A program made the position numbers and the translations under genes. Below the pieces are notes generated by a model. The model was not told the origin of the DNA. It saw only the letters and a list, made by a program, of their open reading frames with translations, and ran no database searches. A stretch of 64,000 nt of DNA from Candidatus Pacearchaeota archaeon (GTDB taxonomy: Archaea; Nanobdellota; Nanobdellia; Pacearchaeales; UBA284), in assembly GCA_026016245.1 (NCBI GenBank), contig CP061211.1, positions 567,285 to 631,284 of the forward strand. Reading direction: 5' to 3'. This document shows, one piece after another, positions 1 to 64,000 of this stretch; position 1 is the stretch's first letter, and every line of letters begins with the position of its first letter.

Positions 1-247
1 GTTCATTAAAGTACATACAATCTCTTATGGCATCTTCACTGAATTCATCAACAATACCATTTGGGGCAACACACTCCATTATATTTCTAGCTACTGTGCT
101 TGCTTCAATATCACGCATATCATACTGCTTGGAATAGTGGGCTGTCACAACTGCAACCACCCCCCCAACAACAATAACTAATATGAGGAATTTGTGAAGC
201 CAGGTCACTGCATGTCCTGCCTGTGCTTTCTTATTTTTTATCTTCAT
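1..247 (-). CDS. Pilin-like small protein with class III signal peptide (partial, runs off the window start)
   Basis: ATG at 247 on the minus strand. N-terminus MKIKNKKAQAGHAVTWLHKFLILVIVVGGVVAVV is a basic stretch followed by a hydrophobic helix, like the neighbouring pilin-like ORFs. The frame stays open to position 1. Confidence 0.45.
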   Translation of the reverse strand, partial: MKIKNKKAQAGHAVTWLHKFLILVIVVGGVVAVVTAHYSKQYDMRDIEASTVARNIMECVAPNGIVDEFSEDAIRDCMYFNE

Positions 248-264
248 TTTTCTATTTTTTCATT

Positions 265-612
265 TTATCTTATATTTATAATCGTGAAAGCATCTTTTCT
301 TGAAAAATCCACATTATCCTTAAGATAACAATCATAGAAATAGCCTCTATCAAATTCCCCCTCTTTGACCACAACACCATTACCCTCTTTTTCTATACTT
401 ACTCTAGTATCATGCTCTATTATAATTCTTGTTCCTGGCTCAGCTGTTGATATAAGGAGACAAGTTTCTTTTGCAAGAACCTGTTTTTTCATTGCTATTC
501 CTGAAGCTTGATTACTGACCCATAAAGTGAGAATGATTATTATAGCTATGATGAAGATAAGAGTGAAGATAAATTCCCACCCAAGTTCAACACCTCTTTT
601 ATCTTTAAGCAT
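265..612 (-). CDS. Archaeal type IV pilin-like protein (class III signal peptide)
   Basis: N-terminus MLKDKRGVELGWEFIFTLIFIIAIIIILTLW: a KRG site followed by a hydrophobic helix, typical of a PibD/FlaK substrate. 115 aa. Confidence 0.55.
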   Translation of the reverse strand: MLKDKRGVELGWEFIFTLIFIIAIIIILTLWVSNQASGIAMKKQVLAKETCLLISTAEPGTRIIIEHDTRVSIEKEGNGVVVKEGEFDRGYFYDCYLKDNVDFSRKDAFTIINIR

Positions 613-633
613 TTTATCGAAAAAGTATCAGGA

Positions 634-1557
634 TTATGGAATACTCTCTATATTATTGCATACTGCACCTATTTCAGAAGCTTTCATAGGTGCAAGAATA
701 AGATGATAACAGCCTTCCCATTCTTCGTTACATTTTGAGGATACATATGAATTACCTATTATAGTTGATACTGCTTGTGTTCCTAATGCTGATCCAACAA
801 CAATAGCAACAACTATTGGATGTTTAAATGCTGTGCTGGCTACTTTTCCAATTAATCTTCCAGTAGTCCAAGGTCCAGTTGTTACCATACTTACTGCTCC
901 GAGCCCTGCTACTATTTTCAAATCATTTTTAAGAACTTCCCAATAACTTCTACCACGTATGCCCATATAAATAATTACATAATCTGAATCAGTTCTTATT
1001 TTTGGGGCCTCTATACCTACAGCAAGATCTTTATCTGCCTGGTCTGTGAAATATTCATAATAGGTTATGTTGCTAAGAGGAATCTTAGTTTGTACAAGAT
1101 AATTAAACATATCTATTTCCTTTACTTTTTCTTTAACATTATCATCGAACTTTATAGTAGTACAGATAACACAAGCTGATTTGGGGTAACCTGCTCCTGG
1201 AACAGCATAACTTTGCCAGATACTTTCACTAAAAAAATCCATTTCTCCCTCACCTAACATCCACCAACAGTCATACATCTGGTTTGCTATCTCTCTTTTG
1301 ATAAAGTTTTCATCTGTTGAGCTTATTTCTATATGCTGTGTTTTGCAATTTAATGGAATACCAGCAAGCTGTCCAGGTTGCAGGCCAGCTATCTCCTGAC
1401 TTCTTAGAATTACAGATTGATGACATGCCTCTTTATTGATTGTTTCCTCATAAGGAAAAATTTTCAGAAAATAAAAAAGTATTGCAGCAGTTATTATTAG
1501 AATCACAATACCTATAATAATGTTCTGGACTAAAGCCCCTTTTTTGTTTTTCATCAT
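634..1557 (-). CDS. Pilin-like N-terminus secreted protein (307 aa)
   Basis: N-terminus MMKNKKGALVQNIIIGIVILIITAAILFY (KKG then hydrophobic helix). The rest of the protein is unrecognised. Confidence 0.5.
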   Translation of the reverse strand: MMKNKKGALVQNIIIGIVILIITAAILFYFLKIFPYEETINKEACHQSVILRSQEIAGLQPGQLAGIPLNCKTQHIEISSTDENFIKREIANQMYDCWWMLGEGEMDFFSESIWQSYAVPGAGYPKSACVICTTIKFDDNVKEKVKEIDMFNYLVQTKIPLSNITYYEYFTDQADKDLAVGIEAPKIRTDSDYVIIYMGIRGRSYWEVLKNDLKIVAGLGAVSMVTTGPWTTGRLIGKVASTAFKHPIVVAIVVGSALGTQAVSTIIGNSYVSSKCNEEWEGCYHLILAPMKASEIGAVCNNIESIP

Positions 1558-1715
1558 CTTAATTTGTATTTTTATTTATATAAATTTTTATATTACCCCA
1601 TATCTCTTCAACAGATAAATTATCATACCTCCAATTATTGCAAAAAGTATTATTAAAAATAATATTTTGATTAGTGTTTCAACTGCCATGGCTTTCTTGT
1701 TTATTTTCTTTTTTA

Positions 1716-2810
1716 TCATATCAACTCCATTTTTGCCCTAATTTTTTCTGCATAAATACGTCCGGCAAATGTTGATGGGCATCCTGTAATTGTTAATGGT
1801 TCACAATTATTTCTTACTCCGCCAGAGCCAGTATTATATGCAGCTATCCCTAACCATTGATTTTGAAATTCAGCTATTCTTTCAGCAAGGAATCTTGTAC
1901 CAGCATCAATGTTTTTTATAGGATTAAATCTTTCATCTTCTTCTTTATTGCAATTTTCTGGATGTACTTTATTGCAAATTGATATTGAAGTTCTTTTTTC
2001 AGACATGCATGGAGAAAGCTGACTTATATCTTCTGTTCCATAGTCAGGCACAGAAAGACCGAGCAGCTTGGCTGTTTGTGGCATGATTTGCATTAGTCCC
2101 ACTTCACCATCACAACCTATTGCATCCTCAACAGATAGAGATTCCTGAATTATTATTGCTCTGATAATTTTTTCAAATTCCTCTTTGTTTGCAATATAAT
2201 TACTAAGTTGATATTGGCTGTAGTATTTTTCTACTATGCTCGCCAACTCGCTATCCCACTCCTTTGTTTTCATCTTATTATAAGCAAAATTAACATCTAC
2301 TTTTTCTTCCTCACTTAATTTTACCCCTACTACTGCAAGTTCTATCTTACTTACCTCATAATGATCTATTTGATGTGCAAGCCAGATATCCACAATTTCA
2401 ATCTTTATGTTAGCAGGCTTTTCTTCTTGTTTTAAAGGCAGTTCAATCACACGACAGAGTTTGCTTTCACATTTTTTCTTACAAACACAAAGAACATTTT
2501 TTTGGAATAATGTTGTAGGTTTTTGGAAATTCTCATTAATATTGTGTTGCTCATCAAAAGCAACTACATACCAGCCTTTAGGAGCTAAAAGAGTGTATCT
2601 TGCTACTTCAGCTTCTTCAAGGCTGTTTAGTTCTTGTATTAAACTATCTAGTGTTCCTTGTGCCTGCATTTCATCCTGTTTACCAAAATATGTTCTGAAA
2701 AGGATAGTGCTAGCATATAGGAGAATAAGGATAACAGCAATTGCAACTATTATTTCAATTATTTGTTTAAGCAAAAGCAAACCTCTTTTGTTCATAAAAG
2801 AAACATACAA
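1716..2810 (-). CDS. Pilin-like N-terminus fused to a lytic transglycosylase (SLT) domain
   Basis: N-terminus MNKRGLLLLKQIIEIIVAIAVILILL is a class III-like signal. The C-terminal part carries SLT family motifs: IIQESLSVEDAIGCDGEVGLMQIMPQTAKLLGL (the ES...GLMQIMP.TA box) and AAYNTGSGGV (the AYNAG box). Confidence 0.7.
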   Translation of the reverse strand: MYVSFMNKRGLLLLKQIIEIIVAIAVILILLYASTILFRTYFGKQDEMQAQGTLDSLIQELNSLEEAEVARYTLLAPKGWYVVAFDEQHNINENFQKPTTLFQKNVLCVCKKKCESKLCRVIELPLKQEEKPANIKIEIVDIWLAHQIDHYEVSKIELAVVGVKLSEEEKVDVNFAYNKMKTKEWDSELASIVEKYYSQYQLSNYIANKEEFEKIIRAIIIQESLSVEDAIGCDGEVGLMQIMPQTAKLLGLSVPDYGTEDISQLSPCMSEKRTSISICNKVHPENCNKEEDERFNPIKNIDAGTRFLAERIAEFQNQWLGIAAYNTGSGGVRNNCEPLTITGCPSTFAGRIYAEKIRAKMELI

Positions 2811-2842
2811 AGATATTATTTAAAATTTCTTGTTATTATTAC

Positions 2843-3021
2843 TACTGAACTTGTGTTGCGTTCCAAAGACCGAGAGCATTTTTAAGTTTTGCCATCAAAT
2901 CAGACATGAACTGCCTCATTGCTCCAGAGAAAATGAGGACAATAACAACAAGAACAATAATAGCAAGAATTATAATCACAATAGTATTGATTGAGAGTCC
3001 TACAGCCTTCTTGTTGCGCAT
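2843..3021 (-). CDS. Small pilin-like protein (59 aa, absent from the ORF track)
   Basis: Translation MRNKKAVGLSINTIVIIILAIIVLVVIVLIFSGAMRQF... The N-terminus is almost identical in pattern to the downstream ORF (KKAVELNVNTIIIVILAIL). Confidence 0.5.
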
Positions 3022-3026
3022 TTTGC

Positions 3027-3401
3027 TTACTTGCTTCTTATAGTTTCACACATGTCTGAAGTAAATCCTGCCCCTAGACATTCTTCCTCATCCAATGCTT
3101 TGATAAGATTGTTATCACAGTAGACTGGTAGGGTTCCTATAACTTCTCCATCTGACATTTCTCTTATTGTAAATTCATGTGTGCAAAAACTGGTTTTGTC
3201 TCCAGCGCTGCAATATAGAGTGCATGCATTCCTAGTCTGTTCTATGTCTGTTTGTGAATAGGCCCCAGGGATTGGTATGATCTTTTGCCAAAGTTGTTGT
3301 ATTCCTCCAGTAAAGTAAAGTGCAAGAATAACTAGAACAAGAATTGCAAGAATTACTATAATTATTGTATTAACGTTTAACTCAACAGCTTTCTTATTCA
3401 T
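3027..3401 (-). CDS. Archaeal type IV pilin-like protein
   Basis: N-terminus MNKKAVELNVNTIIIVILAILVLVILALYF (KKA then hydrophobic helix). 124 aa with several Cys in the C-terminal half. Confidence 0.55.
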   Translation of the reverse strand: MNKKAVELNVNTIIIVILAILVLVILALYFTGGIQQLWQKIIPIPGAYSQTDIEQTRNACTLYCSAGDKTSFCTHEFTIREMSDGEVIGTLPVYCDNNLIKALDEEECLGAGFTSDMCETIRSK

Positions 3402-3456
3402 TTTTTACCTCTTTTTATTTTTTTATTAAGTATGACTTGTTTTTAAAATTTTCTTT

Positions 3457-4047
3457 TTATTCAGCACATCTCTCAAGCTGAATTATGGGTGGTTTTTCAT
3501 AGCTTATCACAAAATAAAGCCCATCTTGTTTTTTGTAAAAGAAAGGACTTATAACATTAATTTCTTCACTCCACCATAAAGCACCTTTTTTTGACCCCTC
3601 TTGTTTAAACAATGGTGGCTCTTTACTGAAGTCAACAACTTTTTTTATTCTGTAAGGAACTTCTTGTTTTGTTTCGTAAAATATTGCAGAAATCTTCAGA
3701 TCACTTAGAGTAGTGCTTTTATAATCCTTATTTCCGTGAGTTAGTGTGATTTCTACAGCGCGCCCAGGTAATTCAGTAAAAACAAGGTTTGAATTCTGAA
3801 CAAAACTTGCTGGAAAATTAGGCAGGCCGTCACATACGCAATCATTATTCTGCAAAGAAAGACATTTGTCTATATTGCTGATAAGGACATCAAAATTATC
3901 TTCATTCTGCTGTTGCTGTTCTATGTTAAGCTTCCCCCCTCTTATTGCCGCATAGAGAGGATTGAAAAAACCAAGAAGTATAAGCACGACAACAGCTATT
4001 ACTATTACAGCGATTGAAGCTCTAATAATCTCCCATATTCCCATCAT
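3457..4047 (-). CDS. Pilin-like or secreted protein (196 aa)
   Basis: N-terminal hydrophobic helix MMGIWEIIRASIAVIVIAVVVLILLGFF. It lies inside the run of pilin-like genes. Confidence 0.4.
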   Translation of the reverse strand: MMGIWEIIRASIAVIVIAVVVLILLGFFNPLYAAIRGGKLNIEQQQQNEDNFDVLISNIDKCLSLQNNDCVCDGLPNFPASFVQNSNLVFTELPGRAVEITLTHGNKDYKSTTLSDLKISAIFYETKQEVPYRIKKVVDFSKEPPLFKQEGSKKGALWWSEEINVISPFFYKKQDGLYFVISYEKPPIIQLERCAE

Positions 4048-4055
4048 TTTTATTT

Positions 4056-4211
4056 CTACCTACCAAATCTCAAAAAAGCTTTGAGTTCTTCTAAAATATT
4101 TACCCCTCGTTTTTGTAAAACAAATATAAAGATTATGACAAGAGCAAGAACAACTAGTCCAATAACCCACCAGTTTATCTCGCTCCAGACCAAACCTCTT
4201 TTGTTTTTCAT
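4056..4211 (-). CDS. Small pilin-like protein (51 aa, absent from the ORF track)
   Basis: Translation MKNKRGLVWSEINWWVIGLVVLALVIIFIFVLQKRG... The KRG then hydrophobic helix matches a class III signal. Confidence 0.45.
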   Translation of the reverse strand: MKNKRGLVWSEINWWVIGLVVLALVIIFIFVLQKRGVNILEELKAFLRFGR

Positions 4212-4257
4212 CTAAACAAAAAGTTTTTTAACTTTAAAAATTTAATCTGAGTGAGGC

Positions 4258-5022
4258 TTGGGAAAGATGAACAGGTTATTGGCTATTTTTTTATCTTTAT
4301 CTACTGCTATTTCTCCAATTGCTCTAGCACAAGAATATCAGGGAATGAAGCTGGAACAAAGAATAAAGGATTTTAATGAGGTCATCAGAAGAAGGAATTT
4401 CTCAAATTATGATGTGCCTATAATTCATCTTCAAGTAGTTGATAAGGATTCTAAATGGCCTTTGGAAGATGCAAGAGTTGAATTAAAACATGAGGATAAG
4501 AGGATAACAGATGGTTATCCTGTCCCTGGAGATTATATGTATTATAATCCTTATAGATCCAAAACTGATGAAGAAGGAAATGTTATTTTTAGCGTGACTC
4601 CATGTCATGAAGAGGAAATAACAAGATTAGAAGTAAAGTGCCAAGGTTATTATCCAATTGATGTAGATTTTCCCTTGCTTAATCTTTTAGCACATATTAA
4701 TAACACTTTAAGTAACCCACTTCCAGACTCAATTGAGCAGAAGCTGGAATTTGAGTATGATTGGAATAATGCTACTGTTTTCCGTGTGTTTTATGAAAAC
4801 GCAAATGAATTTATAGAGAAGGTTTTGGGTGATGATATAGCAAGATATGATAGAGAGGCTAATAATATTTTTGGAAATAATTTTTATTCTTGGTATGTAA
4901 ATAGTCTTTTAGGAAAAAAACTTCCAACACCCCTAATGCCTCCAATAAAAGAGTTTCATATTCTTATTCCTGGCATAGTTGAAATGGAAAAAGTGCCAGA
5001 AAAGATAAAGATAGAGTATTAG
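4258..5022 (+). CDS. Secreted hypothetical protein
   Basis: Sec-type signal peptide MGKMNRLLAIFLSLSTAISPIALAQE. No recognisable domain. Confidence 0.45.
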   Translation: MGKMNRLLAIFLSLSTAISPIALAQEYQGMKLEQRIKDFNEVIRRRNFSNYDVPIIHLQVVDKDSKWPLEDARVELKHEDKRITDGYPVPGDYMYYNPYRSKTDEEGNVIFSVTPCHEEEITRLEVKCQGYYPIDVDFPLLNLLAHINNTLSNPLPDSIEQKLEFEYDWNNATVFRVFYENANEFIEKVLGDDIARYDREANNIFGNNFYSWYVNSLLGKKLPTPLMPPIKEFHILIPGIVEMEKVPEKIKIEY

Positions 5023-5031
5023 AAAGATAAA

Positions 5032-7206
5032 TCAGACCATGATTCCACCTACTGCTATTGTTGCGAGAGCAGCCAGAGCAATTATTGCAATGAATGCTGC
5101 TATTGTATAAAGTGTCATTCCTGTCAACAACATTTTTGCTTTTTCTGCTTTCTCTCCTAATCTATCTTCCCCTGATTCAATTGTAACAAGAGTTCCTGTT
5201 AAGATGAAAATTATCTCAATTATGTAAATACCAACAATGATTTGAAGCCAGTATGGTGGAATCATTTTAACAACATTAAACATAGTTGTTATTGTTCCTA
5301 CTGTTCCAAAACCAGCAAGAGTTTGTTCTCCGCTTAGTGCGCCCATCTGTAACATAGATTCAAGCCTTCCTAATATCATTGTAATCATTGCTGCTAATCC
5401 TACAACTATTGCAGCTAAAAGTGGAGCAAGAAAAGTCATATTACTTTTCATTCCAGTTGTAACATCAGCTAATAAATCTTTTAATCTTTCATTTACTTTG
5501 TGAATATTCTTGACATACTCACTTATAGCCATTAGTGCTCTGGCTGCAACACCAAGCCCTTTTTTCAAGCTCTCTATGAGAATTCTCATACTTGTTTTTA
5601 TCAGCTCAGATGGATAGTAATTGATAGCTCCTCTGCCTTTTCCAAACACAGCACGTTCAACAGACATTCCTGCTTGTCGTATATTCATGTTGACCATTGA
5701 GAAAAAGCCAGCTGTTGGTGTTCCTTTAAGGGAACTAGCAACTCTACCAAAAGCCATTTCAGCAGGAATTCCATCAGCAAGTCTATTGCCTAATTGAAAG
5801 ACACTTGAAGCAAACTCTTTTTCAAGTTTTTTTGTTTCTTTTCTAGTTCCAATCAATTTTCGTGTTTTTAGTTTGTATGCCATTATAAAGAAAATGGCTA
5901 TAGCTAGCGGGATAAATAAACTTAGAAGCAGAGCAAAAGGACCAAAAGGACCAACAGTTGTATTAGTTTCTGGATCAACTTTAAAGTCAAATATATTTTG
6001 ATTTCCTAAAAAACCCATTCCTAATTGATCAAAAGTATAATCAGCTGGAATATTTAGAACATCAGCTAATCCATATTGCATTAACAAAGGCAAAAGTCCT
6101 ATTAAGAGGAAGGGTAAAGCAATAAGAGCAGCGGTTGCATATGGCTTGTTTGATTTATAAAAGTGATAATTGGGGTTTTTCTCAAGTAGTTCTGTTTCAC
6201 CAAAACCACCAGGCCTTTTGGATAAAACACTGTTGGTCATGTAAAAGACAACAAATGGAACAAGAATATTGTAAAGCAGGGCAACATGATACCATTGTAT
6301 GGCTCCTTGTAATAATGTTGAAGCTAAAGGCAATAAAGCAAGACCAAGAGTTGGTAAGACAATGCCTAACATATAGACATTTGTTAGAGGGCTTTTAACA
6401 TCATGAGTGTAATGCAACATTTTTTCATAAACACCATCAAGAATAACTTCGAGAGCTTTTTCCAAGGTTTTTAATCTTCTTGCTTCTACTGGCTCATAAA
6501 GAGAAGATTCTATGAGATGGAAGGATTCTATAAATTCAAGATTATGCTCTCGCCAAGTCTCGAAATATGCATCCAAGGCATCTTTTATAGTGCTGTATTT
6601 TCCTGTCTCGACATTCCAGAAAATCTTTTTTAGGTCAAGAGAAAGAGGCGGCTGTAAGTGTCGGGATGCAAAATGGATTGCTCTTTCCAGGTTTGAGGAG
6701 TGTTTCATATAAACCACAATATAGAGAATGCATGGGACCATTTGGGAAGAGGCTTTTAGACACCATTTTTGTTCTAATCTACCAGGCAAGCCATTCAAGT
6801 AGTAGAAAAGGAAAAATGATATAAATAAGAGCAGGAGAAAAATTAAGAAAGGAAAAGTGTCTGTGAGTAAAAATACTGCTAATGAGATTAAGGTGGCAAG
6901 AATTATTATAATTATTAGTGAAAATACTGCCAAGCCAGCAGCCTCGCCTGGTTCAATGTCAAGATGTGCTCTTTCTATTGCCTTTCTTGTTTTCTCCTCG
7001 TCTTTTTTTGAAAGTTTTAACTTGATGATTCGGCCTATATTTTTGCAGGCACGCTCATAAGTGTTAAGAGGTGCGAGAGTTTCTCTTCTGAATTTTTTAT
7101 ATTCGTGAGAATAATCTGTAGGAGCTTCAGCAACCTCTGTCCTAAGTTCTCTTTCTATCTTAGCCTCAAACTCTTTTAGAAACTCCCTACCCTCTTTTCT
7201 TACCAT
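5032..7206 (-). CDS. Polytopic membrane protein, possibly a FlaJ/TadC-like (T2SS-F domain) pilus assembly platform
   Basis: 724 aa with many transmembrane helices and two soluble helical segments (...EMAFGRVASSLKGTPTAGFFSMVNMNIRQAGMSVERAV...) that resemble T2SF/TadC cytoplasmic domains. It sits next to the pilin-like cluster. No ATPase partner lies within the window. Confidence 0.4.
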   Translation of the reverse strand: MVRKEGREFLKEFEAKIERELRTEVAEAPTDYSHEYKKFRRETLAPLNTYERACKNIGRIIKLKLSKKDEEKTRKAIERAHLDIEPGEAAGLAVFSLIIIIILATLISLAVFLLTDTFPFLIFLLLLFISFFLFYYLNGLPGRLEQKWCLKASSQMVPCILYIVVYMKHSSNLERAIHFASRHLQPPLSLDLKKIFWNVETGKYSTIKDALDAYFETWREHNLEFIESFHLIESSLYEPVEARRLKTLEKALEVILDGVYEKMLHYTHDVKSPLTNVYMLGIVLPTLGLALLPLASTLLQGAIQWYHVALLYNILVPFVVFYMTNSVLSKRPGGFGETELLEKNPNYHFYKSNKPYATAALIALPFLLIGLLPLLMQYGLADVLNIPADYTFDQLGMGFLGNQNIFDFKVDPETNTTVGPFGPFALLLSLFIPLAIAIFFIMAYKLKTRKLIGTRKETKKLEKEFASSVFQLGNRLADGIPAEMAFGRVASSLKGTPTAGFFSMVNMNIRQAGMSVERAVFGKGRGAINYYPSELIKTSMRILIESLKKGLGVAARALMAISEYVKNIHKVNERLKDLLADVTTGMKSNMTFLAPLLAAIVVGLAAMITMILGRLESMLQMGALSGEQTLAGFGTVGTITTMFNVVKMIPPYWLQIIVGIYIIEIIFILTGTLVTIESGEDRLGEKAEKAKMLLTGMTLYTIAAFIAIIALAALATIAVGGIMV

Positions 7207-7343
7207 TATTCTTTTTACCTCTTTTTTCTTTCAACAACAAACAAGGAAAAAGATTATAAAAAGATTTCCAAAATATACAAAAAATATTTAAAGTAGAATA
7301 ATTTTTAACAATTAACTAAATAGTAAAAAATAAATTACAAAAG

Positions 7344-7637
7344 ATGGTATTGAAAATTCTAAGGGTAAGCGATGTGGTTGGGATGAAGATTTTTACTGAT
7401 TCTGGAGACTATCTAGGTATGGTAGAAGAAGCAAATGTTGTAGGTAATAAAGTAGATAGTTGGAGAGTAAAAATAGCTCGTGACAGTAATTTATCTGCAC
7501 TTCTTTCTGGTGCTCGTGGTTTGATAATCCCTCACCAATATGTTAAAGCAATAAGTGAAGTTTTGATAATAAGTAGAAGTGCTATTCCAGTAAGAGAAGA
7601 GATGAAAGAAGCTGGAGAGGCAACTTTATTAGAATAA
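7344..7637 (+). CDS. PRC-barrel domain protein
   Basis: SDVVGMKIFTDSGDYLGMVEEANV is the PRC barrel signature. 97 aa. Confidence 0.55.
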   Translation: MVLKILRVSDVVGMKIFTDSGDYLGMVEEANVVGNKVDSWRVKIARDSNLSALLSGARGLIIPHQYVKAISEVLIISRSAIPVREEMKEAGEATLLE

Positions 7638-7660
7638 ACCTAAGAACCTAAATTTTTAAG

Positions 7661-8152
7661 ATGGTTGCAGAAACTATTGGTATATTTGCACATCCTTTTT
7701 TCACTAATATTATTCTACCCTTTCTTCTTGTTTTTGTAGTTATTTATGCTATTTTAGAGAAGACTACTGTATTGGGCAAGGATAAGAGATATGCTAATCT
7801 TATTGTTGCTTTTGTTATAGGTTTTATGTTTATTGGTGCTCAGGCTTTGGTTGGCTTTACTATCAAACTCCTTCCATTAATTGCAGTCATGATAATAATC
7901 TTACTAGGTTATTTTTTGGTTTTTGGCTTTATTGGAATAGAAAAAAGTAAAGGTATGCAAATTGCTCTAGGAATATTATTTGGTATAGCTATCTTGGCAG
8001 CAGTATTCTGGGCAGCTGGAGTATTTGAGATGATAACACCATCTACATGGAGTCCTGATACAATAGCTATAATTGTTTTCCTTGTCATTTTTGGAGGAGC
8101 CATAGCCTTAGTGCTTGCAACTGCTCCAAAACCAAAACCAAAATCAACATAA
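7661..8152 (+). CDS. Small membrane protein, paralog 1 of 3
   Basis: 4-5 transmembrane helices. Shares the N-terminal pattern ...LLVFVVIYAILEKTTVLGKDKRYANLIVAFVIGF with the next two ORFs. Confidence 0.45.
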   Translation: MVAETIGIFAHPFFTNIILPFLLVFVVIYAILEKTTVLGKDKRYANLIVAFVIGFMFIGAQALVGFTIKLLPLIAVMIIILLGYFLVFGFIGIEKSKGMQIALGILFGIAILAAVFWAAGVFEMITPSTWSPDTIAIIVFLVIFGGAIALVLATAPKPKPKST

Positions 8153-8223
8153 ATATCAACGTAATTAAAAAGAAAAGTATATAAAACATAATCTTTTTAA
8201 TAAAATAGACAAAAGAGGATAAA

Positions 8224-8757
8224 ATGGTTGATGGATACGGTGGATGGTATGCGTGGACAGATCTTTATGGGATTATCCAGCAGTGGGAAGCATTTGGTGT
8301 ATTCACTATATTATTTCCTTTAGTTTTAGTATTTGCAGTTGTTTTTGCAATACTAGAAAAAGTAGATCTGTTCAAAAATAGAGGGGTTCATTTGCTTATA
8401 GCCCTGATTATAGGTTTCTTCACTGTGAGCAATCCTTATGTTGGTGGTTTTTTTATGTATTTCTTCTCAAATCTTGGAATAGGTGTGGCAATAATGCTTG
8501 CCTTAATTGTTTTGTTGGGAATAGCTTTAAAACCTGGAGAACAAGCATGGAAAGTTATTTTTGGAATTGTTGGAGGAGCAGTATTTTTAGTTATTCTAGC
8601 TAGGAGCGGAACATTCAAATGGATTTTTGGAGAGAATTTCTGGTACTGGATTCAGGCAAATAGTGCTTTGGTGGTTGTGGCTATAGTTGTCATTTTAATG
8701 ATAGTTGCTGTAATGACTGGAGTTAAAAAAGCACAAGTTAAAGGAAAAATAATCTAA
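8224..8757 (+). CDS. Small membrane protein, paralog 2 of 3
   Basis: ...LVLVFAVVFAILEKVDLFKNRGVHLLIALIIGFF is the same architecture as 7661-8152. Confidence 0.45.
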   Translation: MVDGYGGWYAWTDLYGIIQQWEAFGVFTILFPLVLVFAVVFAILEKVDLFKNRGVHLLIALIIGFFTVSNPYVGGFFMYFFSNLGIGVAIMLALIVLLGIALKPGEQAWKVIFGIVGGAVFLVILARSGTFKWIFGENFWYWIQANSALVVVAIVVILMIVAVMTGVKKAQVKGKII

Positions 8758-8778
8758 AGTAAAAGAGTAAAAAGTAAA

Positions 8779-9258
8779 ATGGTTGTGTTAGATTTAAGCG
8801 GAATGTCAACTTTCATCCCTGTATTTGGTTTTCTTCTTGTTTTTGTAGTTGTTTATGCATTATTAGGAAAGACAAAAGTTTTAGGAGACAATAGGTTTGT
8901 CCATATTCTTACTTCTTTTGCAATTGCTATAATCTTTCTTGTTTCAGCAAATGCAGTAGAATATGTTAGAGTTGTAACCCCTTGGTTTGCTGCCTTTGTT
9001 GTTTCTCTATTATTTATTGTTCTTGTCGTAAGTCTAATTAAAGGCGATATAGATAAGTTCTTTAAACCTGGTTTTGGATGGTTAATTGTCATAATTCTTA
9101 TAGCAGTGTTTGTATTCTCAGCAGTCTATGTTTTTGCTGATATCATAAATAAGTACATGGCTGGTCCAAAAGCTTTCTTGCTTCAGCCTACTGTGATTGG
9201 AATTATCGTGCTTATAGGAATCACAATACTTGCTTCTTGGCTTTTAACAAGAAAATAA
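8779..9258 (+). CDS. Small membrane protein, paralog 3 of 3
   Basis: ...LLVFVVVYALLGKTKVLGDNRFVHILTSFAIAIIFL is the same family as the two upstream ORFs. Confidence 0.45.
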   Translation: MVVLDLSGMSTFIPVFGFLLVFVVVYALLGKTKVLGDNRFVHILTSFAIAIIFLVSANAVEYVRVVTPWFAAFVVSLLFIVLVVSLIKGDIDKFFKPGFGWLIVIILIAVFVFSAVYVFADIINKYMAGPKAFLLQPTVIGIIVLIGITILASWLLTRK

Positions 9259-9277
9259 TTAAAATAAGAAGTTAAAA

Positions 9278-10645
9278 TTAAAACATCTTTCTGCCGAATT
9301 TCTTTGCCAGCTTTTGTAATGTCTTCTTATCAATCTGTCCTGTACCAAGGCCTTTCATTGCCTTGCTACTAGAAATAAATTCCTTCACAATTTTGTATTG
9401 CTTAATCATCTCTCTAATATCAGAAGTAGAAACACTGCTTCCTTTAGATATTCTTGCGATCCTGTTTGAATTTAATTTTTCAGGATTTTCCCTTTCTTCT
9501 TGTGTCATACTATCGATTGCAAATCTCCACTTCTTGAGCTTAGCTTCTTGAACATCAAACAAGTCAGGAACTTTTGCTTTAACTCCTCCAAGTCCAGGAA
9601 TCATATCTGCTATCTTTCCAAGCGGACCCATTGACTGCATTGCTTTGATTTGGTCATACAAATCAGTCAAAGTGAATTTTCCTTCCTCAATCCTTGTTTT
9701 AATTTTTTCCTTCTCTTTGTCTTCAACAGCAAGCTTTGCCTTTTCTAGTAAAGCTTTCAAATCACCCATTCCAAGTAATCTGGAAACAAAAGAACTTGGA
9801 TCAAAAATCTCTATATCTTGTAGTTTTTCTCCTGTTCCTATAAATACAACCTTGGCGTTAGTTTCAGAACAACTTGCTAATGCCCCACCACCTTTTGCTG
9901 TTCCATCCATTCTTGTTACAATAACACTATCAATTTTTCCAGCTTTATTGAATCCTTGAGCTTGGATTGAAGCAGATTTGCCAATATCAGCAGGCATAAC
10001 AAGAAAAACCAAATCAGGTTTAATTTCTCTATATAAAGCTTTTAATTCATTAATAAGAGCACTACTTAAAACATCTCTTCCTGCTGTGTCAATAATAACA
10101 AGATTATATTTGCTTAGCTTTTTTTCAAATTTTTTCCAGATCCTTCCAGATTGTTTGTCTTCCTTGTCAACAAAAGAAGGCAGCTTTGCTTTTAGAGCAA
10201 GCTGTTCAAGCTGTTCAGGAGCTGCAGGACGATGCACATCCAAACCTACTAAAGCTGTTTTAAATCCCCTCTTGCTATAATAAAAACCTAGCTTGGCTGC
10301 AGTAGTTGTTTTACCACAGCCATATAAACCTAATAACATGATTTTGAATGGCTTTTTCTTCTTATCCAACTTCACTTCATATTCTTCCTTACCAAGAATT
10401 TCAATAAGTTCATCATGAATCAATTTAATTAGCTGTTCTTTCTTCTCAAGACCAGCAACCTTTTCACTAGCTTTTTTCCTTATCTTTTCAATCAAGGAGA
10501 AAACAATTTTTGTATCAACATCTGCCTCAAGCAAGCTATATCTCAAATCCTTAATAATTTCTTCAGTAATCTTCTTGTCTACAAAAACAGCTCCAGCTAA
10601 TTTGGACATTGTTTTTTTCAGCACATTACCAAGTTTGTCTAGCAT
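9278..10645 (-). CDS. srp54: Signal recognition particle protein SRP54
   Basis: SRP54 N-domain, then G-domain motifs LLGLYGCGKTTTAAKLG and DTAGR, then a Met-rich C-terminal M-domain. 455 aa. Confidence 0.9.
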   Translation of the reverse strand: MLDKLGNVLKKTMSKLAGAVFVDKKITEEIIKDLRYSLLEADVDTKIVFSLIEKIRKKASEKVAGLEKKEQLIKLIHDELIEILGKEEYEVKLDKKKKPFKIMLLGLYGCGKTTTAAKLGFYYSKRGFKTALVGLDVHRPAAPEQLEQLALKAKLPSFVDKEDKQSGRIWKKFEKKLSKYNLVIIDTAGRDVLSSALINELKALYREIKPDLVFLVMPADIGKSASIQAQGFNKAGKIDSVIVTRMDGTAKGGGALASCSETNAKVVFIGTGEKLQDIEIFDPSSFVSRLLGMGDLKALLEKAKLAVEDKEKEKIKTRIEEGKFTLTDLYDQIKAMQSMGPLGKIADMIPGLGGVKAKVPDLFDVQEAKLKKWRFAIDSMTQEERENPEKLNSNRIARISKGSSVSTSDIREMIKQYKIVKEFISSSKAMKGLGTGQIDKKTLQKLAKKFGRKMF

Positions 10646-10715
10646 GCAAGAAAAAAGCTAGGAATATTTATAAAGTTTTATAAATATTGAAATTCTAAAT
10701 AAGAGTATAGAAAAA

Positions 10716-11585
10716 ATGAGGAAAATTTATTTGTTAATTTGTTTTATAATTCTATTATCCCTTTTTATAAGCGTTCAAGCAAATGAGAAATACACTTATC
10801 TTGATGTAACTTTACTAAACCAAGATCCATATCCAGCACAACCAGATAATTATGTTGACCTTATTTTTAAGATAGAGAATGAAGGAGGAAGTGAGGCAGA
10901 GGATGTCCTTGTGGAACTGCTTCCAGAGTATCCTTTTTCTCTTGACCCTGGTGTTAGTGCCATAAAGAGAATTGGTTTGATAAGAGGTTCACAGTATGGT
11001 GCGGAAGCTGTTTTTGTTAAATATAGAGTTAGAGTGGATAAGGATGCTATTGATGGAGAAAATGGGATAAAATTAAGATATATTTATAACACAGAAGGGA
11101 TATGGGACAAGTTCTTTGAAAAAGAATTTGATATTATGATAGATGATCCTAAAACAGATTTTGATATTGCTATTCAAGATTATTCTTCTGAAACAAATAG
11201 CTTGACAATTGCCATCTCAAACATAGGAGAGCAAGATGCAAATTCTGTTACAATAATACTTCCAGAACAAAGCTCAATAGATATTATAGGTTCAGATAGA
11301 GAGATTGTCGGAGGCATAGATGCTGATGATTACACTGTATCTTCCTTTAGAGTTATTCCTAGGGAAGATGCTGCTCTGATTGTAAGAATTGCTTATACAG
11401 ATTCTATAGGTGTAAGAAGAGAAGTTGAAAAAGCTGTGATATTCCATGCTTCAAAATATGAAAAAGAAGCTGATAAAGGAGCAGTTACAGATTATAGAGC
11501 TCTGATTTATATTGCTATCGGAGTGATAGGGATAATTATTATTTTTGTATTACTCAGAATTCTCAGAAAAAAAAGAAAAAAATAG
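10716..11585 (+). CDS. Secreted surface protein with C-terminal membrane anchor
   Basis: Signal peptide, then a CARDB-like IFKIENEGGSEAEDVLVELLP segment, then a C-terminal transmembrane helix with a basic tail (IGIIIIFVLLRILRKKRKK). Confidence 0.45.
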   Translation: MRKIYLLICFIILLSLFISVQANEKYTYLDVTLLNQDPYPAQPDNYVDLIFKIENEGGSEAEDVLVELLPEYPFSLDPGVSAIKRIGLIRGSQYGAEAVFVKYRVRVDKDAIDGENGIKLRYIYNTEGIWDKFFEKEFDIMIDDPKTDFDIAIQDYSSETNSLTIAISNIGEQDANSVTIILPEQSSIDIIGSDREIVGGIDADDYTVSSFRVIPREDAALIVRIAYTDSIGVRREVEKAVIFHASKYEKEADKGAVTDYRALIYIAIGVIGIIIIFVLLRILRKKRKK

Positions 11586-11593
11586 GTTAAAAA

Positions 11594-12829
11594 ATGAAAT
11601 TTGATGACTCACTGAAGTTTGCCTTAAATAATTTAACAACAAGAGGCTTGAGAAGCTGGTTAACTATTATTGGTGTTATTATTGGTGTTGCTGCTATAGT
11701 TGCCATAGTTTCAGTCGGACAGGGAATGCAAGAAACTATCTCAGCAGAGCTTGGAAGTCTTGGAGGAGATGTGGTTTTTGTTCTTGCAGGGTCTTCTTTT
11801 CAGATGGGTATTGCTCAAGCTGGATATGCTAGAGCAGCAGGAGAATTAGATGATAGAGATGTAAGAGTTATAGAGGCTGTAGAAGGGGTGTTACATGTTG
11901 CCCCAGACATTTTTGGTTTCGTAGAAGTGAGTTATCTGAAACAAAACAGGACCTTGTATATGTATGGGACGAATGAGAACTGGGCAAAAGTCAGAAGTAG
12001 TTTTAATATTGAATCAGGCAGATTTTTGAAGAGGGGGGATAGTGGTGTGGTTGTTTTAGGAAATACAATTGCAAAAGAAGCTTTTGATAAGGAAATTTTT
12101 GTGGGTTCTAATATAAAAATAGAGGGCGAATCTTTTAGAGTTATAGGAATTCTTGAGAAATTTGGGGGGTTTGGTTCAGATGAAGACCAGTCTGTTTATC
12201 TTACACTAGAGGATGCAGAACCTTACTCAGGAGGATTTGGTGTTGATAATTATTATGCTATAGAAGTAAAGGTAGATGCAGAGAGAGCAGAGGAAATTGC
12301 TGAAAAAATGAAGGAAAAACTAATGATCTCAAGACATGTTAATGAAGAAAATATTGATTTTACTGTTCTTACACCAAAAACAATAGCAGAGATGGTCTTT
12401 AGCATTATGAACACAATAAATCTTTTCCTTTACGGAATAGCTGCCATCTCTCTTGTTGTAGGAGCTGTTGGAATAGCTAATACAATGTTCACTTCAGTCA
12501 CAGAAAGAACTAGACAAATAGGAATTTTAAAATCCTTAGGAATGACAAATAAAGAAGTAATGAACCTTTTCCTTGTAGAATCTGCTCTTATTGGGTTAGT
12601 TGGAGGTATTCTTGGATTGTTTGTTGGTTTTATTATTTCTGGAACAATAGGTCAAATAGCAGCTTATTTCCTTAGAGGAGCAATGTTCAGAACATCTTTT
12701 ATTTCTATAACTCCTGGCCTTATAATCTTCGCCTTAGCATTTTCAGTTATCATAGGAGTTATCTCTGGAATATTCCCTGCAAGGAGAGCAGCTAAACTAC
12801 AACCAGTTGAAGCTTTGAGGTATGAATAA
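11594..12829 (+). CDS. ABC transporter permease, FtsX/MacB family
   Basis: N-terminal transmembrane helix LRSWLTIIGVIIGVAAIVAIVSVGQG, a large extracytoplasmic domain, and 3 C-terminal transmembrane helices ending ...VEALRYE (FtsX fold). Confidence 0.75.
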   Translation: MKFDDSLKFALNNLTTRGLRSWLTIIGVIIGVAAIVAIVSVGQGMQETISAELGSLGGDVVFVLAGSSFQMGIAQAGYARAAGELDDRDVRVIEAVEGVLHVAPDIFGFVEVSYLKQNRTLYMYGTNENWAKVRSSFNIESGRFLKRGDSGVVVLGNTIAKEAFDKEIFVGSNIKIEGESFRVIGILEKFGGFGSDEDQSVYLTLEDAEPYSGGFGVDNYYAIEVKVDAERAEEIAEKMKEKLMISRHVNEENIDFTVLTPKTIAEMVFSIMNTINLFLYGIAAISLVVGAVGIANTMFTSVTERTRQIGILKSLGMTNKEVMNLFLVESALIGLVGGILGLFVGFIISGTIGQIAAYFLRGAMFRTSFISITPGLIIFALAFSVIIGVISGIFPARRAAKLQPVEALRYE

Positions 12830-13502
12830 AATGAAAAAAGAAATACTTCACACAAAAAATTTAGTAAAACACTATTATTTGGATGGTGTGATTGTCAAAG
12901 CAATAAATGGTGTTACATTTAGTATTCCCAGAAACAAAATGACAGTTATAATTGGTCCTAGTGGTTGTGGAAAATCAACCCTGCTTCATTTAATAGGGCT
13001 TCTTGACAAACCAACAAGGGGAAAGATTTATTTTGACGGATATGATATTTCTAAATTAACTGAAACAAAACTTGCTAAACTGAGATTAAAAAAAATAGGT
13101 TTTGTCTTTCAATTTTTTAATCTACATCCTTTGCTTACAGCAGTAGAAAATGTTGAACTTCCTTTAACAATATCAAATGTTTCTCTAGCAGAAAGAAGAA
13201 AAAAAGCTCTAGAACTTTTAAAAATAGTTGGACTTAAAGAAAGAGCTGATCATTATCCAAATCAACTTTCAGGAGGTGAACAACAGAGGGTTGCAATAGC
13301 CAGGGCAATGTCAAATGATCCCGAGATTATTATGGCTGACGAACCTACTGGAAATCTTGACACAAAATCAGGAGATGATATTATGAGATTGCTAATAAAA
13401 TTAAGAGAAAAATCAACAGTCATAGTAATAACTCATGATGCAGATATAGCAAGAAGAGCAAATAAAACAATAAAATTAAGAGATGGAATAATAGTTAAGT
13501 AA
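12822..13502 (+). CDS. ABC transporter ATP-binding protein (MacB/LolD-like)
   Basis: Walker A GPSGCGKST, ABC signature LSGGEQQRVAIARA, Walker B IIMADEPTGNLD. The start overlaps the permease gene. Confidence 0.85.
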   Translation: MNKMKKEILHTKNLVKHYYLDGVIVKAINGVTFSIPRNKMTVIIGPSGCGKSTLLHLIGLLDKPTRGKIYFDGYDISKLTETKLAKLRLKKIGFVFQFFNLHPLLTAVENVELPLTISNVSLAERRKKALELLKIVGLKERADHYPNQLSGGEQQRVAIARAMSNDPEIIMADEPTGNLDTKSGDDIMRLLIKLREKSTVIVITHDADIARRANKTIKLRDGIIVK

Positions 13503-14544
13503 AAATACTTTTAATCAAATCATCTTTGTCAAATTTCTTTAAATCTCCATACTCCTGGCCTACACCTAAGAAAATTATTGGCTTTTTTGTCACATAGCTT
13601 ACAGAAATCATAGCTCCACCTTTCTCATCAACATCAGCTTTTGTCAAAATTATAGCATCAATTCCTATAGCTTCATGAAAAGCTTTAGCTTGGTCAATAG
13701 CATCATTACCAACTATAGCCTCACCAACAAAAACTTTCAAGTCTGGCTTGTTCACTCTAATAATCTTTTCCATCTCTCTCATCAAGTCAGCTTTAACATG
13801 GATTCTTCCAGCTGTATCAATCAAAACACAATCTATGCCTTGGGCTTTTGCATGGGCAATTGCATCAAAAGCAACTGCAGCAGGATCAGAACCATATTTA
13901 TGTTTTATAACTTTGACATCTAATTTTACTGCATGCTTTTCTAATTGTTCAATTGATGCTGCTCTGAAAGTATCACTTGCTGCTAACACAGAACTTAAAC
14001 CTTGCTTTTTTAGAAGATGAGAGATTTTTGCTATAGTTGTTGTTTTTCCACTTCCATTAATTCCAAAAAAGACAATTGTGTAAGGTTTTTCTTTTTTTAC
14101 TCTCTCTTTAATTTTCTCAACAAAATCAAAAGGCTCTATAAGAAGTTCATTTATGGCTTTCTTTAAACTATTTTCAATTTCCTTCTCAAGCTCTTTTCTT
14201 TTGATCTCTTTTCCAATAAGTTCTTTTTTCAATTCAGTTTTTAGAAATTCAATAGCTTCCATAGCCACATTATTTTCTATAAGAACCATTTCAAGTTCTG
14301 AGAAAAATTTATCAAAATTTTCTTCTTTTATCTTGGCCACTTTAGCTATTTTCATTAATTTTGTGAGAAGATTTTCTTTCTTTTCCTCAAGCTTCTCTTT
14401 TTTTTCTGGTTCTTTCTTTTCCTTTTTCTCAAGCCCTTTTATTTCTTTTTTTATCTCTTTCTCTTCCTTATCTGTTTGTTTTTCCAACTCTTGCTTTGTC
14501 TTTCCAAACACTTCCTTGATTTTTTTCTTGAGGAAACCAAACAT
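13495..14544 (-). CDS. ftsY: Signal recognition particle receptor FtsY
   Basis: Lys/Glu-rich N-terminus, then G-domain motifs FFGINGSGKTTTIAKI and DTAGR, then LTKADVDEKGG. Confidence 0.85.
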   Translation of the reverse strand: MFGFLKKKIKEVFGKTKQELEKQTDKEEKEIKKEIKGLEKKEKKEPEKKEKLEEKKENLLTKLMKIAKVAKIKEENFDKFFSELEMVLIENNVAMEAIEFLKTELKKELIGKEIKRKELEKEIENSLKKAINELLIEPFDFVEKIKERVKKEKPYTIVFFGINGSGKTTTIAKISHLLKKQGLSSVLAASDTFRAASIEQLEKHAVKLDVKVIKHKYGSDPAAVAFDAIAHAKAQGIDCVLIDTAGRIHVKADLMREMEKIIRVNKPDLKVFVGEAIVGNDAIDQAKAFHEAIGIDAIILTKADVDEKGGAMISVSYVTKKPIIFLGVGQEYGDLKKFDKDDLIKSIFT

Positions 14545-14555
14545 AAAGCGAAGAG

Positions 14556-15191
14556 GTGAGAAATATTAATAAATGTTACTTTACTAGGAAAAACATGAAA
14601 AAAGAAAAAAAGAGGAAAATATGCAAAATCTATTTGTTTAGGCATGGGCAGACTTATTATAACAGAGATGGTATCTTTACAGGGTTTGTTGATTCTAAAT
14701 TAACAAAAAGAGGTATAGAAGATGCAAAAATTGTTGCTGAAAGATTAAAAAATAAAAAATTTCAAGTTGCATTCCATACAAGACTTTCTCGTTCTAAAGA
14801 TACTTTAAAACAAGTATTGAAATATCATCCAGAATGTACGAGGTTGATTGAGGATGATAGGATGCTTGAAAGAAATTATGGAAAATTAAACACACATAGC
14901 CATTGGGAGATTGTCAGAAAGAAAGGACCTAAACAATATGATAAGTGGCACAGAGGATTTAACATCAGGCCACCAAAAGGAGAGTCTTTTGCTGATGTTG
15001 AAAGACGTGTAAGGGCTTTCTTAAAGGACCTTTTCAAATTCGTAAAAAAGGAAAGAGTTGATGTTGCAATATCAGCTCATGGTAACTCAATACGCTTAGT
15101 CAGAAAAATACTAGAAAAAGCATCAAAAGAAGAAACAGTGGGGTGGTTTATTCCTTATGATACCTACTTTGAATATAGTGTTAAATGTTAA
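14556..15191 (+). CDS. Histidine phosphatase (phosphoglycerate mutase family) protein
   Basis: LFRHGQTYYN is the RHG catalytic motif. AISAHGNSIR supplies the second His. The true start is probably the ATG at 14595. Confidence 0.65.
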   Translation: MRNINKCYFTRKNMKKEKKRKICKIYLFRHGQTYYNRDGIFTGFVDSKLTKRGIEDAKIVAERLKNKKFQVAFHTRLSRSKDTLKQVLKYHPECTRLIEDDRMLERNYGKLNTHSHWEIVRKKGPKQYDKWHRGFNIRPPKGESFADVERRVRAFLKDLFKFVKKERVDVAISAHGNSIRLVRKILEKASKEETVGWFIPYDTYFEYSVKC

Positions 15192-15250
15192 AATTTAGTT
15201 TAAGAACATTTTTAAATTCCTTATCATTGTCATATCATAGCTAGGGGAAA

Positions 15251-15826
15251 ATGATAACTTACCAGGAAATTTATGATATATTGAGAAATGAGAAGTATAA
15301 TGAAGCCCTCCAACAGCTTCCTAAGAAATTTCTATCTGAAATAGCTTCCTATCTTGCTGAGAAGAAAGATATTGTAAATAGGGAGCAAAAGAACAGTGAA
15401 TTGTTTTCAGATACAGTAAGGATGACAAGAAAACAATTAGATAATACTCTAGCTATAATAAAGGAGATTATTGCTATCAGAGAAAGAAAAATCCTGAATC
15501 TGGCTTTTACAGCTGCCCTGACTGGAATAAGCAAGAGAGATACAGAAAATCTGATGGAACATGAGAAAGATCTTTTTGAGATAACTGTAAAAAAGCTTGA
15601 GCAAAATCAAAAAATAATAACTGAAAAATTAAATGGGAAAATAAATGAAGAGAAGAAAGATTTAAAAAATATTCTCATTAGGTTTAAAGAAGATATCCCA
15701 GCCTTTCTTTCTGGGGAAGGCACTGAACTCGGACCTTTTAAGTCAGGAGATGTGGTGAATCTTCCTCAAGAGATAGCTGAAATTCTTTTAGGAGATGGAA
15801 AGGCTGCGATGGTTGAGGAAAAATGA
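15251..15826 (+). CDS. GINS complex subunit (Gins51/Sld5-Psf1 family)
   Basis: N-terminus ITYQEIYDILRNEKYNEALQQLPKKFLSEIASYL matches the GINS A-domain pattern (E..........LQ.LP.DFY......YL). Confidence 0.5.
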   Translation: MITYQEIYDILRNEKYNEALQQLPKKFLSEIASYLAEKKDIVNREQKNSELFSDTVRMTRKQLDNTLAIIKEIIAIRERKILNLAFTAALTGISKRDTENLMEHEKDLFEITVKKLEQNQKIITEKLNGKINEEKKDLKNILIRFKEDIPAFLSGEGTELGPFKSGDVVNLPQEIAEILLGDGKAAMVEEK

Positions 15827-16038
15827 AATGAGTGAAAAAATTGAAGACAAATAATAGATATATTGAGAAGAAACGAAGAATTAGAATCTCTTTCAATCTC
15901 AAAAGAACTAGGAGTAACTTATGATACTGCGTCAGAATATCTCAAGAAAATGACTAAAGAAGGGAAAATAGAAAGACGGGCTATAGGAAAGCCTTGGGTT
16001 TATTATTATAGACTAAATCATCAAAAGCCAATATTAGT

Positions 16039-16359
16039 ATGAAAGTTCCAAAAAAGACAAAAAGATATTGCAAGTTTTGTAAGAAACATACAGAGCACAA
16101 GATTAGCCAGGCAAAGGCAGGACATCAGAGGGGGGCATTAAAAAGAGGATCCCCTATAAGAGCAAAGAAAAGAGGTCTTGGAAGAGGATTAGGCAGCCAT
16201 GGAAAATGGCCTCCTAGTAAGCCTGCTGTGACAAAGTGGAAGAGAAAAACTAAAACCACAAAAAAGACAAATTTTGTTTATACATGCAAAGTTTGTGGAA
16301 AAAGCACCATACAAAAAAAAGGAACCAGGACATCAAGAGTCCAGTTTAAGGAGAAATAA
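16039..16359 (+). CDS. rpl44e: 50S ribosomal protein L44e
   Basis: YCKFCKKHTEHK...TCKVCGKS zinc-ribbon and the overall similarity to L44e. Confidence 0.8.
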   Translation: MKVPKKTKRYCKFCKKHTEHKISQAKAGHQRGALKRGSPIRAKKRGLGRGLGSHGKWPPSKPAVTKWKRKTKTTKKTNFVYTCKVCGKSTIQKKGTRTSRVQFKEK

Positions 16360-16360
16360 G

Positions 16361-16891
16361 ATGGCTATACAAAAGAAAAAATATTTTGATGTTAAGCTTA
16401 ATATTTTCAACACAACAATCCAGCTTCTGGCATTTAAGCCAGAGGATCTTGAAGGGAGAAACGTCAAGTTTGATTTAACAAAAATTCTGAAAGGAAAACA
16501 TTGTGAGGCTAATTATATAATAAAGAACAGAGATGGGAATCTTGTTGGTGAGATATATCAATTTAAGATTCAGCCCTCTTTTATCAGGAGATTGATTGGC
16601 CGAAATGTAAGCATTATTGAGGATTCTTTTTTATGCAAAGTGAAGGATGCTAATTTGAGAATAAAGCCTTTTCTTATTACAAGAAAAAAAGTGCATAGAT
16701 CTGTAAGAAAAGCGTTAAGGGATGAGGCAAAGAGATTTATAAAAAAGTTGGTGGAGAACAAGGACAAGGATAGTGTTTTCCAAGAAACAATTTTAGCTTC
16801 TATACAAAAACAGTTAAGCAAGAAATTGAAAAAAACATATCCCTTGGCAGTATGTGAGTTAAGAATTGTGAAAGTTGAAAAGGCCAAATAA
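16361..16891 (+). CDS. rps3ae: 30S ribosomal protein S3Ae
   Basis: 176 aa, basic. FIRRLIGRNVSIIED and the C-terminal KTYPLAVCELRIVKVEK resemble the S3Ae/S1e family. Start taken at the ATG at 16361, since the ORF-track start lies inside L44e. Confidence 0.6.
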   Translation: MAIQKKKYFDVKLNIFNTTIQLLAFKPEDLEGRNVKFDLTKILKGKHCEANYIIKNRDGNLVGEIYQFKIQPSFIRRLIGRNVSIIEDSFLCKVKDANLRIKPFLITRKKVHRSVRKALRDEAKRFIKKLVENKDKDSVFQETILASIQKQLSKKLKKTYPLAVCELRIVKVEKAK

Positions 16892-16908
16892 TTTTCTCAT
16901 TTAAAAAA

Positions 16909-18117
16909 ATGGTTGACTGGGCACAAATTTATAATCCTTTATTCTTTATTTTAGTTATTATCTTTCTTTATTGCTGTTATATTCTTTATTTTGCTCTTAC
17001 TGTCAGGAGAAAAAGAATAAAACACGAATATTTTCCTTATGTCTCTGTACTTGTTTATGCCAAGGATGCTGGAAATGTCATAAGAAGAAGAATTGAAAAT
17101 CTCATCAAACAGAATTATCCGAAGAATAAATATGAGATAATTATTTATGATAACGCCTCAAAAGATGAAACTCAAGAAATCTGTATGAAATACAAAAAAA
17201 AGAAGCTAATTAAATATCTAAGAAAAAAATTTGATAGAAAGGGCCCTCTTCTTGATCTAGCTATCAAAAAACTTGCTAAAGGAGAAATTTTGTTAATGAC
17301 TGATCCTGATGTTCTTGCTGAAAAAAATTGGATTCTAAACATAGTTCAACCTTTTAAGGATAAGAGTGTAGGAGCTGTTGCAGGAACTGTTCATTGCGGA
17401 AACTATTACAAAGGTATTATTCCATTAATGAGAGCAGTAGAAGATGAGTGGAGATTTGTTGCTCCAGTATTAAGAGATTCTGACACTGTTTTTAGTATAG
17501 GAGCAAATCAGGCTTTGAGAAGAGAGACATGGGAACAAACAAAATATGGGGGAAGCTTGCTTGATGATCTTGATATTATCTCGAGAATTATTGATAAGGG
17601 ATGGAAGGCTGTTGGATCTAGTGCAACAGGAACAGAAGAAGAAGTTGAAACCCCAGGACAGTATTGGAGGCAGAGGACAAGGTGGTACAAGGTTAATACT
17701 GCAGATTATTTTGGTGTAAGCAAGAAATGGAAAAAATTTCTTGAAAGTTTTCCTCATGTAATCCAGTTTTTTGCTCTTGTTTTATTAATAGTTTTTATCA
17801 TCTCTTTATCTATAACCTTCAATTATCTTATATGGTTCAGCATAATCAATTTTGTTTTAATGAATCTTGCCATGATTATCGCTTTTATAAAAATAAAGAC
17901 AGGAAAAGCATTTATTCCAGCAATACCTTTATTTCTTACTCTGGATACTATACTTTTTGGGACAACTTTATTTTGGGTGCACATACCAGGAAGATTTTTT
18001 CATTTAACAAAAGAAGTATGGCCATCTCTACAAGGAAGGTATTATCATGTTGGCTCAGAATTAAAGAAATGGTTTTTTGAATTTGAGGAGAAAGTCAAGG
18101 ATTACACAAAGATTTAA
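16909..18117 (+). CDS. Family 2 glycosyltransferase (integral membrane, QxxRW type)
   Basis: YDNASKDET and the DPD motif MTDPDV are followed by QYWRQRTRW (the Q(Q/R)xRW motif of processive GT2 enzymes). C-terminal transmembrane helices. Confidence 0.7.
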   Translation: MVDWAQIYNPLFFILVIIFLYCCYILYFALTVRRKRIKHEYFPYVSVLVYAKDAGNVIRRRIENLIKQNYPKNKYEIIIYDNASKDETQEICMKYKKKKLIKYLRKKFDRKGPLLDLAIKKLAKGEILLMTDPDVLAEKNWILNIVQPFKDKSVGAVAGTVHCGNYYKGIIPLMRAVEDEWRFVAPVLRDSDTVFSIGANQALRRETWEQTKYGGSLLDDLDIISRIIDKGWKAVGSSATGTEEEVETPGQYWRQRTRWYKVNTADYFGVSKKWKKFLESFPHVIQFFALVLLIVFIISLSITFNYLIWFSIINFVLMNLAMIIAFIKIKTGKAFIPAIPLFLTLDTILFGTTLFWVHIPGRFFHLTKEVWPSLQGRYYHVGSELKKWFFEFEEKVKDYTKI

Positions 18118-18271
18118 TAAATTATTGAAGAATTTTTTTATAGAAGGTAAAGTTTAAAAGTTTTCTGACCATCAACCACCCCCCTTAAATATTTCTTGCT
18201 GAAATCAAAAGATTTAAATAGTATAATACATAAATAAGTATATTAAGTATCATAAGTATAATAAAAAATAT

Positions 18272-18502
18272 TTGGAGAAAGAAAAAATGACAAACATGAC
18301 TTTGGCAATTCCAGAAGAGTTGCACCGCAGGATGAAGCAGTTCTCTGAAATAAGATGGGCAGAAATAGCTAGAAGGGCTATGGAAGAAAGGGCAAAAGAT
18401 CTTGAAGAAATGGAAAAAATTGCCTCTAAGAGCAAACTAACTAAAAAAGATGCCGCAATTCTGGCGAAAAAGATAAAAAGAGCTGCTGCCAAGAGATTTT
18501 AA
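18272..18502 (+). CDS. vapB: Antitoxin of VapBC-type toxin-antitoxin pair
   Basis: Small helical protein immediately upstream of, and overlapping by one nucleotide, the PIN-domain gene. Confidence 0.5.
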   Translation: MEKEKMTNMTLAIPEELHRRMKQFSEIRWAEIARRAMEERAKDLEEMEKIASKSKLTKKDAAILAKKIKRAAAKRF

Positions 18503-18921
18503 TGTTTATTGTTATAGATACGAATGTCTTTATTGCAGCTTTAATAAAAAATAGTTTGACTAGAGAGCTAATTTTAAATACAAAAGCCAGAATTCTATTC
18601 CCAGAATTAATTTTAGATGAGTTAAGAAATCATGAGCAGGAAATAATCAAAAAATCAGGCATTTCAAGACAGGAATATCTCTTTATTTTATCAAAGCTTT
18701 TAAAATATGTCATGGTTGTGCCTTCAGAACTATGTCTGCCCTTTAAGGAAAAAGCTAAAGAGATAATGGATAAAATAGACCCTGATGATAGTGTTTTTAT
18801 CGCAACTTCTTTAGCATTTGGCAAGTGCGTTATTTGGAGCGATGACAAACATTTTAAGAAACAAAAATTTGTAAAAATAATAACCACAAAAGACATGAGT
18901 AAGAATTATAAAAAGAGATAG
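18502..18921 (+). CDS. vapC: PIN-domain toxin VapC
   Basis: MFIVIDTNVFIAAL is the N-terminal PIN acidic motif. 139 aa. Confidence 0.7.
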   Translation: MFIVIDTNVFIAALIKNSLTRELILNTKARILFPELILDELRNHEQEIIKKSGISRQEYLFILSKLLKYVMVVPSELCLPFKEKAKEIMDKIDPDDSVFIATSLAFGKCVIWSDDKHFKKQKFVKIITTKDMSKNYKKR

Positions 18922-18957
18922 AAACTCTTAAATAATTTCTTGTTGTTATGGATATTA

Positions 18958-20814
18958 CTATGAAAATCTATTTAATATACGTTTGAATAAACCATCTCTT
19001 TTCCTTGTTTCCTTTGAAATATCTTCTTTAGGGATTCTACCAGATAGTTCTAATGTTTTAATATCTTTTAATTTGCTATTTAATTCATCTCCGAATTTAA
19101 TATCCTTTAGATTTAATCTTACTGTTTTATTACCTTTCCATTCATTCAATTCCAGTAGGTAAGCTATATGAATTTGTTTAGTGTTTTTGGAAATTTTGTC
19201 TAAAAAATGAGCCATCCGAAAACCTATGGCTTCTATTATGTTATTATAATTATCATAAAATTTAATTTTAAGATGTTTTTCTTTTAAGAGGTTGGGATAG
19301 TCGGTAAGGCTAAGATTTGTAGAATAGAAAATTGGTTTTGGATTGCCTATTCCAAAAGGAGGTAATTGATTTATTTCTTTAATTAAAGTAGGATTAATAT
19401 CAGCTAAATCTAACTTAGCATCAAGTTTTAGAATGGGCATAAACTGTTTGGAAGAAATTTTATTTTTTGCATATTTGCAAATCTGCTTTCTAAATTTTTT
19501 GATGTTTCTCTTATTAATTTTAATACCAATTGCCTGTTCATGTCCTCCATAATTTATTAATAGGTTCTTACATGAATCTACTGCTTTAAGAAGATGAAAA
19601 TTAGGAATACTTCGTCCAGATCCATATGCTCTGTCTTTTTCTATAGAGATTAGAATTGTTGGTTTATTATATATCTCAACAATACGAGAAGCTACAATTC
19701 CGATTATTCCTCTATGCCATCTTTCTTCTGCTAAAATAATACAATTTTCCTTATCAAGATTTATTTCTTTTTTTATCTTTAACAATGCTTTTTCTAATAT
19801 CTTTTCTTGAATAACTTGTCTACGTATATTTTGTTCATCAAGAATATAAGCTATTTCTTGGGCCTTATTTTCAGAATTTGTTTGAAGTAGTTCCATAGAT
19901 TTATCTGCTGTAGTTAAACGTCCTGCAGCATTTATTCTTGGCGCTAATCTAAAAGATATGTGTCCTGAATTGATTTCTTTCCCTCTAAGGCCTGAAACTT
20001 TGATTAAGGCTTTTAAACCAATATTTTCAGTTCTCATTAACTGCTTTAAACCATATTTAACAATTATTCTATTTTCTCCATCTAAAGGCACGATATCAGC
20101 TATTGTTCCAAGACAAACAAGATCTAAAAGAGAAATAATATTTAAACTGAGATTATATTTTTTTATTAAAACTTGTGCTACTTTAAATGCTATTCCTACC
20201 CCACTTAATTTTTTATATGGATAGTTGCATTTTTTTTGTTTGGGATTAATGATGGCTACTGCCTTAGGAAGTAATCCTATTTGTTCATGATGATCTGTAA
20301 CTATTACATCAATAGATTTCCTTTTAGCATACTTTATTTCTTTATTGGCGCTAATCCCACAGTCTACTGTAATAATTAAACCTACACCTTGTCTCCTTGC
20401 ATAATCTATACTTTTTTTATTTAGTCCATAACCTTCAATTAATCTATTTGGAAAATAATATATGATTTTTCCTCCAATTAATTTAATAATTTTTACTAGA
20501 ATAGCTGAAGCAGTTATTCCGTCAACATCATAATCACCAAACAACATTATTCTCTCTTTATTAGTTATTGCTTTCTCAATACGATTAATAGCTTTATTCA
20601 TATCTTTAAGTAAAAGAGGATTATGCATATCTTCAAAACGGCATCTAAGAAACTTTTCTGCTTCTTTAGAATCTATTATTCCCCTATTAGTAAGTAAAGT
20701 AGCAATTAATGGTGAAATACCTAATTTTTGAATAAGAATCTGGCTATGTTTTTCTCTAGATTGTCTAATATTCCATTCCTTTTGTATATATGGCATAAAT
20801 AAAATAGAACTCAA
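18958..20814 (-). CDS. recJ: Single-stranded-DNA-specific exonuclease RecJ (bacterial-type DHH-DHHA1)
   Basis: LFGDYDVDGITASAIL, ITVDCGIS and VIVTDHHE motifs. Confidence 0.8.
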   Translation of the reverse strand: MSSILFMPYIQKEWNIRQSREKHSQILIQKLGISPLIATLLTNRGIIDSKEAEKFLRCRFEDMHNPLLLKDMNKAINRIEKAITNKERIMLFGDYDVDGITASAILVKIIKLIGGKIIYYFPNRLIEGYGLNKKSIDYARRQGVGLIITVDCGISANKEIKYAKRKSIDVIVTDHHEQIGLLPKAVAIINPKQKKCNYPYKKLSGVGIAFKVAQVLIKKYNLSLNIISLLDLVCLGTIADIVPLDGENRIIVKYGLKQLMRTENIGLKALIKVSGLRGKEINSGHISFRLAPRINAAGRLTTADKSMELLQTNSENKAQEIAYILDEQNIRRQVIQEKILEKALLKIKKEINLDKENCIILAEERWHRGIIGIVASRIVEIYNKPTILISIEKDRAYGSGRSIPNFHLLKAVDSCKNLLINYGGHEQAIGIKINKRNIKKFRKQICKYAKNKISSKQFMPILKLDAKLDLADINPTLIKEINQLPPFGIGNPKPIFYSTNLSLTDYPNLLKEKHLKIKFYDNYNNIIEAIGFRMAHFLDKISKNTKQIHIAYLLELNEWKGNKTVRLNLKDIKFGDELNSKLKDIKTLELSGRIPKEDISKETRKRDGLFKRILNRFS

Positions 20815-20912
20815 TTAATTTTATATTTTTCTATTAGATAATGGTTTCTTCACATAAGGTCTCTTTTCAAATAAAAACCAAAAAACCTAAATAATTTCTC
20901 AATAACAAGGGC

Positions 20913-20930
20913 AAAGTTTAAAAGTTTTCT
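20913..20930 (+). promoter_or_regulatory. Putative archaeal BRE/TATA promoter of tRNA-Thr (AAAGTTTAAAAGTTTTCT)
   Basis: The TATA-like TTTAAAA is centred about 28 nt upstream of tRNA-Thr position 1. The identical 18-mer recurs at 18149-18166. Confidence 0.45.
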
Positions 20931-20947
20931 AACATAATTTATTTTAT

Positions 20948-21070
20948 GCCTCAGTAGCTCAGTTGGTAGAGCGGCGGTCTTGTAATAAAGAACCCAGGTT
21001 CTTTAAATTCCTAAAGAACAAGGGAAAACAAGAAAACCGTAGGTCGGGGGTTCGGATCCCCCCTGAGGCT
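20948..21070 (+). tRNA. tRNA-Thr(UGU) with an intron of about 50 nt after position 38
   Basis: Acceptor GCCTCAG/CTGAGGC, D arm GCTC-AGTTGGTA-GAGC, anticodon stem GCGGT/ACCGT with loop CTTGTAA, T arm GGGGG-TTCGGAT-CCCCC. About 50 nt are inserted 3' of the anticodon loop. Confidence 0.8.
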
Positions 21071-21107
21071 TTTGTTATATAGGTGTAAAGATTTTAGATA
21101 AGGGGAA

Positions 21108-21506
21108 ATGAGTAAAGTTTTATTTGTTTGTAAGGGAAATGTTGGAAGAAGTCAGATGGCTGAAGCTTTTTATAGTCATTTAGTAGGAAGAGGGGCTTAT
21201 AGTGCAGGTATCAAGGCAGTTACAGAATTAGTACACCCTCCAGAAGACGTAGTTGATATAATGTTAGAAGAAAATATAGATCTATCAAACCAAATAATCA
21301 AAAAATTAAATGAAGATATGGTGAGAAAAGCAGATAAAGTTATTATTATGTGCAAAAAAGAAATATATCCTTCTTATCTAAACAATTATTCTAATAAAGT
21401 TTTGTATTGGAATATAAAAGATCCAAGATACATGAATACAGATGAAAGAAGAAAAATCAGAGATATTATTAAAGAAAAAGTTCTTTCTCTTAATAGGAAG
21501 AGTTAA
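21108..21506 (+). CDS. Low molecular weight protein-tyrosine phosphatase / ArsC-like
   Basis: VLFVCKGNVGRSQMAE is the CX5R(S) P-loop. Confidence 0.75.
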   Translation: MSKVLFVCKGNVGRSQMAEAFYSHLVGRGAYSAGIKAVTELVHPPEDVVDIMLEENIDLSNQIIKKLNEDMVRKADKVIIMCKKEIYPSYLNNYSNKVLYWNIKDPRYMNTDERRKIRDIIKEKVLSLNRKS

Positions 21507-21579
21507 AAATTGCTGGTTTTTCAATACAGGATTTTTCTTGTAGCAAAATCTTTAAATATTCTTTCTTTTTTGTTTTGTT

Positions 21580-21972
21580 ATGATAAAAATTTATGAAATA
21601 CCATCAGATAAGTTAAGTGGAGTAAAAAATATTTTGGAAGCTCCTGAAAAAGTTGCAGGAGAACTTGATGTAGAGATTGAGAAAGAGGCTGGCAGGAAAG
21701 GAACAAAAGTAGAGAAGGCAAAAGAGTGGAAGATTAATGAATTCAAAAGAGCTGGCTATATTTTGAGAGATGGAAAAGCTTTAGGTTTTGAAGAAAAAGA
21801 ATCATATCTTTACATTGATGCTGATGAGGATTTTTTTAAAAGAAATGAAAAAATTTTGCTTGATGCTGGTGCAAAAGTACTTGAAGGGGAAAAATTTGAA
21901 CAAGTAAAGAAAAAAATCGAAAAAGCTGAACGCGAGGCTTCAGCTGGTGTTGGTTTTATTTTTGGAGGTTGA
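21580..21972 (+). CDS. Hypothetical protein
   Basis: ORF in an intergenic-free context. No motif recognised. Confidence 0.35.
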   Translation: MIKIYEIPSDKLSGVKNILEAPEKVAGELDVEIEKEAGRKGTKVEKAKEWKINEFKRAGYILRDGKALGFEEKESYLYIDADEDFFKRNEKILLDAGAKVLEGEKFEQVKKKIEKAEREASAGVGFIFGG

Positions 21973-22261
21973 TTTGAATGGGTATAACAAAAGGAATGCT
22001 GTCTAAATATCACCAAAATAAGGAAAAGATAGATTTGGAGATAAGAGATATTAGAAATGAGATTAATATGCATGGAACAGGAATTCTTTATGAAGAGGAT
22101 AGAGAGATAGAAGAAGCTGTAAAATTATTAACTGAGAAGCATTATGATAATAGTAAGAGTATAGATGGAAAAGTAGATTAAAAAAGAAAAAAATAGAAAG
22201 AAAAAGAGAGGAAAAGGATTTTAAATTGCTCTTTCTTATTTTTTATATTGGTTTTTATGTT

Positions 22262-22335
22262 GGGCCCGTGGTCTAGTGGTTACGACGTTGCTTTGACGTG
22301 GCAAAGATCCCAGGTTCGATCCCTGGCGGGCCCAC
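22262..22335 (+). tRNA. tRNA-Val(GAC)
   Basis: Acceptor GGGCCCG/CGGGCCC, anticodon stem TTGCT/GGCAA with loop TTGACGT, T arm CCAGG-TTCGATC-CCTGG. Confidence 0.8.
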
Positions 22336-22375
22336 TCATCATAGGATTTAAAAAAGGTAAGAGTTTTGTTAGAGA

Positions 22376-22711
22376 ATGGCAAAAAAAGGTGGTGACGAAG
22401 AAAAAATTTTTGCATTTCTTTGTTATTTGATTTCAATAATTGGTGTAGTGATTGTATTGGTTACAAAAAAAGACAGAAGCGACTTTAGTATCTATCATGC
22501 TAGACAGGGACTTGTTCTTTTTATAACTTGGATAATTGTTGCTATCCTATGGTCTATTTTAGGGTTAATACCTATTATTGGGTGGATTATAGGGTGGATA
22601 CTATGGATACTAGTGCTAGTATTATGGATAATTGGAATGGTTAATTCTTTGACAGGAAAGAAAGTTCCATTGCCAGTGATTGGTGGATTTGCAAAATCTT
22701 TCAAGTTTTAG
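22376..22711 (+). CDS. Small membrane protein (DUF4870-like, YHARQ motif)
   Basis: FLCYLISIIG...SIYHARQGLVLFI followed by transmembrane helices. Confidence 0.45.
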   Translation: MAKKGGDEEKIFAFLCYLISIIGVVIVLVTKKDRSDFSIYHARQGLVLFITWIIVAILWSILGLIPIIGWIIGWILWILVLVLWIIGMVNSLTGKKVPLPVIGGFAKSFKF

Positions 22712-22814
22712 TGTCATAAAGAGAAAAAAAGAAAACACAAAGTAAGATTTATATAGAGTTTTTTCCTCTCATCAAAAGAGAAGAGAGCTAAAAAAGAGGA
22801 GGGGCGCGCCTCAA

Positions 22815-24683
22815 ATGCAGCACAAGAAAGCACAAGTTACTATTTTTATAATAATTGCTGTACTTATTGTAGCTGTGGCTCTCTTCTCCTATTTTTTCAT
22901 CTTCAGACCGCCAGCAATTGTAATTCCTTCTGAAATTCAGCCTGTTGAAGCTTATCTTGTTGAGTGTGTTAGCGAGCAAGTTAAAGATGCTACAAGGATT
23001 GCTGGATTACAAGGAGGATATTTGGAAATGCCAGAGTTTGAACCTGGTTCTGAACAGCTTCCTTTTTCATCCCAGTTTGATTTTTTAGGAATACAAGTTC
23101 CTTATTGGTTTTATGTTTCTGGAAATAATCTAGCTAGGGAAAGAAAGCCTAGTTTGAAGGATATAGAAAAAGAGTTTGCTGATTATCTTAAAGAAAGAGT
23201 TGAGGAATGTAAGTTTGAGAGTTTTATTTTGCAAGGTTATGATATTGAAGTAGAAGGAAAGCCAGATATTGAAGTTAATATTAGAGCAAATTCAATTGAA
23301 ACATTAGTAAACTGGCCTATTGATATTAATTATAGAGATATTAATGTTCGAATTGTAGAACATAGGGTTAGTACTAAAACCAGTTTTGGCCAACTTTATG
23401 ATACTGCAAATAGAATTTTTGATAGTGAGCAGGAGAAGTTGTTTTTAGAGAATTATGCTCTTGATGTCTTAAGACTTTATGCTCCTACTACTGATATTGA
23501 ATTAAGTTGTGCTCCTAAAACCTGGTTTGTTAGTTCTGTTAGGGATGAGGTAAATAGTGCTCTTGAAGTTAATATCGCTGCTGTCAAGGTTTCTGGAACT
23601 TATTATGAATTAGACAGGAAAGAGGATGAGTATTTTGAGGTTGATGTTGGTGAGAGTATTGATGAGCAAGTGTATTTTCTTTATTTTAGGAATATGCCTC
23701 ATGTCTTTGAAGTTTGGCCTTCTGAAGATAATTTAATGGAAGCAGAACCTATTGGAACACAGCCTGGTCTTGGTATCTTAGGAACTTTAGGTTTGTGTTA
23801 TGTTCCTTATCATTTTGTCTATGATTTGAAATTCCCTGTTTTAGTTCAAGTGCTTAGGAATGGTGAGCTATTCCAGTTTCCTGTTGTGGTTGTAATTGAT
23901 AAAAATAGTATAAGAAATATGACTGCTGCTGAAACTCAGGAAATTGTGTTTGATTTATGTCAGCATAAAACACAGGAAGTTACAATATTCACTTATGATG
24001 AAAATACTCAGCCAATTGAGGCTAAGCTTGGATTTAAATGCTTTAATCAAATATGTGATTTAGGTAGGACAAGAATAGAGGGCAGTAAGGCTGTTCTTGA
24101 AACTAGAATACCCCAATGTTATAATGGATTTGTAGTAGCTAAGGCTGATGGTTATGTTACTAAAAAAGCTCCATCTCCAGGAATACAGACTTTTGTCATG
24201 AATGTATTCATGAGTCCTGAGCATGTTCTTGATTTAGAGGTTGGGGGATTGGGAAGCGGAGAGCATGCTACTGTAACTTTCACATCAGAAGATTATAGTG
24301 CTAGTGTTTATTATCCTGATCAAAAACAAATAATCTTGGCTGAAGGAATCTATAATGTATCAGTTTATTTGTTTAAAGAATCCTCAATTACTTTGGAATC
24401 TCAGAGAGTTGAAAAATGCATAGATGTTCCTGTTGGTGGTATTGGCGCTATATTTGGAATTATGCAAGAGCAATGTTTTGAGCTTGATGTGCCTCAAGAA
24501 ACTTATACTGATGTAATATTTGGAGGAGGTTTTGTTGAATTTTCTATAACTGAATCTGAATTAAGAGGAGCATCTAAAGTCAGCATTATAGCTCCTTCAT
24601 ATGATGTTCCAAAAAATCTGTTTGATTTAGGAGATGTTTATGGATTAATAGATGTCGGTGAAGTTCGAGTTTCAATAAAATGA
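22815..24683 (+). CDS. Membrane-anchored hypothetical protein, translationally coupled to the giant gene
   Basis: N-terminal transmembrane helix QVTIFIIIAVLIVAVALFSYFFIF. Its stop overlaps the next start in an ATGA at 24680-24683. Confidence 0.5.
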   Translation: MQHKKAQVTIFIIIAVLIVAVALFSYFFIFRPPAIVIPSEIQPVEAYLVECVSEQVKDATRIAGLQGGYLEMPEFEPGSEQLPFSSQFDFLGIQVPYWFYVSGNNLARERKPSLKDIEKEFADYLKERVEECKFESFILQGYDIEVEGKPDIEVNIRANSIETLVNWPIDINYRDINVRIVEHRVSTKTSFGQLYDTANRIFDSEQEKLFLENYALDVLRLYAPTTDIELSCAPKTWFVSSVRDEVNSALEVNIAAVKVSGTYYELDRKEDEYFEVDVGESIDEQVYFLYFRNMPHVFEVWPSEDNLMEAEPIGTQPGLGILGTLGLCYVPYHFVYDLKFPVLVQVLRNGELFQFPVVVVIDKNSIRNMTAAETQEIVFDLCQHKTQEVTIFTYDENTQPIEAKLGFKCFNQICDLGRTRIEGSKAVLETRIPQCYNGFVVAKADGYVTKKAPSPGIQTFVMNVFMSPEHVLDLEVGGLGSGEHATVTFTSEDYSASVYYPDQKQIILAEGIYNVSVYLFKESSITLESQRVEKCIDVPVGGIGAIFGIMQEQCFELDVPQETYTDVIFGGGFVEFSITESELRGASKVSIIAPSYDVPKNLFDLGDVYGLIDVGEVRVSIK

Positions 24684-27600
24684 GAAAAATGAAAAAAATA
24701 AATTTGGTTTTGGCAGTTTTGTTACTTGCAGTTTTATTTTCTGTTTTAATGGTTAGTGTTATGGCTCAACAACCTCCAATTGTCCCACCAGCTCCTGAAT
24801 TGCCTCTTGAGCAGATTCAAACACCCCCTGAATTTTACATGCAAGAGCCTCCAACACCTTATTTGTATCCTAATGCTGGTGTAACTCCTTGGTCTCATGT
24901 AGAATGGAGAGAGGGGTATTGCAATAAAACAGGGATGGATTTTCTTATTGAGATAGCTCCAGATGCATGCCAGCCTGCTATTGTTACTAGTGATCTTTTG
25001 GAAGAGCAAGATGTTCCTGTTTTATGTAGAATGACTGGGATAAAGATTAATCCAATAATACAAGTTCCATATATTAAGAGAATTATTCCTGCTGTTGAGA
25101 ATCGTTCTGATGGAATTAGTTATGTTAATTTCTTGCCTGCCCGTTATGCCCTAAGTTATTATGGTGATAGTGGACAGAAGAAGCCAGGTTTTGAGGGTGT
25201 CCCTACTATGAGTAATCTAGGATATTTATTAATAGTTTTGAAAAGACAGCCCTCTGAAAAGAAAATGCCTGAGAGTGTCAAGGCTGATATTTCTGTAAGA
25301 ATAATTTATGATATAGCCAGAACTTATGGGATTAATGAGAATCAGTTTGTATTGCCTTTATTAAGCCAGGAAGAATGGATCACTAACTACAAGAATTATG
25401 GTTTCTGGAGGGGCAAGGGTTATTTAAGGTTGCAGGAAATAGAGGGCAATAATAGAGCTAAAGTTGCTTTGTATACTATTCCAAGTGCAGCTCCTTTTGC
25501 TACTAGGGATCTTAGAGTGGGTATTGATCCTACAAAGAAAGATGAAGTTATGTTACCAGGATTTTATTGTGGTGCTGGTGTTAGTTTAAGATTAGATGAA
25601 ATTTCTATTCCAAAGAATAGAATTAGATTATTAGTTAATGGAAATGAACTTTTATTAGGAGAGGGAGAGCGTATTCAGGATTCAGGTTGTGTTGTTTTTA
25701 AAATTGAGCCTTCACCTTACACTTATGGAGGCAGTGCAGTAATAAGATGTGCTGCCACAGACAGAAAAGTTTTGACACTAAGTGATATTGAGGCAGATAT
25801 TAAAGTGGATGAAAGAGAAGAGAGAGTGAGTGTTGGTTCTAGAATTGTTGCTGAAAAAGATAACAAGAAGAATTATTTTTATGTTGGCTATCTTGGCAAG
25901 GAGTATTTGAAAGAAGGTATGGATAATTTTATGATTTTATTTTCTGGAAAAAATGCAGAAAGTCCTTTGAGTGAGGGGGCTGTTAAAAAAACAACTGAAA
26001 CAATACACTCTTATATTAAATCACTAAGAGGAGAGGCATTAGAGGCTTTGCCTTCAACAACATGGAATTTACAATTAAGGGAAGCTCTTCAGAAAATATA
26101 TCCAGATACTGCTAGGCAAGTCACTAACTTTTATGTTTCTAAGAAAGGTGTCTCAAATGGAATAGGCAGTCTAGGCACAAAGATAAATATTATTGATATG
26201 AGGGGGCCTAAGCAAGTTCTTTATTCAAGTGATGTTGAGGCTGTTTATAAGGACGCTATACAGCACTATCGTGATATTGCTCATGCTTACTCTGTTGAGC
26301 AGCATCCTGAGGGAATGTATTATGGTGTAATGGCTCTAAGTTCTGCAGCAGACTTGGCTTCTGAATTGCATAAGGAAATTGATGAAGTTGATTTGTTGAG
26401 AGAGCTTATTGATAAATATTCAGATTCTAGTGAGCTTGAAATTATTGCAGAGGTTGAGGAGGCAAGAGAGAGATTGAGGAGAGTTGTTTCCTTGAGTGGA
26501 GATAATTCTGCTATGTTCTCCAGACCAAGTGGAAATTATTTTATGCAGATGGTGTCAGTTGAAAAACCCTCTCTTGCAGTGCAGTCAGCTGAGATGGAGA
26601 TTAATGATGTGAGAGGAACTTATGGTATTGATGATATTATTGATGGCTGGCAGATTGAAGATATAACTGATATTGGCGTTGTTTTCAAGAATCTGACCAA
26701 AACTTCTGAGAGAGAGACTGTTTCAATAGGCAAAGTTGTTTATTTTGGACAGACAAGAGTTAAGGTTTTGGATATTACAATAAAAAGGGAGGCAAAAGTA
26801 ACTATATTGCCTTTTGAACGTGAGCGAGAGACTGAGACTAATTTCAGTATTCAGATAGGTATTGAGAAAAGAGCAATACAATTGAGTCCTGAAAAAACAA
26901 GAGAGATGATTGCAGGTCTTGATAAAACTATTAGTAAGTTTGAGAGTGTAAGAGATAAGTTAGGGGATGTTGTTAGTGTGTGGAAGAAAGCATGTTATGT
27001 TGGCGCTAGTGCTTTATGGGTAAAGAATTTTGTTACTGGCCTTAGTGGAGAAGCTCTTGCAAGAAAAAAAGTTATGCAAAGATGGACAATCATATGTTCA
27101 GATGAAGGTTATAGAAAAAGTATAGGAGCTGTCAGTATTTCAGATTGTTATAGAATAAAAGAAGATGCAATTAATAAAGATATAAATTTGATGAAAAATT
27201 CTCTCAGTAAAGCGAATTCATTTGTAAAGGATGTTAAAGAGAGTGAGGGAGTTACAAAGACTGGTGGGTTATTTGGATTATCTAAGACAGTTGATGAAAA
27301 TGAGTTCATGAAAGTTGCTAACAAAACTTTCTCTTCTGAACTTAAAGGAATAGGAGATATTCATCAACAAAAACAACTTAGAAAGATAGCAGTTTCAGAT
27401 GGCCCTATTATTTATCAGGGAAAGAGATATGAGAGCATTAACAAATTAATAGAAGATATTGGAATTCAGACATTTGAAGAAAGGAAAAATGAGTATGCTG
27501 AAATTGAGAATAGGTTTGTGAATACTGCGAAGATTACCGAGAATATAAGTTATTTGCATCAGAAAAGCCAGTTGTTTAAGAATGATATTAAGGAACTTCA

Positions 27601-30600
27601 TTTGACTCTTGAAATTTATAATGAATGCAAAAAGAAAACTCAAAGTGATATTGAAGATTCAGCCTTGTGTAAAGAAGCTTTGACAGGAACTTATGGAAAA
27701 CTTAGTGGTTATGCTAATGTTCTTGAAGAGGGAACTGCGCAAGAGGCTTTGAAAGATGTTTTAGGGTTAGATGCAGTGGTTGTTGTTCCAGAAAAACGTA
27801 ATATTATCAAATCTCCAATCTATACATTAAAGAATTTTCCTAAATTGCAACCAAAGCTAGAAGAAAGTGGTGATACTAGATTTACTTATTTCTATCACAC
27901 TGCAAATTATTATATTGCTGTTGTTGAATCAACTGGAGATGGAAAATTTGCAATCAAAACCCTTTATAATATTGAAAAATTAGGAACAGAAGATATTAAA
28001 GTTGTTGAGAAGTTCACAAGTCCTGAATTATCTGGAAAACTTGGGGATTTGGGTATTTCTCATGTTGAAGAAATTGATATAACTTTATGTAATAATAATG
28101 AGATTAAAAACCCTTACAGGAATGAAATTAAATTCTGGGAAACAGGGCCTTACAAAGATTTTGTTGCTTTAATGCCAATAGATAGAAGAACAGGATGGTA
28201 TCTGGCAACTACTTATACAGGTTTAGAAGGTGCTTTGGTTGCATGGAAAGAATCTGGTGATATAAATGTGTTCTGGATTTGTAATGTTGGTCAGGATGGA
28301 ATTCCTAATTTTGATTTCAGCCAGGGAGCTAGTGGTGATGATTGTTGTACTCAGGTTGCATTGATTACAGGAGCAGAGCCAGAGATTCCACCTTTAACTG
28401 CATCTGGCTCTAGAGAAATTGTTAAGAGGGCCAAAGATTGTGCTAAGCAAGCCATAACAGATTACTCCCAAGGCAAGAGGAGGATAGAGACTAAGTGTGG
28501 GGACTTTGTCTTGGCAAAGCCACCTTCTGCCAGGCCTGCTATGCAGTGCGAAGATTTCATGAGTCCTAGTGATTGCAGAATCATGTTTAATCTATGCGAT
28601 CCTGTTATGTGTCCTTCATCTAGATGTGATCTTGGTGGAAGAATGCCTGTTGATGATGTGGTTGCTTCTGGTGTAATAGGAAGCTTGATGTTGTGCTTGC
28701 CTAATTGGGAAGATGGTCGGGGAGTATTAGTTCCTATATGTTTGACTGGGGTTCATGCTGGTTTAGATAATTTCATAACAATACTAAAATCAGGGAGAGA
28801 TTGTTTGCAAGAACAGTTAGAGACTGGGAAAACAATAGGGATATGTGATGAGATAATGTCAATATATAAGTGTGAGTTTTTTTGGAGACAGCTTGATCCT
28901 TTTATCAGGGCAGGAATTCCGGCATTAACTGAGAGTTTCACAGGAAGAGGAGGAGGGGAGTATGCTTTATTTAGTGAATCCTGGAAACAAGGCACTAATG
29001 CTTTGAGATATTGGAGTGATTATTATGAACAAACATCAAATCAAGCATTTAAGGCAAGAAGCACTGCCCAAATTGGAACTGAGATATGTAAGAGGTTTAT
29101 TTCTGGGACATATCCAACTCAAGCACAGTTCTGGGAGCAAGTGAGTAAGCCTGAATCCCCAACGCAAGCAATGGCATGGTTTGATGAAACTCAAATGGGT
29201 GGACCAAGTCCTGAAAGCCATTATAAAGTATTTTTCCATATATTTGCTGGACGCGATCAGGGAGTTTATTATAGTGTTTATCTAAGAAGCCCTTCTGCTC
29301 CTGGCTATTATCAGCCGCCTCCTCAGTACATGATTCCAAATGGATTTGGTTATCTTCCAGCAGGTGAGTATATTAGCATGACACCTGACTTTACTGCCCC
29401 TAGTGGTTATAAGGAGGTTTGTATCAGGTTGAATGAGAAAGAGATTTGTGGTTTTGGCCAGGCAACAACAAATTTTGCAATAGAGGAGCTTCAGAATTAT
29501 TATCTTAAAAAACAGGCTGCAGAAGATGTAAGCACAGCTCAAGAATGTGTGAGTGGAAAGCCAACAATAATTCCTACTGCTACACTGAACATACAATCAG
29601 CTGTTGAGCATGCTTTAGAGCCAGCCATTTATAGAAGAGGGATTATCAGAAGATGTTCTACTTTAAATCCAGGATTAAATACAGAGCCAGATAGATGGAA
29701 GAGGATTGGTTATTGTGATAGTGAAAGTGTTGGCTGCTGGCTTGATACTAAAAGTGTTGAAGGAGCAGTAAGTGATTTAGGAATAAGGGAAGATATTATG
29801 GAAGAGGCTGAGCAAAAAAACATTGCTCATGCTATTGAAAAATATGGCTATGATAAACTTGAAGACAGCCAGAGCAATCTTATAAAAAATGAACCAAAAA
29901 TTCTGGATATTGAAAAAACAGTTACTGAATTTATCAACAAAGTGAATTTAATGATAGAAGATGAGTTTAAGGCAGAGAAAAAAGATCTTGAAAAAGAGAT
30001 TGAGAATATAGACAAGATAGAGATTCAACCTCTTATAATAACATTCAGAGAAATAAGCAAAAAATGTGCAAGAAGTGAGGAGAAAGCAAGAGCAGATTGG
30101 GCAATTGCAAAAATACTTGGATTAAGAGCTAGGTTATATGCACTACCAGGAATTTATGAAGTTGAAAAAAAATTAAAAGAGGAAGAAATTCCTGTGGAGA
30201 TTAGAGATACTCTTGGCTTGCTGGACTGGCCTGTTCCTTTAGGTTATGATATTATAAGTTATTATGGTGAACCTCGCTTTGGTTATGAGCATACTGGTAT
30301 TGATATCGGGGGAGCAGGAACTGAAGGATATGATATTGTAGCAGCTGCAAGCGGAAAAATTGTTAAAACAATTGATGGGTGTAAGGTTAGTGACTGTGAA
30401 AACTGTGTAACTGAAATTTGTGATACTGAAGGTTGCAGGAGAAGTAAGGTTGGTAAATCAGGTAACATGATTGTGATTGAGCATGAGTATAGTGGTAGAA
30501 AAATATACTCTCTTTATATGCATCTAAAAGAAAATAGTGTTGTTGTTAAAGTAGGAGATAATGTTAAGAGGGGTGAAAAAATAGCTGAAGTCGGCAAGAC

Positions 30601-32368
30601 TGGGAATGCTTGTGGTACTCCTCCTCATTTACATTTTGAAGTTAGGTTAAAAAGATATTCTGATGACAAGAATCCTTTATGTTTCTTTTCTGCTGCAACA
30701 CTTTCAAAAGTGGATTTACCTCTCGGAAAATATGATGCTGAGGAATGCAAGAAAATCCAGAATGAATTCAAATTTGGAGTTGAAATAAAAGAAATAAGAG
30801 AATGCAAAAATATTCCTCTTAGAGACCAATGTTTATTACGAATAGATATATGTTATTGGGATTCTGCTGATTTAAAATGTAGGGGCTGTCCAGATAAATG
30901 TGAAGGTTCTAGAGAAAGTTTTTGGGATCCTTTTTGGAATGATCCTAATCTCATGTTCAAAACAAAAAATGATTGTGAGGATAATAATTGTGCTTTAGAT
31001 TGTTTATGGTCAGATAAAGATAATAAATGTAAAAGTATAAGTGATGAATATGTTAGGGATAAAGTAAATAAAATAGATTTAATGACAGCTGATGAGATAA
31101 AAAAGCTAAAGGAAATAGTTGAGAGAAATAAAAACAAGTTAAGTCAAGCAGATACATGGCTTAGTATTATAAATAGAAAACTTGCTGAGATTGAGCCGCA
31201 AATAACTGAAATTATTTTATATTCCTCTGTAAATAATGGAGATTTTGACAGAAGTAATAAATTGGTTGATTATGATGATAGAGTTGAGATTTGCGCTGTT
31301 CTGGAAATTGGAGGAAAGCTTTACTCTGGCAGGAGTTTAAGCACATCTATAAAGGGATATGAAGGTCCAAAACCTATATTCAGATGGTATAATATTATTC
31401 CTTATTATCAACCAGAGTATGGTGATTCAGGAGAGACTTATGAGTTGTATCTTTATGAAGGAGGAAGAAAAGATCTCTTGCAATATAGTCAACAACAAAT
31501 TAGTGGTAATGATTGGTGTGTTTATGCTAATGGAAATGTAGGAACTTATCAGTATAGGGTTGAGACTGATGATTCTTCATCTTTAGGAAGAGCAGCTACA
31601 TTAGCAGATAAGATTGAGTATGAGAGAAAATACATGAATTGGGGAATAAATTTTAACAAGTATGATGGTTACTGGCACACACTTTTACAACCAGCTGCTG
31701 TTAAGACTGCTGGCATTAGTACAGATGTGCACAGAATAAGTAGAAAGTCAGATGCTAGGACTTGCATAGAAAAAGATTATAGCTATTATGATAAAAGATG
31801 TAGGTTTATTGCAACACTAGAATCTTTTAAAAATGTTCCTTTTGCTTATGGATGTGCTTATTATGAAGATGAACAGAATAAGGTTGAACATCTGGCAAAG
31901 AATTTTGTTGCTATTGATTGTATTAATTTAATGATTGGAGCTTTAGATTCTATGTATCCAGATACTTATGAGTTTTCACCAAAAATATATTTTGATGATT
32001 TTATAAGAGATTATACAACAATTAAGTATGGAATAGAAAAATGGCCTCTAGAATCTGTTCTTGGAATTAATATGTTTTTTGATAAAGATGAAGAGCTTAA
32101 TGTTGAACCAGGAGATATCTTGTTTGTGTGGAGAGAAGGTAAGGGTTATACACATACTTTTGTAATTTATGAAGATAAAGGAGAAAAAGGAATTTTTGAT
32201 GAAGATGATATTATGGTTTATGCTAGTAGAAATTGTCCTGGAAGTGAGCCTAAGAATAAAGAAAGCAAGATACTATACAATGGCCAGCTATGTTATGCAC
32301 CAATAGGAAGATACAAAGATGACCCTAACTTTAAATTTACTTTAGTAAAAATAAAAAATTTAGAATAA
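24680..32368 (+). CDS. Giant secreted protein (2562 aa) with an M23 peptidoglycan endopeptidase domain, a Cys-rich module and a C-terminal NlpC/P60-like region
   Basis: Signal/transmembrane LVLAVLLLAVLFSVLMVSVMA. M23 motifs YEHTGIDIGG, GNMIVIEHEYSG..YSLYMHL, GEKIAEVGKTG and PPHLHFEV (nt 30200-30650). Cys-rich run CRGCPDKCEG...CEDNNCALDC. The terminal 150 aa carry AIDCINLMIGAL ... GDILFVWREGKGYTHTFVIY, a Cys...His arrangement like papain-fold NlpC/P60/CHAP. Confidence 0.75.
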   Translation: MRKMKKINLVLAVLLLAVLFSVLMVSVMAQQPPIVPPAPELPLEQIQTPPEFYMQEPPTPYLYPNAGVTPWSHVEWREGYCNKTGMDFLIEIAPDACQPAIVTSDLLEEQDVPVLCRMTGIKINPIIQVPYIKRIIPAVENRSDGISYVNFLPARYALSYYGDSGQKKPGFEGVPTMSNLGYLLIVLKRQPSEKKMPESVKADISVRIIYDIARTYGINENQFVLPLLSQEEWITNYKNYGFWRGKGYLRLQEIEGNNRAKVALYTIPSAAPFATRDLRVGIDPTKKDEVMLPGFYCGAGVSLRLDEISIPKNRIRLLVNGNELLLGEGERIQDSGCVVFKIEPSPYTYGGSAVIRCAATDRKVLTLSDIEADIKVDEREERVSVGSRIVAEKDNKKNYFYVGYLGKEYLKEGMDNFMILFSGKNAESPLSEGAVKKTTETIHSYIKSLRGEALEALPSTTWNLQLREALQKIYPDTARQVTNFYVSKKGVSNGIGSLGTKINIIDMRGPKQVLYSSDVEAVYKDAIQHYRDIAHAYSVEQHPEGMYYGVMALSSAADLASELHKEIDEVDLLRELIDKYSDSSELEIIAEVEEARERLRRVVSLSGDNSAMFSRPSGNYFMQMVSVEKPSLAVQSAEMEINDVRGTYGIDDIIDGWQIEDITDIGVVFKNLTKTSERETVSIGKVVYFGQTRVKVLDITIKREAKVTILPFERERETETNFSIQIGIEKRAIQLSPEKTREMIAGLDKTISKFESVRDKLGDVVSVWKKACYVGASALWVKNFVTGLSGEALARKKVMQRWTIICSDEGYRKSIGAVSISDCYRIKEDAINKDINLMKNSLSKANSFVKDVKESEGVTKTGGLFGLSKTVDENEFMKVANKTFSSELKGIGDIHQQKQLRKIAVSDGPIIYQGKRYESINKLIEDIGIQTFEERKNEYAEIENRFVNTAKITENISYLHQKSQLFKNDIKELHLTLEIYNECKKKTQSDIEDSALCKEALTGTYGKLSGYANVLEEGTAQEALKDVLGLDAVVVVPEKRNIIKSPIYTLKNFPKLQPKLEESGDTRFTYFYHTANYYIAVVESTGDGKFAIKTLYNIEKLGTEDIKVVEKFTSPELSGKLGDLGISHVEEIDITLCNNNEIKNPYRNEIKFWETGPYKDFVALMPIDRRTGWYLATTYTGLEGALVAWKESGDINVFWICNVGQDGIPNFDFSQGASGDDCCTQVALITGAEPEIPPLTASGSREIVKRAKDCAKQAITDYSQGKRRIETKCGDFVLAKPPSARPAMQCEDFMSPSDCRIMFNLCDPVMCPSSRCDLGGRMPVDDVVASGVIGSLMLCLPNWEDGRGVLVPICLTGVHAGLDNFITILKSGRDCLQEQLETGKTIGICDEIMSIYKCEFFWRQLDPFIRAGIPALTESFTGRGGGEYALFSESWKQGTNALRYWSDYYEQTSNQAFKARSTAQIGTEICKRFISGTYPTQAQFWEQVSKPESPTQAMAWFDETQMGGPSPESHYKVFFHIFAGRDQGVYYSVYLRSPSAPGYYQPPPQYMIPNGFGYLPAGEYISMTPDFTAPSGYKEVCIRLNEKEICGFGQATTNFAIEELQNYYLKKQAAEDVSTAQECVSGKPTIIPTATLNIQSAVEHALEPAIYRRGIIRRCSTLNPGLNTEPDRWKRIGYCDSESVGCWLDTKSVEGAVSDLGIREDIMEEAEQKNIAHAIEKYGYDKLEDSQSNLIKNEPKILDIEKTVTEFINKVNLMIEDEFKAEKKDLEKEIENIDKIEIQPLIITFREISKKCARSEEKARADWAIAKILGLRARLYALPGIYEVEKKLKEEEIPVEIRDTLGLLDWPVPLGYDIISYYGEPRFGYEHTGIDIGGAGTEGYDIVAAASGKIVKTIDGCKVSDCENCVTEICDTEGCRRSKVGKSGNMIVIEHEYSGRKIYSLYMHLKENSVVVKVGDNVKRGEKIAEVGKTGNACGTPPHLHFEVRLKRYSDDKNPLCFFSAATLSKVDLPLGKYDAEECKKIQNEFKFGVEIKEIRECKNIPLRDQCLLRIDICYWDSADLKCRGCPDKCEGSRESFWDPFWNDPNLMFKTKNDCEDNNCALDCLWSDKDNKCKSISDEYVRDKVNKIDLMTADEIKKLKEIVERNKNKLSQADTWLSIINRKLAEIEPQITEIILYSSVNNGDFDRSNKLVDYDDRVEICAVLEIGGKLYSGRSLSTSIKGYEGPKPIFRWYNIIPYYQPEYGDSGETYELYLYEGGRKDLLQYSQQQISGNDWCVYANGNVGTYQYRVETDDSSSLGRAATLADKIEYERKYMNWGINFNKYDGYWHTLLQPAAVKTAGISTDVHRISRKSDARTCIEKDYSYYDKRCRFIATLESFKNVPFAYGCAYYEDEQNKVEHLAKNFVAIDCINLMIGALDSMYPDTYEFSPKIYFDDFIRDYTTIKYGIEKWPLESVLGINMFFDKDEELNVEPGDILFVWREGKGYTHTFVIYEDKGEKGIFDEDDIMVYASRNCPGSEPKNKESKILYNGQLCYAPIGRYKDDPNFKFTLVKIKNLE

Positions 32369-32389
32369 AAATAAAATTTTTATTAATTT

Positions 32390-32788
32390 TTAGTAATCAA
32401 TGTCAGGAGTGTAATTATTAGATTGAGGAACATCTGATTGTGGCCATACTGGGCCTTTCTCTTCTTGTCTAGGTTGAACTGGTGGTTGATAAGGTGGAGT
32501 TGGTTGATATGATGTATGTTCAGGATGTACTTTTTTGTATGCTTTTTCTACGTTTTCTTCCCAGATACCATGCATTTTACCAAATACTTCAAAAAGATCT
32601 TCTTTCTGTTCTATTAATTCACTAACAGTAAGGTCATCAATTGTTCTGACAGCTTTAACAGGTTCTTTAGGTTCAGAAGCAGCTCCTTTATTTCCAAAAA
32701 GAAAATATCCAAAACTAAGAGTTGCAATAGCAGTTAGAGCATAAGGTAAAATCTTTTTTGCTTTTTTCTTTATTTCATAAGTATCCAT
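32390..32788 (-). CDS. Hypothetical membrane protein with a Pro/Gln-rich tail
   Basis: Transmembrane helix ILPYALTAIATLSFGYFLF. C-terminal TPPYQPPVQP. Confidence 0.4.
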   Translation of the reverse strand: MDTYEIKKKAKKILPYALTAIATLSFGYFLFGNKGAASEPKEPVKAVRTIDDLTVSELIEQKEDLFEVFGKMHGIWEENVEKAYKKVHPEHTSYQPTPPYQPPVQPRQEEKGPVWPQSDVPQSNNYTPDIDY

Positions 32789-32884
32789 TTTGTTTCAACA
32801 CCTCATGATTATATTTTTTATAAGAATAAGACCTTTTTAAATCTTTCGTTTGTAGTCACTAAGCAATGAAGACAAAATATAATA

Positions 32885-32968
32885 TGCGGGAGACAGGATT
32901 CGAACCTGCGTAGGGACTAACCCACCAGGTCCTAAGCCTGGCCCGTTTGACCACTCCGGCACTCCCGC
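32885..32968 (-). tRNA. tRNA-Leu(UAG), long variable arm
   Basis: Reverse complement reads GCGGGAG-T-GCCG-GAGTGGTCAAACG..., anticodon stem CCAGG/CCTGG with loop CTTAGGA, long variable arm, T arm CAGG-TTCGAAT-CCTG, 3' TCTCCCGC. Confidence 0.8.
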
Positions 32969-33042
32969 ATACTTTTTTAATGTATTAAGGATTTTTAAAA
33001 TTATCGAGAATAAACAAGCTAAAATTTAGAAAATATTTGGAT

Positions 33043-33285
33043 TTAAGATGTTGCAGGTGCTGGAGAAATATAAGTTATTGTGTTTCCTCTGATAAATGCC
33101 AGTCCAATGTTTCTTTTGATCTCTCCTTTTTCTAGTTCTTTTGTATTGTCCAAAACAATATTAATGTGTATGTCAAAAGCTAGAAGTTTTCCAACAACTT
33201 GGCTACCATTTTCTAAGTTTACAAGTATCTCTTTTCCTTTTGACTGATTCAATAAATCCAAAGGTCTTTCGATTCCGTTAACCAT
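33043..33285 (-). CDS. Sm-like archaeal protein (SmAP/LSm)
   Basis: PLDLLNQSKGKEILVNLENGSQVVGKLLAFDIHINIVLDN is the Sm1/Sm2 pattern. Confidence 0.75.
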   Translation of the reverse strand: MVNGIERPLDLLNQSKGKEILVNLENGSQVVGKLLAFDIHINIVLDNTKELEKGEIKRNIGLAFIRGNTITYISPAPATS

Positions 33286-33382
33286 TTTGTTATTTCGCTT
33301 TTAAAGTTTTTAAATCTTTTGTTCTTCGTCGGAAAAAATTAATAAAAGAAAGTTATTTAAATATCCTACCTGTTTATTTTTC

Positions 33383-33757
33383 ATGACAACAAAACGGGGC
33401 AAAAAAATAAGTGGTGGAAGATATAGAAAGAGAAGGAAGAGAAAGGCATATGAGGCAGTGGCAAAACCCAGGGTAGTTTTATTGGGTGAAGAAAAAAAGA
33501 AGAAGATAAGAATAACTGGTGGCAAAATAAAAATTATTTTATTAAGGACAAATAGGGTAAATGTGATGGATCCTAAGACACATAAAGCAAAGAGTGTACA
33601 GATAAAAAATGTTATTGATGTTCCTAGCAACAAGTTCCTTGCAAGAAAAAATATTTTGATGAAAGGGGCAGTGATAGATACAGAGGCAGGGAAAGCAAAA
33701 ATAACAAACAGGCCAGGTCAGGAAGGTTGTGTGCAAGCTGTTCTTTTAAGTGATTAG
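33383..33757 (+). CDS. rps8e: 30S ribosomal protein S8e
   Basis: ISGGRYRKRRKRK...VMDPKTHKAKSV...NRPGQEGCVQAVLL matches the S8e family. Confidence 0.75.
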   Translation: MTTKRGKKISGGRYRKRRKRKAYEAVAKPRVVLLGEEKKKKIRITGGKIKIILLRTNRVNVMDPKTHKAKSVQIKNVIDVPSNKFLARKNILMKGAVIDTEAGKAKITNRPGQEGCVQAVLLSD

Positions 33758-33845
33758 AAAGTTTTAAAAAGCTGAATAGTAAGATTTATAAAGTTTTTTT
33801 CTTTTTATTTATAAAGCTTTTGTTATTATTTTAAGTGACAAAAAA

Positions 33846-34790
33846 ATGCCAACTCGATATATTAAAAAATGCCCAGAATGTGGTTCTGTTAATTTGATTT
33901 ATGATGAACAAAAAGGTGAATTGATTTGTAGTAAATGCGGATTAGTTATTGAAGAGAAAATGATTGACCTTGGTCAGGAATGGAGGCAGTTTGAAGAAGG
34001 GGGGAAGAAAGGTAGAGGAGGAGCTCCTTTAAGTTTGCAGAAATTTGATCAAGGACTTACAACTAATGTTGGCGAGGTGAGTGATATTTATCAGCTTGGT
34101 TCTGAAAAAAGAATAAGGAAATTTTTCAGATTAAAGAAGTGGCAGGAGAGAGTAAGTACGAGCATTGAGAGGAATTTAAGATTAGCCATGGCTGAATTAA
34201 GAAGAGTGGCCTCATTTTTGAGCTTGCCAAATTTTGTTAAAGAGGAGGCTTCTAGAATTTACAATATTGTTTTACAAAGAGGACTTGTTAGAGGCAGGAG
34301 TATGGAGAGTGTGGTTTCTGCTTGTATTTATGCTGCTTGCCGTTCTTACAATATACCAAGAACATTGGATGAAATTTCAGCGGCAAGTGATGTTGAGAGG
34401 AAGGAGATTGGCAGGACTTATAGATTTATTACAAGAAAACTCAAATTGAAGATAATCCCTAGTAATCCTAAAGACTATATCTCAAGATTTGCTAGCATTC
34501 TTCATTTATCGCCTAAAACCCAGAATGATTCCCTGAAAATTCTAAAGAAAGCTGAAGCTTCTGAGCTTACAAGTGGGAGAGGCCCAGCAGGAATCGCAGC
34601 TGCTGCATTATATGTTTCTGCTTTGTTAAATGATGAAAAGAAAACACAAAGAGAGGTGGCTGATGTTGCTGGCATTACAGAAGTTACAATTAGGAATCGT
34701 TACAAAGAGCTGCTTGAGAAGTTAGGAATGGAAGAGAAACTGAAGATAAAGGAAGCAGAATCTAGAGAAAAGAAAAAGAAAGGCAAATAA
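33846..34790 (+). CDS. tfb: Transcription initiation factor IIB (TFB)
   Basis: N-terminal zinc ribbon CPECGS...CSKCG, B-reader segment, two cyclin-fold repeats. Confidence 0.9.
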   Translation: MPTRYIKKCPECGSVNLIYDEQKGELICSKCGLVIEEKMIDLGQEWRQFEEGGKKGRGGAPLSLQKFDQGLTTNVGEVSDIYQLGSEKRIRKFFRLKKWQERVSTSIERNLRLAMAELRRVASFLSLPNFVKEEASRIYNIVLQRGLVRGRSMESVVSACIYAACRSYNIPRTLDEISAASDVERKEIGRTYRFITRKLKLKIIPSNPKDYISRFASILHLSPKTQNDSLKILKKAEASELTSGRGPAGIAAAALYVSALLNDEKKTQREVADVAGITEVTIRNRYKELLEKLGMEEKLKIKEAESREKKKKGK

Positions 34791-34799
34791 TACAAACAA

Positions 34800-35699
34800 T
34801 CAAAGTTTAATTCTCATAAAATCTTCTGCAAGTTCACTTTTCTTGAATACTTTTTTTGCTTCATTAAGGACAGGTCTTGGATCTTTAGCATATCTCTGAG
34901 AAAGATGTATTAGTATCAGTCTTTTTGACCTTGCTTTTTTTGCTATTGTTGCTGCTTGTTTTGCTGTTAGATGCCCTCGTTCCTTTGCTTTATCCAAATG
35001 CATTGATTCGAGAAATGTTGACTCACTGACAAGAAGATCAGTGTCTTTAGCGACTTTTATACAATTTTTATTAAATAGAGTATCAACTATGAAAGCTATC
35101 TTTCTTCCTTTTTTGATTTTTGTAGCGTCTCTTGCCCTAATTCTTCTGCCTTTGAATGTTATGCTCTTTCCTTGCTGAAGTTTTCCTAGAAGAGGGCCAG
35201 GTCTCATCCCAAGTTTTTTTATGAAATTAATATCTATTCTTCTTTTGTCTTTCTCGATAAATCTGTAGGCAAGGCAAGGAATGAAATGTTTCATCTTATA
35301 TGCTTCTATGTAAAAATCTTTAGCATCTATTATTTTTCCATCTCTGTTTATTTCATGTACTTCTGTTTTTATCCTCTGCTTAAAAATAAAAATTTTAAGT
35401 AGTAGGTCCATAAATCTTTTTGTTCCTTTTGGCCCATAAATCTTTAGAGTCTTGCTGTAATTATTAAGGGTAAATGTCTGAAGCAAACCAGGAAGGCCGA
35501 GAATATGATCTCCATGCCAATGACTAATTAAAATTCTTGTTATGCTCATCGGGCTTATCCTGGCTATCTTGAACTGCCTTTGTGTTCCCTCTCCGCAATC
35601 TATTAGGATATTTTCATTCTTGTATTTTAGAAGCATGGCTAACTGACTCCTTTTTGCTGTCGGAGTTGCCTCACTTGTTCCTAAAAATATAACTTCCAT
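34800..35699 (-). CDS. rnz: Ribonuclease Z (tRNA 3' processing, metallo-beta-lactamase fold)
   Basis: MEVIFLGTSEATPT...LIDCGEGTQRQ...ISHWHGDHILGLPGLL, which contains the HxHxDH motif. Confidence 0.8.
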   Translation of the reverse strand: MEVIFLGTSEATPTAKRSQLAMLLKYKNENILIDCGEGTQRQFKIARISPMSITRILISHWHGDHILGLPGLLQTFTLNNYSKTLKIYGPKGTKRFMDLLLKIFIFKQRIKTEVHEINRDGKIIDAKDFYIEAYKMKHFIPCLAYRFIEKDKRRIDINFIKKLGMRPGPLLGKLQQGKSITFKGRRIRARDATKIKKGRKIAFIVDTLFNKNCIKVAKDTDLLVSESTFLESMHLDKAKERGHLTAKQAATIAKKARSKRLILIHLSQRYAKDPRPVLNEAKKVFKKSELAEDFMRIKL

Positions 35700-35795
35700 G
35701 CTAGAAAGAGCTTTTTAAGATTTTTAATTGTTTTTGTTGATGATAATAATGAGGGAGTTAATAAAGTTTAAAAAGAAAAACATGTTCTAAAGGAT

Positions 35796-36419
35796 ATGCC
35801 TATTAAGAAAAAGGAGAAGATAAAAAAGATAAGAAGGAAGACAACAAAAAAGAAAACACCAAAGAAGACAATAAAGAAAACAAAAAAGAAAAAAGGAAAT
35901 TCTAAAGTCTTTAAAGCTTTGGTTATTGGAAGAAGGGTTGTTAGTGAAGACAAGAAAGCTCTAGATTTATATGGAAAGAGTTATTTTGGCCAGGTTACTG
36001 GAGGTAAGGTTTATTATTCTTTTGTAGAAGCTGCTTATTTGATTGATAAAGGAAAGATTAATATTTATGAGGGGAGGAAAAAATTAAATTTTGATAAGTT
36101 TGTTAACAAAGCCAGAAGCCTTGAAAAAAACTTCTGGACCAGATTTTCTGTTTTTAGAGATATTCGTAATAGAGGTTATATTATAAGGACTGCTCTGAAG
36201 TTTGGAGCAGATTTCCGGATTTATGACCGGGGGGTTAAGCCTGGAAAAGAGCATGCAAGATGGATTTTATTTCCAGTTTATGAATCCTCTAGTTTAACAT
36301 GGCATGAATTTACTGCCAAGAGTAGAGTCGCTCATAGTACGAGAAAAAAATTACTTATAGGGATTGTTGATGAAGAGGGTGATGTGACTTATTATGAAGT
36401 AAATTGGGTAAAGCCTTGA
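35796..36419 (+). CDS. endA: tRNA-splicing endonuclease (EndA) with a Lys-rich N-terminal extension
   Basis: C-terminal catalytic region YIIRTALKFGADFRIYDRGVKPGKEHARWILFPV matches the EndA pattern (K.G.DF.vY ... H). Confidence 0.6.
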   Translation: MPIKKKEKIKKIRRKTTKKKTPKKTIKKTKKKKGNSKVFKALVIGRRVVSEDKKALDLYGKSYFGQVTGGKVYYSFVEAAYLIDKGKINIYEGRKKLNFDKFVNKARSLEKNFWTRFSVFRDIRNRGYIIRTALKFGADFRIYDRGVKPGKEHARWILFPVYESSSLTWHEFTAKSRVAHSTRKKLLIGIVDEEGDVTYYEVNWVKP

Positions 36420-36426
36420 TTCTGAT

Positions 36427-37323
36427 ATGGAAGGAAAAAATACCTTGAATAATTTAAAAGAAAAGAAAAAAGTTATTCTAGGAATTATAGAAAATAAAGG
36501 CCCTTCTTTGCCTAGTGCGATTTCTAGAAAGATAGGGGTTTCTTTATTATTAACTTCTGCTTTGCTGAGTGATATGAGGGCTGATAAGAGTTTGAGATTA
36601 AGCAGGCTAAAGATTGGTGGTTCGCCTCTTTATTATATACAGGGACAAGAAGGACAGCTTGAGAATTTTATAAAGCATTTGCAGCCTAAAGAAAGAGGGG
36701 CTTTTGAGCTGCTTAAGAAAAAACAAGTTATTGATGAGGAAAAAGTTGAACCAGCTTATAGGGTGGCTTTTAGTAATATGAAAGATTTTGCTTTTCCTTT
36801 ATATGTCAAGATTAATAATTCTGAAAAAATATTCTGGCGTTTCCATTCTATAAGTCAGGAAGATGCCTCAAAGAGAATATCAGAGCTGCTAAAGGAAAAA
36901 CACAAACCAAAACCACCAAAAATAGAAAAGGAAAAAGAAAAAATAGAGAAAAAACCAACAGAAGAAAAGAAGGAAGAAAAGACTGAAATACAAAAAATAA
37001 AGAAAAGAATTAGGGGAAGCAAGGAAGAATTTAGAAAGAAGGTTTTTTCTTGGTTGGATGCAAAAGACCTTCATATTATAGAGGAACTTGATGCTGAAGA
37101 TGCTTTTTGCACAGTTTCTACAAAATCAGAGATTGGCTATCTCAATTTTCTGGTTGTGGCAAAAAAGAAAAAAATAATCAATGAGGCTGATCTGAGTTTA
37201 GCATATCAAAAAGGCCAGCAAGCTAAGATGCTTGTTCTATTCTTGACTACAGGGAAGCTTACCAAAAAAGCGCAATCTTATATAGGGAATTTGGGCAAGT
37301 TTATTATCGTAAATTCTTTATGA
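36427..37323 (+). CDS. Hypothetical protein: N-terminal winged-helix-like, C-terminal restriction-endonuclease-like region
   Basis: ISRKIGVSLLLTSALLSDMRADKSLRL...GSPLYYIQG looks like a wHTH. The C-terminal ...VVAKKKKII...LFLTTGKL resembles an Mrr-like fold. Assignment is weak. Confidence 0.35.
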   Translation: MEGKNTLNNLKEKKKVILGIIENKGPSLPSAISRKIGVSLLLTSALLSDMRADKSLRLSRLKIGGSPLYYIQGQEGQLENFIKHLQPKERGAFELLKKKQVIDEEKVEPAYRVAFSNMKDFAFPLYVKINNSEKIFWRFHSISQEDASKRISELLKEKHKPKPPKIEKEKEKIEKKPTEEKKEEKTEIQKIKKRIRGSKEEFRKKVFSWLDAKDLHIIEELDAEDAFCTVSTKSEIGYLNFLVVAKKKKIINEADLSLAYQKGQQAKMLVLFLTTGKLTKKAQSYIGNLGKFIIVNSL

Positions 37324-37480
37324 TTCTTTATGAAAAATTTAAAATTATTAAATGATGTGAGGGAAAGCTTAATGGATGTAGGAGTAAAATGTTCTAGAAT
37401 TACTAAAAATAATTCTATTTATATTACTAAAAAAAAGAGATAGAAAACTTTTTTAAATTGGTTGGATTTAAGAATGATAA

Positions 37481-37503
37481 GCATCTTAATTCTATTAAGA
37501 TGC
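37481..37503 (+). promoter_or_regulatory. Perfect 10-bp inverted repeat (GCATCTTAAT-TCT-ATTAAGATGC), 8 nt upstream of tRNA-Gln
   Basis: Palindrome read directly from the sequence. The TATA-like TTTAAAT lies about 57 nt upstream of the tRNA. Confidence 0.4.
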
Positions 37504-37511
37504 TTGAGAAT

Positions 37512-37620
37512 AGCCCGGTAGTGTAGTGGTCAAATTCTCTAAATAAAAATTTTATTTATAGAAGACTAAGCATCCAAGGCTTTGGACCTTGAGACCCAGG
37601 TTCGAATCCTGGCCGGGCTA
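37512..37620 (+). tRNA. tRNA-Gln(UUG) with a predicted non-canonical intron of about 36 nt in the D-loop
   Basis: Acceptor AGCCCGG/CCGGGCT, D stem GTGT..GCAT, anticodon stem CAAGG/CCTTG with loop CTTTGGA, T arm CCAGG-TTCGAAT-CCTGG. About 36 nt (ATTCTCTAAATAAAAATTTTATTTATAGAAGACTAA) are inserted between the D-loop AGTGGTCAA and the 3' D-stem strand. Confidence 0.7.
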
Positions 37621-37662
37621 TACTATATAAAAGTTTAAAAATAAAACAAGAATTAGAATAAG

Positions 37663-38064
37663 ATGGCAACACTTTACGGAAAAGGCAGGGGCAAGGCAGG
37701 AAGTCATGCTCCTAAAGCTGAAAAACCTTATTGGTTTAGCATGAAGCCTGAAGAAGTTGAGAAACTTATTGTTGATTTGGCTAAGAAAGGAACAAATCCT
37801 GTTAAAATAGGCCTCATTCTTAGAGACAATTATAGTGTTCCTAGTGTGAAAACTGTAACTGGAAAGAAAATTAAGAAAATTCTTGAGGAGAAAGGGATTG
37901 AGGTAGAGCCATATGAAATTATAGCCTTAGAAAAAAGAGTCAGGGAATTAAAGAGACATCTAGCAAAGAATAAGAAAGACATGAGAGCTAAGAGAGGATT
38001 ACAATTGAGTGAAGCGAAAATAAGAAGACTCAAGAAATATAAGAAAAAAGAGAAAAAAACATAG
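37663..38064 (+). CDS. rps15: 30S ribosomal protein S15 (uS15/S13e)
   Basis: GKGRGKAGSHAPK...IGLILRDNYSVPSVKTVTGKKI...RGLQLSEAKIRRLKKY. Confidence 0.8.
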   Translation: MATLYGKGRGKAGSHAPKAEKPYWFSMKPEEVEKLIVDLAKKGTNPVKIGLILRDNYSVPSVKTVTGKKIKKILEEKGIEVEPYEIIALEKRVRELKRHLAKNKKDMRAKRGLQLSEAKIRRLKKYKKKEKKT

Positions 38065-38106
38065 CTTAGCAATACTCTGGCTGGGGGCTGAGCTAATTAT
38101 TAGATT

Positions 38107-39507
38107 TTGAAGATGAATTTAGTTAGTAGTATTGAAAAAAACATAAAAAGAGCTTCTGAGAAATTCAAAAAGATTTTTCCTAAAGAAGGCATTATTAGAA
38201 TTGTGACCCATCTTGATACAGATGGTTTGACTTCTGCTGCTATTTTAACTATGGTATTGATTAAAAATGGCCAGGAGTTTTGGATTACTATAGTAAAGCA
38301 GCTTGAGGAATCTATTTTTGAAAATTTGAAGCAGGAGGCATCAAAACAAAAATGGAAGGCTTTATTATTTTTGGATCTTGGTTCAGGTAATTTAGGGGAG
38401 ATTAAAAAAATAACTAAAGAACCTATTTTTATAATAGACCATCACGAGATTGAGGCTTCTTTTGAGAGTTATATTGAAGAGGAGAATTTTTATTTCATTA
38501 ATCCTTTGAGTGAAAAAATAAGTGCTGCTGGCTTATGTTATTTATTTGCTAAAGGTCTTGGCAGCGAGAAGAAACTTGCGCAATTTGCTGTTCTTGGGAT
38601 GATAGGAGATATCCTTGACAAATCAATTGGTAAATTAAATAATCTCATATTGAACGATGCTAAAGATAGTGGAATGAAGGTTAAAAGAGGGCTTACAGTT
38701 TTTTCAGCAATGAGACCTTTACATAAGGCACTTGAATTCAGTTCTAGTGTTTACATACCTGGTGTGACAGGAAATTTTAATGGTTCTCTTGGAATGCTGA
38801 GAGAGATAGGTATTAACGCTAAAAAAGCAAGAAGGTGGAGGACTTTAATGGACTTGAATGACGAAGAGGTTTCAAGACTTATTACTGCCATACTTGTAAG
38901 GAGAGTTAATGATGGAAGAGGGCAGGATATTATTGACAATATTTATTTGATAAAAATAGCAAATCAGATATGGGATGCCAGAGAAGTTAGTACTATGCTG
39001 AATGCTTGTGGTAGATTAAATTATGGTGGTTTAGCTTTATCTTTCCTTCTTGGTTCCAGAGAGGCTAGAGAGGAGGTAGAGAATGTTTACAGCCAGTACA
39101 AGCATCTCATTATTAAAGCCCTGAATTGGATAGAGGGGGCGAAAAAAATTCAAGGAAGTAATTATATTATTGTTAATGCAAGATCAAACATAAAAGACAC
39201 GATTATAGGGACTGCCATGTCTATTCTTTCATCTTCTTTTATTTATTCTAAAGGAACTATCTTAATTGGAATGGCATACAGACCTGACAGCAAGATTAAG
39301 ATTTCTGCGAGAATTGTTAGGGATGGTGAAAAAAAATGTGATGTTAATCTAAACAAAATTTTGAGTCCTGTTATTAAAGCCATTGGAGGAGAAGTTGGAG
39401 GACATCCAAGGGCTGCAGGCGCCCTTATTTCTCAAGATAAGGAAAAGGTTTTTCTTGAATTAATAGAAAAAGAAATGAATGCTCATGAACTGAGCATTAA
39501 GATTTAA
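38107..39507 (+). CDS. DHH-family phosphoesterase (archaeal RecJ/GAN-like)
   Basis: VTHLDTDGLTSAAIL and IIDHHEIE motifs, plus a DHHA1-like C-terminal GGHPRAAGA. It follows rps15, as in many archaea. Confidence 0.7.
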   Translation: MKMNLVSSIEKNIKRASEKFKKIFPKEGIIRIVTHLDTDGLTSAAILTMVLIKNGQEFWITIVKQLEESIFENLKQEASKQKWKALLFLDLGSGNLGEIKKITKEPIFIIDHHEIEASFESYIEEENFYFINPLSEKISAAGLCYLFAKGLGSEKKLAQFAVLGMIGDILDKSIGKLNNLILNDAKDSGMKVKRGLTVFSAMRPLHKALEFSSSVYIPGVTGNFNGSLGMLREIGINAKKARRWRTLMDLNDEEVSRLITAILVRRVNDGRGQDIIDNIYLIKIANQIWDAREVSTMLNACGRLNYGGLALSFLLGSREAREEVENVYSQYKHLIIKALNWIEGAKKIQGSNYIIVNARSNIKDTIIGTAMSILSSSFIYSKGTILIGMAYRPDSKIKISARIVRDGEKKCDVNLNKILSPVIKAIGGEVGGHPRAAGALISQDKEKVFLELIEKEMNAHELSIKI

Positions 39508-39525
39508 AAAGCCCTAAGACTTTTT

Positions 39526-39726
39526 TTGAAAATGAAGATAATGAAACAAATAAGGACAACAAAAAGCAAGTTTATTAGAGTGAGATGTCCAAAATGTAAC
39601 TCTGAACAAGCAATATTTGGAAAAGCTACAACAAAAGTAAAATGCTTGAAGTGTGGCCAACAACTTACAAAACCAACTGCAAGCAAAGCTAAAATAAAGG
39701 CCAAAGTTCTAGAGGTTTTTAAATAA
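39526..39726 (+). CDS. rps27e: 30S ribosomal protein S27e
   Basis: C4 zinc finger VRCPKCNSEQAIF...VKCLKCGQ. Confidence 0.75.
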   Translation: MKMKIMKQIRTTKSKFIRVRCPKCNSEQAIFGKATTKVKCLKCGQQLTKPTASKAKIKAKVLEVFK

Positions 39727-39740
39727 AATTTAATGATAAA

Positions 39741-40382
39741 ATGATAGTTTTAGATATAGAAACAAGTGGAGTAGATTTTCTAAAGTGTGGGATTTGGCAG
39801 ATAGGTGCTGTTGATTTAAAAAATCCAAAAAATCAATTTCTAGAAGAAAGCAGAATAGATAATGAAGATATAGTAACAGAAGGCTCTATGAAAGTTACAG
39901 GAAAAACAGAAGAAGAGATGAGAGACGAAAATAAGCAGATACAGAAAGAATTATTAGAGAGGTTTTTTGATTGGTGTAAAAAAGCTAAGATTAAGAATTT
40001 TATATGTCAGAATCCGCAATTTGATACAACCTTTTTAAAATTAAAAGCTTCAAAATATGGATTAGAGTATCCTTTTCATCATAGGGCTTTTGATACACAT
40101 AGTATTGCATCATTAAAATATAAACAAGTCAAAGGAAAATTTCTAATTGAAGAAAGTAATGGGCAATTTTGTAGTGGATTAACTTTCACAAAAATAATTG
40201 AATTTTGTGGTGTAGAAGATAAAAGAAGATTAATGAAAGATGGAGAGATTGTTAAAGAAGGCTCTCCTCATAATGCTTTAACAGATGCTAAGCTTACAGC
40301 AGAGTGTTTTTCAAGAATTGTTAATGGAAAAAATCTTTTAGAAGAATTTAAAAAATTTCCAATTCCTAAATATTTAAAATGA
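39741..40382 (+). CDS. DEDDh 3'-5' exonuclease (DnaQ-like)
   Basis: MIVLDIETSG is Exo I. CQNPQFDTTFL is Exo II. SPHNALTDAKLTAE is Exo III with His. Confidence 0.7.
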   Translation: MIVLDIETSGVDFLKCGIWQIGAVDLKNPKNQFLEESRIDNEDIVTEGSMKVTGKTEEEMRDENKQIQKELLERFFDWCKKAKIKNFICQNPQFDTTFLKLKASKYGLEYPFHHRAFDTHSIASLKYKQVKGKFLIEESNGQFCSGLTFTKIIEFCGVEDKRRLMKDGEIVKEGSPHNALTDAKLTAECFSRIVNGKNLLEEFKKFPIPKYLK

Positions 40383-41146
40383 ACAATAAAGAATTTCCAG
40401 AAGAAGGAGAAATTTTGTTAGGGACAGTTGAAAGAGTAGTTAGAACAAATGTTTTTGTAAAGTTGGATGATTATGGTAAAGAAGGAGTTATGTCTTTTAG
40501 TGAGGTTTCCCCAGGTAGAATTAGAAATATAAGAAAATATGTTGTTCCTGGCCAAAAAATAGTCTGTAAGGTTTTGAGGGTTGATGAGGCTAGAAATCAT
40601 ATTGACTTATCATTAAGAAGGGTAAGCACAAGAGAAAAGAAAGAAGTTCTTGAAATACACAAGAGGGGCAAGGATGCGCTGGCAATGATGGGTGTTATTG
40701 TGAAAGAAAAGAAAAAACTAGATGAGCTTGTTGATAAGATAAAAGAAAAATTTGGTTTAGGAGAATTTTTAGAAGAATTAATGGCCAAGGTAGGAGAACC
40801 AAAGGAAAGTCTTTCTATGTTAAAAAAGGTAGGTTTTAGTGATGAAGAAGCTAATAGACTCTTGAAGCTGATTTCTGAAAAAATAAAAGAGAGAAGGGTG
40901 AAAGTCAAAGAAAAAATATCTTTGAGCAGTGAGGCTGAGGATGGAGTTGAGATAATTAAAAAAATTCTTGGCGAGGCAGAGAAGAAGGCAGAGGTTAGTT
41001 ATTTAGGAGCGTCTTATTATTCTCTTACAATAGAAGATAAGGATTATAAGGAAGCAAATAAAAAGTTAAAAAATATTCTAGATAATATAGAGAGAATGGC
41101 AAAAGAATTTAAATGTAATTTTAAACATCTAAAGGAGAAAAAGTAA
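40379..41146 (+). CDS. Translation initiation factor 2 alpha subunit (aIF2-alpha)
   Basis: N-terminal S1 domain EGEILLGTVERVVRTNVFVKLDDYGKEGVMSFSEVS...IDLSLRRV, then a helical domain. Confidence 0.8.
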   Translation: MNNKEFPEEGEILLGTVERVVRTNVFVKLDDYGKEGVMSFSEVSPGRIRNIRKYVVPGQKIVCKVLRVDEARNHIDLSLRRVSTREKKEVLEIHKRGKDALAMMGVIVKEKKKLDELVDKIKEKFGLGEFLEELMAKVGEPKESLSMLKKVGFSDEEANRLLKLISEKIKERRVKVKEKISLSSEAEDGVEIIKKILGEAEKKAEVSYLGASYYSLTIEDKDYKEANKKLKNILDNIERMAKEFKCNFKHLKEKK

Positions 41147-41147
41147 A

Positions 41148-41306
41148 ATGAAGCAAGTCAAATGTATAAGTTGTGGAAAAGAGCTGAGTAAAGGAGGAGT
41201 TATTTTAAAATGTCCTTCCTGCGGCAAGAAAACTATTGTGAGATGTGATCATTGCCGTAAAGTAGGAGTTAAATATAAATGTGATTGTGGTTTTGAAGGT
41301 CCATAA
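41148..41306 (+). CDS. Zn-ribbon protein (52 aa, absent from the ORF track)
   Basis: MKQVKCISCGKEL...KCPSCGKKTIVRCDHCRK...KCDCG has four CxxC pairs. It sits in the position commonly seen before aEF-1beta. Confidence 0.55.
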   Translation: MKQVKCISCGKELSKGGVILKCPSCGKKTIVRCDHCRKVGVKYKCDCGFEGP

Positions 41307-41316
41307 AAAAAGAAAA

Positions 41317-41589
41317 ATGGCGATGGCTATCCTTAAACTTAAGATAATGCCTAAATCCCCTGATACAGATTTAGGGAAGATAAAAATAGAGATAGAAGAG
41401 AGAGCTAAGAGATTTGATGCAAAAGTTCATTCTTCTGAGGAACAACCTATTGCTTTTGGCCTTAAGGCTTTGATAGTAACACTTGCATGGCCAGAAGAGA
41501 AAAGCACAGAGGGTGGGGTAGAAGAATTTTTACATATAGAAGAGATTAGCAGTATTGATGTTATTGATTATAGAAGGGCATTTGGTTAA
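41317..41589 (+). CDS. Elongation factor 1-beta (aEF-1beta)
   Basis: MAMAILKLKIMPKSPDTDLGKIKIEIE...PIAFGLKALIV. Start taken at the ATG at 41317. Confidence 0.8.
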   Translation: MAMAILKLKIMPKSPDTDLGKIKIEIEERAKRFDAKVHSSEEQPIAFGLKALIVTLAWPEEKSTEGGVEEFLHIEEISSIDVIDYRRAFG

Positions 41590-41601
41590 GATTAATCAAA
41601 A

Positions 41602-42264
41602 ATGGATGAAAAAGAAATAGAAAAATTAAGAAAAAAAATTTTAGAACAGGTAGAAAGGCTACCAGAAGAGCAAGCCTCCTCTTTGAGAGAACAGATTAAG
41701 AGCGCAAGTCCTCAAGAGCTGGAGAATTTTTTAAAACAACAAATGGTTCGAGGAGATGAGGGCGAGTGTTTTTTCTGCCAGCTTGTTTCTGGTAAAGTTG
41801 AAACAGTGAGGATATATGAGGATGCTGATATTTTATGTATTCTAGATATCTATCCTGCAAATCCTGGACATATGATTGTTATACCAAAAAAACATTTTCA
41901 GTTTATGCATGAAATCCCTGATGCTCTTCTGAAAAAGATATTTATTTTTATTAAAACAATAGAGCCTATACTCCTTGATACTACTAAAGCACATGGTTTA
42001 AGCATTTATATTGCCCAAGGACAGGGAGCTGGTCAGAAAGTAAAACATTTTTCTGTAAATCTTATTCCTAGATTTGAAGGTGATAATATTAATTTTGAAT
42101 GGCAAAGAAAAAAAGTTTCTAAAGATGAATTAGAAAAGCTTGGTAAAAAGATAAGGGAAAAAAGCGAGGGAATTGTAAGGGGGGAGCAGGAAAAAAAGGA
42201 GAAAGAAAAAGAATTGGAAGAGGCTGAAAAGATGATGAAGCATGTTAAGGAAAGAGTGCCTTAG
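41602..42264 (+). CDS. HIT-family-like hydrolase with a Glu/Lys-rich tail
   Basis: GECFFCQLVSGKVETVRIYEDADILCILDIYPANPGHMIVIPKKH is the HIT N-terminal core. The histidine triad looks degenerate (VKHFSVNL). Confidence 0.5.
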   Translation: MDEKEIEKLRKKILEQVERLPEEQASSLREQIKSASPQELENFLKQQMVRGDEGECFFCQLVSGKVETVRIYEDADILCILDIYPANPGHMIVIPKKHFQFMHEIPDALLKKIFIFIKTIEPILLDTTKAHGLSIYIAQGQGAGQKVKHFSVNLIPRFEGDNINFEWQRKKVSKDELEKLGKKIREKSEGIVRGEQEKKEKEKELEEAEKMMKHVKERVP

Positions 42265-43154
42265 ATTCCAAACAAGTAATGTATTATTATAAATAATAAA
42301 TCACCCACAAACAGGCTGCATATTAAAGCTATGAGGAAGACTGGTACAAAAGGCAGGCCGTATTTGATTGTAATTTTCTTTTTTGATTTTCTAAGCAGCT
42401 GAATGTCTTTCTTACTTAAACCATGAATGCTTGGCTTGATCATTTTATTCTTTATTTTTACAGATTCAATTATCCAGTCTCCTTCACTGAGCTTGCTTGC
42501 TGGAACTTTTCTGATCATTGCTGAATTTTCTGCAGCTTTGATGAAAGAGTAAAGTAAGGGCAGGATTAAGAATACTATAAATGGAATGAAAAACCAGCTT
42601 TTATCAAATAAACTTAATGTTAAGGCGATGGCAGCTATAAGCCAGGAGATAGTTCTGAAAAATCTTATTCTTTTGAATGTTTTTTGGAATTCCATGCCAA
42701 ATGTTTTATTTCTAATTGCTGAGAAGATACTGAAGAAAAGTCCATAAATAGAACCTATGAAAAATATGTTAATTAGGAAAATGAGAAGAAAAGGCTCATT
42801 GAATGATCCTAGTGAATAAACCTGAAAATGTGATGCAAAAATTGGTTGTGTTGCAAAAACCACAGAAAGGGCCATCAAAAGTTTGGCATCCCCTCCCCCA
42901 AATATTCTAGTATAATAGAAGAGATGCGCTAAAAGGTAAAAGATTGCAAATGCAGCTAGGGCATACCAAAAATATGGGGCTTGTTTTTCCATAATTGCTG
43001 CAAGGGCCCTTACTGCAAATGCTATAAAAATTAAACTAAAACTTAGCCAGTTTGGCACCTCCCTCTTTCTTAAATCAGTTACAGAGGCTGTGATTAGCCA
43101 TAAAAAGGCGATAGATACTAACAAAATATCAGAAATGAAAATTATATCTGCCAT
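42261..43154 (-). CDS. Prepilin/preflagellin peptidase (A24 family, PibD/FlaK-like)
   Basis: First catalytic Asp box ASVTDLRKREVPNWL. Second GGGDAKLLMALS. N-terminal polytopic helices. An extended C-terminal domain is present. Confidence 0.8.
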   Translation of the reverse strand: MADIIFISDILLVSIAFLWLITASVTDLRKREVPNWLSFSLIFIAFAVRALAAIMEKQAPYFWYALAAFAIFYLLAHLFYYTRIFGGGDAKLLMALSVVFATQPIFASHFQVYSLGSFNEPFLLIFLINIFFIGSIYGLFFSIFSAIRNKTFGMEFQKTFKRIRFFRTISWLIAAIALTLSLFDKSWFFIPFIVFLILPLLYSFIKAAENSAMIRKVPASKLSEGDWIIESVKIKNKMIKPSIHGLSKKDIQLLRKSKKKITIKYGLPFVPVFLIALICSLFVGDLLFIIIHYLFGI

Positions 43155-43365
43155 CTTTTTCCTTGTTTTTAATCTTTCTTTCTTTTTTTCAGTGTTCTTA
43201 GTGGTCCACCTTTCTTATAGACTCTATATCTTCTTTTCTTTTTTAAATGTTTTTTGCTTTTTCTTTGTTCAGGAACTGCGTATTGCATTGTAAGGGAAAG
43301 GTTTTAAAATTTAAAAATTTTAGTATTTTTATCATAAAGAGGAAAAGAGAGGATAATGGTATAAT

Positions 43366-44700
43366 ATGGTGATTTGGGTTTTCATTATTGCTGGAGCCAT
43401 ACTTGGCGCAATACTTTTAGGTGCTGGCAAGCCAGGGGGAAGAGTTTCTTACACTATGGGTGATATATTTAATGCTAGTATTGGTGCTGCTATTCCTGGT
43501 TTAATAATAGGGGGTGTTATTGGAGTTTTGCTTAGCCTTTTTGCTATCTATGACCTTGGTTTTAGTGGCTTGCTTGCCACTTTAATTCTAGGTGTTGTTG
43601 GCGCTTTTGGTCTTGGCTTGCTTTTTTTTGTTTTCACTGCTGTTGTCAAGGGTCTTTCTAATTTAATTGGTGAGAGAGGTGCGAGAATTATTACTGGGCT
43701 TCTTGCAGGGGCTGTGATCGGTGCTATATTTGGTTTATTCTTTTCACCGCTTGGAGTTACTATAATGCCTGAGTATTTGAAATTTGCAGATCCTTTGAAA
43801 GAGACTGTTGTTGATGGCTTGGAAGAGCTTGCGAAGTTTAGGCACTGTCTTTATGCTGATCCAAGATGCCCTTTCTTTGTTTCCTGGGAAGATCCAAATG
43901 TGCAATCAATTGTTGAGGAATTTAATGTGAAAGTGGATTTCTCTGAAAGAAGAATCCTTCCAGATAATACTATAAATCTTCTTGTATCATTATCTGTTCG
44001 AAATCCTGAGTTTGCAGAGCTTCATATTAAGCCCAAATGTTTTTTCAAAAAAGACAAAGAAAGAGAGCTTATTGTTGAGAGAATGGGGAGTTATGCTTTT
44101 GGCGATGAATTTGTTTTTGGGACCACATCACCTGGGCAAGAACTGCATACAACTTTTAGATGCATAGGAGAGATTCCAGAAGCTGCTGATAAAAATATCT
44201 ATAGTGAGTATGTTGTTGTGGAATTAGAAAGGCCTGTGGGTGTAAAAACAATCTGGCCAGTGTGGATAGGAGAACAGCCAAGAATGGGAATTGTCAGGAG
44301 TGAGATGAAATTCAATGCTCCTTATATTGTTGCTCTTGGAAGCAATAATGACATGCCTTTTGAAGAAGGCAAGGAATATGATTTTCAGCTGACAATTAAA
44401 AGAAAAGAAAAAGGAGCTAAGCTGAAAGAAATAGAAACAATAAACGTGAAATTCCCTGAGGATGTCTTGGCAAGCTGTGATAATTTTGAAGGAATAGATC
44501 ATGAATTTGAGTTAAGCGATTATGATTATGATTCTTTAAAAAATATTGCACAGTATGAAAAAGAGTACGATAAATTTATATTCCCTTGTGGACTTTATGT
44601 TGTGAGTGCTCCAAAAGAGGCTGTGATGGCGCCTTTTGAGCTCGAAGCTTATTACAGAGTTTATTCAGATTATTCAATTAGGATAATCAAATCACCTTAA
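43366..44700 (+). CDS. Membrane protein with Gly-rich helices and a soluble C-terminal domain
   Basis: Transmembrane helices rich in G/A/I/L, then about 250 aa of soluble sequence. No motif recognised. Confidence 0.45.
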   Translation: MVIWVFIIAGAILGAILLGAGKPGGRVSYTMGDIFNASIGAAIPGLIIGGVIGVLLSLFAIYDLGFSGLLATLILGVVGAFGLGLLFFVFTAVVKGLSNLIGERGARIITGLLAGAVIGAIFGLFFSPLGVTIMPEYLKFADPLKETVVDGLEELAKFRHCLYADPRCPFFVSWEDPNVQSIVEEFNVKVDFSERRILPDNTINLLVSLSVRNPEFAELHIKPKCFFKKDKERELIVERMGSYAFGDEFVFGTTSPGQELHTTFRCIGEIPEAADKNIYSEYVVVELERPVGVKTIWPVWIGEQPRMGIVRSEMKFNAPYIVALGSNNDMPFEEGKEYDFQLTIKRKEKGAKLKEIETINVKFPEDVLASCDNFEGIDHEFELSDYDYDSLKNIAQYEKEYDKFIFPCGLYVVSAPKEAVMAPFELEAYYRVYSDYSIRIIKSP

Positions 44701-44706
44701 AATAAA

Positions 44707-45639
44707 ATGAAAAAGAGGAAAACTATAGTTGAGATTATTTGTATTATCTTAATATTATTGTTGGTTTTTTTTCTTGTTTCTGGTCAGGAAGGTTGTCAAT
44801 TGCCAGGACAAGGGCCCAAGGCAGAAAAAACTGGAATTGATTACCAGCTTATTAGCGGGATTGATTATTTAAGTGCTGGGAAATTGTTAGAACAAGGAGA
44901 GAGTTTCTATGTTGGCATTAAAATAGAAAATTATGATGAAACACCAAGGACAGGACAGATATGTATTAGGGATAATATAGCTGACACTTTTGGGGGCATT
45001 TCTAGCGAAGGGTTTGGTGAATGTAAGTTTTTCAGTATTCGTGCTGCTGATGTCATCAAAAAAGAAGTCTCAACTATCTGGGGCAAGCAGATTAAGGAGG
45101 AAGTAACCCCTGGAGCAACAGAAATTTATTTTCCTGAAGCAGCAGAATATAGCTATTATAGCCTGCCTTCTTTAGTAAAACCATATTCTGGATTGCTTTT
45201 TGTTTCTTTACAATACAGGGAGACAACACAAGCAACAGGAACAGTTACAGTTCCTGGTCCTGAACAGCCAGCCTTAAGTCAAGAACCAGCACCTATAGCA
45301 ATCTCTGTGGTCAAGTCTATACATAAAAGACAGGATGGCTATAAAGTTGATTTTGAGATCTTACTGAAAAAACAGCAGAAAGCAAAAATTTTCTCCCATG
45401 ATTTTATCCAGGAGAATGTAACTTACTTTAGAGCTGAAATGGTTCCACAAACTTTGGCTTGCACAGTTTCAGGACAGCCTATTACAGGATTAGTTGAGTT
45501 TGAAAACGAAAGGCTTATAAAATGTTCAAGTCTTATTTATACAACAACCCAACAAAGTTATCCTCTTGTGATAACTCTTGATTATGGGGTTGCTCTAGAA
45601 AAGAGTTATCCTTTTGGTATTGAAACAGAAGGTGAATAA
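44707..45639 (+). CDS. Secreted hypothetical protein, paralog A
   Basis: Signal/transmembrane IICIILILLLVFFLVSGQEGCQ. Similar length and cleavage-region pattern to the next ORF. Confidence 0.45.
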   Translation: MKKRKTIVEIICIILILLLVFFLVSGQEGCQLPGQGPKAEKTGIDYQLISGIDYLSAGKLLEQGESFYVGIKIENYDETPRTGQICIRDNIADTFGGISSEGFGECKFFSIRAADVIKKEVSTIWGKQIKEEVTPGATEIYFPEAAEYSYYSLPSLVKPYSGLLFVSLQYRETTQATGTVTVPGPEQPALSQEPAPIAISVVKSIHKRQDGYKVDFEILLKKQQKAKIFSHDFIQENVTYFRAEMVPQTLACTVSGQPITGLVEFENERLIKCSSLIYTTTQQSYPLVITLDYGVALEKSYPFGIETEGE

Positions 45640-45692
45640 AAAAGAAAAAGAAAGATTGTGAAAAAAAGAAAAAAAGAGGAAAAAAAGGAAAG

Positions 45693-46601
45693 ATGAAATT
45701 TGATATTAATTTTTTTCTAGTTTTTTTACTTTTAGCTGTCTTAGTTTTAGCCAGTGGTCAGATGGGTTGTCCTCAGGAAGAGGAAGTAGAGTTTAATACA
45801 ACTGCCCTTATCATGAATTTTGTTGAAAATGCCCCTCCAAATGAACTTGTCACTGGATTGAAATATCCCATTTATGTTGATATAAAGAATCTTGGAGGAT
45901 ATGATGTTCCTAAGGGAGCAGCACATTTTTATCTAAGTGGAATCGGGGATAATTTAGAGAATGTGCAGACTCATGTCCAGAATGTTAATTTTTTGAATAA
46001 GAGAACTGGAACACAGGAAGGCGGTCAGGAAAGAATCAGCTTTGCTACAGAGGCAGAGCCTTGGAAAACCCTACCAGCCCCTTTTAATTTAAACATTCAG
46101 ATAGATTCTTGTTACAGTTATGCTACAATAACCCAAACAAGTATCTGTGTTGGAAAGGGAAATACTATCTGTAGTATAAGTGGAGAAAAAATTGAAACAG
46201 GAAGCAATTCTGCTGCTCCGATACAAATCTCTAGCTTGACAGAGAGCATGACAGGGAATAAACTGTTTGTCACATTTAGAATAGAGAATAAAGGCTTAGG
46301 AGAGGTTTATCTGCCTAATACTGATTGTGATAAGTTACAAGCACAAGATATAAATGAAAAATTAAAACAGAATCAGGTTGAGATATCAATAAGGGTAGAG
46401 GAAGGAGTTACTTGCAGGCTTCAACAATCAACAGAACCTTATGGAACTATAGATGCTCTTGACGGCATTACTTCTATCGGGCAGGTAACATGTCAGAAAG
46501 TTATAGAGGGCGCTGAATCACACTTGTCTCCTTTTGAAATAGTTCTTTCATACAAATACAGAGAAAAAATATCAAAGAGCATAACAATATTGCCAGAGTG
46601 A
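45693..46601 (+). CDS. Secreted hypothetical protein, paralog B
   Basis: Signal/transmembrane FFLVFLLLAVLVLASGQMGCPQ. Paralogous to 44707-45639. Confidence 0.45.
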   Translation: MKFDINFFLVFLLLAVLVLASGQMGCPQEEEVEFNTTALIMNFVENAPPNELVTGLKYPIYVDIKNLGGYDVPKGAAHFYLSGIGDNLENVQTHVQNVNFLNKRTGTQEGGQERISFATEAEPWKTLPAPFNLNIQIDSCYSYATITQTSICVGKGNTICSISGEKIETGSNSAAPIQISSLTESMTGNKLFVTFRIENKGLGEVYLPNTDCDKLQAQDINEKLKQNQVEISIRVEEGVTCRLQQSTEPYGTIDALDGITSIGQVTCQKVIEGAESHLSPFEIVLSYKYREKISKSITILPE

Positions 46602-46910
46602 TCATTCAATCATTTCTATTTCTACATTAACATCTTTAGGGATAGGCATTCTCATTATGCTATGAAGAACACGTTCATCAGCAGGCATGTCAATCAGCCT
46701 TTTATGAATTCTCATTTCATATTTATCAAAAGTAGCTTTACCATCGCCGCAAGGGCTTTTTCTCGTAGTAATCTTTAATTTTTTAGTTGGCAAAGGCACA
46801 GGACCTCTAATTATAATACCAGCCTTAGAACTAATCTCTTTAATATTATTTATTAATTCATTCAACTTATTTATATCTATACTTGCTAGCTTAATCCTTG
46901 TTCGTGCCAT
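46602..46910 (-). CDS. rps10: 30S ribosomal protein S10 (uS10)
   Basis: IRGPVPLPTKKLKITTRKSPCGDGKATFDKYEMRIHKRLIDM matches the S10 core. Confidence 0.8.
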   Translation of the reverse strand: MARTRIKLASIDINKLNELINNIKEISSKAGIIIRGPVPLPTKKLKITTRKSPCGDGKATFDKYEMRIHKRLIDMPADERVLHSIMRMPIPKDVNVEIEMIE

Positions 46911-46993
46911 AAAAGACCTTGAGTGTGGATAATATAAAAATCTTGCGTTCCATGATTTTAGAAAAACTTTAAAAAAACCAAATCCTTCTAAAA

Positions 46994-49900
46994 TTGATGT
47001 TAAAAGAGGATAATAGTAAAATCAACAAAGTAACTGCAATAATTTTTTTTATTGTGTTAATTGGACTAGTCTTTTTTATGTTCTTCATAAAACCTGTAAT
47101 CACTGCAAAAGCCATAGCTTTAGAAAAAGAATTTTTTATGCCAAATGAAAAAATCAAAGGGAATTTTACTCTGATTTTAAAAGAGGGCGAACTTATCCCT
47201 TCAAATACAAAAATTCTTATAGAATTGGATGGACAGCAACAAAGAGAGCTCACTATCAAGGAATTTATTGAACTTAGTAATCTTGATATAGAAGAAGAGC
47301 AGGGAGGTTTTTTTATACCTAAGACTAGAATTTCTGGGGCTGGCTTTGGATATGGAAAAGCAGGGCATTATGTAGTTTATCCAGATGTTGATTTTCAATT
47401 AAAAATTATCTCTCCAACAGAAGAAGAAGTAACAGAGATAGAAGAGCCAACAGAAGAAAGTACTGAAGAAAATATTACAGAACAAAACATAACTGAACAA
47501 AACATAACAGAAGAAAATAAGACAGAAGTTCCAGAAGAAAACATCACTGAAATTAAAGAAGAACCTACAGAAGAAGCAACAGAAGCAGAAGAAGAGCCAG
47601 CAGAAGAAGAGAATTCAGGAGAAAATGAAAATCTAGAAGAAGATGTTATAAACTCATTGTCTATTTTTGCTATCTTAAATAAATTTTTCAGTTTTTGGGG
47701 GGCATTTACAATAGTTGAAGAAAGTGGCAATGTAAAAATTATAGAAGCATCTTGTTCTTTGGATGAGCCATTTTATTATGAGTTAGGAGAGGGGGAGCAA
47801 GCAGAACTTATGGAAGGAAGTGTAAGAATAGATGGAGAAATTGTTAGAGATAATAAGGTTGATATTGATATTAAGGACGATGTTTTAACTGTTTCAACAG
47901 ATTATTTTGAAAGCTATGAAGGTTTTGGTGAGGCTTATCTTGGTGATGATTATGAAATCACCCTTAATTTAAATGTTCTTGATTTAAATATTGAAAAAGA
48001 AGGAACCCATACCTTAACTATAACTTTGGTTTATGAAGATGAAGAGTTAATGAATGCTAGTGAAGAAATTGAAGTGAAGCCAGAGAGTATAACAATTAAG
48101 ATTATTGATAAAGATGGAAATATTGAAGATGAAATTTTGGCTAGTTCTACAAAAATAAAAATAAAGATTAGGAAGATTGTTGTGGGGGGAGAGGAAGAGC
48201 ATGAAATTGAAATTGAAGATAATGTGATAAGTATAACTGGTGCAGCGATAATAGAAACTAAACAAGCACTGCCAGAATCTGAAATTATTTTTATTGATTT
48301 TCCAGACAACACAATTATCCAAATAGATGAACCAACAATCGAGCAAAAAGCTAAGGGTTTTGCAACAGAGGTTTTTGCTATAGAACCAGGCTCTGAGATT
48401 GAGATTGAAACTGCAACAATAACTCTTGAAAAATTTACAAGTGATACCATAGCTTCAATTTTATATTGTGAAGATTGGAATATTAATAATTTTAATTGTG
48501 ATGGCAACTGGATGAATTCTGGTTTAGAATTTTTAGATAATGGTACACATATAAGTTTTGAGACAGATCATTTTACTGCTTACATTGGAGCTGGAAATAT
48601 GACTTGCCCTTATTTTGCAAATGACAGTGTTATTTTAGTTGAAAGTGTTGCTTGCAATGGAACAGCTTTTATTATAAACAGCAGTAATGTTGAGATAGAT
48701 TGCCAAGGCCATACAATTAATTATTCTGCCACAACCTTAGGATATGGTATTAATAATACAGCTGGTTTTGACAATGTTACAATAAAAAATTGCATAATCA
48801 AACAAACTAATTTTAGTATAGCTTATGCTTATGGAATTTATTTAAAAAATGGAATTGTAAATATTACCATACATAATAATACCATTTTAACTTATGCTTA
48901 TGCAAGTTATGCTATATATCAAACACTTCCTTACACTGGCTCAGACAATATAACTGTTACTGACAATATTGTAAATGGGGGAATAAATCTGGGATATGTA
49001 CCAAATTGTACAGTTACTGGAAATAATGTAACTAATAGTTCATTTGTGGTGGGTGGTTCAGGGGACAGCCCTTATTGCCAAATTACAGACAATAATGTTA
49101 GTGGGGGAGATGCTTATTTTTCTGGGCCCTATCATAATATAGAAGATAATAATTTTTATGACATAGGATCTGTTATGATAGATGGGAGCCATATTTATTT
49201 TTCAGACAATTATATTTCTAGTAGTACAGATTCAGGAGATGGTACTTTAATTTTAGACTCATCAAGCATTACGAATAATACAGTATATAGCAATATAATC
49301 GTGACTTCAGGTGATGATGATAATGATGCTGTTTATCTTGATGGTGCTAATGACACAAACTTCAGTTATAATAATATAACCACTGATTGTGTTGATTGTG
49401 ATGGGATTGTGTGGGAATATCCTAAGGTCTTCAATTTGGCTTATAATAATATAACCACTAATGGAAATAACAGTTTTGGCTTAATGCTTTCATATGCTTA
49501 TAGTGATGTTAAAAATATAACTAATAATACAATAAAGACTTATGGGGCTAGTTCTGGGGGGATCTATTTGGAGACCACTTTAAATTATGATGGCCCTAGC
49601 AAGAATGTTTTTAGAAATAATATAATAGAGACTGCAAAAGGAATTGCATTTAATTTTTCAGAAGATTGTAATGATCCTTATGATGGTCATCCAAGTGATA
49701 TTGATACAAGCAATACAGCTGAAGGAAAGCCAATTTATTATTATTGCAATACAACAAGCACTTTAATACAAGACCTAGATGCTGGGCAGATTCTTTTTGG
49801 TCCTGTTGCAAATGATCCAAATATTGTTTTAGAGAATGTTTCAGCAGAAGATGGTATTTTTGTTTCTGATGGTGTCAGTAATTTGATAATAAGAGATTCT

Positions 49901-52900
49901 ACAATAGACACATCAAATCAAGAAAAAGTTGCTGGGATATATATATATTGGGGAGATAATATTAATATTTCTAATAATAATTTGATAAATAATTATTATG
50001 GTGTTTTTCTATCTGGCAGTTCTAATAATATAACCTCAAATAATATATCTAATAATGAATATGGTATTTTATTGAAGGGGAGTTCATATAGTTATATTTT
50101 ATCTAATATAATGGATTCAAATACAATCCATATTTTATTAAATTCAACTTTAGGAGGTCATATTGAGAGTTCTAACACAGTCTCCTTAAACAATCTTTCT
50201 GGAGGAGATTATGGGATTTATTTAAGTGATGAAGAAAATAATGATTTTGAAAACAATAAGATAGAAAATACTGATTATGGAATTTATATTTATGGAACTG
50301 TTTCAGAGCAAATAGGAGCCAATGCTTTTACAAACAATAATGTAAGTAATAGTTCTGTTTATGATTTTTATTTATATTATGTAAATACTCCTGGTTTTGG
50401 AAATGATCCTGTAATTAATTTAACAACAGGAAATGTGATGTCAAGTTTTGAGGCTTGGAATATTGCCTTAAAAAATACGACAAGCCCTGCTGCTGATCCT
50501 AGTGGATATGATAATATAAGTAAATATTTGAATATAACAAACAATTCAGCTGATTCTTGGGTATTTTTGAATATAAGTTATAATGAATCTGCTTTAGGAG
50601 ATATAAATGAATCAAGTTTGGAAATATGGAAGCATAATGGCTCATGGCATAATACTACTTTTTATACAACAAGCGGGGTAAATGAAGCTAGTGATTATGT
50701 TTTTGCTAACATTACCTCTTTCAGTATTTTTGCTCCTTTTGTAAAAAGCACAGGAGGTGATATAGATTCTTGCCAAATTCTTAATGAATCAGGAACTTAT
50801 ACACTTAATCAATCTGTTTCATCAAGCGGAACTTGTTTCACGATAGAAAATAATAGCATAACTCTTGATTGTGATGGATATACAATAAATTATTCAGCAA
50901 CAGAAAAAGGTTATGCAATAAACAACACTAATGGATTTGATAACGTGACAATAAAGAATTGTAATATAAAACAAACTTCAAGTTCTTATACACATGCTTA
51001 TGCGATATACTATAATAATAGTGTTAATAGCACAATATATAATAACATAATAACGACTTCAGGAACCTTTGGTTGGGTAATTTATCTTACTACAACCTCA
51101 AGCTTTAATATAACTAATAATAATATAACAACTTTAGGAGGAGATGGTGATGCAGTTTATCTTTTTTCGAGCTCAAATAATAACTTAACTAATAATAATA
51201 TAACAACTTTTGGGAGTGGTGGTTATGCACTTATTCTTTCCACAAACTCGAGTTTTAACAATCTAAATAATAATACAATTACAACTAATGGACCCGAGAG
51301 TTGGGGAATTCATCTTGCTTCAAACTCAAGCTTTAACACATTAATCAACAATACAATAAATGTAACGACAAACCCAGATGACAAAATAGCACTATATATT
51401 GATGGAAGCCATCATAATGTTATAGATGGTGGTTCAATCAGTGTAACATCATCCAATAATCAATATGCTTCTGTTTTAATTACTAGAAGTGATAACAATA
51501 TTATAAAGAACTCCTATATCTTCAGCGATTCAACTTATGGTCTTAGAGTTTATTGGACCGGAACAGGTAATACAACAATATACAATACAATAATCAATTC
51601 AACATGGGGCCCTGACATTATATACGACAACGATGTTGGTGGCTGGACAAATCTGACTAATTGTTCTTTTAATAAAAGTGATGTTTCATTTGGCTCAGGC
51701 TCAACTGGCTTAATAAATGTGAAATGGTATGTAGATGTCTATGTTAACAACACTTTTGGATATCCTATTTACTTAGCTCAAGTAGATTTAGTAGATACAA
51801 ACGGTAATACAGAAACAGCTATGACAAACACTTCAGGCTATACAGAAAGAGCAAATGTTACAGAATATTATCAAAATGCTACTGGAAGCTATACTTATAA
51901 TAACTATACTGCAAAAGCTTCTAAGACAGGATATTATGATTCAAGCAAACAAGTTAATTTAACAACAAATGCAATCAGGGATGATAATACGCAAGTTGTT
52001 TTAACTTTAACAAAACACTCTGGCGGCGGAGGCGGCGGAGGAACAGGTTATTGTGGTGATAATGCTTGTGATCCAGATGAAAATTGTTATAATTGTCCTG
52101 AAGATTGTGGAGAATGTTGTGGGAATAATATATGTGAGCCATTATATGGAGAAGATTATACAAACTGCTGGAAAGACTGCTGTTATCCAGAAGGAATAGA
52201 GATGCCTGTCCTGCCAAACAGAACTTGCTGTGCAAATTTAAATCGAGGAATAATTTATGATATGGGTTGTGTTGCTAATCAGAATGACCAGTGTGAAGGA
52301 TGTGAGCTTATCGGAAGTGTTGTTTGTGTAAATTGTGGTAATAATATCTGTGGTTTAGGTGAGAATTATTGTAATTGTCCTGAAGATTGTGTTGAAGCAA
52401 TATTAGATTGTTCACAACTACCTCCTTTGTTTGTAAATATTGAATGGGATTGGTGGCCAATAACTCCTCAAACAAAACTAAACTGGTATCAGATGCCCTC
52501 CCCAGATATAGAATTGTTAAGAACTGAAGTTTATAGTGCAGATAAATGTATAGGAAGTGAATGTAATTTTGTGTTAGAAGAAGTTGTTAATGCTCCGGCA
52601 AGTGAATGGTCAGCACATGTTTCTGAAAGACTTAAATTTTTCACAATTATAGGAAAAACAAAACTAGGCCAAGGAGAGTGTAAGCCTGAATATTATGAGC
52701 AGGGTGTTGGTAATAGCAATAAACCAGGATGGTATAATGCTTGTACTTTAGAGCTTTTAAAAGAAGAGACTTTAATGGTTGCAGAGCCAAGAGCTTATTG
52801 TTGTTATCCTGAAGCTGATAGTGAGGGTTGGTATAATGTTCAATGTGATCAGGTGAAGATACCAGAAAATTTAATAAGATATTCTGATTGTGAGGAAGGA

Positions 52901-53563
52901 GAGTATGCTTTATTATGTGATCAGACAAGTGATATTCTTGTAAAATTCACGCAAGATCTTGTTCATAATAAACAGATTGGAAGAGGAGAACAAGGTCAGA
53001 ACACTAGTGTTAATTGGATAGTTTATATGCCTTTTGAAAATATCACTAATAACACAGATTACTTGCTTAAGATTGGAGATATCGTGGATTATGTTGCTTA
53101 TTGGGATGCAGAAAAACAAAAACAATTAGGAAGTGCTAGAGGTTATAAGGCAGGAATCCCATTAATAACTACAGGTGCTTTTGAACTTGAATCAGGAAGG
53201 CCTTACTTTGTTTCTTCAAGTGAAAAAACAGATAGGATAACCTGGGTTGGAAGAATTCCTGAGCATGTTACTTTCCACTTAAAATATGTGCCTGGAACTT
53301 TTAGTGAAAATTATATGTCCTTACCTTTAGATACTTTTTTAAAGAAAGCAGTTGATATTTGTGATGCTTTAGGTCTAGGAGATGATGGGAGTGTTGCTAC
53401 TTGGGATCCAATAACACAAAAATATGTTAACGAGGAAGCATCAAGGTGTGGGTTTATTAGAAGCCCCATTGGGGGAAATAGTGCGCTTAATTTTGATTTA
53501 AATCCTGGACAAGTTTATGAAGTTGCAGGGTTAGAACAAGATATAACTTGGAAACAAGAATAA
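46994..53563 (+). CDS. Giant surface protein (2189 aa) with parallel beta-helix repeats and C-terminal Cys-knot-rich modules
   Basis: Signal/transmembrane AIIFFIVLIGLVFFMFFI. An acidic linker rich in E/T/N. Dozens of NNITT/NxT-containing beta-helix rungs (...NNTITTNG..., ...NNNITTFGSGG...). Two copies of the module C..L...G.Y.LN...C..I.N..ITLDCDG(H/Y)TINYSA. A Gly8 linker. CGDNACDPDENCYNCPEDCGECCGNNICE-type Cys-rich domains. Confidence 0.7.
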   Translation: MMLKEDNSKINKVTAIIFFIVLIGLVFFMFFIKPVITAKAIALEKEFFMPNEKIKGNFTLILKEGELIPSNTKILIELDGQQQRELTIKEFIELSNLDIEEEQGGFFIPKTRISGAGFGYGKAGHYVVYPDVDFQLKIISPTEEEVTEIEEPTEESTEENITEQNITEQNITEENKTEVPEENITEIKEEPTEEATEAEEEPAEEENSGENENLEEDVINSLSIFAILNKFFSFWGAFTIVEESGNVKIIEASCSLDEPFYYELGEGEQAELMEGSVRIDGEIVRDNKVDIDIKDDVLTVSTDYFESYEGFGEAYLGDDYEITLNLNVLDLNIEKEGTHTLTITLVYEDEELMNASEEIEVKPESITIKIIDKDGNIEDEILASSTKIKIKIRKIVVGGEEEHEIEIEDNVISITGAAIIETKQALPESEIIFIDFPDNTIIQIDEPTIEQKAKGFATEVFAIEPGSEIEIETATITLEKFTSDTIASILYCEDWNINNFNCDGNWMNSGLEFLDNGTHISFETDHFTAYIGAGNMTCPYFANDSVILVESVACNGTAFIINSSNVEIDCQGHTINYSATTLGYGINNTAGFDNVTIKNCIIKQTNFSIAYAYGIYLKNGIVNITIHNNTILTYAYASYAIYQTLPYTGSDNITVTDNIVNGGINLGYVPNCTVTGNNVTNSSFVVGGSGDSPYCQITDNNVSGGDAYFSGPYHNIEDNNFYDIGSVMIDGSHIYFSDNYISSSTDSGDGTLILDSSSITNNTVYSNIIVTSGDDDNDAVYLDGANDTNFSYNNITTDCVDCDGIVWEYPKVFNLAYNNITTNGNNSFGLMLSYAYSDVKNITNNTIKTYGASSGGIYLETTLNYDGPSKNVFRNNIIETAKGIAFNFSEDCNDPYDGHPSDIDTSNTAEGKPIYYYCNTTSTLIQDLDAGQILFGPVANDPNIVLENVSAEDGIFVSDGVSNLIIRDSTIDTSNQEKVAGIYIYWGDNINISNNNLINNYYGVFLSGSSNNITSNNISNNEYGILLKGSSYSYILSNIMDSNTIHILLNSTLGGHIESSNTVSLNNLSGGDYGIYLSDEENNDFENNKIENTDYGIYIYGTVSEQIGANAFTNNNVSNSSVYDFYLYYVNTPGFGNDPVINLTTGNVMSSFEAWNIALKNTTSPAADPSGYDNISKYLNITNNSADSWVFLNISYNESALGDINESSLEIWKHNGSWHNTTFYTTSGVNEASDYVFANITSFSIFAPFVKSTGGDIDSCQILNESGTYTLNQSVSSSGTCFTIENNSITLDCDGYTINYSATEKGYAINNTNGFDNVTIKNCNIKQTSSSYTHAYAIYYNNSVNSTIYNNIITTSGTFGWVIYLTTTSSFNITNNNITTLGGDGDAVYLFSSSNNNLTNNNITTFGSGGYALILSTNSSFNNLNNNTITTNGPESWGIHLASNSSFNTLINNTINVTTNPDDKIALYIDGSHHNVIDGGSISVTSSNNQYASVLITRSDNNIIKNSYIFSDSTYGLRVYWTGTGNTTIYNTIINSTWGPDIIYDNDVGGWTNLTNCSFNKSDVSFGSGSTGLINVKWYVDVYVNNTFGYPIYLAQVDLVDTNGNTETAMTNTSGYTERANVTEYYQNATGSYTYNNYTAKASKTGYYDSSKQVNLTTNAIRDDNTQVVLTLTKHSGGGGGGGTGYCGDNACDPDENCYNCPEDCGECCGNNICEPLYGEDYTNCWKDCCYPEGIEMPVLPNRTCCANLNRGIIYDMGCVANQNDQCEGCELIGSVVCVNCGNNICGLGENYCNCPEDCVEAILDCSQLPPLFVNIEWDWWPITPQTKLNWYQMPSPDIELLRTEVYSADKCIGSECNFVLEEVVNAPASEWSAHVSERLKFFTIIGKTKLGQGECKPEYYEQGVGNSNKPGWYNACTLELLKEETLMVAEPRAYCCYPEADSEGWYNVQCDQVKIPENLIRYSDCEEGEYALLCDQTSDILVKFTQDLVHNKQIGRGEQGQNTSVNWIVYMPFENITNNTDYLLKIGDIVDYVAYWDAEKQKQLGSARGYKAGIPLITTGAFELESGRPYFVSSSEKTDRITWVGRIPEHVTFHLKYVPGTFSENYMSLPLDTFLKKAVDICDALGLGDDGSVATWDPITQKYVNEEASRCGFIRSPIGGNSALNFDLNPGQVYEVAGLEQDITWKQE

Positions 53564-54427
53564 TTAATGAATAATCTTTATTGATTTCATAATTGTTTTT
53601 TCTGAATCTTCTGGTTTAAATTTCACAAAATAATGTCCTTGTGGCAAGTCCCCGGTATAAACTTTATTTCCCTTTACTTCTTTTACTTGACTTCCAATCA
53701 TATTATAAATATTAATTTTCCCAGATTGATTTAAATAGAAAAATTCATTAGCAGGATTTGGTCTAACATTTAACTTATCAACTTTTACTTTTTTTTCTAA
53801 ATTTTCTTTTATACTTACAGTATCAAGATTAAAACTTGCTAAAGTGTCAGCATCAAGGAATCTATGTTGAACTTCTCCTTTTGTAATTCCATATTTTCCT
53901 GGTGCTGCAGCTTCAATAACTACGGTGTCTTCATCAACTAATCCTAAAGTAGAAGCATCGAAATAAATTTCATATGCCCAACTTGAAGAAGTTATATCAA
54001 ATCTTCCATAAAGAGTATCTAAACCATCTTGTTTGAAACATTTTGCATCAACACTATCTATTCCGCCATCAGTAACATCTCTCACTGAAATTCCATAACC
54101 GCCAACAAATGCTGTTGGTTGTAAAGTAAAATTTCCTCTACAAAACCATTTTAAATAAGAAGTATCTGAAGGGGCATCAAACCTAACTAATCCACTATCT
54201 CCAGGAGAAACTCCCCATGCGTCTGGAACTGTCTTTACCCAGTAATTGGGAACAATCTGTCCAACCATTGTTTTTGCACTATCTAAACTATTAGGTTTGA
54301 AAAAAGTAACATTAGCGCTATCAGGGTAAGCCCACCCATCAAAGTTAGGTAAAGCATCAGCCAACTTAGGCAAGAGAAAAGTAACTCCAGCTAAGAATAA
54401 TGTTAATAAAGTGCTTTTTAATCCCAT
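53564..54427 (-). CDS. Secreted protein with a C-terminal domain resembling a Por/T9SS-type sorting domain
   Basis: Signal peptide LLTLFLAGVTFLLPKLADA. The last 70 aa (VRPNPANEFFYLNQSGKINIYNMIGSQVKEVKGNKVYTGDLPQGHYFVKFKP) match the Por_Secre_tail pattern (PNPA...iynm.G..v......dls.l..G.Yfvk). Confidence 0.5.
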   Translation of the reverse strand: MGLKSTLLTLFLAGVTFLLPKLADALPNFDGWAYPDSANVTFFKPNSLDSAKTMVGQIVPNYWVKTVPDAWGVSPGDSGLVRFDAPSDTSYLKWFCRGNFTLQPTAFVGGYGISVRDVTDGGIDSVDAKCFKQDGLDTLYGRFDITSSSWAYEIYFDASTLGLVDEDTVVIEAAAPGKYGITKGEVQHRFLDADTLASFNLDTVSIKENLEKKVKVDKLNVRPNPANEFFYLNQSGKINIYNMIGSQVKEVKGNKVYTGDLPQGHYFVKFKPEDSEKTIMKSIKIIH

Positions 54428-54530
54428 GTTTTTTTCAGGCCAATATGATATTTAAAGCTTTTGGTTTTACTACTTTTTAGGGGTTTCTTTTAGATATCTA
54501 CGAAAAATATTTATACCATGTAAGCTTATA

Positions 54531-54746
54531 ATGAAAATGGCTATGGAGAAAAAAACCCTTTTAGAAACAGAAAAAGAAAAAGCTTCACTAATTGGAAAAA
54601 TAGATAATAAGATGGCTTTTGATAATGAACATTGCAGTTGTCAATGTGCCTGTGATTGTGTTTGTATATGTGATTGTGATACATATGATTCCTTAAAACA
54701 AAATAAAGAAAAAGCTCTTGAAAAAAATTATTGGAAATATTCTTAA
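54531..54746 (+). CDS. Cys-rich candidate RiPP precursor peptide (71 aa)
   Basis: A polar/helical leader-like half (MKMAMEKKTLLETEKEKASLIGKIDNK), then the core HCSCQCACDCVCICDCDTYD with eight Cys alternating with single residues. It lies 25 nt upstream of a radical SAM/SPASM gene. Confidence 0.55.
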   Translation: MKMAMEKKTLLETEKEKASLIGKIDNKMAFDNEHCSCQCACDCVCICDCDTYDSLKQNKEKALEKNYWKYS

Positions 54747-54771
54747 TTGAGGGTAAGGGGGGAGATTTAAA

Positions 54772-56175
54772 ATGAAATTTAAATTATTTAGAAATCTCTA
54801 TTTTAAAAAAGTTAATTCTGATTATTGGGGAGTTTATCATCCATTTAATGAATATAAAATAATTTTTATTTCCTCTGATTTAAAAGCTGAACTTAAAAAA
54901 TTCCAAAATTCTGGAGAAATATTGGAAAATAATCCTTTTAAGAACGAATTAGAAAAATTAAAAAAAGAATATTTTTTAGTTCCAGAATTATTTAATCATA
55001 CAAAACCTATACAAACTATTAGAGAAGGATTACCAAAAAAACCAAGTATAGGATTATTATATCTTCTTTTAACAGATTCATGTAATTTAAATTGTAGTTA
55101 TTGTGCTATTGAAGAAAATTTAGAGAGTCTTTGTAAAAATTCTAAATTAAGAGCAAAGAACATGAGTATAAAAACTTGTGATAATGCAATTGATTTTTAT
55201 GTTATGTGTAAAGATGATAAATTACCAGAACATCGTGTGATATTTTATGGAGGAGAACCATTATTAAATGAAAAAGTTTTTAGACATGCTGTTTCTAGAT
55301 TGAGAAGTGAAGAAAAAAAAGGAAATTTAAAAAATTTGGGGATGGTCATGAATACTAATGCAACAAAAGTAAATGAAGAAATTGCAGAATTCTTTGCTAA
55401 AAATAAAATAAGCCCAGCAGTCTCATTAGATGGTTATAAAGAAATTCATGATTCTCAGAGAAAAAACTTAAGAGGAAAAGGAAGTTACGATGAAACTATA
55501 AGAGGATATAAATTATTTCAAAAGCATGGTATTCAACCGGGAATATCCTGTACAATTACAAAAAATAATATTGGAAAACTAGAAGAAATCGCAGAATTTT
55601 TTGTTGATAATCTTAATCCAAATGGAATTGGTTTTAATCTTTTACTTGATTTTAAAGATAAAATTAATCCTTTAGCAGTTTCTGTTAAAAAAGCAACTAA
55701 AGCAATGTTAAAAAGTTTTGAATTTTTAAGAGAAAAAGGTGTTTTTGAAGAAAGAGTTATGAGGCGTCTTGGAAAAATAATTAAAAAAGAAATGCATCTA
55801 AAAGATTGTGCTGGTTATGGTAGACAAGTTGTTGTTGCACCTGATGGAAGAATCGGTCCATGTCAGATAGCAATGGCTGCAGATTATCCTTCACCAGGAA
55901 ATGTCAATGATTCTAAAATGTTTGATCCCAATGATAATGAATTGTTCTTAGAATGGAATAAAAGAACAGCATTCAATATGTCTCAGTGTGAAGATTGCAG
56001 TTTTATAACAATCTGTGGAGGAGGATGTGCATATCAGTCTTATATAAAAACAGGAAATATATGGCAAGTTGATAAAAGAATATGTGAACATTGTAAGGAA
56101 TTAATAGATTGGGTTATTGATGATTTATGGAAAACTAAACAAAAAAATATTCAATATGAGACCAGATTGGGATAA
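54772..56175 (+). CDS. Radical SAM / SPASM-domain peptide-modifying enzyme
   Basis: CNLNCSYC is the Cx3Cx2C [4Fe-4S]/SAM cluster. FYGGEPLL. VSLDGYKEIHDSQR is the SPASM/twitch family box. The C-terminal CEDCSFITICGGGC matches the SPASM signature CxxCx5Cx3C. The N-terminal 85 aa before the rSAM core could be an RRE-like leader-binding domain. Confidence 0.8.
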   Translation: MKFKLFRNLYFKKVNSDYWGVYHPFNEYKIIFISSDLKAELKKFQNSGEILENNPFKNELEKLKKEYFLVPELFNHTKPIQTIREGLPKKPSIGLLYLLLTDSCNLNCSYCAIEENLESLCKNSKLRAKNMSIKTCDNAIDFYVMCKDDKLPEHRVIFYGGEPLLNEKVFRHAVSRLRSEEKKGNLKNLGMVMNTNATKVNEEIAEFFAKNKISPAVSLDGYKEIHDSQRKNLRGKGSYDETIRGYKLFQKHGIQPGISCTITKNNIGKLEEIAEFFVDNLNPNGIGFNLLLDFKDKINPLAVSVKKATKAMLKSFEFLREKGVFEERVMRRLGKIIKKEMHLKDCAGYGRQVVVAPDGRIGPCQIAMAADYPSPGNVNDSKMFDPNDNELFLEWNKRTAFNMSQCEDCSFITICGGGCAYQSYIKTGNIWQVDKRICEHCKELIDWVIDDLWKTKQKNIQYETRLG

Positions 56176-56749
56176 AGTTTATAAGAAAGGCCCCCATTGG
56201 GAAAGAAAACATTCTAAAGCAATAGAAGATTTTGTTAGATATTTAGAAAAAAGAGACAAAGTTCTTGATCTTGGCTGTGGGTCGGGCCGCGATGTTGTTT
56301 TTCTTGCTAGGAATGGATTTGATGTTTATGGAATAGATATCTCTAAAGAAGCAATTAAAAAAGCAAGAAATAAAATTAAAGAAAAAGGTTTGAAAGCTTA
56401 TTTTGATGTAGGAGATTTAACTGCCTTGAAATTTGAAAACAATTTTTTTGATGCTATTTATTCTAATGCTGTTTTAAATTTCACACTACTTCAAGAAAGT
56501 TGTTCTGAAATCTATAGAATATTGAAAAAAGATGGCTTAGCATATCTTATATTTCTTTTAGATTACATTCCTTTATTTAATGATGGTAAGAATAAAGAGG
56601 ATCATTCGTTTTATCCAGAAGATTTGATTTTACAAACTTATAAAAATTCAAAATTCAATATAATCTATAGCAAGAAATTCCTTTCACTAGATCTTGGGGG
56701 AGAAAAACCACATAAACATAATATTTTGAACTTGCTTTTAAAAAAATGA
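56156..56749 (+). CDS. Class I SAM-dependent methyltransferase
   Basis: VLDLGCGSGRDVVFLARNGFDVYGIDIS is motif I (GxGxG). Downstream motifs follow. The start overlaps the rSAM gene. Confidence 0.75.
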   Translation: MRPDWDKVYKKGPHWERKHSKAIEDFVRYLEKRDKVLDLGCGSGRDVVFLARNGFDVYGIDISKEAIKKARNKIKEKGLKAYFDVGDLTALKFENNFFDAIYSNAVLNFTLLQESCSEIYRILKKDGLAYLIFLLDYIPLFNDGKNKEDHSFYPEDLILQTYKNSKFNIIYSKKFLSLDLGGEKPHKHNILNLLLKK

Positions 56750-57510
56750 GGGGATTGCCGAAAATAGAATTTAAATTAGCATCTTTTAAATATAATTATC
56801 AAATTCTAAATTATTTTGTTTTTCATAAATCTCCAAAAATTAGAAAAAGAATTCTGAATGTTTATCCTGAATTAAGAAAAATTTATTCTATCAAAAAAAA
56901 TACAGAAAGAGATAAATTTATTAGAGAATTTTGTAAGAGACAATCATCAAAAAATTCTAAAGCAATAATGAAGAAAAAAGAAATTATCGATAAAGAATGG
57001 AGGAAAATACATACACCATTTATGAAGGCATTGAGCAAAGTTTTAGAAATAAAATGGCCCAACACAAAGATAATAGGTTATCTTTCAATAGTTCCAGTTT
57101 ATCCTAGACATCTCAATAATTGGAGTTTTTCTTTTTATTATAAAGAAAATACTAAAGGCATTATTGCTGTAATAGCACACGAAATATCCCATTTTTTATA
57201 TTTCAAAAAATTCAAAGAACTTTTTCCAAAAATCAATAAGAGAAGGTATGATATTCCTTATATAGAATGGTATCTTAGTGAAATGCTTGCTCCAATAATT
57301 TTAGCACATCCAAAAATCAAAAAAATAATTGGAAAGCGAATACAAAGAGGTTATATTTTGAGAAAAAGAGAAAAATTATTATATAGAAAACTTCTTTTAC
57401 TTTATAAAGATAGTTTGAAAAATAGAGAACCTTTTTCAGAATTCTTAAAGAAAACTTATAGATTAGTCAAAAGAATAAATAGAGGCTTTGTGGTTAAAGG
57501 CTTCCCATAA
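56746..57510 (+). CDS. Hypothetical protein with an HExxH motif (putative zinc metallopeptidase)
   Basis: IAVIAHEISHFLYF. The start overlaps the methyltransferase stop in an ATGA (translational coupling). Confidence 0.4.
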   Translation: MRGLPKIEFKLASFKYNYQILNYFVFHKSPKIRKRILNVYPELRKIYSIKKNTERDKFIREFCKRQSSKNSKAIMKKKEIIDKEWRKIHTPFMKALSKVLEIKWPNTKIIGYLSIVPVYPRHLNNWSFSFYYKENTKGIIAVIAHEISHFLYFKKFKELFPKINKRRYDIPYIEWYLSEMLAPIILAHPKIKKIIGKRIQRGYILRKREKLLYRKLLLLYKDSLKNREPFSEFLKKTYRLVKRINRGFVVKGFP

Positions 57511-57556
57511 ATTTTCTTCTCAAAACCTTTTTAAATCCACTAAGCATATAATAATA

Positions 57557-57988
57557 ATGGCAAAAAAGAGGAAAGCAAAAAGAAAGAAAGTTAAAACTAG
57601 AAGAAAAGTTAGAAGAGTGAAAACTAGGGCAAGGGCAAAAAGAGTGGCAGTAACAAAAGCACCTACAACAGTGCAATCAGCTTACACACTTTGTGTTGCA
57701 GGCGGAATAATTGTATTGATAGCTGGAGTTCTTGCTTTGTTTTTCAGCAGTGTATTTGCATTGACACAGATAGCAGGAACCCTTATTGACCATATAATTA
57801 GTTTGATATGTGGTGCTGTGTTGTTGATTACAGCATCATCAATTAAGAAAAGTCCAAAAAGCGCAGCAATTATAACTTTATTGTTTGGAGTTATTGCATT
57901 GATCTTTCCACCACACGGATTTATTGTTGGTCCAATCTTATCTTTGATAGGATCAGTAATATTGCTAGTAAGAAGAAGATTAGAATAG
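57557..57988 (+). CDS. Membrane protein with an Arg/Lys-rich N-terminus and 3 transmembrane helices
   Basis: MAKKRKAKRKKVKTRRKVRRVKTRARAKR, then helices (IIVLIAGVLALFF..., LICGAVLLITA..., IITLLFGVIALIF...). Start chosen at 57557 to avoid overlapping the upstream gene. Confidence 0.45.
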   Translation: MAKKRKAKRKKVKTRRKVRRVKTRARAKRVAVTKAPTTVQSAYTLCVAGGIIVLIAGVLALFFSSVFALTQIAGTLIDHIISLICGAVLLITASSIKKSPKSAAIITLLFGVIALIFPPHGFIVGPILSLIGSVILLVRRRLE

Positions 57989-57997
57989 AATTAAAAA

Positions 57998-59137
57998 TTA
58001 TTTCAGGAATTTAATTATTTCAGGAATTCTTAGAAGTTTTTCTTTTCCTGTTTTCATATTTCTTAGTTTAATTTTTCCTTTTTTGATCTCTTCTGCTCCT
58101 ATGAAAATTACAAAAGGAATTTTTTGTTTATTTGCATAATCCAGAGCTTTAGAAATTTTATCCATAATAAAACAAGATATATTTCTTTTCCTTAACTGTT
58201 CTGCAATTTTAATTGCTTCTTTCTCTTGTTTGATTGAAATAATAAGACATTTGATATTTTCAACTTTTATTTTTGTTATAGTACTTAATCTTTCTAGACC
58301 AAAAGAAATTCCTGTGCTTTGGATTCCATTGATAATATAAGAACCTCCCCCACCTATGCTTTCCTTAATCTTTTTCACTTTTATTTCAAAGACACTTCCG
58401 TTATAATAAGCCAAGCCGCGAGCAAGACTAGATAAGAATTTAACTTTTACGCCATAATTTTTGCAATATCTCTCTAACTCTTGAATTTCTTTGTATGCCT
58501 TATATTTCTTAAAGAAAGATTCAGGTTTTTTGAATAAAGTAAGGAGATTTTCTGCTTTGTATTTTTTCAGATTTTTCCTTACTTCTTGTTCTGAGAGCTT
58601 GTCTAATTTGTCTATTTCCTTAATAACCTGTTCTTTTTTCTTTATTCCTTCTTTTTCCAAAATTTCATTTATTAATTTTCTATTGTTTATGTAGATTTCA
58701 GTATCTATTTCCAATTCTTTTAGAATTTCTGAGAATAATTTAAGAATTTCAGCTTCATCTTTAGTTGTTGAGCCTATTACATCAACATCACACTGAGTAA
58801 ATTCCCTAAATCTAGCTTTTGATACTGGTTCATCCCTAAAAACTTCCCCGATTTGATATCTTCTATAAGGTAATTTTTTGTTTTTCGCCAGTCTTTTAAG
58901 CTGGAATGTTAATTCATATCTTAAAGCCAGCTTTCTTTTTCCCTTATCTTGAAGCTTGAAAATATCACTTATGATTTCATCTTCTCCTGCTTTTACAAAT
59001 TTTTCATACTCAATAACTGGAGTTTCAGCTGGAAGAAAGCCATAGGATTTGAATTTTTTTATTATGATTTCCTTGATTGCTTGTCTTTTCAGAGCTTCTT
59101 CTTCTGAAAAATCACGAAAGCCTTTTACTGTTTCCAT
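57998..59137 (-). CDS. hisS: Histidyl-tRNA synthetase (compact, 379 aa)
   Basis: GFRDFSEEE, LRYELTFQLKR, YQIGEVFRDEP and FREFTQCDVDVIG are class II motifs 1-2 and the HisRS signatures. A C-terminal anticodon-binding-like segment is present. Confidence 0.75.
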   Translation of the reverse strand: METVKGFRDFSEEEALKRQAIKEIIIKKFKSYGFLPAETPVIEYEKFVKAGEDEIISDIFKLQDKGKRKLALRYELTFQLKRLAKNKKLPYRRYQIGEVFRDEPVSKARFREFTQCDVDVIGSTTKDEAEILKLFSEILKELEIDTEIYINNRKLINEILEKEGIKKKEQVIKEIDKLDKLSEQEVRKNLKKYKAENLLTLFKKPESFFKKYKAYKEIQELERYCKNYGVKVKFLSSLARGLAYYNGSVFEIKVKKIKESIGGGGSYIINGIQSTGISFGLERLSTITKIKVENIKCLIISIKQEKEAIKIAEQLRKRNISCFIMDKISKALDYANKQKIPFVIFIGAEEIKKGKIKLRNMKTGKEKLLRIPEIIKFLK

Positions 59138-59170
59138 TTTATTTTTTACTTACCTCCTTTTTGCTTGGAG

Positions 59171-59243
59171 GGTGGTAGCTGGGAATCGGACCCAGACCAC
59201 TCGGGCCACAGCCGAGCATACAGACCACTATACGACTACCACC
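59171..59243 (-). tRNA. tRNA-His(GUG) with a genome-encoded G-1
   Basis: Reverse complement reads G-GTGGTAG...CTCGG-CTGTGGC-CCGAG...CTGGG-TCCGATT-CCCAG-CTACCAC-C. The 8-bp acceptor stem with G-1:C73 is diagnostic for His. Anticodon GTG. The D-arm pairing is not fully resolved by eye. Confidence 0.7.
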
Positions 59244-59613
59244 ATATTTAATTTTAGTGATTGTGGCATTAAAAATCTTTTGAGAAATACAAGCACAGCT
59301 AGAGAAATTTATTCTAGTGATGAATAAACCTCCAGGAGATTTTCATTGTAAAGATTAAAAAGGGAAAAATATTTATAAACTTTTTGTATTAATGGAAAAG
59401 ATGATTCATAATAATCAAAATCGTGTAATAGGAATGCTAAAAGACATGTATGGTGATTCTTATAAAGATGAATTTTATTTTGAACAAAAACCAAAAAGGA
59501 CAATGGGCTATAATGGAATAATAAAAGATAGGCCACCGAAAAATCTTACAGAAGCTGTCAGAGATTCCAAAGAATTTTATAAAAATAATTTTGGAATAGA
59601 AGAATTTATTTAA

Positions 59614-60414
59614 CTATTCCTCTTTAAACATCCAGCTAAAGAAATTTTTTCCTTTTTCCTCTGGCAGCCTTTTCTTTTCCCCTATTTTCATTGTTTTCTG
59701 TTTTTCTTCTCTCATTCCTATTATTTTTTCAGCCAATCTTTCATATGCTCTGGCTGACTTACTTTCTGGATGTGTATGGATTACTGCATCTCTTAGCATC
59801 AAGCTTTCCCTGACAGCATCATCTTCAGGAATTTTTGCTATCAGTGGCTTTTCTAGCAGTATTTTTATTTCCTTGACTGAAAGCTCTCTTTTATCTTTCC
59901 TTATCCTGTTAAGAATTATTGATATCTTTTTGTTCATTCTTTCTGCAATCTTTATTGTCTTTAATGCATCTGTAATAGCATGAGTCTCTGGGTTTGTTAC
60001 AATAAAGAGCTCGTCAGCAATTTGAAATGGCATCAAAGCCTCACTTCCTAGACCAGCAGCTGAGTCTATGATAATAAAGTCAGAATAATTTTTCATTTCC
60101 TGGATTACTTGATTAAATTTTTCTGGCTCTATATTTTTTAAGTCTTTAAGGGATAGCGAAGCTGGGACTATTTTTGTTCCTGAATGATGCTCGTAAATAG
60201 ATTCATAGATATCTTTTTTTCCTTGGAGTACATGATTTAAAGTTATTGGAATGACTGGGGCTCCAAGATTTATGGCTATGTTTGGAGTTATTAGGTTGCT
60301 ATCAACGAGAATGACCTCCTTGCCTAACTTGTTTAAAGCTGAGGCAAGGTTTATTGCAGTAATTGTTTTCCCAACACCCCCCTTTCCTGAGCTTATTACT
60401 ATGACCTTAGCTAT
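59614..60414 (-). CDS. MinD/ParA-family P-loop ATPase (apparent non-ATG start)
   Basis: In-frame N-terminus (I)AKVIVISSGKGGVGKTITAINLASAL carries the deviant Walker A motif. It continues through MKNYSDFIIIDSAAGLGSEAL (Walker B) to 59614. The only start-like codon in the right place is ATA at 60414-60412, where MinD proteins have M-A-K. Confidence 0.65.
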   Translation of the reverse strand: MAKVIVISSGKGGVGKTITAINLASALNKLGKEVILVDSNLITPNIAINLGAPVIPITLNHVLQGKKDIYESIYEHHSGTKIVPASLSLKDLKNIEPEKFNQVIQEMKNYSDFIIIDSAAGLGSEALMPFQIADELFIVTNPETHAITDALKTIKIAERMNKKISIILNRIRKDKRELSVKEIKILLEKPLIAKIPEDDAVRESLMLRDAVIHTHPESKSARAYERLAEKIIGMREEKQKTMKIGEKKRLPEEKGKNFFSWMFKEE

Positions 60415-60441
60415 TTTTACCTCTTTTTTCTTCTTATTTTC

Positions 60442-60888
60442 TTATTTCTTTTTTGCCCCATATGAGTGGCATAACTTTATAAAATCATTAAGAGTCTCAT
60501 TCCATTCCTTGAGTTTGTCCATATTAATTTCTATTTCCCTGCCAGAATTTATAACTCTGACAGTCACGTTTTTTCTGAACTCATGCTCGCGAATTTTTTC
60601 GAGCATTGGGATACGCCTGAAGAAAGCATACATATCCATCACTCTCACTATGAGGTCATCTTTGTAAGCATCCCTAATAGCGAGTTCTCTAGCTTTTGGA
60701 GCAACAGGAATCTCTCTTATTGCTTTTGATTTTTTTGCCCTTCTCAAAAGCAGCTCCATACATCTATCAACCATCCTTTCCCATCTATTTATCAGATTAA
60801 GAATAACATCTCCTGTTTTAGTGTATTTAAGAGAAACATAAAAAAGATGTTCAGCCATCTTCTTTTCTCGTTCTATTTCATTTAACAT
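60442..60888 (-). CDS. Hypothetical helical protein
   Basis: 148 aa with no recognisable motif. Weakly similar in pattern to the next ORF. Confidence 0.35.
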   Translation of the reverse strand: MLNEIEREKKMAEHLFYVSLKYTKTGDVILNLINRWERMVDRCMELLLRRAKKSKAIREIPVAPKARELAIRDAYKDDLIVRVMDMYAFFRRIPMLEKIREHEFRKNVTVRVINSGREIEINMDKLKEWNETLNDFIKLCHSYGAKKK

Positions 60889-60956
60889 CTTAGAAATATC
60901 TTCTTTCCTCTTTTTACTCGCTTAAGAGGATAATATGTTATTTATATTTATCGTTT

Positions 60957-61424
60957 TTAAATAAGAGGCTTGTTAATTATTGCCTTTATTTTTTTTAAAA
61001 TGACCTTTAACATATTCAGATATTTCTTTAGCTGTTCTAAACCAATAGACTCTGTTCTTAGATTGTTTGACATTATAACCAATCTGTCTTTTCTAGTAAA
61101 CTCAAAACTGCTCTCTTTGTGTTTCTCCATTATTCCAAAAAGCTCTTTCAGAATTTCTATTTCTTCTGTACTGATATTAAAACGGCTGGCGCATCTTTCT
61201 CTAAAAATATCAAATTTCCTTTCCTGATAAGATCTTATCCTCTTGTACATATATTCATACTGTAATGTTGCTTCTATGATATTGTTGGCTATATTGTAAA
61301 GTTGCTCAATAACTTTCTTCAGAAGCAAATTTTCTTTTATGAGGGGATATGTTATGTAGATCATATGGTCGACTGTTCTTAATGAATGCTCAGTCTTATC
61401 AAGAAGTTCATTTATATCAGCCAT
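60957..61424 (-). CDS. Hypothetical helical protein
   Basis: 155 aa with no recognisable motif. Confidence 0.35.
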   Translation of the reverse strand: MADINELLDKTEHSLRTVDHMIYITYPLIKENLLLKKVIEQLYNIANNIIEATLQYEYMYKRIRSYQERKFDIFRERCASRFNISTEEIEILKELFGIMEKHKESSFEFTRKDRLVIMSNNLRTESIGLEQLKKYLNMLKVILKKIKAIINKPLI

Positions 61425-61693
61425 TATTTCTTTCTTCTCCTCGTAAGATATAGAAAGAGGCTATCTATAAATATTTTTTTATTTTAGAATGATAAATTAA
61501 ATCAGAAAAAAAGCCTTAAGGCAATCTCAAAAAATATTACTAGAATGATGAGCAAGATGACGAATTCTGGCTTTATCTGAAACTTGCTCTTGTATTCTTC
61601 AAAATATCTGACCAAACCTCCAGAAGAGGCTGGCACTCTTAATTGTTCTACCATTTTCAAGATTAGTAATTAGTCAAGATATAAAAAACTTTC

Positions 61694-62263
61694 TCAAACA
61701 GTTTTTACCATGACCACGTCTAGATTATTATCATCATAAAGACATTCCTCAAATAAGGGTTTATAACCATGCCACAAAAGAAATTTTGCTAAATCTTTTC
61801 TTTCTTTTCTAAAATCTAAGATAATTAGGTTTAATCCCTTAGCTTTTGTTGCTTTCTCAACCTGTTTTATTAAAAAAGAAGCCACGCCCTCTCTTCTGAA
61901 TCCTTCTTTTACTCTCATATTTTTAAAGTGCAAAGTATTAGGTAATTGAGATTCTTTGGTTGCTTGGTAAATAGCATTTCCAACTAACTCCCAAGAATCT
62001 TTATTATGTTGTCTATAAAAAGCAAGTATTGCTTTTTTCCAGTTATCTTCTATTTCAGGAATGCATATTTTTTCAACCCAATCTTTATAGCCAGGATAAT
62101 TCATTGGATAAGAAAGTAAAAATGTTTTCAGAAGTTTCAATTCTTTTTCATCACCAAGATTTCCAAAATAAAAATCTCCCATTTCCCCTAGCCTAAAAAG
62201 AGGTAGCCAACAATAGGCCACTTTCTGTAGTTCCTCTTTCCCCTTAAGGAAAGAAACGAACAT
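61694..62263 (-). CDS. GNAT-family N-acetyltransferase
   Basis: VKEGFRREGVASFLIKQVEKATKAKGLNLIIL is the acetyl-CoA binding motif A region (R.G.G..L). Confidence 0.6.
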   Translation of the reverse strand: MFVSFLKGKEELQKVAYCWLPLFRLGEMGDFYFGNLGDEKELKLLKTFLLSYPMNYPGYKDWVEKICIPEIEDNWKKAILAFYRQHNKDSWELVGNAIYQATKESQLPNTLHFKNMRVKEGFRREGVASFLIKQVEKATKAKGLNLIILDFRKERKDLAKFLLWHGYKPLFEECLYDDNNLDVVMVKTV

Positions 62264-62768
62264 GCTAACATCTGACTAAGCGTCTCGAAGACTTGCACCA
62301 GCCAAGATAGCCGTGCTCAAAATCTTAAGATTTTGGCACGCCTTGTTTGTCACCAAACTTCGGCGTTTCATCAAATCTCTTGTTTCATAGTTTAGCGCAA
62401 GCATCATAACGCACGAAAATCAAAGATTTTCGGCGCGCCAAAAATCATAAGATTTTTTAGCGCTCCACAAGAGCTGTGTCGTTTCTGTGCCAGAGCTATG
62501 CCTTTCAGCATGTCTCTCGCGAGACTGACTACTTCCTCATTAGAAAACCAAGGTTTTCCAATACCTTTCCTTTTCTAGTGAGGGGTGTGTGGACCTTCCT
62601 CTATCCCTCGAAAGAGACGGAAAGTTAGCTAATTAGCTACCTCAATAATATGAAGCAAGAAGAATTTAAAAAGGTTTTTATGACTTACTTCTGTCTTCTT
62701 AAACAAAAAATTTATAAAGGTTTTTTTATTACTCCTTATGAATAAAAAGAGGTAAGATGAAAAGAGCT
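62264..62768. ncRNA. GC-enriched non-coding island with three AAAATC/GATTTT hairpins. Candidate structured RNA or regulatory element; strand unknown
   Basis: No ORF longer than 60 aa in any frame. Local GC is clearly above the flanking sequence. Hairpins at 62313-62339 (GTGCTCAAAATCTT/AAGATTTTGGCAC), 62414-62432 (CGAAAATC-AAA-GATTTTCG) and 62435-62463 (GCGCCAAAAATC-ATAA-GATTTTTTAGCGC), plus GTCTC-TCGC-GAGAC at 62512-62525. Confidence 0.35.
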
Positions 62769-64000
62769 ATCTTAGTATTTGTTATAATTTTTCTTGCTTT
62801 TATTAGTCTGAATCTTGTTAGTGCAGCAACAAATGTTAGTCAATGCATGAATCTAACAAATGAGTCAGAAATTTATACTTTAAATCAACCTATTAATATA
62901 ACTGGGGGTGATTGCCTTGTAATTAAAAATAATTCAATAGTGTTAGACTGTCAGGGACATAATATAACTGTTAATGGGGCAGACGACAAGGATTGGCGTG
63001 CTGTTGATAATGAGCAGGGTTATGATAATATAACTGTTAAGAACTGTACATTTTCACAAAACTTCACAGGACCAACAGAAGAAGGAGAAGGACAATATGC
63101 AATTGGTTTTATAAATTCTATAAACTCAACGATTTTTAATAATACATTTGAAGTTTCTGGGATTTTCTTTGGGAATTCAAGTAATGCTAATATAACTTCA
63201 AATACTCTAAATTATTCAGGTGGTTCAGCTCCAATTTCTTTGTTCTCTGGTTCAAATTCAAGTGTTGTGGAGAATAATAATATTACAACTACTGGCTTAG
63301 GAATTTTGGTCGAAGCTTCATCAAGTATTAACATTAGTTCGAATACTATTACTTCTTCTGGTGAAAATCAGAGTGTAATTGGTATTGGTTCTTCATCAAA
63401 CATTAGTGTTGATTTAAATACTATAATAATTTCTGGTACTAATGCAACAGGGATTGTATTAGTTATGGCTACGACTGATACAAATATAACTACAAATAAT
63501 ATTACATCTTCTGGTATTGGAGCAGCTGGAATTGGTGTAGTCGATAACTCAGATTCAAATCTTTTATATAATAATACAATTACAACTTCTAATGATACTG
63601 CATTTGGGATTATGTTGGACGGAGTAAGTAGCACTAATATTATAAATAATACTATAACTACCAGTCATACTTCTTCAGATGGAATACATAGCGAGGATTC
63701 TAATTCAACTATCATATTTAATAATACAGTAAAAACCGAAGGTAATGAGTCAGACGGAGTTTTTATTTTCAATGGTTTATCTAATAGTATAACTAATAAT
63801 ACATTTAATACAACAGGATATGCTTTCGGTGTAGGGGGTCCAACCTGTGATTATTATAACCATACTGTAACAGATAATACAGAGCAAGGAGAAAAGATTT
63901 TATATTATTTTGATAATGATTCAATAACAATAGAAGATCAAACCTTTGGGGAATTAATCGTAACTTGTTCTAATAATATAACAATAGACAACGTATCAGT
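62769..64000 (+). CDS. Secreted parallel beta-helix repeat protein (partial, continues past the window end)
   Basis: Signal peptide ILVFVIIFLAFISLNLVSA. The module CMNLTNESEIYTLNQPINITGGDCLVIKNNSIVLDCQGHNITV is homologous to the two modules in the 2189-aa protein. NNNITTTG/NTITSSG beta-helix rungs. Confidence 0.65.
   Translation, partial: MLVFVIIFLAFISLNLVSAATNVSQCMNLTNESEIYTLNQPINITGGDCLVIKNNSIVLDCQGHNITVNGADDKDWRAVDNEQGYDNITVKNCTFSQNFTGPTEEGEGQYAIGFINSINSTIFNNTFEVSGIFFGNSSNANITSNTLNYSGGSAPISLFSGSNSSVVENNNITTTGLGILVEASSSINISSNTITSSGENQSVIGIGSSSNISVDLNTIIISGTNATGIVLVMATTDTNITTNNITSSGIGAAGIGVVDNSDSNLLYNNTITTSNDTAFGIMLDGVSSTNIINNTITTSHTSSDGIHSEDSNSTIIFNNTVKTEGNESDGVFIFNGLSNSITNNTFNTTGYAFGVGGPTCDYYNHTVTDNTEQGEKILYYFDNDSITIEDQTFGELIVTCSNNITIDNVS

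Follow-up and report, generated by a model that had tools for sequence, protein, structure and literature searches.

A conserved pair of precursor and radical SAM genes points to a RiPP operon with an alternating-cysteine core in a Candidatus Pacearchaeota MAG

Do five adjacent genes in a Candidatus Pacearchaeota MAG make up a RiPP pathway, and what might its enzymes do to a peptide in which every second core residue is cysteine? The original prediction, made on a 64,000-nucleotide stretch of DNA (64 kb, hereafter the window), described a candidate RiPP cluster of precursor, radical SAM (rSAM)/SPASM enzyme, methyltransferase, HExxH protein and membrane protein. All five ORFs were found, consecutive and co-directional on the + strand of positions 54531-57988 (Table 1). 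The small ORF, the rSAM motifs and the pairing of the two genes all held, and the operon is real. We think it reasonably probable that the locus is a functional RiPP operon with the thioether-ladder pathway proposed below. The host, a tiny symbiotic-type archaeon, has an evolutionarily conserved operon for a modified peptide with an alternating-Cys core.

Table 1. Coordinates of the genes and sequence features discussed in the text
Feature	Position	Strand	Basis or detail
MacB/FtsX and ABC ATPase pair	11594-13502		41 kb away
TATA-box-like element TTTATA, archaeal type	54509..54514	+	Read from sequence; 17-23 nt upstream of peptide starts 54531 / 54537
Precursor peptide, 71 aa (69 aa from M3)	54531..54746	+	ORF
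Leader motif L-I-G-K-I-D, residues 20-25	54588..54605	+	L.GKI conservation
Precursor core, H-CSCQCACDCVCICDC-D	54630..54680	+	
Eight alternating cysteines, C35-C49	54633-54677		
RRE-like + radical SAM + SPASM maturase, 467 aa	54772..56175	+	Pfam, NCBIfam, AlphaFold, Foldseek, PDB profile
CX3CX2C of rSAM, C104/C108/C111	55081-55104		
SPASM cysteines of rSAM, C346, C364, C406, C409, C415, C419, C438/C441	about 55807-56094		
Class I SAM-dependent methyltransferase, 197 aa from ATG	56156..56749	+	Methyltransf_25/11/31; ORF opens 56117
HExxH zincin-fold protein, 254 aa	56746..57510	+	Motif H145-E146-I-S-H149
ATGA overlap of methyltransferase and HExxH genes	56746-56749		
TATA-like TTTAAA	57530		22 nt from membrane-protein ATG
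Membrane protein, 143 aa, polybasic N-terminus	57557..57988	+	Weak sub-threshold matches; ORF opens 57488

The TTTATA element would serve as the promoter of the peptide gene, and its spacing from the start codons, of which NCBI uses that of M3 (54537), suggests a leaderless or near-leaderless transcript. A strong ribosome-binding site, GGGGGGAG, can be read ahead of the rSAM ATG. The predicted short or overlapping junctions were borne out where the rSAM 3' end overlaps the plausible methyltransferase ATG by 20 nt, and where the methyltransferase and HExxH genes are coupled by ATGA. The plausible ATG of the membrane-protein gene follows a 46-nt gap. Databases call the peptide only 'hypothetical protein' and the rSAM only 'SPASM domain-containing protein'. 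The organism was confirmed to be a DPANN archaeon: its rSAM is 100% identical to a protein assigned to Candidatus Pacearchaeota, and two tRNA genes identified by Rfam, of 123 and 109 nt, are long enough for introns.

The leader of the precursor runs to about residue 33; the core and a 21-aa follower tail come after it. The eight cysteines of the core do alternate strictly, as claimed, and form the sole such run in the window. The peptide had no match in Pfam or NCBIfam, and a profile search of 1.84 billion representative proteins returned only six clusters. Twelve distinct homologues lie directly upstream of orthologous rSAMs, enzymes that are themselves only 43-50% identical. Across these 12 archaeal-type precursors the core consensus HCSC.C.CDC[VI]CIC is nearly invariant and L.GKI is kept in at least 10, and the codons vary synonymously (TGT/TGC, AGT/AGC, CAA/CAG, ATA/ATT/ATC). 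Retention of both motifs beside such divergent enzymes, with silent codon changes, suggests that the ORF is under purifying selection. In every contig read (L001-L007, L214 and L216), a small ORF sits directly upstream of the rSAM. The leader motif and core are the same as here in L001-L007 and L216; in L214, which has a more distant rSAM (P0009), a related G-I-L-G-N-I leader precedes a CxC-containing core of different sequence. The small ORF, whose conservation beside the rSAM had been set as a test of the original prediction, was thus present upstream in all close homologues examined. The precursor and the rSAM/SPASM enzyme are a conserved gene pair. That the small ORF is instead a chance or non-coding feature next to a housekeeping enzyme such as anSME is scarcely credible: the bland database annotations speak for it, whereas the conserved ORF, position and core, the synonymous substitutions, and the single occurrence of such a cysteine run effectively refute it, as do the scores of the anSME models, at about one third of cut-off, and the lack of any sulfatase match among the genes in 53564-59137.

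The pairing extends beyond the archaeal-type loci. More distant rSAM relatives with upstream Cys-dense peptides occur in CPR bacteria, other DPANN archaea, Clostridia, Bacteroidales and spirochaetes. Of 77 species-representative loci, 50 had Cys-dense small ORFs upstream in the same orientation; the corresponding figure for a distant control region was 7 of 64. A leader motif of the form hydrophobic-x-G-[KN]-hydrophobic is also present in precursors from CPR, Bacteroides, Lachnospiraceae and spirochaetes. The substrate had been described as unusual; CxC-rich cores proved common across the rSAM clade, and it is the strict eight-fold alternation that is distinctive here.

The maturase has an RRE-like domain at its N-terminus (residues 1-90) and matched the Pfam Radical_SAM model at 63.7 bits. 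The Pfam SPASM model scored 17.3 bits, below its gathering score of 21.5, yet the seven-Cys SPASM motif is complete. Neither C104-x3-C108-x2-C111 of the radical SAM motif nor C346-x12-G-x4-C364 and C406-x2-C409-x5-C415-x3-C419 vary among 16 homologues, which bears out the predicted auxiliary-cluster residues. The sequence VSLDGYKEIHDSQR, previously read as the SPASM box, is actually a radical-SAM barrel motif common to anSME, and the SPASM domain covers approximately residues 346-441. The top NCBIfam matches were nearly all RiPP maturases and all fell below their cut-offs: FibroRumin 198, PapB 160 (cut-off 340), DynA 138, QhpD 130 (453) and SCIFF 117 bits (425). The AlphaFold model (pLDDT 91) aligned full-length with the structures of TigE, a cyclopropyl synthase, and CteB. 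This fold-level agreement supports the proposed N-terminal RRE, which the PqqD Pfam model did not detect. Foldseek placed TigE at the top, together with CteB, anSME, ChlB and SuiB; TigE, anSME, DynA, ChlB and SuiB are as close in fold to the rSAM as CteB. Among these relatives, anSME oxidizes Cys or Ser, and DynA, ChlB and SuiB form C-C, C-N or C-O links. In a PDB profile search the best solved relative was CteB (6e-46, about 20% identity), with the alignment beginning inside the N-terminal domain; in a single-sequence search it was anSME (3e-23). Orthology with anSME, the housekeeping identity against which the enzyme was to be judged, was rejected, as the model reached 127 bits against a 349-bit cut-off and no sulfatase partner was found in the interval given above. 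The enzyme has a single Cys, as CteB does, where anSME has C255 and C261, which is consistent with an open site on auxiliary cluster I.

The most likely product chemistry, judged by these relationships, would be thioether cross-linking at multiple Cys residues, of the kind that CteB, PapB and QhpD carry out. The L-I-G-K-I-D motif is probably the recognition sequence for the maturase's RRE-like domain, which would bind the leader through L-x-G-K-I. The radical SAM cluster would then split SAM to give a 5'-deoxyadenosyl radical, and this would take a hydrogen from an acceptor carbon within or just past the core, most plausibly of the conserved Asp, Val or Ile residues between the cysteines. A core Cys held at the open iron site of auxiliary cluster I would close the thioether, by the mechanism known for CteB, PapB and QhpD. 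Repetition along the eight-Cys ladder would yield a compact, multiply bridged peptide, to which the methyltransferase could add a methyl group, perhaps on a carboxylate or thiol, and from which the HExxH metalloprotein might cut the leader and/or the C-terminal tail.

The same operon could also support a different rSAM reaction on the Cys ladder: anSME-like conversion of Cys to formylglycine or thioaldehyde, C-C, C-N or C-O links, TigE-like cyclopropanation of Val or Ile, or epimerization. This is possible but unlikely. The single-sequence match to anSME, the position of TigE in the Foldseek list, the DynA score and the conserved Val/Ile of the core all lean towards it. Against this, precursors across the clade share cysteine and not Val/Ile or aromatic residues, cyclophane-type motifs, for which aromatic residues are required, do not occur in the core, a single Cys of the enzyme stands in place of anSME C255 and C261, all anSME models fall far below cut-off, and the genes in 53564-59137 gave no sulfatase match.

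Somewhat more remote is the reading in which the peptide chiefly binds metal or a cluster inside the cell, as a metallothionein-like ligand, metallophore or redox cofactor, with limited rSAM modification and most thiols free for Cu, Zn or Fe; we regard it as rather improbable. CxC repeats are a hallmark of metallothioneins, and a beta-strand would place all eight thiols on one face. The system lacks a conserved exporter or immunity gene and is retained in DPANN and CPR organisms with very small genomes, and rSAM/SPASM enzymes also make cofactors (PQQ, mycofactocin and the QHNDH gamma subunit, the last by QhpD, whose model is among those matched). However, the standard arrangement for a RiPP that is processed and released includes just such a leader motif, RRE-like domain and zincin partner, and the neighbouring genes include no conserved metal transporter or partner metalloenzyme. 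Metal binding would also be compatible with partial thioether formation.

The thioether pathway would draw on the HExxH protein for trimming, as had been suggested. This protein belongs to a zincin-fold family that lacks annotation and often supplies the third component, its genes lying next to related rSAMs (L006, L010, L012, L017-L019, L021, L022, L024, L029-L031, L049, L054 and L077); no homologue was detected in Lachnospiraceae/spirochaete-type loci. It had no sequence-level match to Pfam, NCBIfam or PDB families, including any peptidase family. The fold is gluzincin-like, the HExxH motif is kept throughout the family except in the L001 and L216 subclade, where the first His is Glu (EExxH), and the helix that follows carries an invariant Glu (E174/E179), which fits the third ligand of gluzincins. 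We consider it a probable Zn peptidase that removes leader and/or follower. It differs from M1-family and thermolysin-like gluzincins in its identity of only about 10%, its much smaller size (one domain of 254 aa, with a long helical stretch at the N-terminus), an HExxH-to-Glu spacing of 24 or 29 residues rather than 18-19, and the EExxH subclade. The hosts of these systems are mostly anaerobic DPANN and CPR organisms, which makes an O2-dependent step less likely. Some HExxH proteins of RiPP clusters are alpha-ketoglutarate/Fe oxygenases (PMC12636437), and an Fe(II)/alpha-ketoglutarate oxygenase that hydroxylates core residues, such as the conserved Asp, is an unlikely alternative to a peptidase here: none of 13 family members matched the alpha-KG-HExxH model (TIGR04267 / IPR026337), the structural score to such oxygenases (ChlH/ChlB-HExxH, BpmH, PflC) was lower than to true peptidases, and the invariant Glu suits a gluzincin instead.

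The class I methyltransferase (about 80 bits to its Pfam models) is supported as an accessory tailoring enzyme, in line with the original prediction, by its overlapping junctions and by methyltransferases beside or fused to related rSAMs. In other loci the two genes that flank it here are immediate neighbours. Its recurrence is sporadic: methyltransferases adjoin related rSAMs in L049, L076 and L016, the first a Parcubacteria locus with the same four-gene set in another order, and P0118 is an rSAM-methyltransferase fusion encoded beside a CDCICYCNCDC-type precursor, but the closest archaeal loci (L001, L004, L006 and L216) lack the gene. The enzyme is only 25% identical to the rSAM-fused one. 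Its nearest solved relatives include 6uak, deposited as 'SAM dependent methyltransferase LahSB'; LahSB is a lanthipeptide methyltransferase.

The membrane protein, proposed for export or immunity, is a doubtful member of the system. Its Pfam and NCBIfam matches were weak and sub-threshold, no homologue was found in about 90 related loci, and the TTTAAA within the preceding gap may give it its own promoter. The predicted MacB-type exporter does exist in the window, but its distance leaves membership of the operon unsupported. With no transporter or immunity gene demonstrably linked to the operon and no dedicated exporter evident, the product may act intracellularly or exit by an unlinked route.

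Among known systems, anSME (PDB 4k37) shares the rSAM/SPASM core, including the S-x-D-G-x-K-E-I-H-x-x-x-R motif, but lacks the N-terminal RRE-like domain, its alignment starting at query residue 91, and differs in the cysteine arrangement and sulfatase partner described above. The SCIFF/ranthipeptide and sactipeptide maturases (CteB, PDB 5wgg; PapB; and QhpD of quinohemoprotein amine dehydrogenase) are alike in combining RRE, radical SAM and SPASM domains with three [4Fe-4S] clusters. PapB and QhpD join Cys to Asp/Glu side-chain carbons, and Asp is conserved between cysteines of the core here. The PapB, SCIFF and QhpD models are nevertheless well short of their cut-offs, the precursor matches no SCIFF model, and the core has donors and putative acceptors at every other residue in place of CX3D repeats or a hairpin with donor and acceptor halves. 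By sequence, the nearest curated family is FibroRumin (NCBIfam TIGR04135, Cys-rich RiPP target, and TIGR04136, radical SAM maturase), which is bioinformatically defined and for which no published characterization was found. No curated model scores higher on the rSAM than TIGR04136 (over residues 57-454), the gene order is alike, with peptide(s) directly upstream, the FibroRumin leaders M-L-G-N-I or L-F-G-K-I resemble the one seen here, and CxC repeats dominate the cores of both. In contrast, the rSAM reaches only half of the 400-bit cut-off, the archaeal precursors have no TIGR04135 match, and FibroRumin loci carry two paralogous precursors with acidic-Trp tails where this locus has one precursor. 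The strict eight-fold Cys alternation, HExxH partner, methyltransferase and archaeal host also set the present locus apart. With enzyme and peptide both below the FibroRumin cut-offs, the operon forms a new branch within an already recognized type of radical-SAM peptide pathway.

The five co-directional open reading frames of the original prediction, for a precursor peptide, a radical SAM/SPASM maturase, a class I methyltransferase, an HExxH protein and a membrane protein, were all present where they had been placed. Their positions are collected in the table below, with those of neighbouring features and of features in related loci. Reading of the junctions located a TTTATA box 17–23 nt 5′ of the peptide start codons and a strong GGGGGGAG ribosome-binding site ahead of the maturase ATG. 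The maturase and methyltransferase genes overlapped by 20 nt, and the proposed ATGA coupling of the methyltransferase and HExxH genes was seen as an overlap in the junction sequence. The membrane protein had been put forward as an exporter or immunity factor. No homologue was found in any related locus, and its ATG was preceded by a 46-nt gap with a TATA-like TTTAAA, so that it may be separately transcribed. A MacB-type exporter does exist in the window but lies 41 kb away, and was rejected as a part of the system at that distance. Inclusion of either protein is unsupported, and neither was counted in the system.

Positions of the cluster, of neighbouring features in the window and of features in related loci (L, locus)
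Feature	Position	Strand	Remarks
Precursor peptide	54531–54746	+	71 aa; NCBI start at M3
Cysteine core of the precursor (C35–C49)	54633–54677		
Radical SAM maturase	54772–56175	+	467 aa
Methyltransferase	ORF opens at 56117; plausible ATG at 56156	+	
HExxH protein	56746–57510	+	254 aa
Membrane protein	ORF opens at 57488; plausible ATG at 57557	+	
tRNA-His gene	59170–59242		1.2 kb downstream of the cluster
Divergent upstream gene	53564–54427	-	287 aa; C-terminal Por_Secre_tail / T9SS type A sorting domain
Giant ORF	46994–53563	+	2189 aa; NosD / right-handed beta-helix repeats, Cys-rich C-terminal region
Giant ORF	24680–32368	+	2562 aa; peptidase M23 domain
tRNA gene	20948–21070	+	123 nt
tRNA gene	37512–37620	+	109 nt
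Archaeal-type precursor	L001 3783–3998		
Mobile and addiction elements beside homologous clusters	L001 6112–7026; L006 3004–3429; L004 6614–7173		
APH-like kinase-fold proteins	L014 5885–6622; L092 5894–6628; L215 5302–6042; L041 5868–6527		Sister DPANN clade
Sulfotransfer_2-family gene	L004 5944–6537		Woesearchaeota
Maturase–methyltransferase fusion P0118 and its precursor	L091 421–3368		JGI contig; fusion 756 aa, precursor 141 aa
Cluster with ATP-grasp enzyme	L089 4001–6252		Parcubacteria contig

The core of the precursor was the sole run of eight alternating cysteines within the 64-kb window. Co-occurrence of such a peptide with the maturase in related genomes, as predicted, was borne out in all five homologues whose contigs were read (P0003, P0004, P0005, P0008 and P0009; 43–50% identity between the maturases), each having an ORF of 65–80 aa on the same strand directly upstream. 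Twelve distinct precursors could be aligned, with the consensus L-x-G-K-I(D) ... (E)H-C-S-C-x-C-x-C-D-C-[VI]-C-I-C-[DG]. The peptide beside P0009 fell outside the twelve: its leader reads G-I-L-G-N-I, and its core, though it contains CxC, has another sequence. Within the conserved core, DNA differences were synonymous (TGT/TGC, AGT/AGC, CAA/CAG, GCC/GCT, ATA/ATT/ATC). A core kept while its DNA varies in this way bears the mark of selection on the protein, and the precursor peptide is real. In the archaeal-type precursors (such as that of L001, P0122, P0124 and P0139) the core was often followed by a tail with a duplicated [AG]-[ND]-L-Y motif (ANLY...GDLY) and with aromatic residues at its end. 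The tail of the window peptide differed, ending in WKYS, in common with P0140. Such tails may supply cross-link acceptors or may be cut off.

Among called proteins, members of the precursor family were very scarce: 6 clusters came out of an exhaustive profile search over 1.84 billion cluster representatives, and only 3 relatives out of a word-indexed protein search. Most members were recovered through maturase neighbourhoods, with further peptides added by the protein searches. The precursor peptide matched no Pfam or NCBIfam model. When metagenomes were scanned for the degenerate pattern TGYNNNTGYGANTGYRTNTGYATHTGY of the core, no genuine precursor stood among the matches listed, nearly all of which were (TG)n-type low-complexity DNA translating to VCVCVC, and probably eukaryotic. 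Literature searches did not find a description of this peptide family; the sole CxCxC paper found deals with an MftC-like group (PMC10288494).

The maturase carried the radical SAM motif C104-N-L-N-C108-S-Y-C111 (CX3CX2C), invariant in 16 homologues, and belonged to the superfamily by its PF04055 score of 63.7 bits (gathering threshold 29.5). The seven-cysteine SPASM set, which binds two auxiliary clusters (CX9-15GX4C ... CX2CX5CX3C ... C), was complete: C346-X12-G359-X4-C364, C406-X2-C409-X5-C415-X3-C419 and C438/C441. The first six of these cysteines were invariant, as were the first ten of the combined radical SAM and SPASM motif in the 16 homologues. The SPASM cysteines aligned with the auxiliary-cluster cysteines of the anaerobic sulfatase-maturing enzyme anSME and of the SCIFF maturase CteB. 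The predicted SPASM domain was thus upheld by its cysteines but not by its profile, PF13186 reaching only 17.3 bits against a threshold of 21.5. As the motif is complete, the low score reflects divergence rather than absence. The stretch first taken for the SPASM box, 'VSLDGYKEIHDSQR', is actually a radical-SAM barrel motif common to anSME.

Seventy-three NCBIfam families matched the maturase, and the top ones were nearly all peptide maturases. The best of the 73 was FibroRumin TIGR04136, from a curated but experimentally unstudied pair of peptide and maturase families, with 198.3 bits (cut-off 400). Scores for the others were 160 for PapB NF047865 (340), 138 for DynA, 130 for QhpD, 127 for anSME TIGR03942 (349), 118 for CcpM and 117 for SCIFF TIGR03974 (425). 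None of the cut-offs was reached, and the maturase therefore constitutes a separate family in the RiPP-maturase part of the SPASM group. Orthology to anSME with a sulfatase partner, an outcome that would have undone the original prediction, was rejected on the TIGR03942 score, far below cut-off, and on the extra 90-residue N-terminal domain; no gene in 53564–59137 had a sulfatase match in Pfam or NCBIfam. A scan of viral contigs returned only distant partial maturase matches (23–36% identity over parts of the protein), and nothing in it suggests a virus-borne system.

The family profile found CteB (PDB 5wgg) at 6e-46, with an alignment beginning inside the N-terminal extension. In its entire length the AlphaFold model of the maturase (pLDDT 91) could be superposed on TigE and CteB, both of which bear a RiPP recognition element (RRE); next came anSME, ChlB and SuiB. 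Ahead of the barrel, residues 1–90 were modelled (pLDDT > 90) as four strands (2–5, 10–13, 18–23, 29–34) followed by helices 35–45, 57–65 and 78–86. An RRE is a leader-binding winged helix-turn-helix of three beta-strands and three helices with detectable PqqD homology. The fold supports the predicted RRE, but the PqqD-like Pfam model PF05402 gave no match in six N-terminal domains, even at E ≤ 10. The domain is best described as RRE-like, a reading that the modelled fold supports and does not prove.

Taken together, the peptide is very probably the substrate of the radical SAM enzyme in a RiPP operon. The leader would be bound by the N-terminal domain of the maturase, and an acceptor carbon would lose hydrogen to a 5′-deoxyadenosyl radical. 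The resulting radical could then be captured by a cysteine held on auxiliary cluster I to give a thioether, and this step would be repeated along the cysteine ladder. Methylation and proteolytic trimming would come after cross-linking. In the alignment with anSME, a single cysteine of the maturase stood where anSME has C255 and C261, as is the case in CteB, and the sequence is consistent with a three-cysteine auxiliary cluster I with an open iron site. In CteB, the open iron site on this cluster binds the substrate cysteine. The sacti-/ranthipeptide class is defined by thioether bonds from Cys sulfur to an alpha-, beta- or gamma-carbon in the mature peptide; for a place in that class, the three-cysteine, CteB-like site is the one piece of indirect support. 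Thioethers are favoured because the auxiliary site resembles that of CteB, because cysteine alone is shared by every precursor in the clade, and because PapB and QhpD were among the top models and conserved Asp residues lie between cysteines (C-D-C ... C-D-C-D). PapB and QhpD are Cys-to-Asp/Glu thioether synthases. The rival is a different radical SAM chemistry on the same ladder, for which it speaks that TigE, anSME and C–C/C–N cross-linkers are equally close in fold to the maturase, and that no member of the clade has a known product. Thioether chemistry specifically is therefore a tentative assignment, with a chance somewhat below even. The RiPP operon together with the mechanism as set out here is, as a whole, moderately probable.

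The HExxH protein belonged to a family in which H145, E146, H149, E174, W175, S178 and E179 were invariant. Only 14 homologues were detectable by word-indexed search, and sequence searches of Pfam, NCBIfam and PDB gave nothing significant. The protein has the features of a zincin/gluzincin: HExxH on a helix, a third-ligand Glu on the next helix and a thermolysin-like fold. HExxH proteins of RiPP clusters were recently found to be oxygenases (PMC12636437), and for this reason an oxygenase rather than a peptidase was kept as a rival. No family member matched the alpha-KG HExxH model TIGR04267 / IPR026337, and a gluzincin is what the invariant Glu of the next helix would suit. A family profile search found homologues beside related maturases, mostly directly downstream (L006, L010, L012, L017–L019, L021, L022, L024, L029–L031, L049, L054 and L077). 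L001 and L216 had a divergent copy with EExxH. Other homologues lay beside a different radical SAM/SPASM enzyme with a Cys/Gly peptide (L090), outside any RiPP context (L088), and in the Parcubacteria contig L089, beside an MvdD-like enzyme of the ATP-grasp type with a small peptide of 49 aa. The last is a graspetide-type RiPP cluster, which suggests that RiPP pathways of different chemical classes make use of the zincin-fold family.

The methyltransferase was a generic class I enzyme (Methyltransf_25, 80.4 bits against 27; SAM-binding motif LDLGCGSG). All NCBIfam matches were far below their cut-offs, and equivalog-level assignment was not possible. Among its nearest solved relatives was 6uak, deposited as 'SAM dependent methyltransferase LahSB'. 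LahSB is a lanthipeptide methyltransferase. The gene was absent from the closest archaeal loci; in the window it separates two genes that elsewhere adjoin each other, and it overlaps both of them. Methyltransferases adjoined related maturases in three loci (L049, L076 and L016), the order in L049 being methyltransferase–precursor–maturase–HExxH. In P0118 a radical SAM/SPASM enzyme and a methyltransferase were fused, downstream of a precursor of 141 aa whose core reads A-C-D-C-I-C-Y-C-N-C-D-C-V ... C-D-C-S-V-C-N-C-D-C-N-C. A very similar precursor occurred in the Clostridia locus L009. Because the fused domain was only 25% identical to the window methyltransferase, recurrent recruitment is indicated rather than orthology. 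The fusion is accordingly weak as a Rosetta-stone link and supports methylation as a recurrent accessory step only.

A family-alignment scan of one genome per species gave 80 loci, many from CPR/Patescibacteria, four from DPANN genomes, and others from Clostridia, Lachnospiraceae, Bacteroides, spirochaetes and further groups. Of the 77 usable loci, 50 had a small Cys-dense ORF immediately upstream in the same orientation, against 7 of 64 for a control region ~2.6 kb downstream of the maturase match start. Many of the peptides shared a hydrophobic-x-G-[KN]-hydrophobic leader motif, with cores of CxC or CxxC units. As positive controls for the FibroRumin peptide model TIGR04135 ('FibroRumin family radical SAM-modified Cys-rich RiPP'; cut-off 45 bits), the paired peptides of Lachnospiraceae bacterium C10 (L036) scored 52 and 68 bits, and the paired spirochaete peptides were visibly of the same type. 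The window and L001 peptides gave no match, and the archaeal and CPR peptides tested were all below threshold. No published mention of FibroRumin or of TIGR04135/TIGR04136 was found in literature searches. The archaeal operon therefore forms its own branch within a large clade, one known bioinformatically and unexplored experimentally.

Related loci varied in their accessory genes. In a sister DPANN clade (Nanoarchaeota, Woesearchaeota; maturases 32–41% identical), precursors of the form T-C-E-x-M-C-G-G-G-x-S-C ... C-G-R-C-G-x-C-S-C-A were accompanied by a conserved downstream APH-like kinase-fold protein, which replaces the HExxH protein; phosphorylation may be the accessory step there. In the Woesearchaeota locus L004, which lacked HExxH and methyltransferase genes, a Sulfotransfer_2-family gene lay two genes downstream of the maturase. 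Its product may take over the tailoring in this locus, or it may have no connection with the pathway. Homologous clusters were flanked by an IS240-type DDE transposase, a Y1 transposase and a PemK/RHH toxin–antitoxin pair. These elements, and the tRNA-His gene near the window cluster, hint that the module moves horizontally.

Other features of the window were recorded alongside. The sorting domain of the divergent upstream gene scored 32.4 bits in Pfam (threshold 27) and 29.6 with TIGR04183 (23). Such domains are normally linked to type IX secretion in Bacteroidota and are unexpected in a DPANN archaeon. The two giant ORFs probably encode surface or host-interaction proteins, which are typical of DPANN genomes. 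Two tRNA genes were found by Rfam and missed by ARAGORN, and their lengths suggest archaeal introns. This agrees with a DPANN archaeon as the source, as does the maturase, which is 100% identical to a protein from a Candidatus Pacearchaeota MAG.

The comparisons establish a conserved precursor–maturase pair with a frequent zincin-fold partner. Systems of this general kind, in which an RRE–radical SAM–SPASM enzyme modifies a Cys-rich peptide, are already known. New are the DPANN host, the strict eight-fold alternation of cysteines, the rare precursor family and the zincin-fold partner, which is unannotated and which CPR bacteria share. This partner family accompanies different types of RiPP maturase, radical SAM here and ATP-grasp in one CPR locus. 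With antiSMASH, a 2025 survey counted clusters of the ranthipeptide and sactipeptide types across DPANN genomes (PMC12144867). According to the same survey, only two archaeal RiPPs, lanthipeptides from Haloarchaea, had been experimentally validated by earlier work; archaeal radical SAM-type clusters were predicted in bulk and, like archaeal RiPP products beyond lanthipeptides, remained uncharacterised. Through the locus, DPANN archaea are connected with a large clade of CxC-peptide systems, unstudied as yet, that is well represented in CPR bacteria. It offers a compact four-gene target (peptide, maturase, methyltransferase and metalloprotein), suited to heterologous expression because comparative evidence defines its boundaries and its leader/core architecture. 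One solved member would annotate many loci, the sole curated relative, FibroRumin, being without a known product.

A bolder reading, which we consider unlikely, is that the strictly alternating ladder is modified in a pattern unseen in RiPPs and that, with its unrecognised zincin-fold partner family, it marks a new RiPP class shared by DPANN and CPR, probably through horizontal transfer. The product might be a contiguous ladder of adjacent-residue thioethers, or a thiolate-rich metal- or cluster-binding cofactor. If so, a class common to both ultra-small episymbiont radiations could mediate host interaction or metal/redox handling.

Among known systems, the archaeal operon is most readily compared with the SCIFF/ranthipeptide and FibroRumin pathways, which it resembles in its way of working. 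However, neither its enzyme nor its peptide reached the threshold for membership in any curated family that was tested. SCIFF and PapB systems act on SCIFF- or CX3D-type precursors, whereas the core found here, in a precursor outside all NCBIfam models, is built on CxC.
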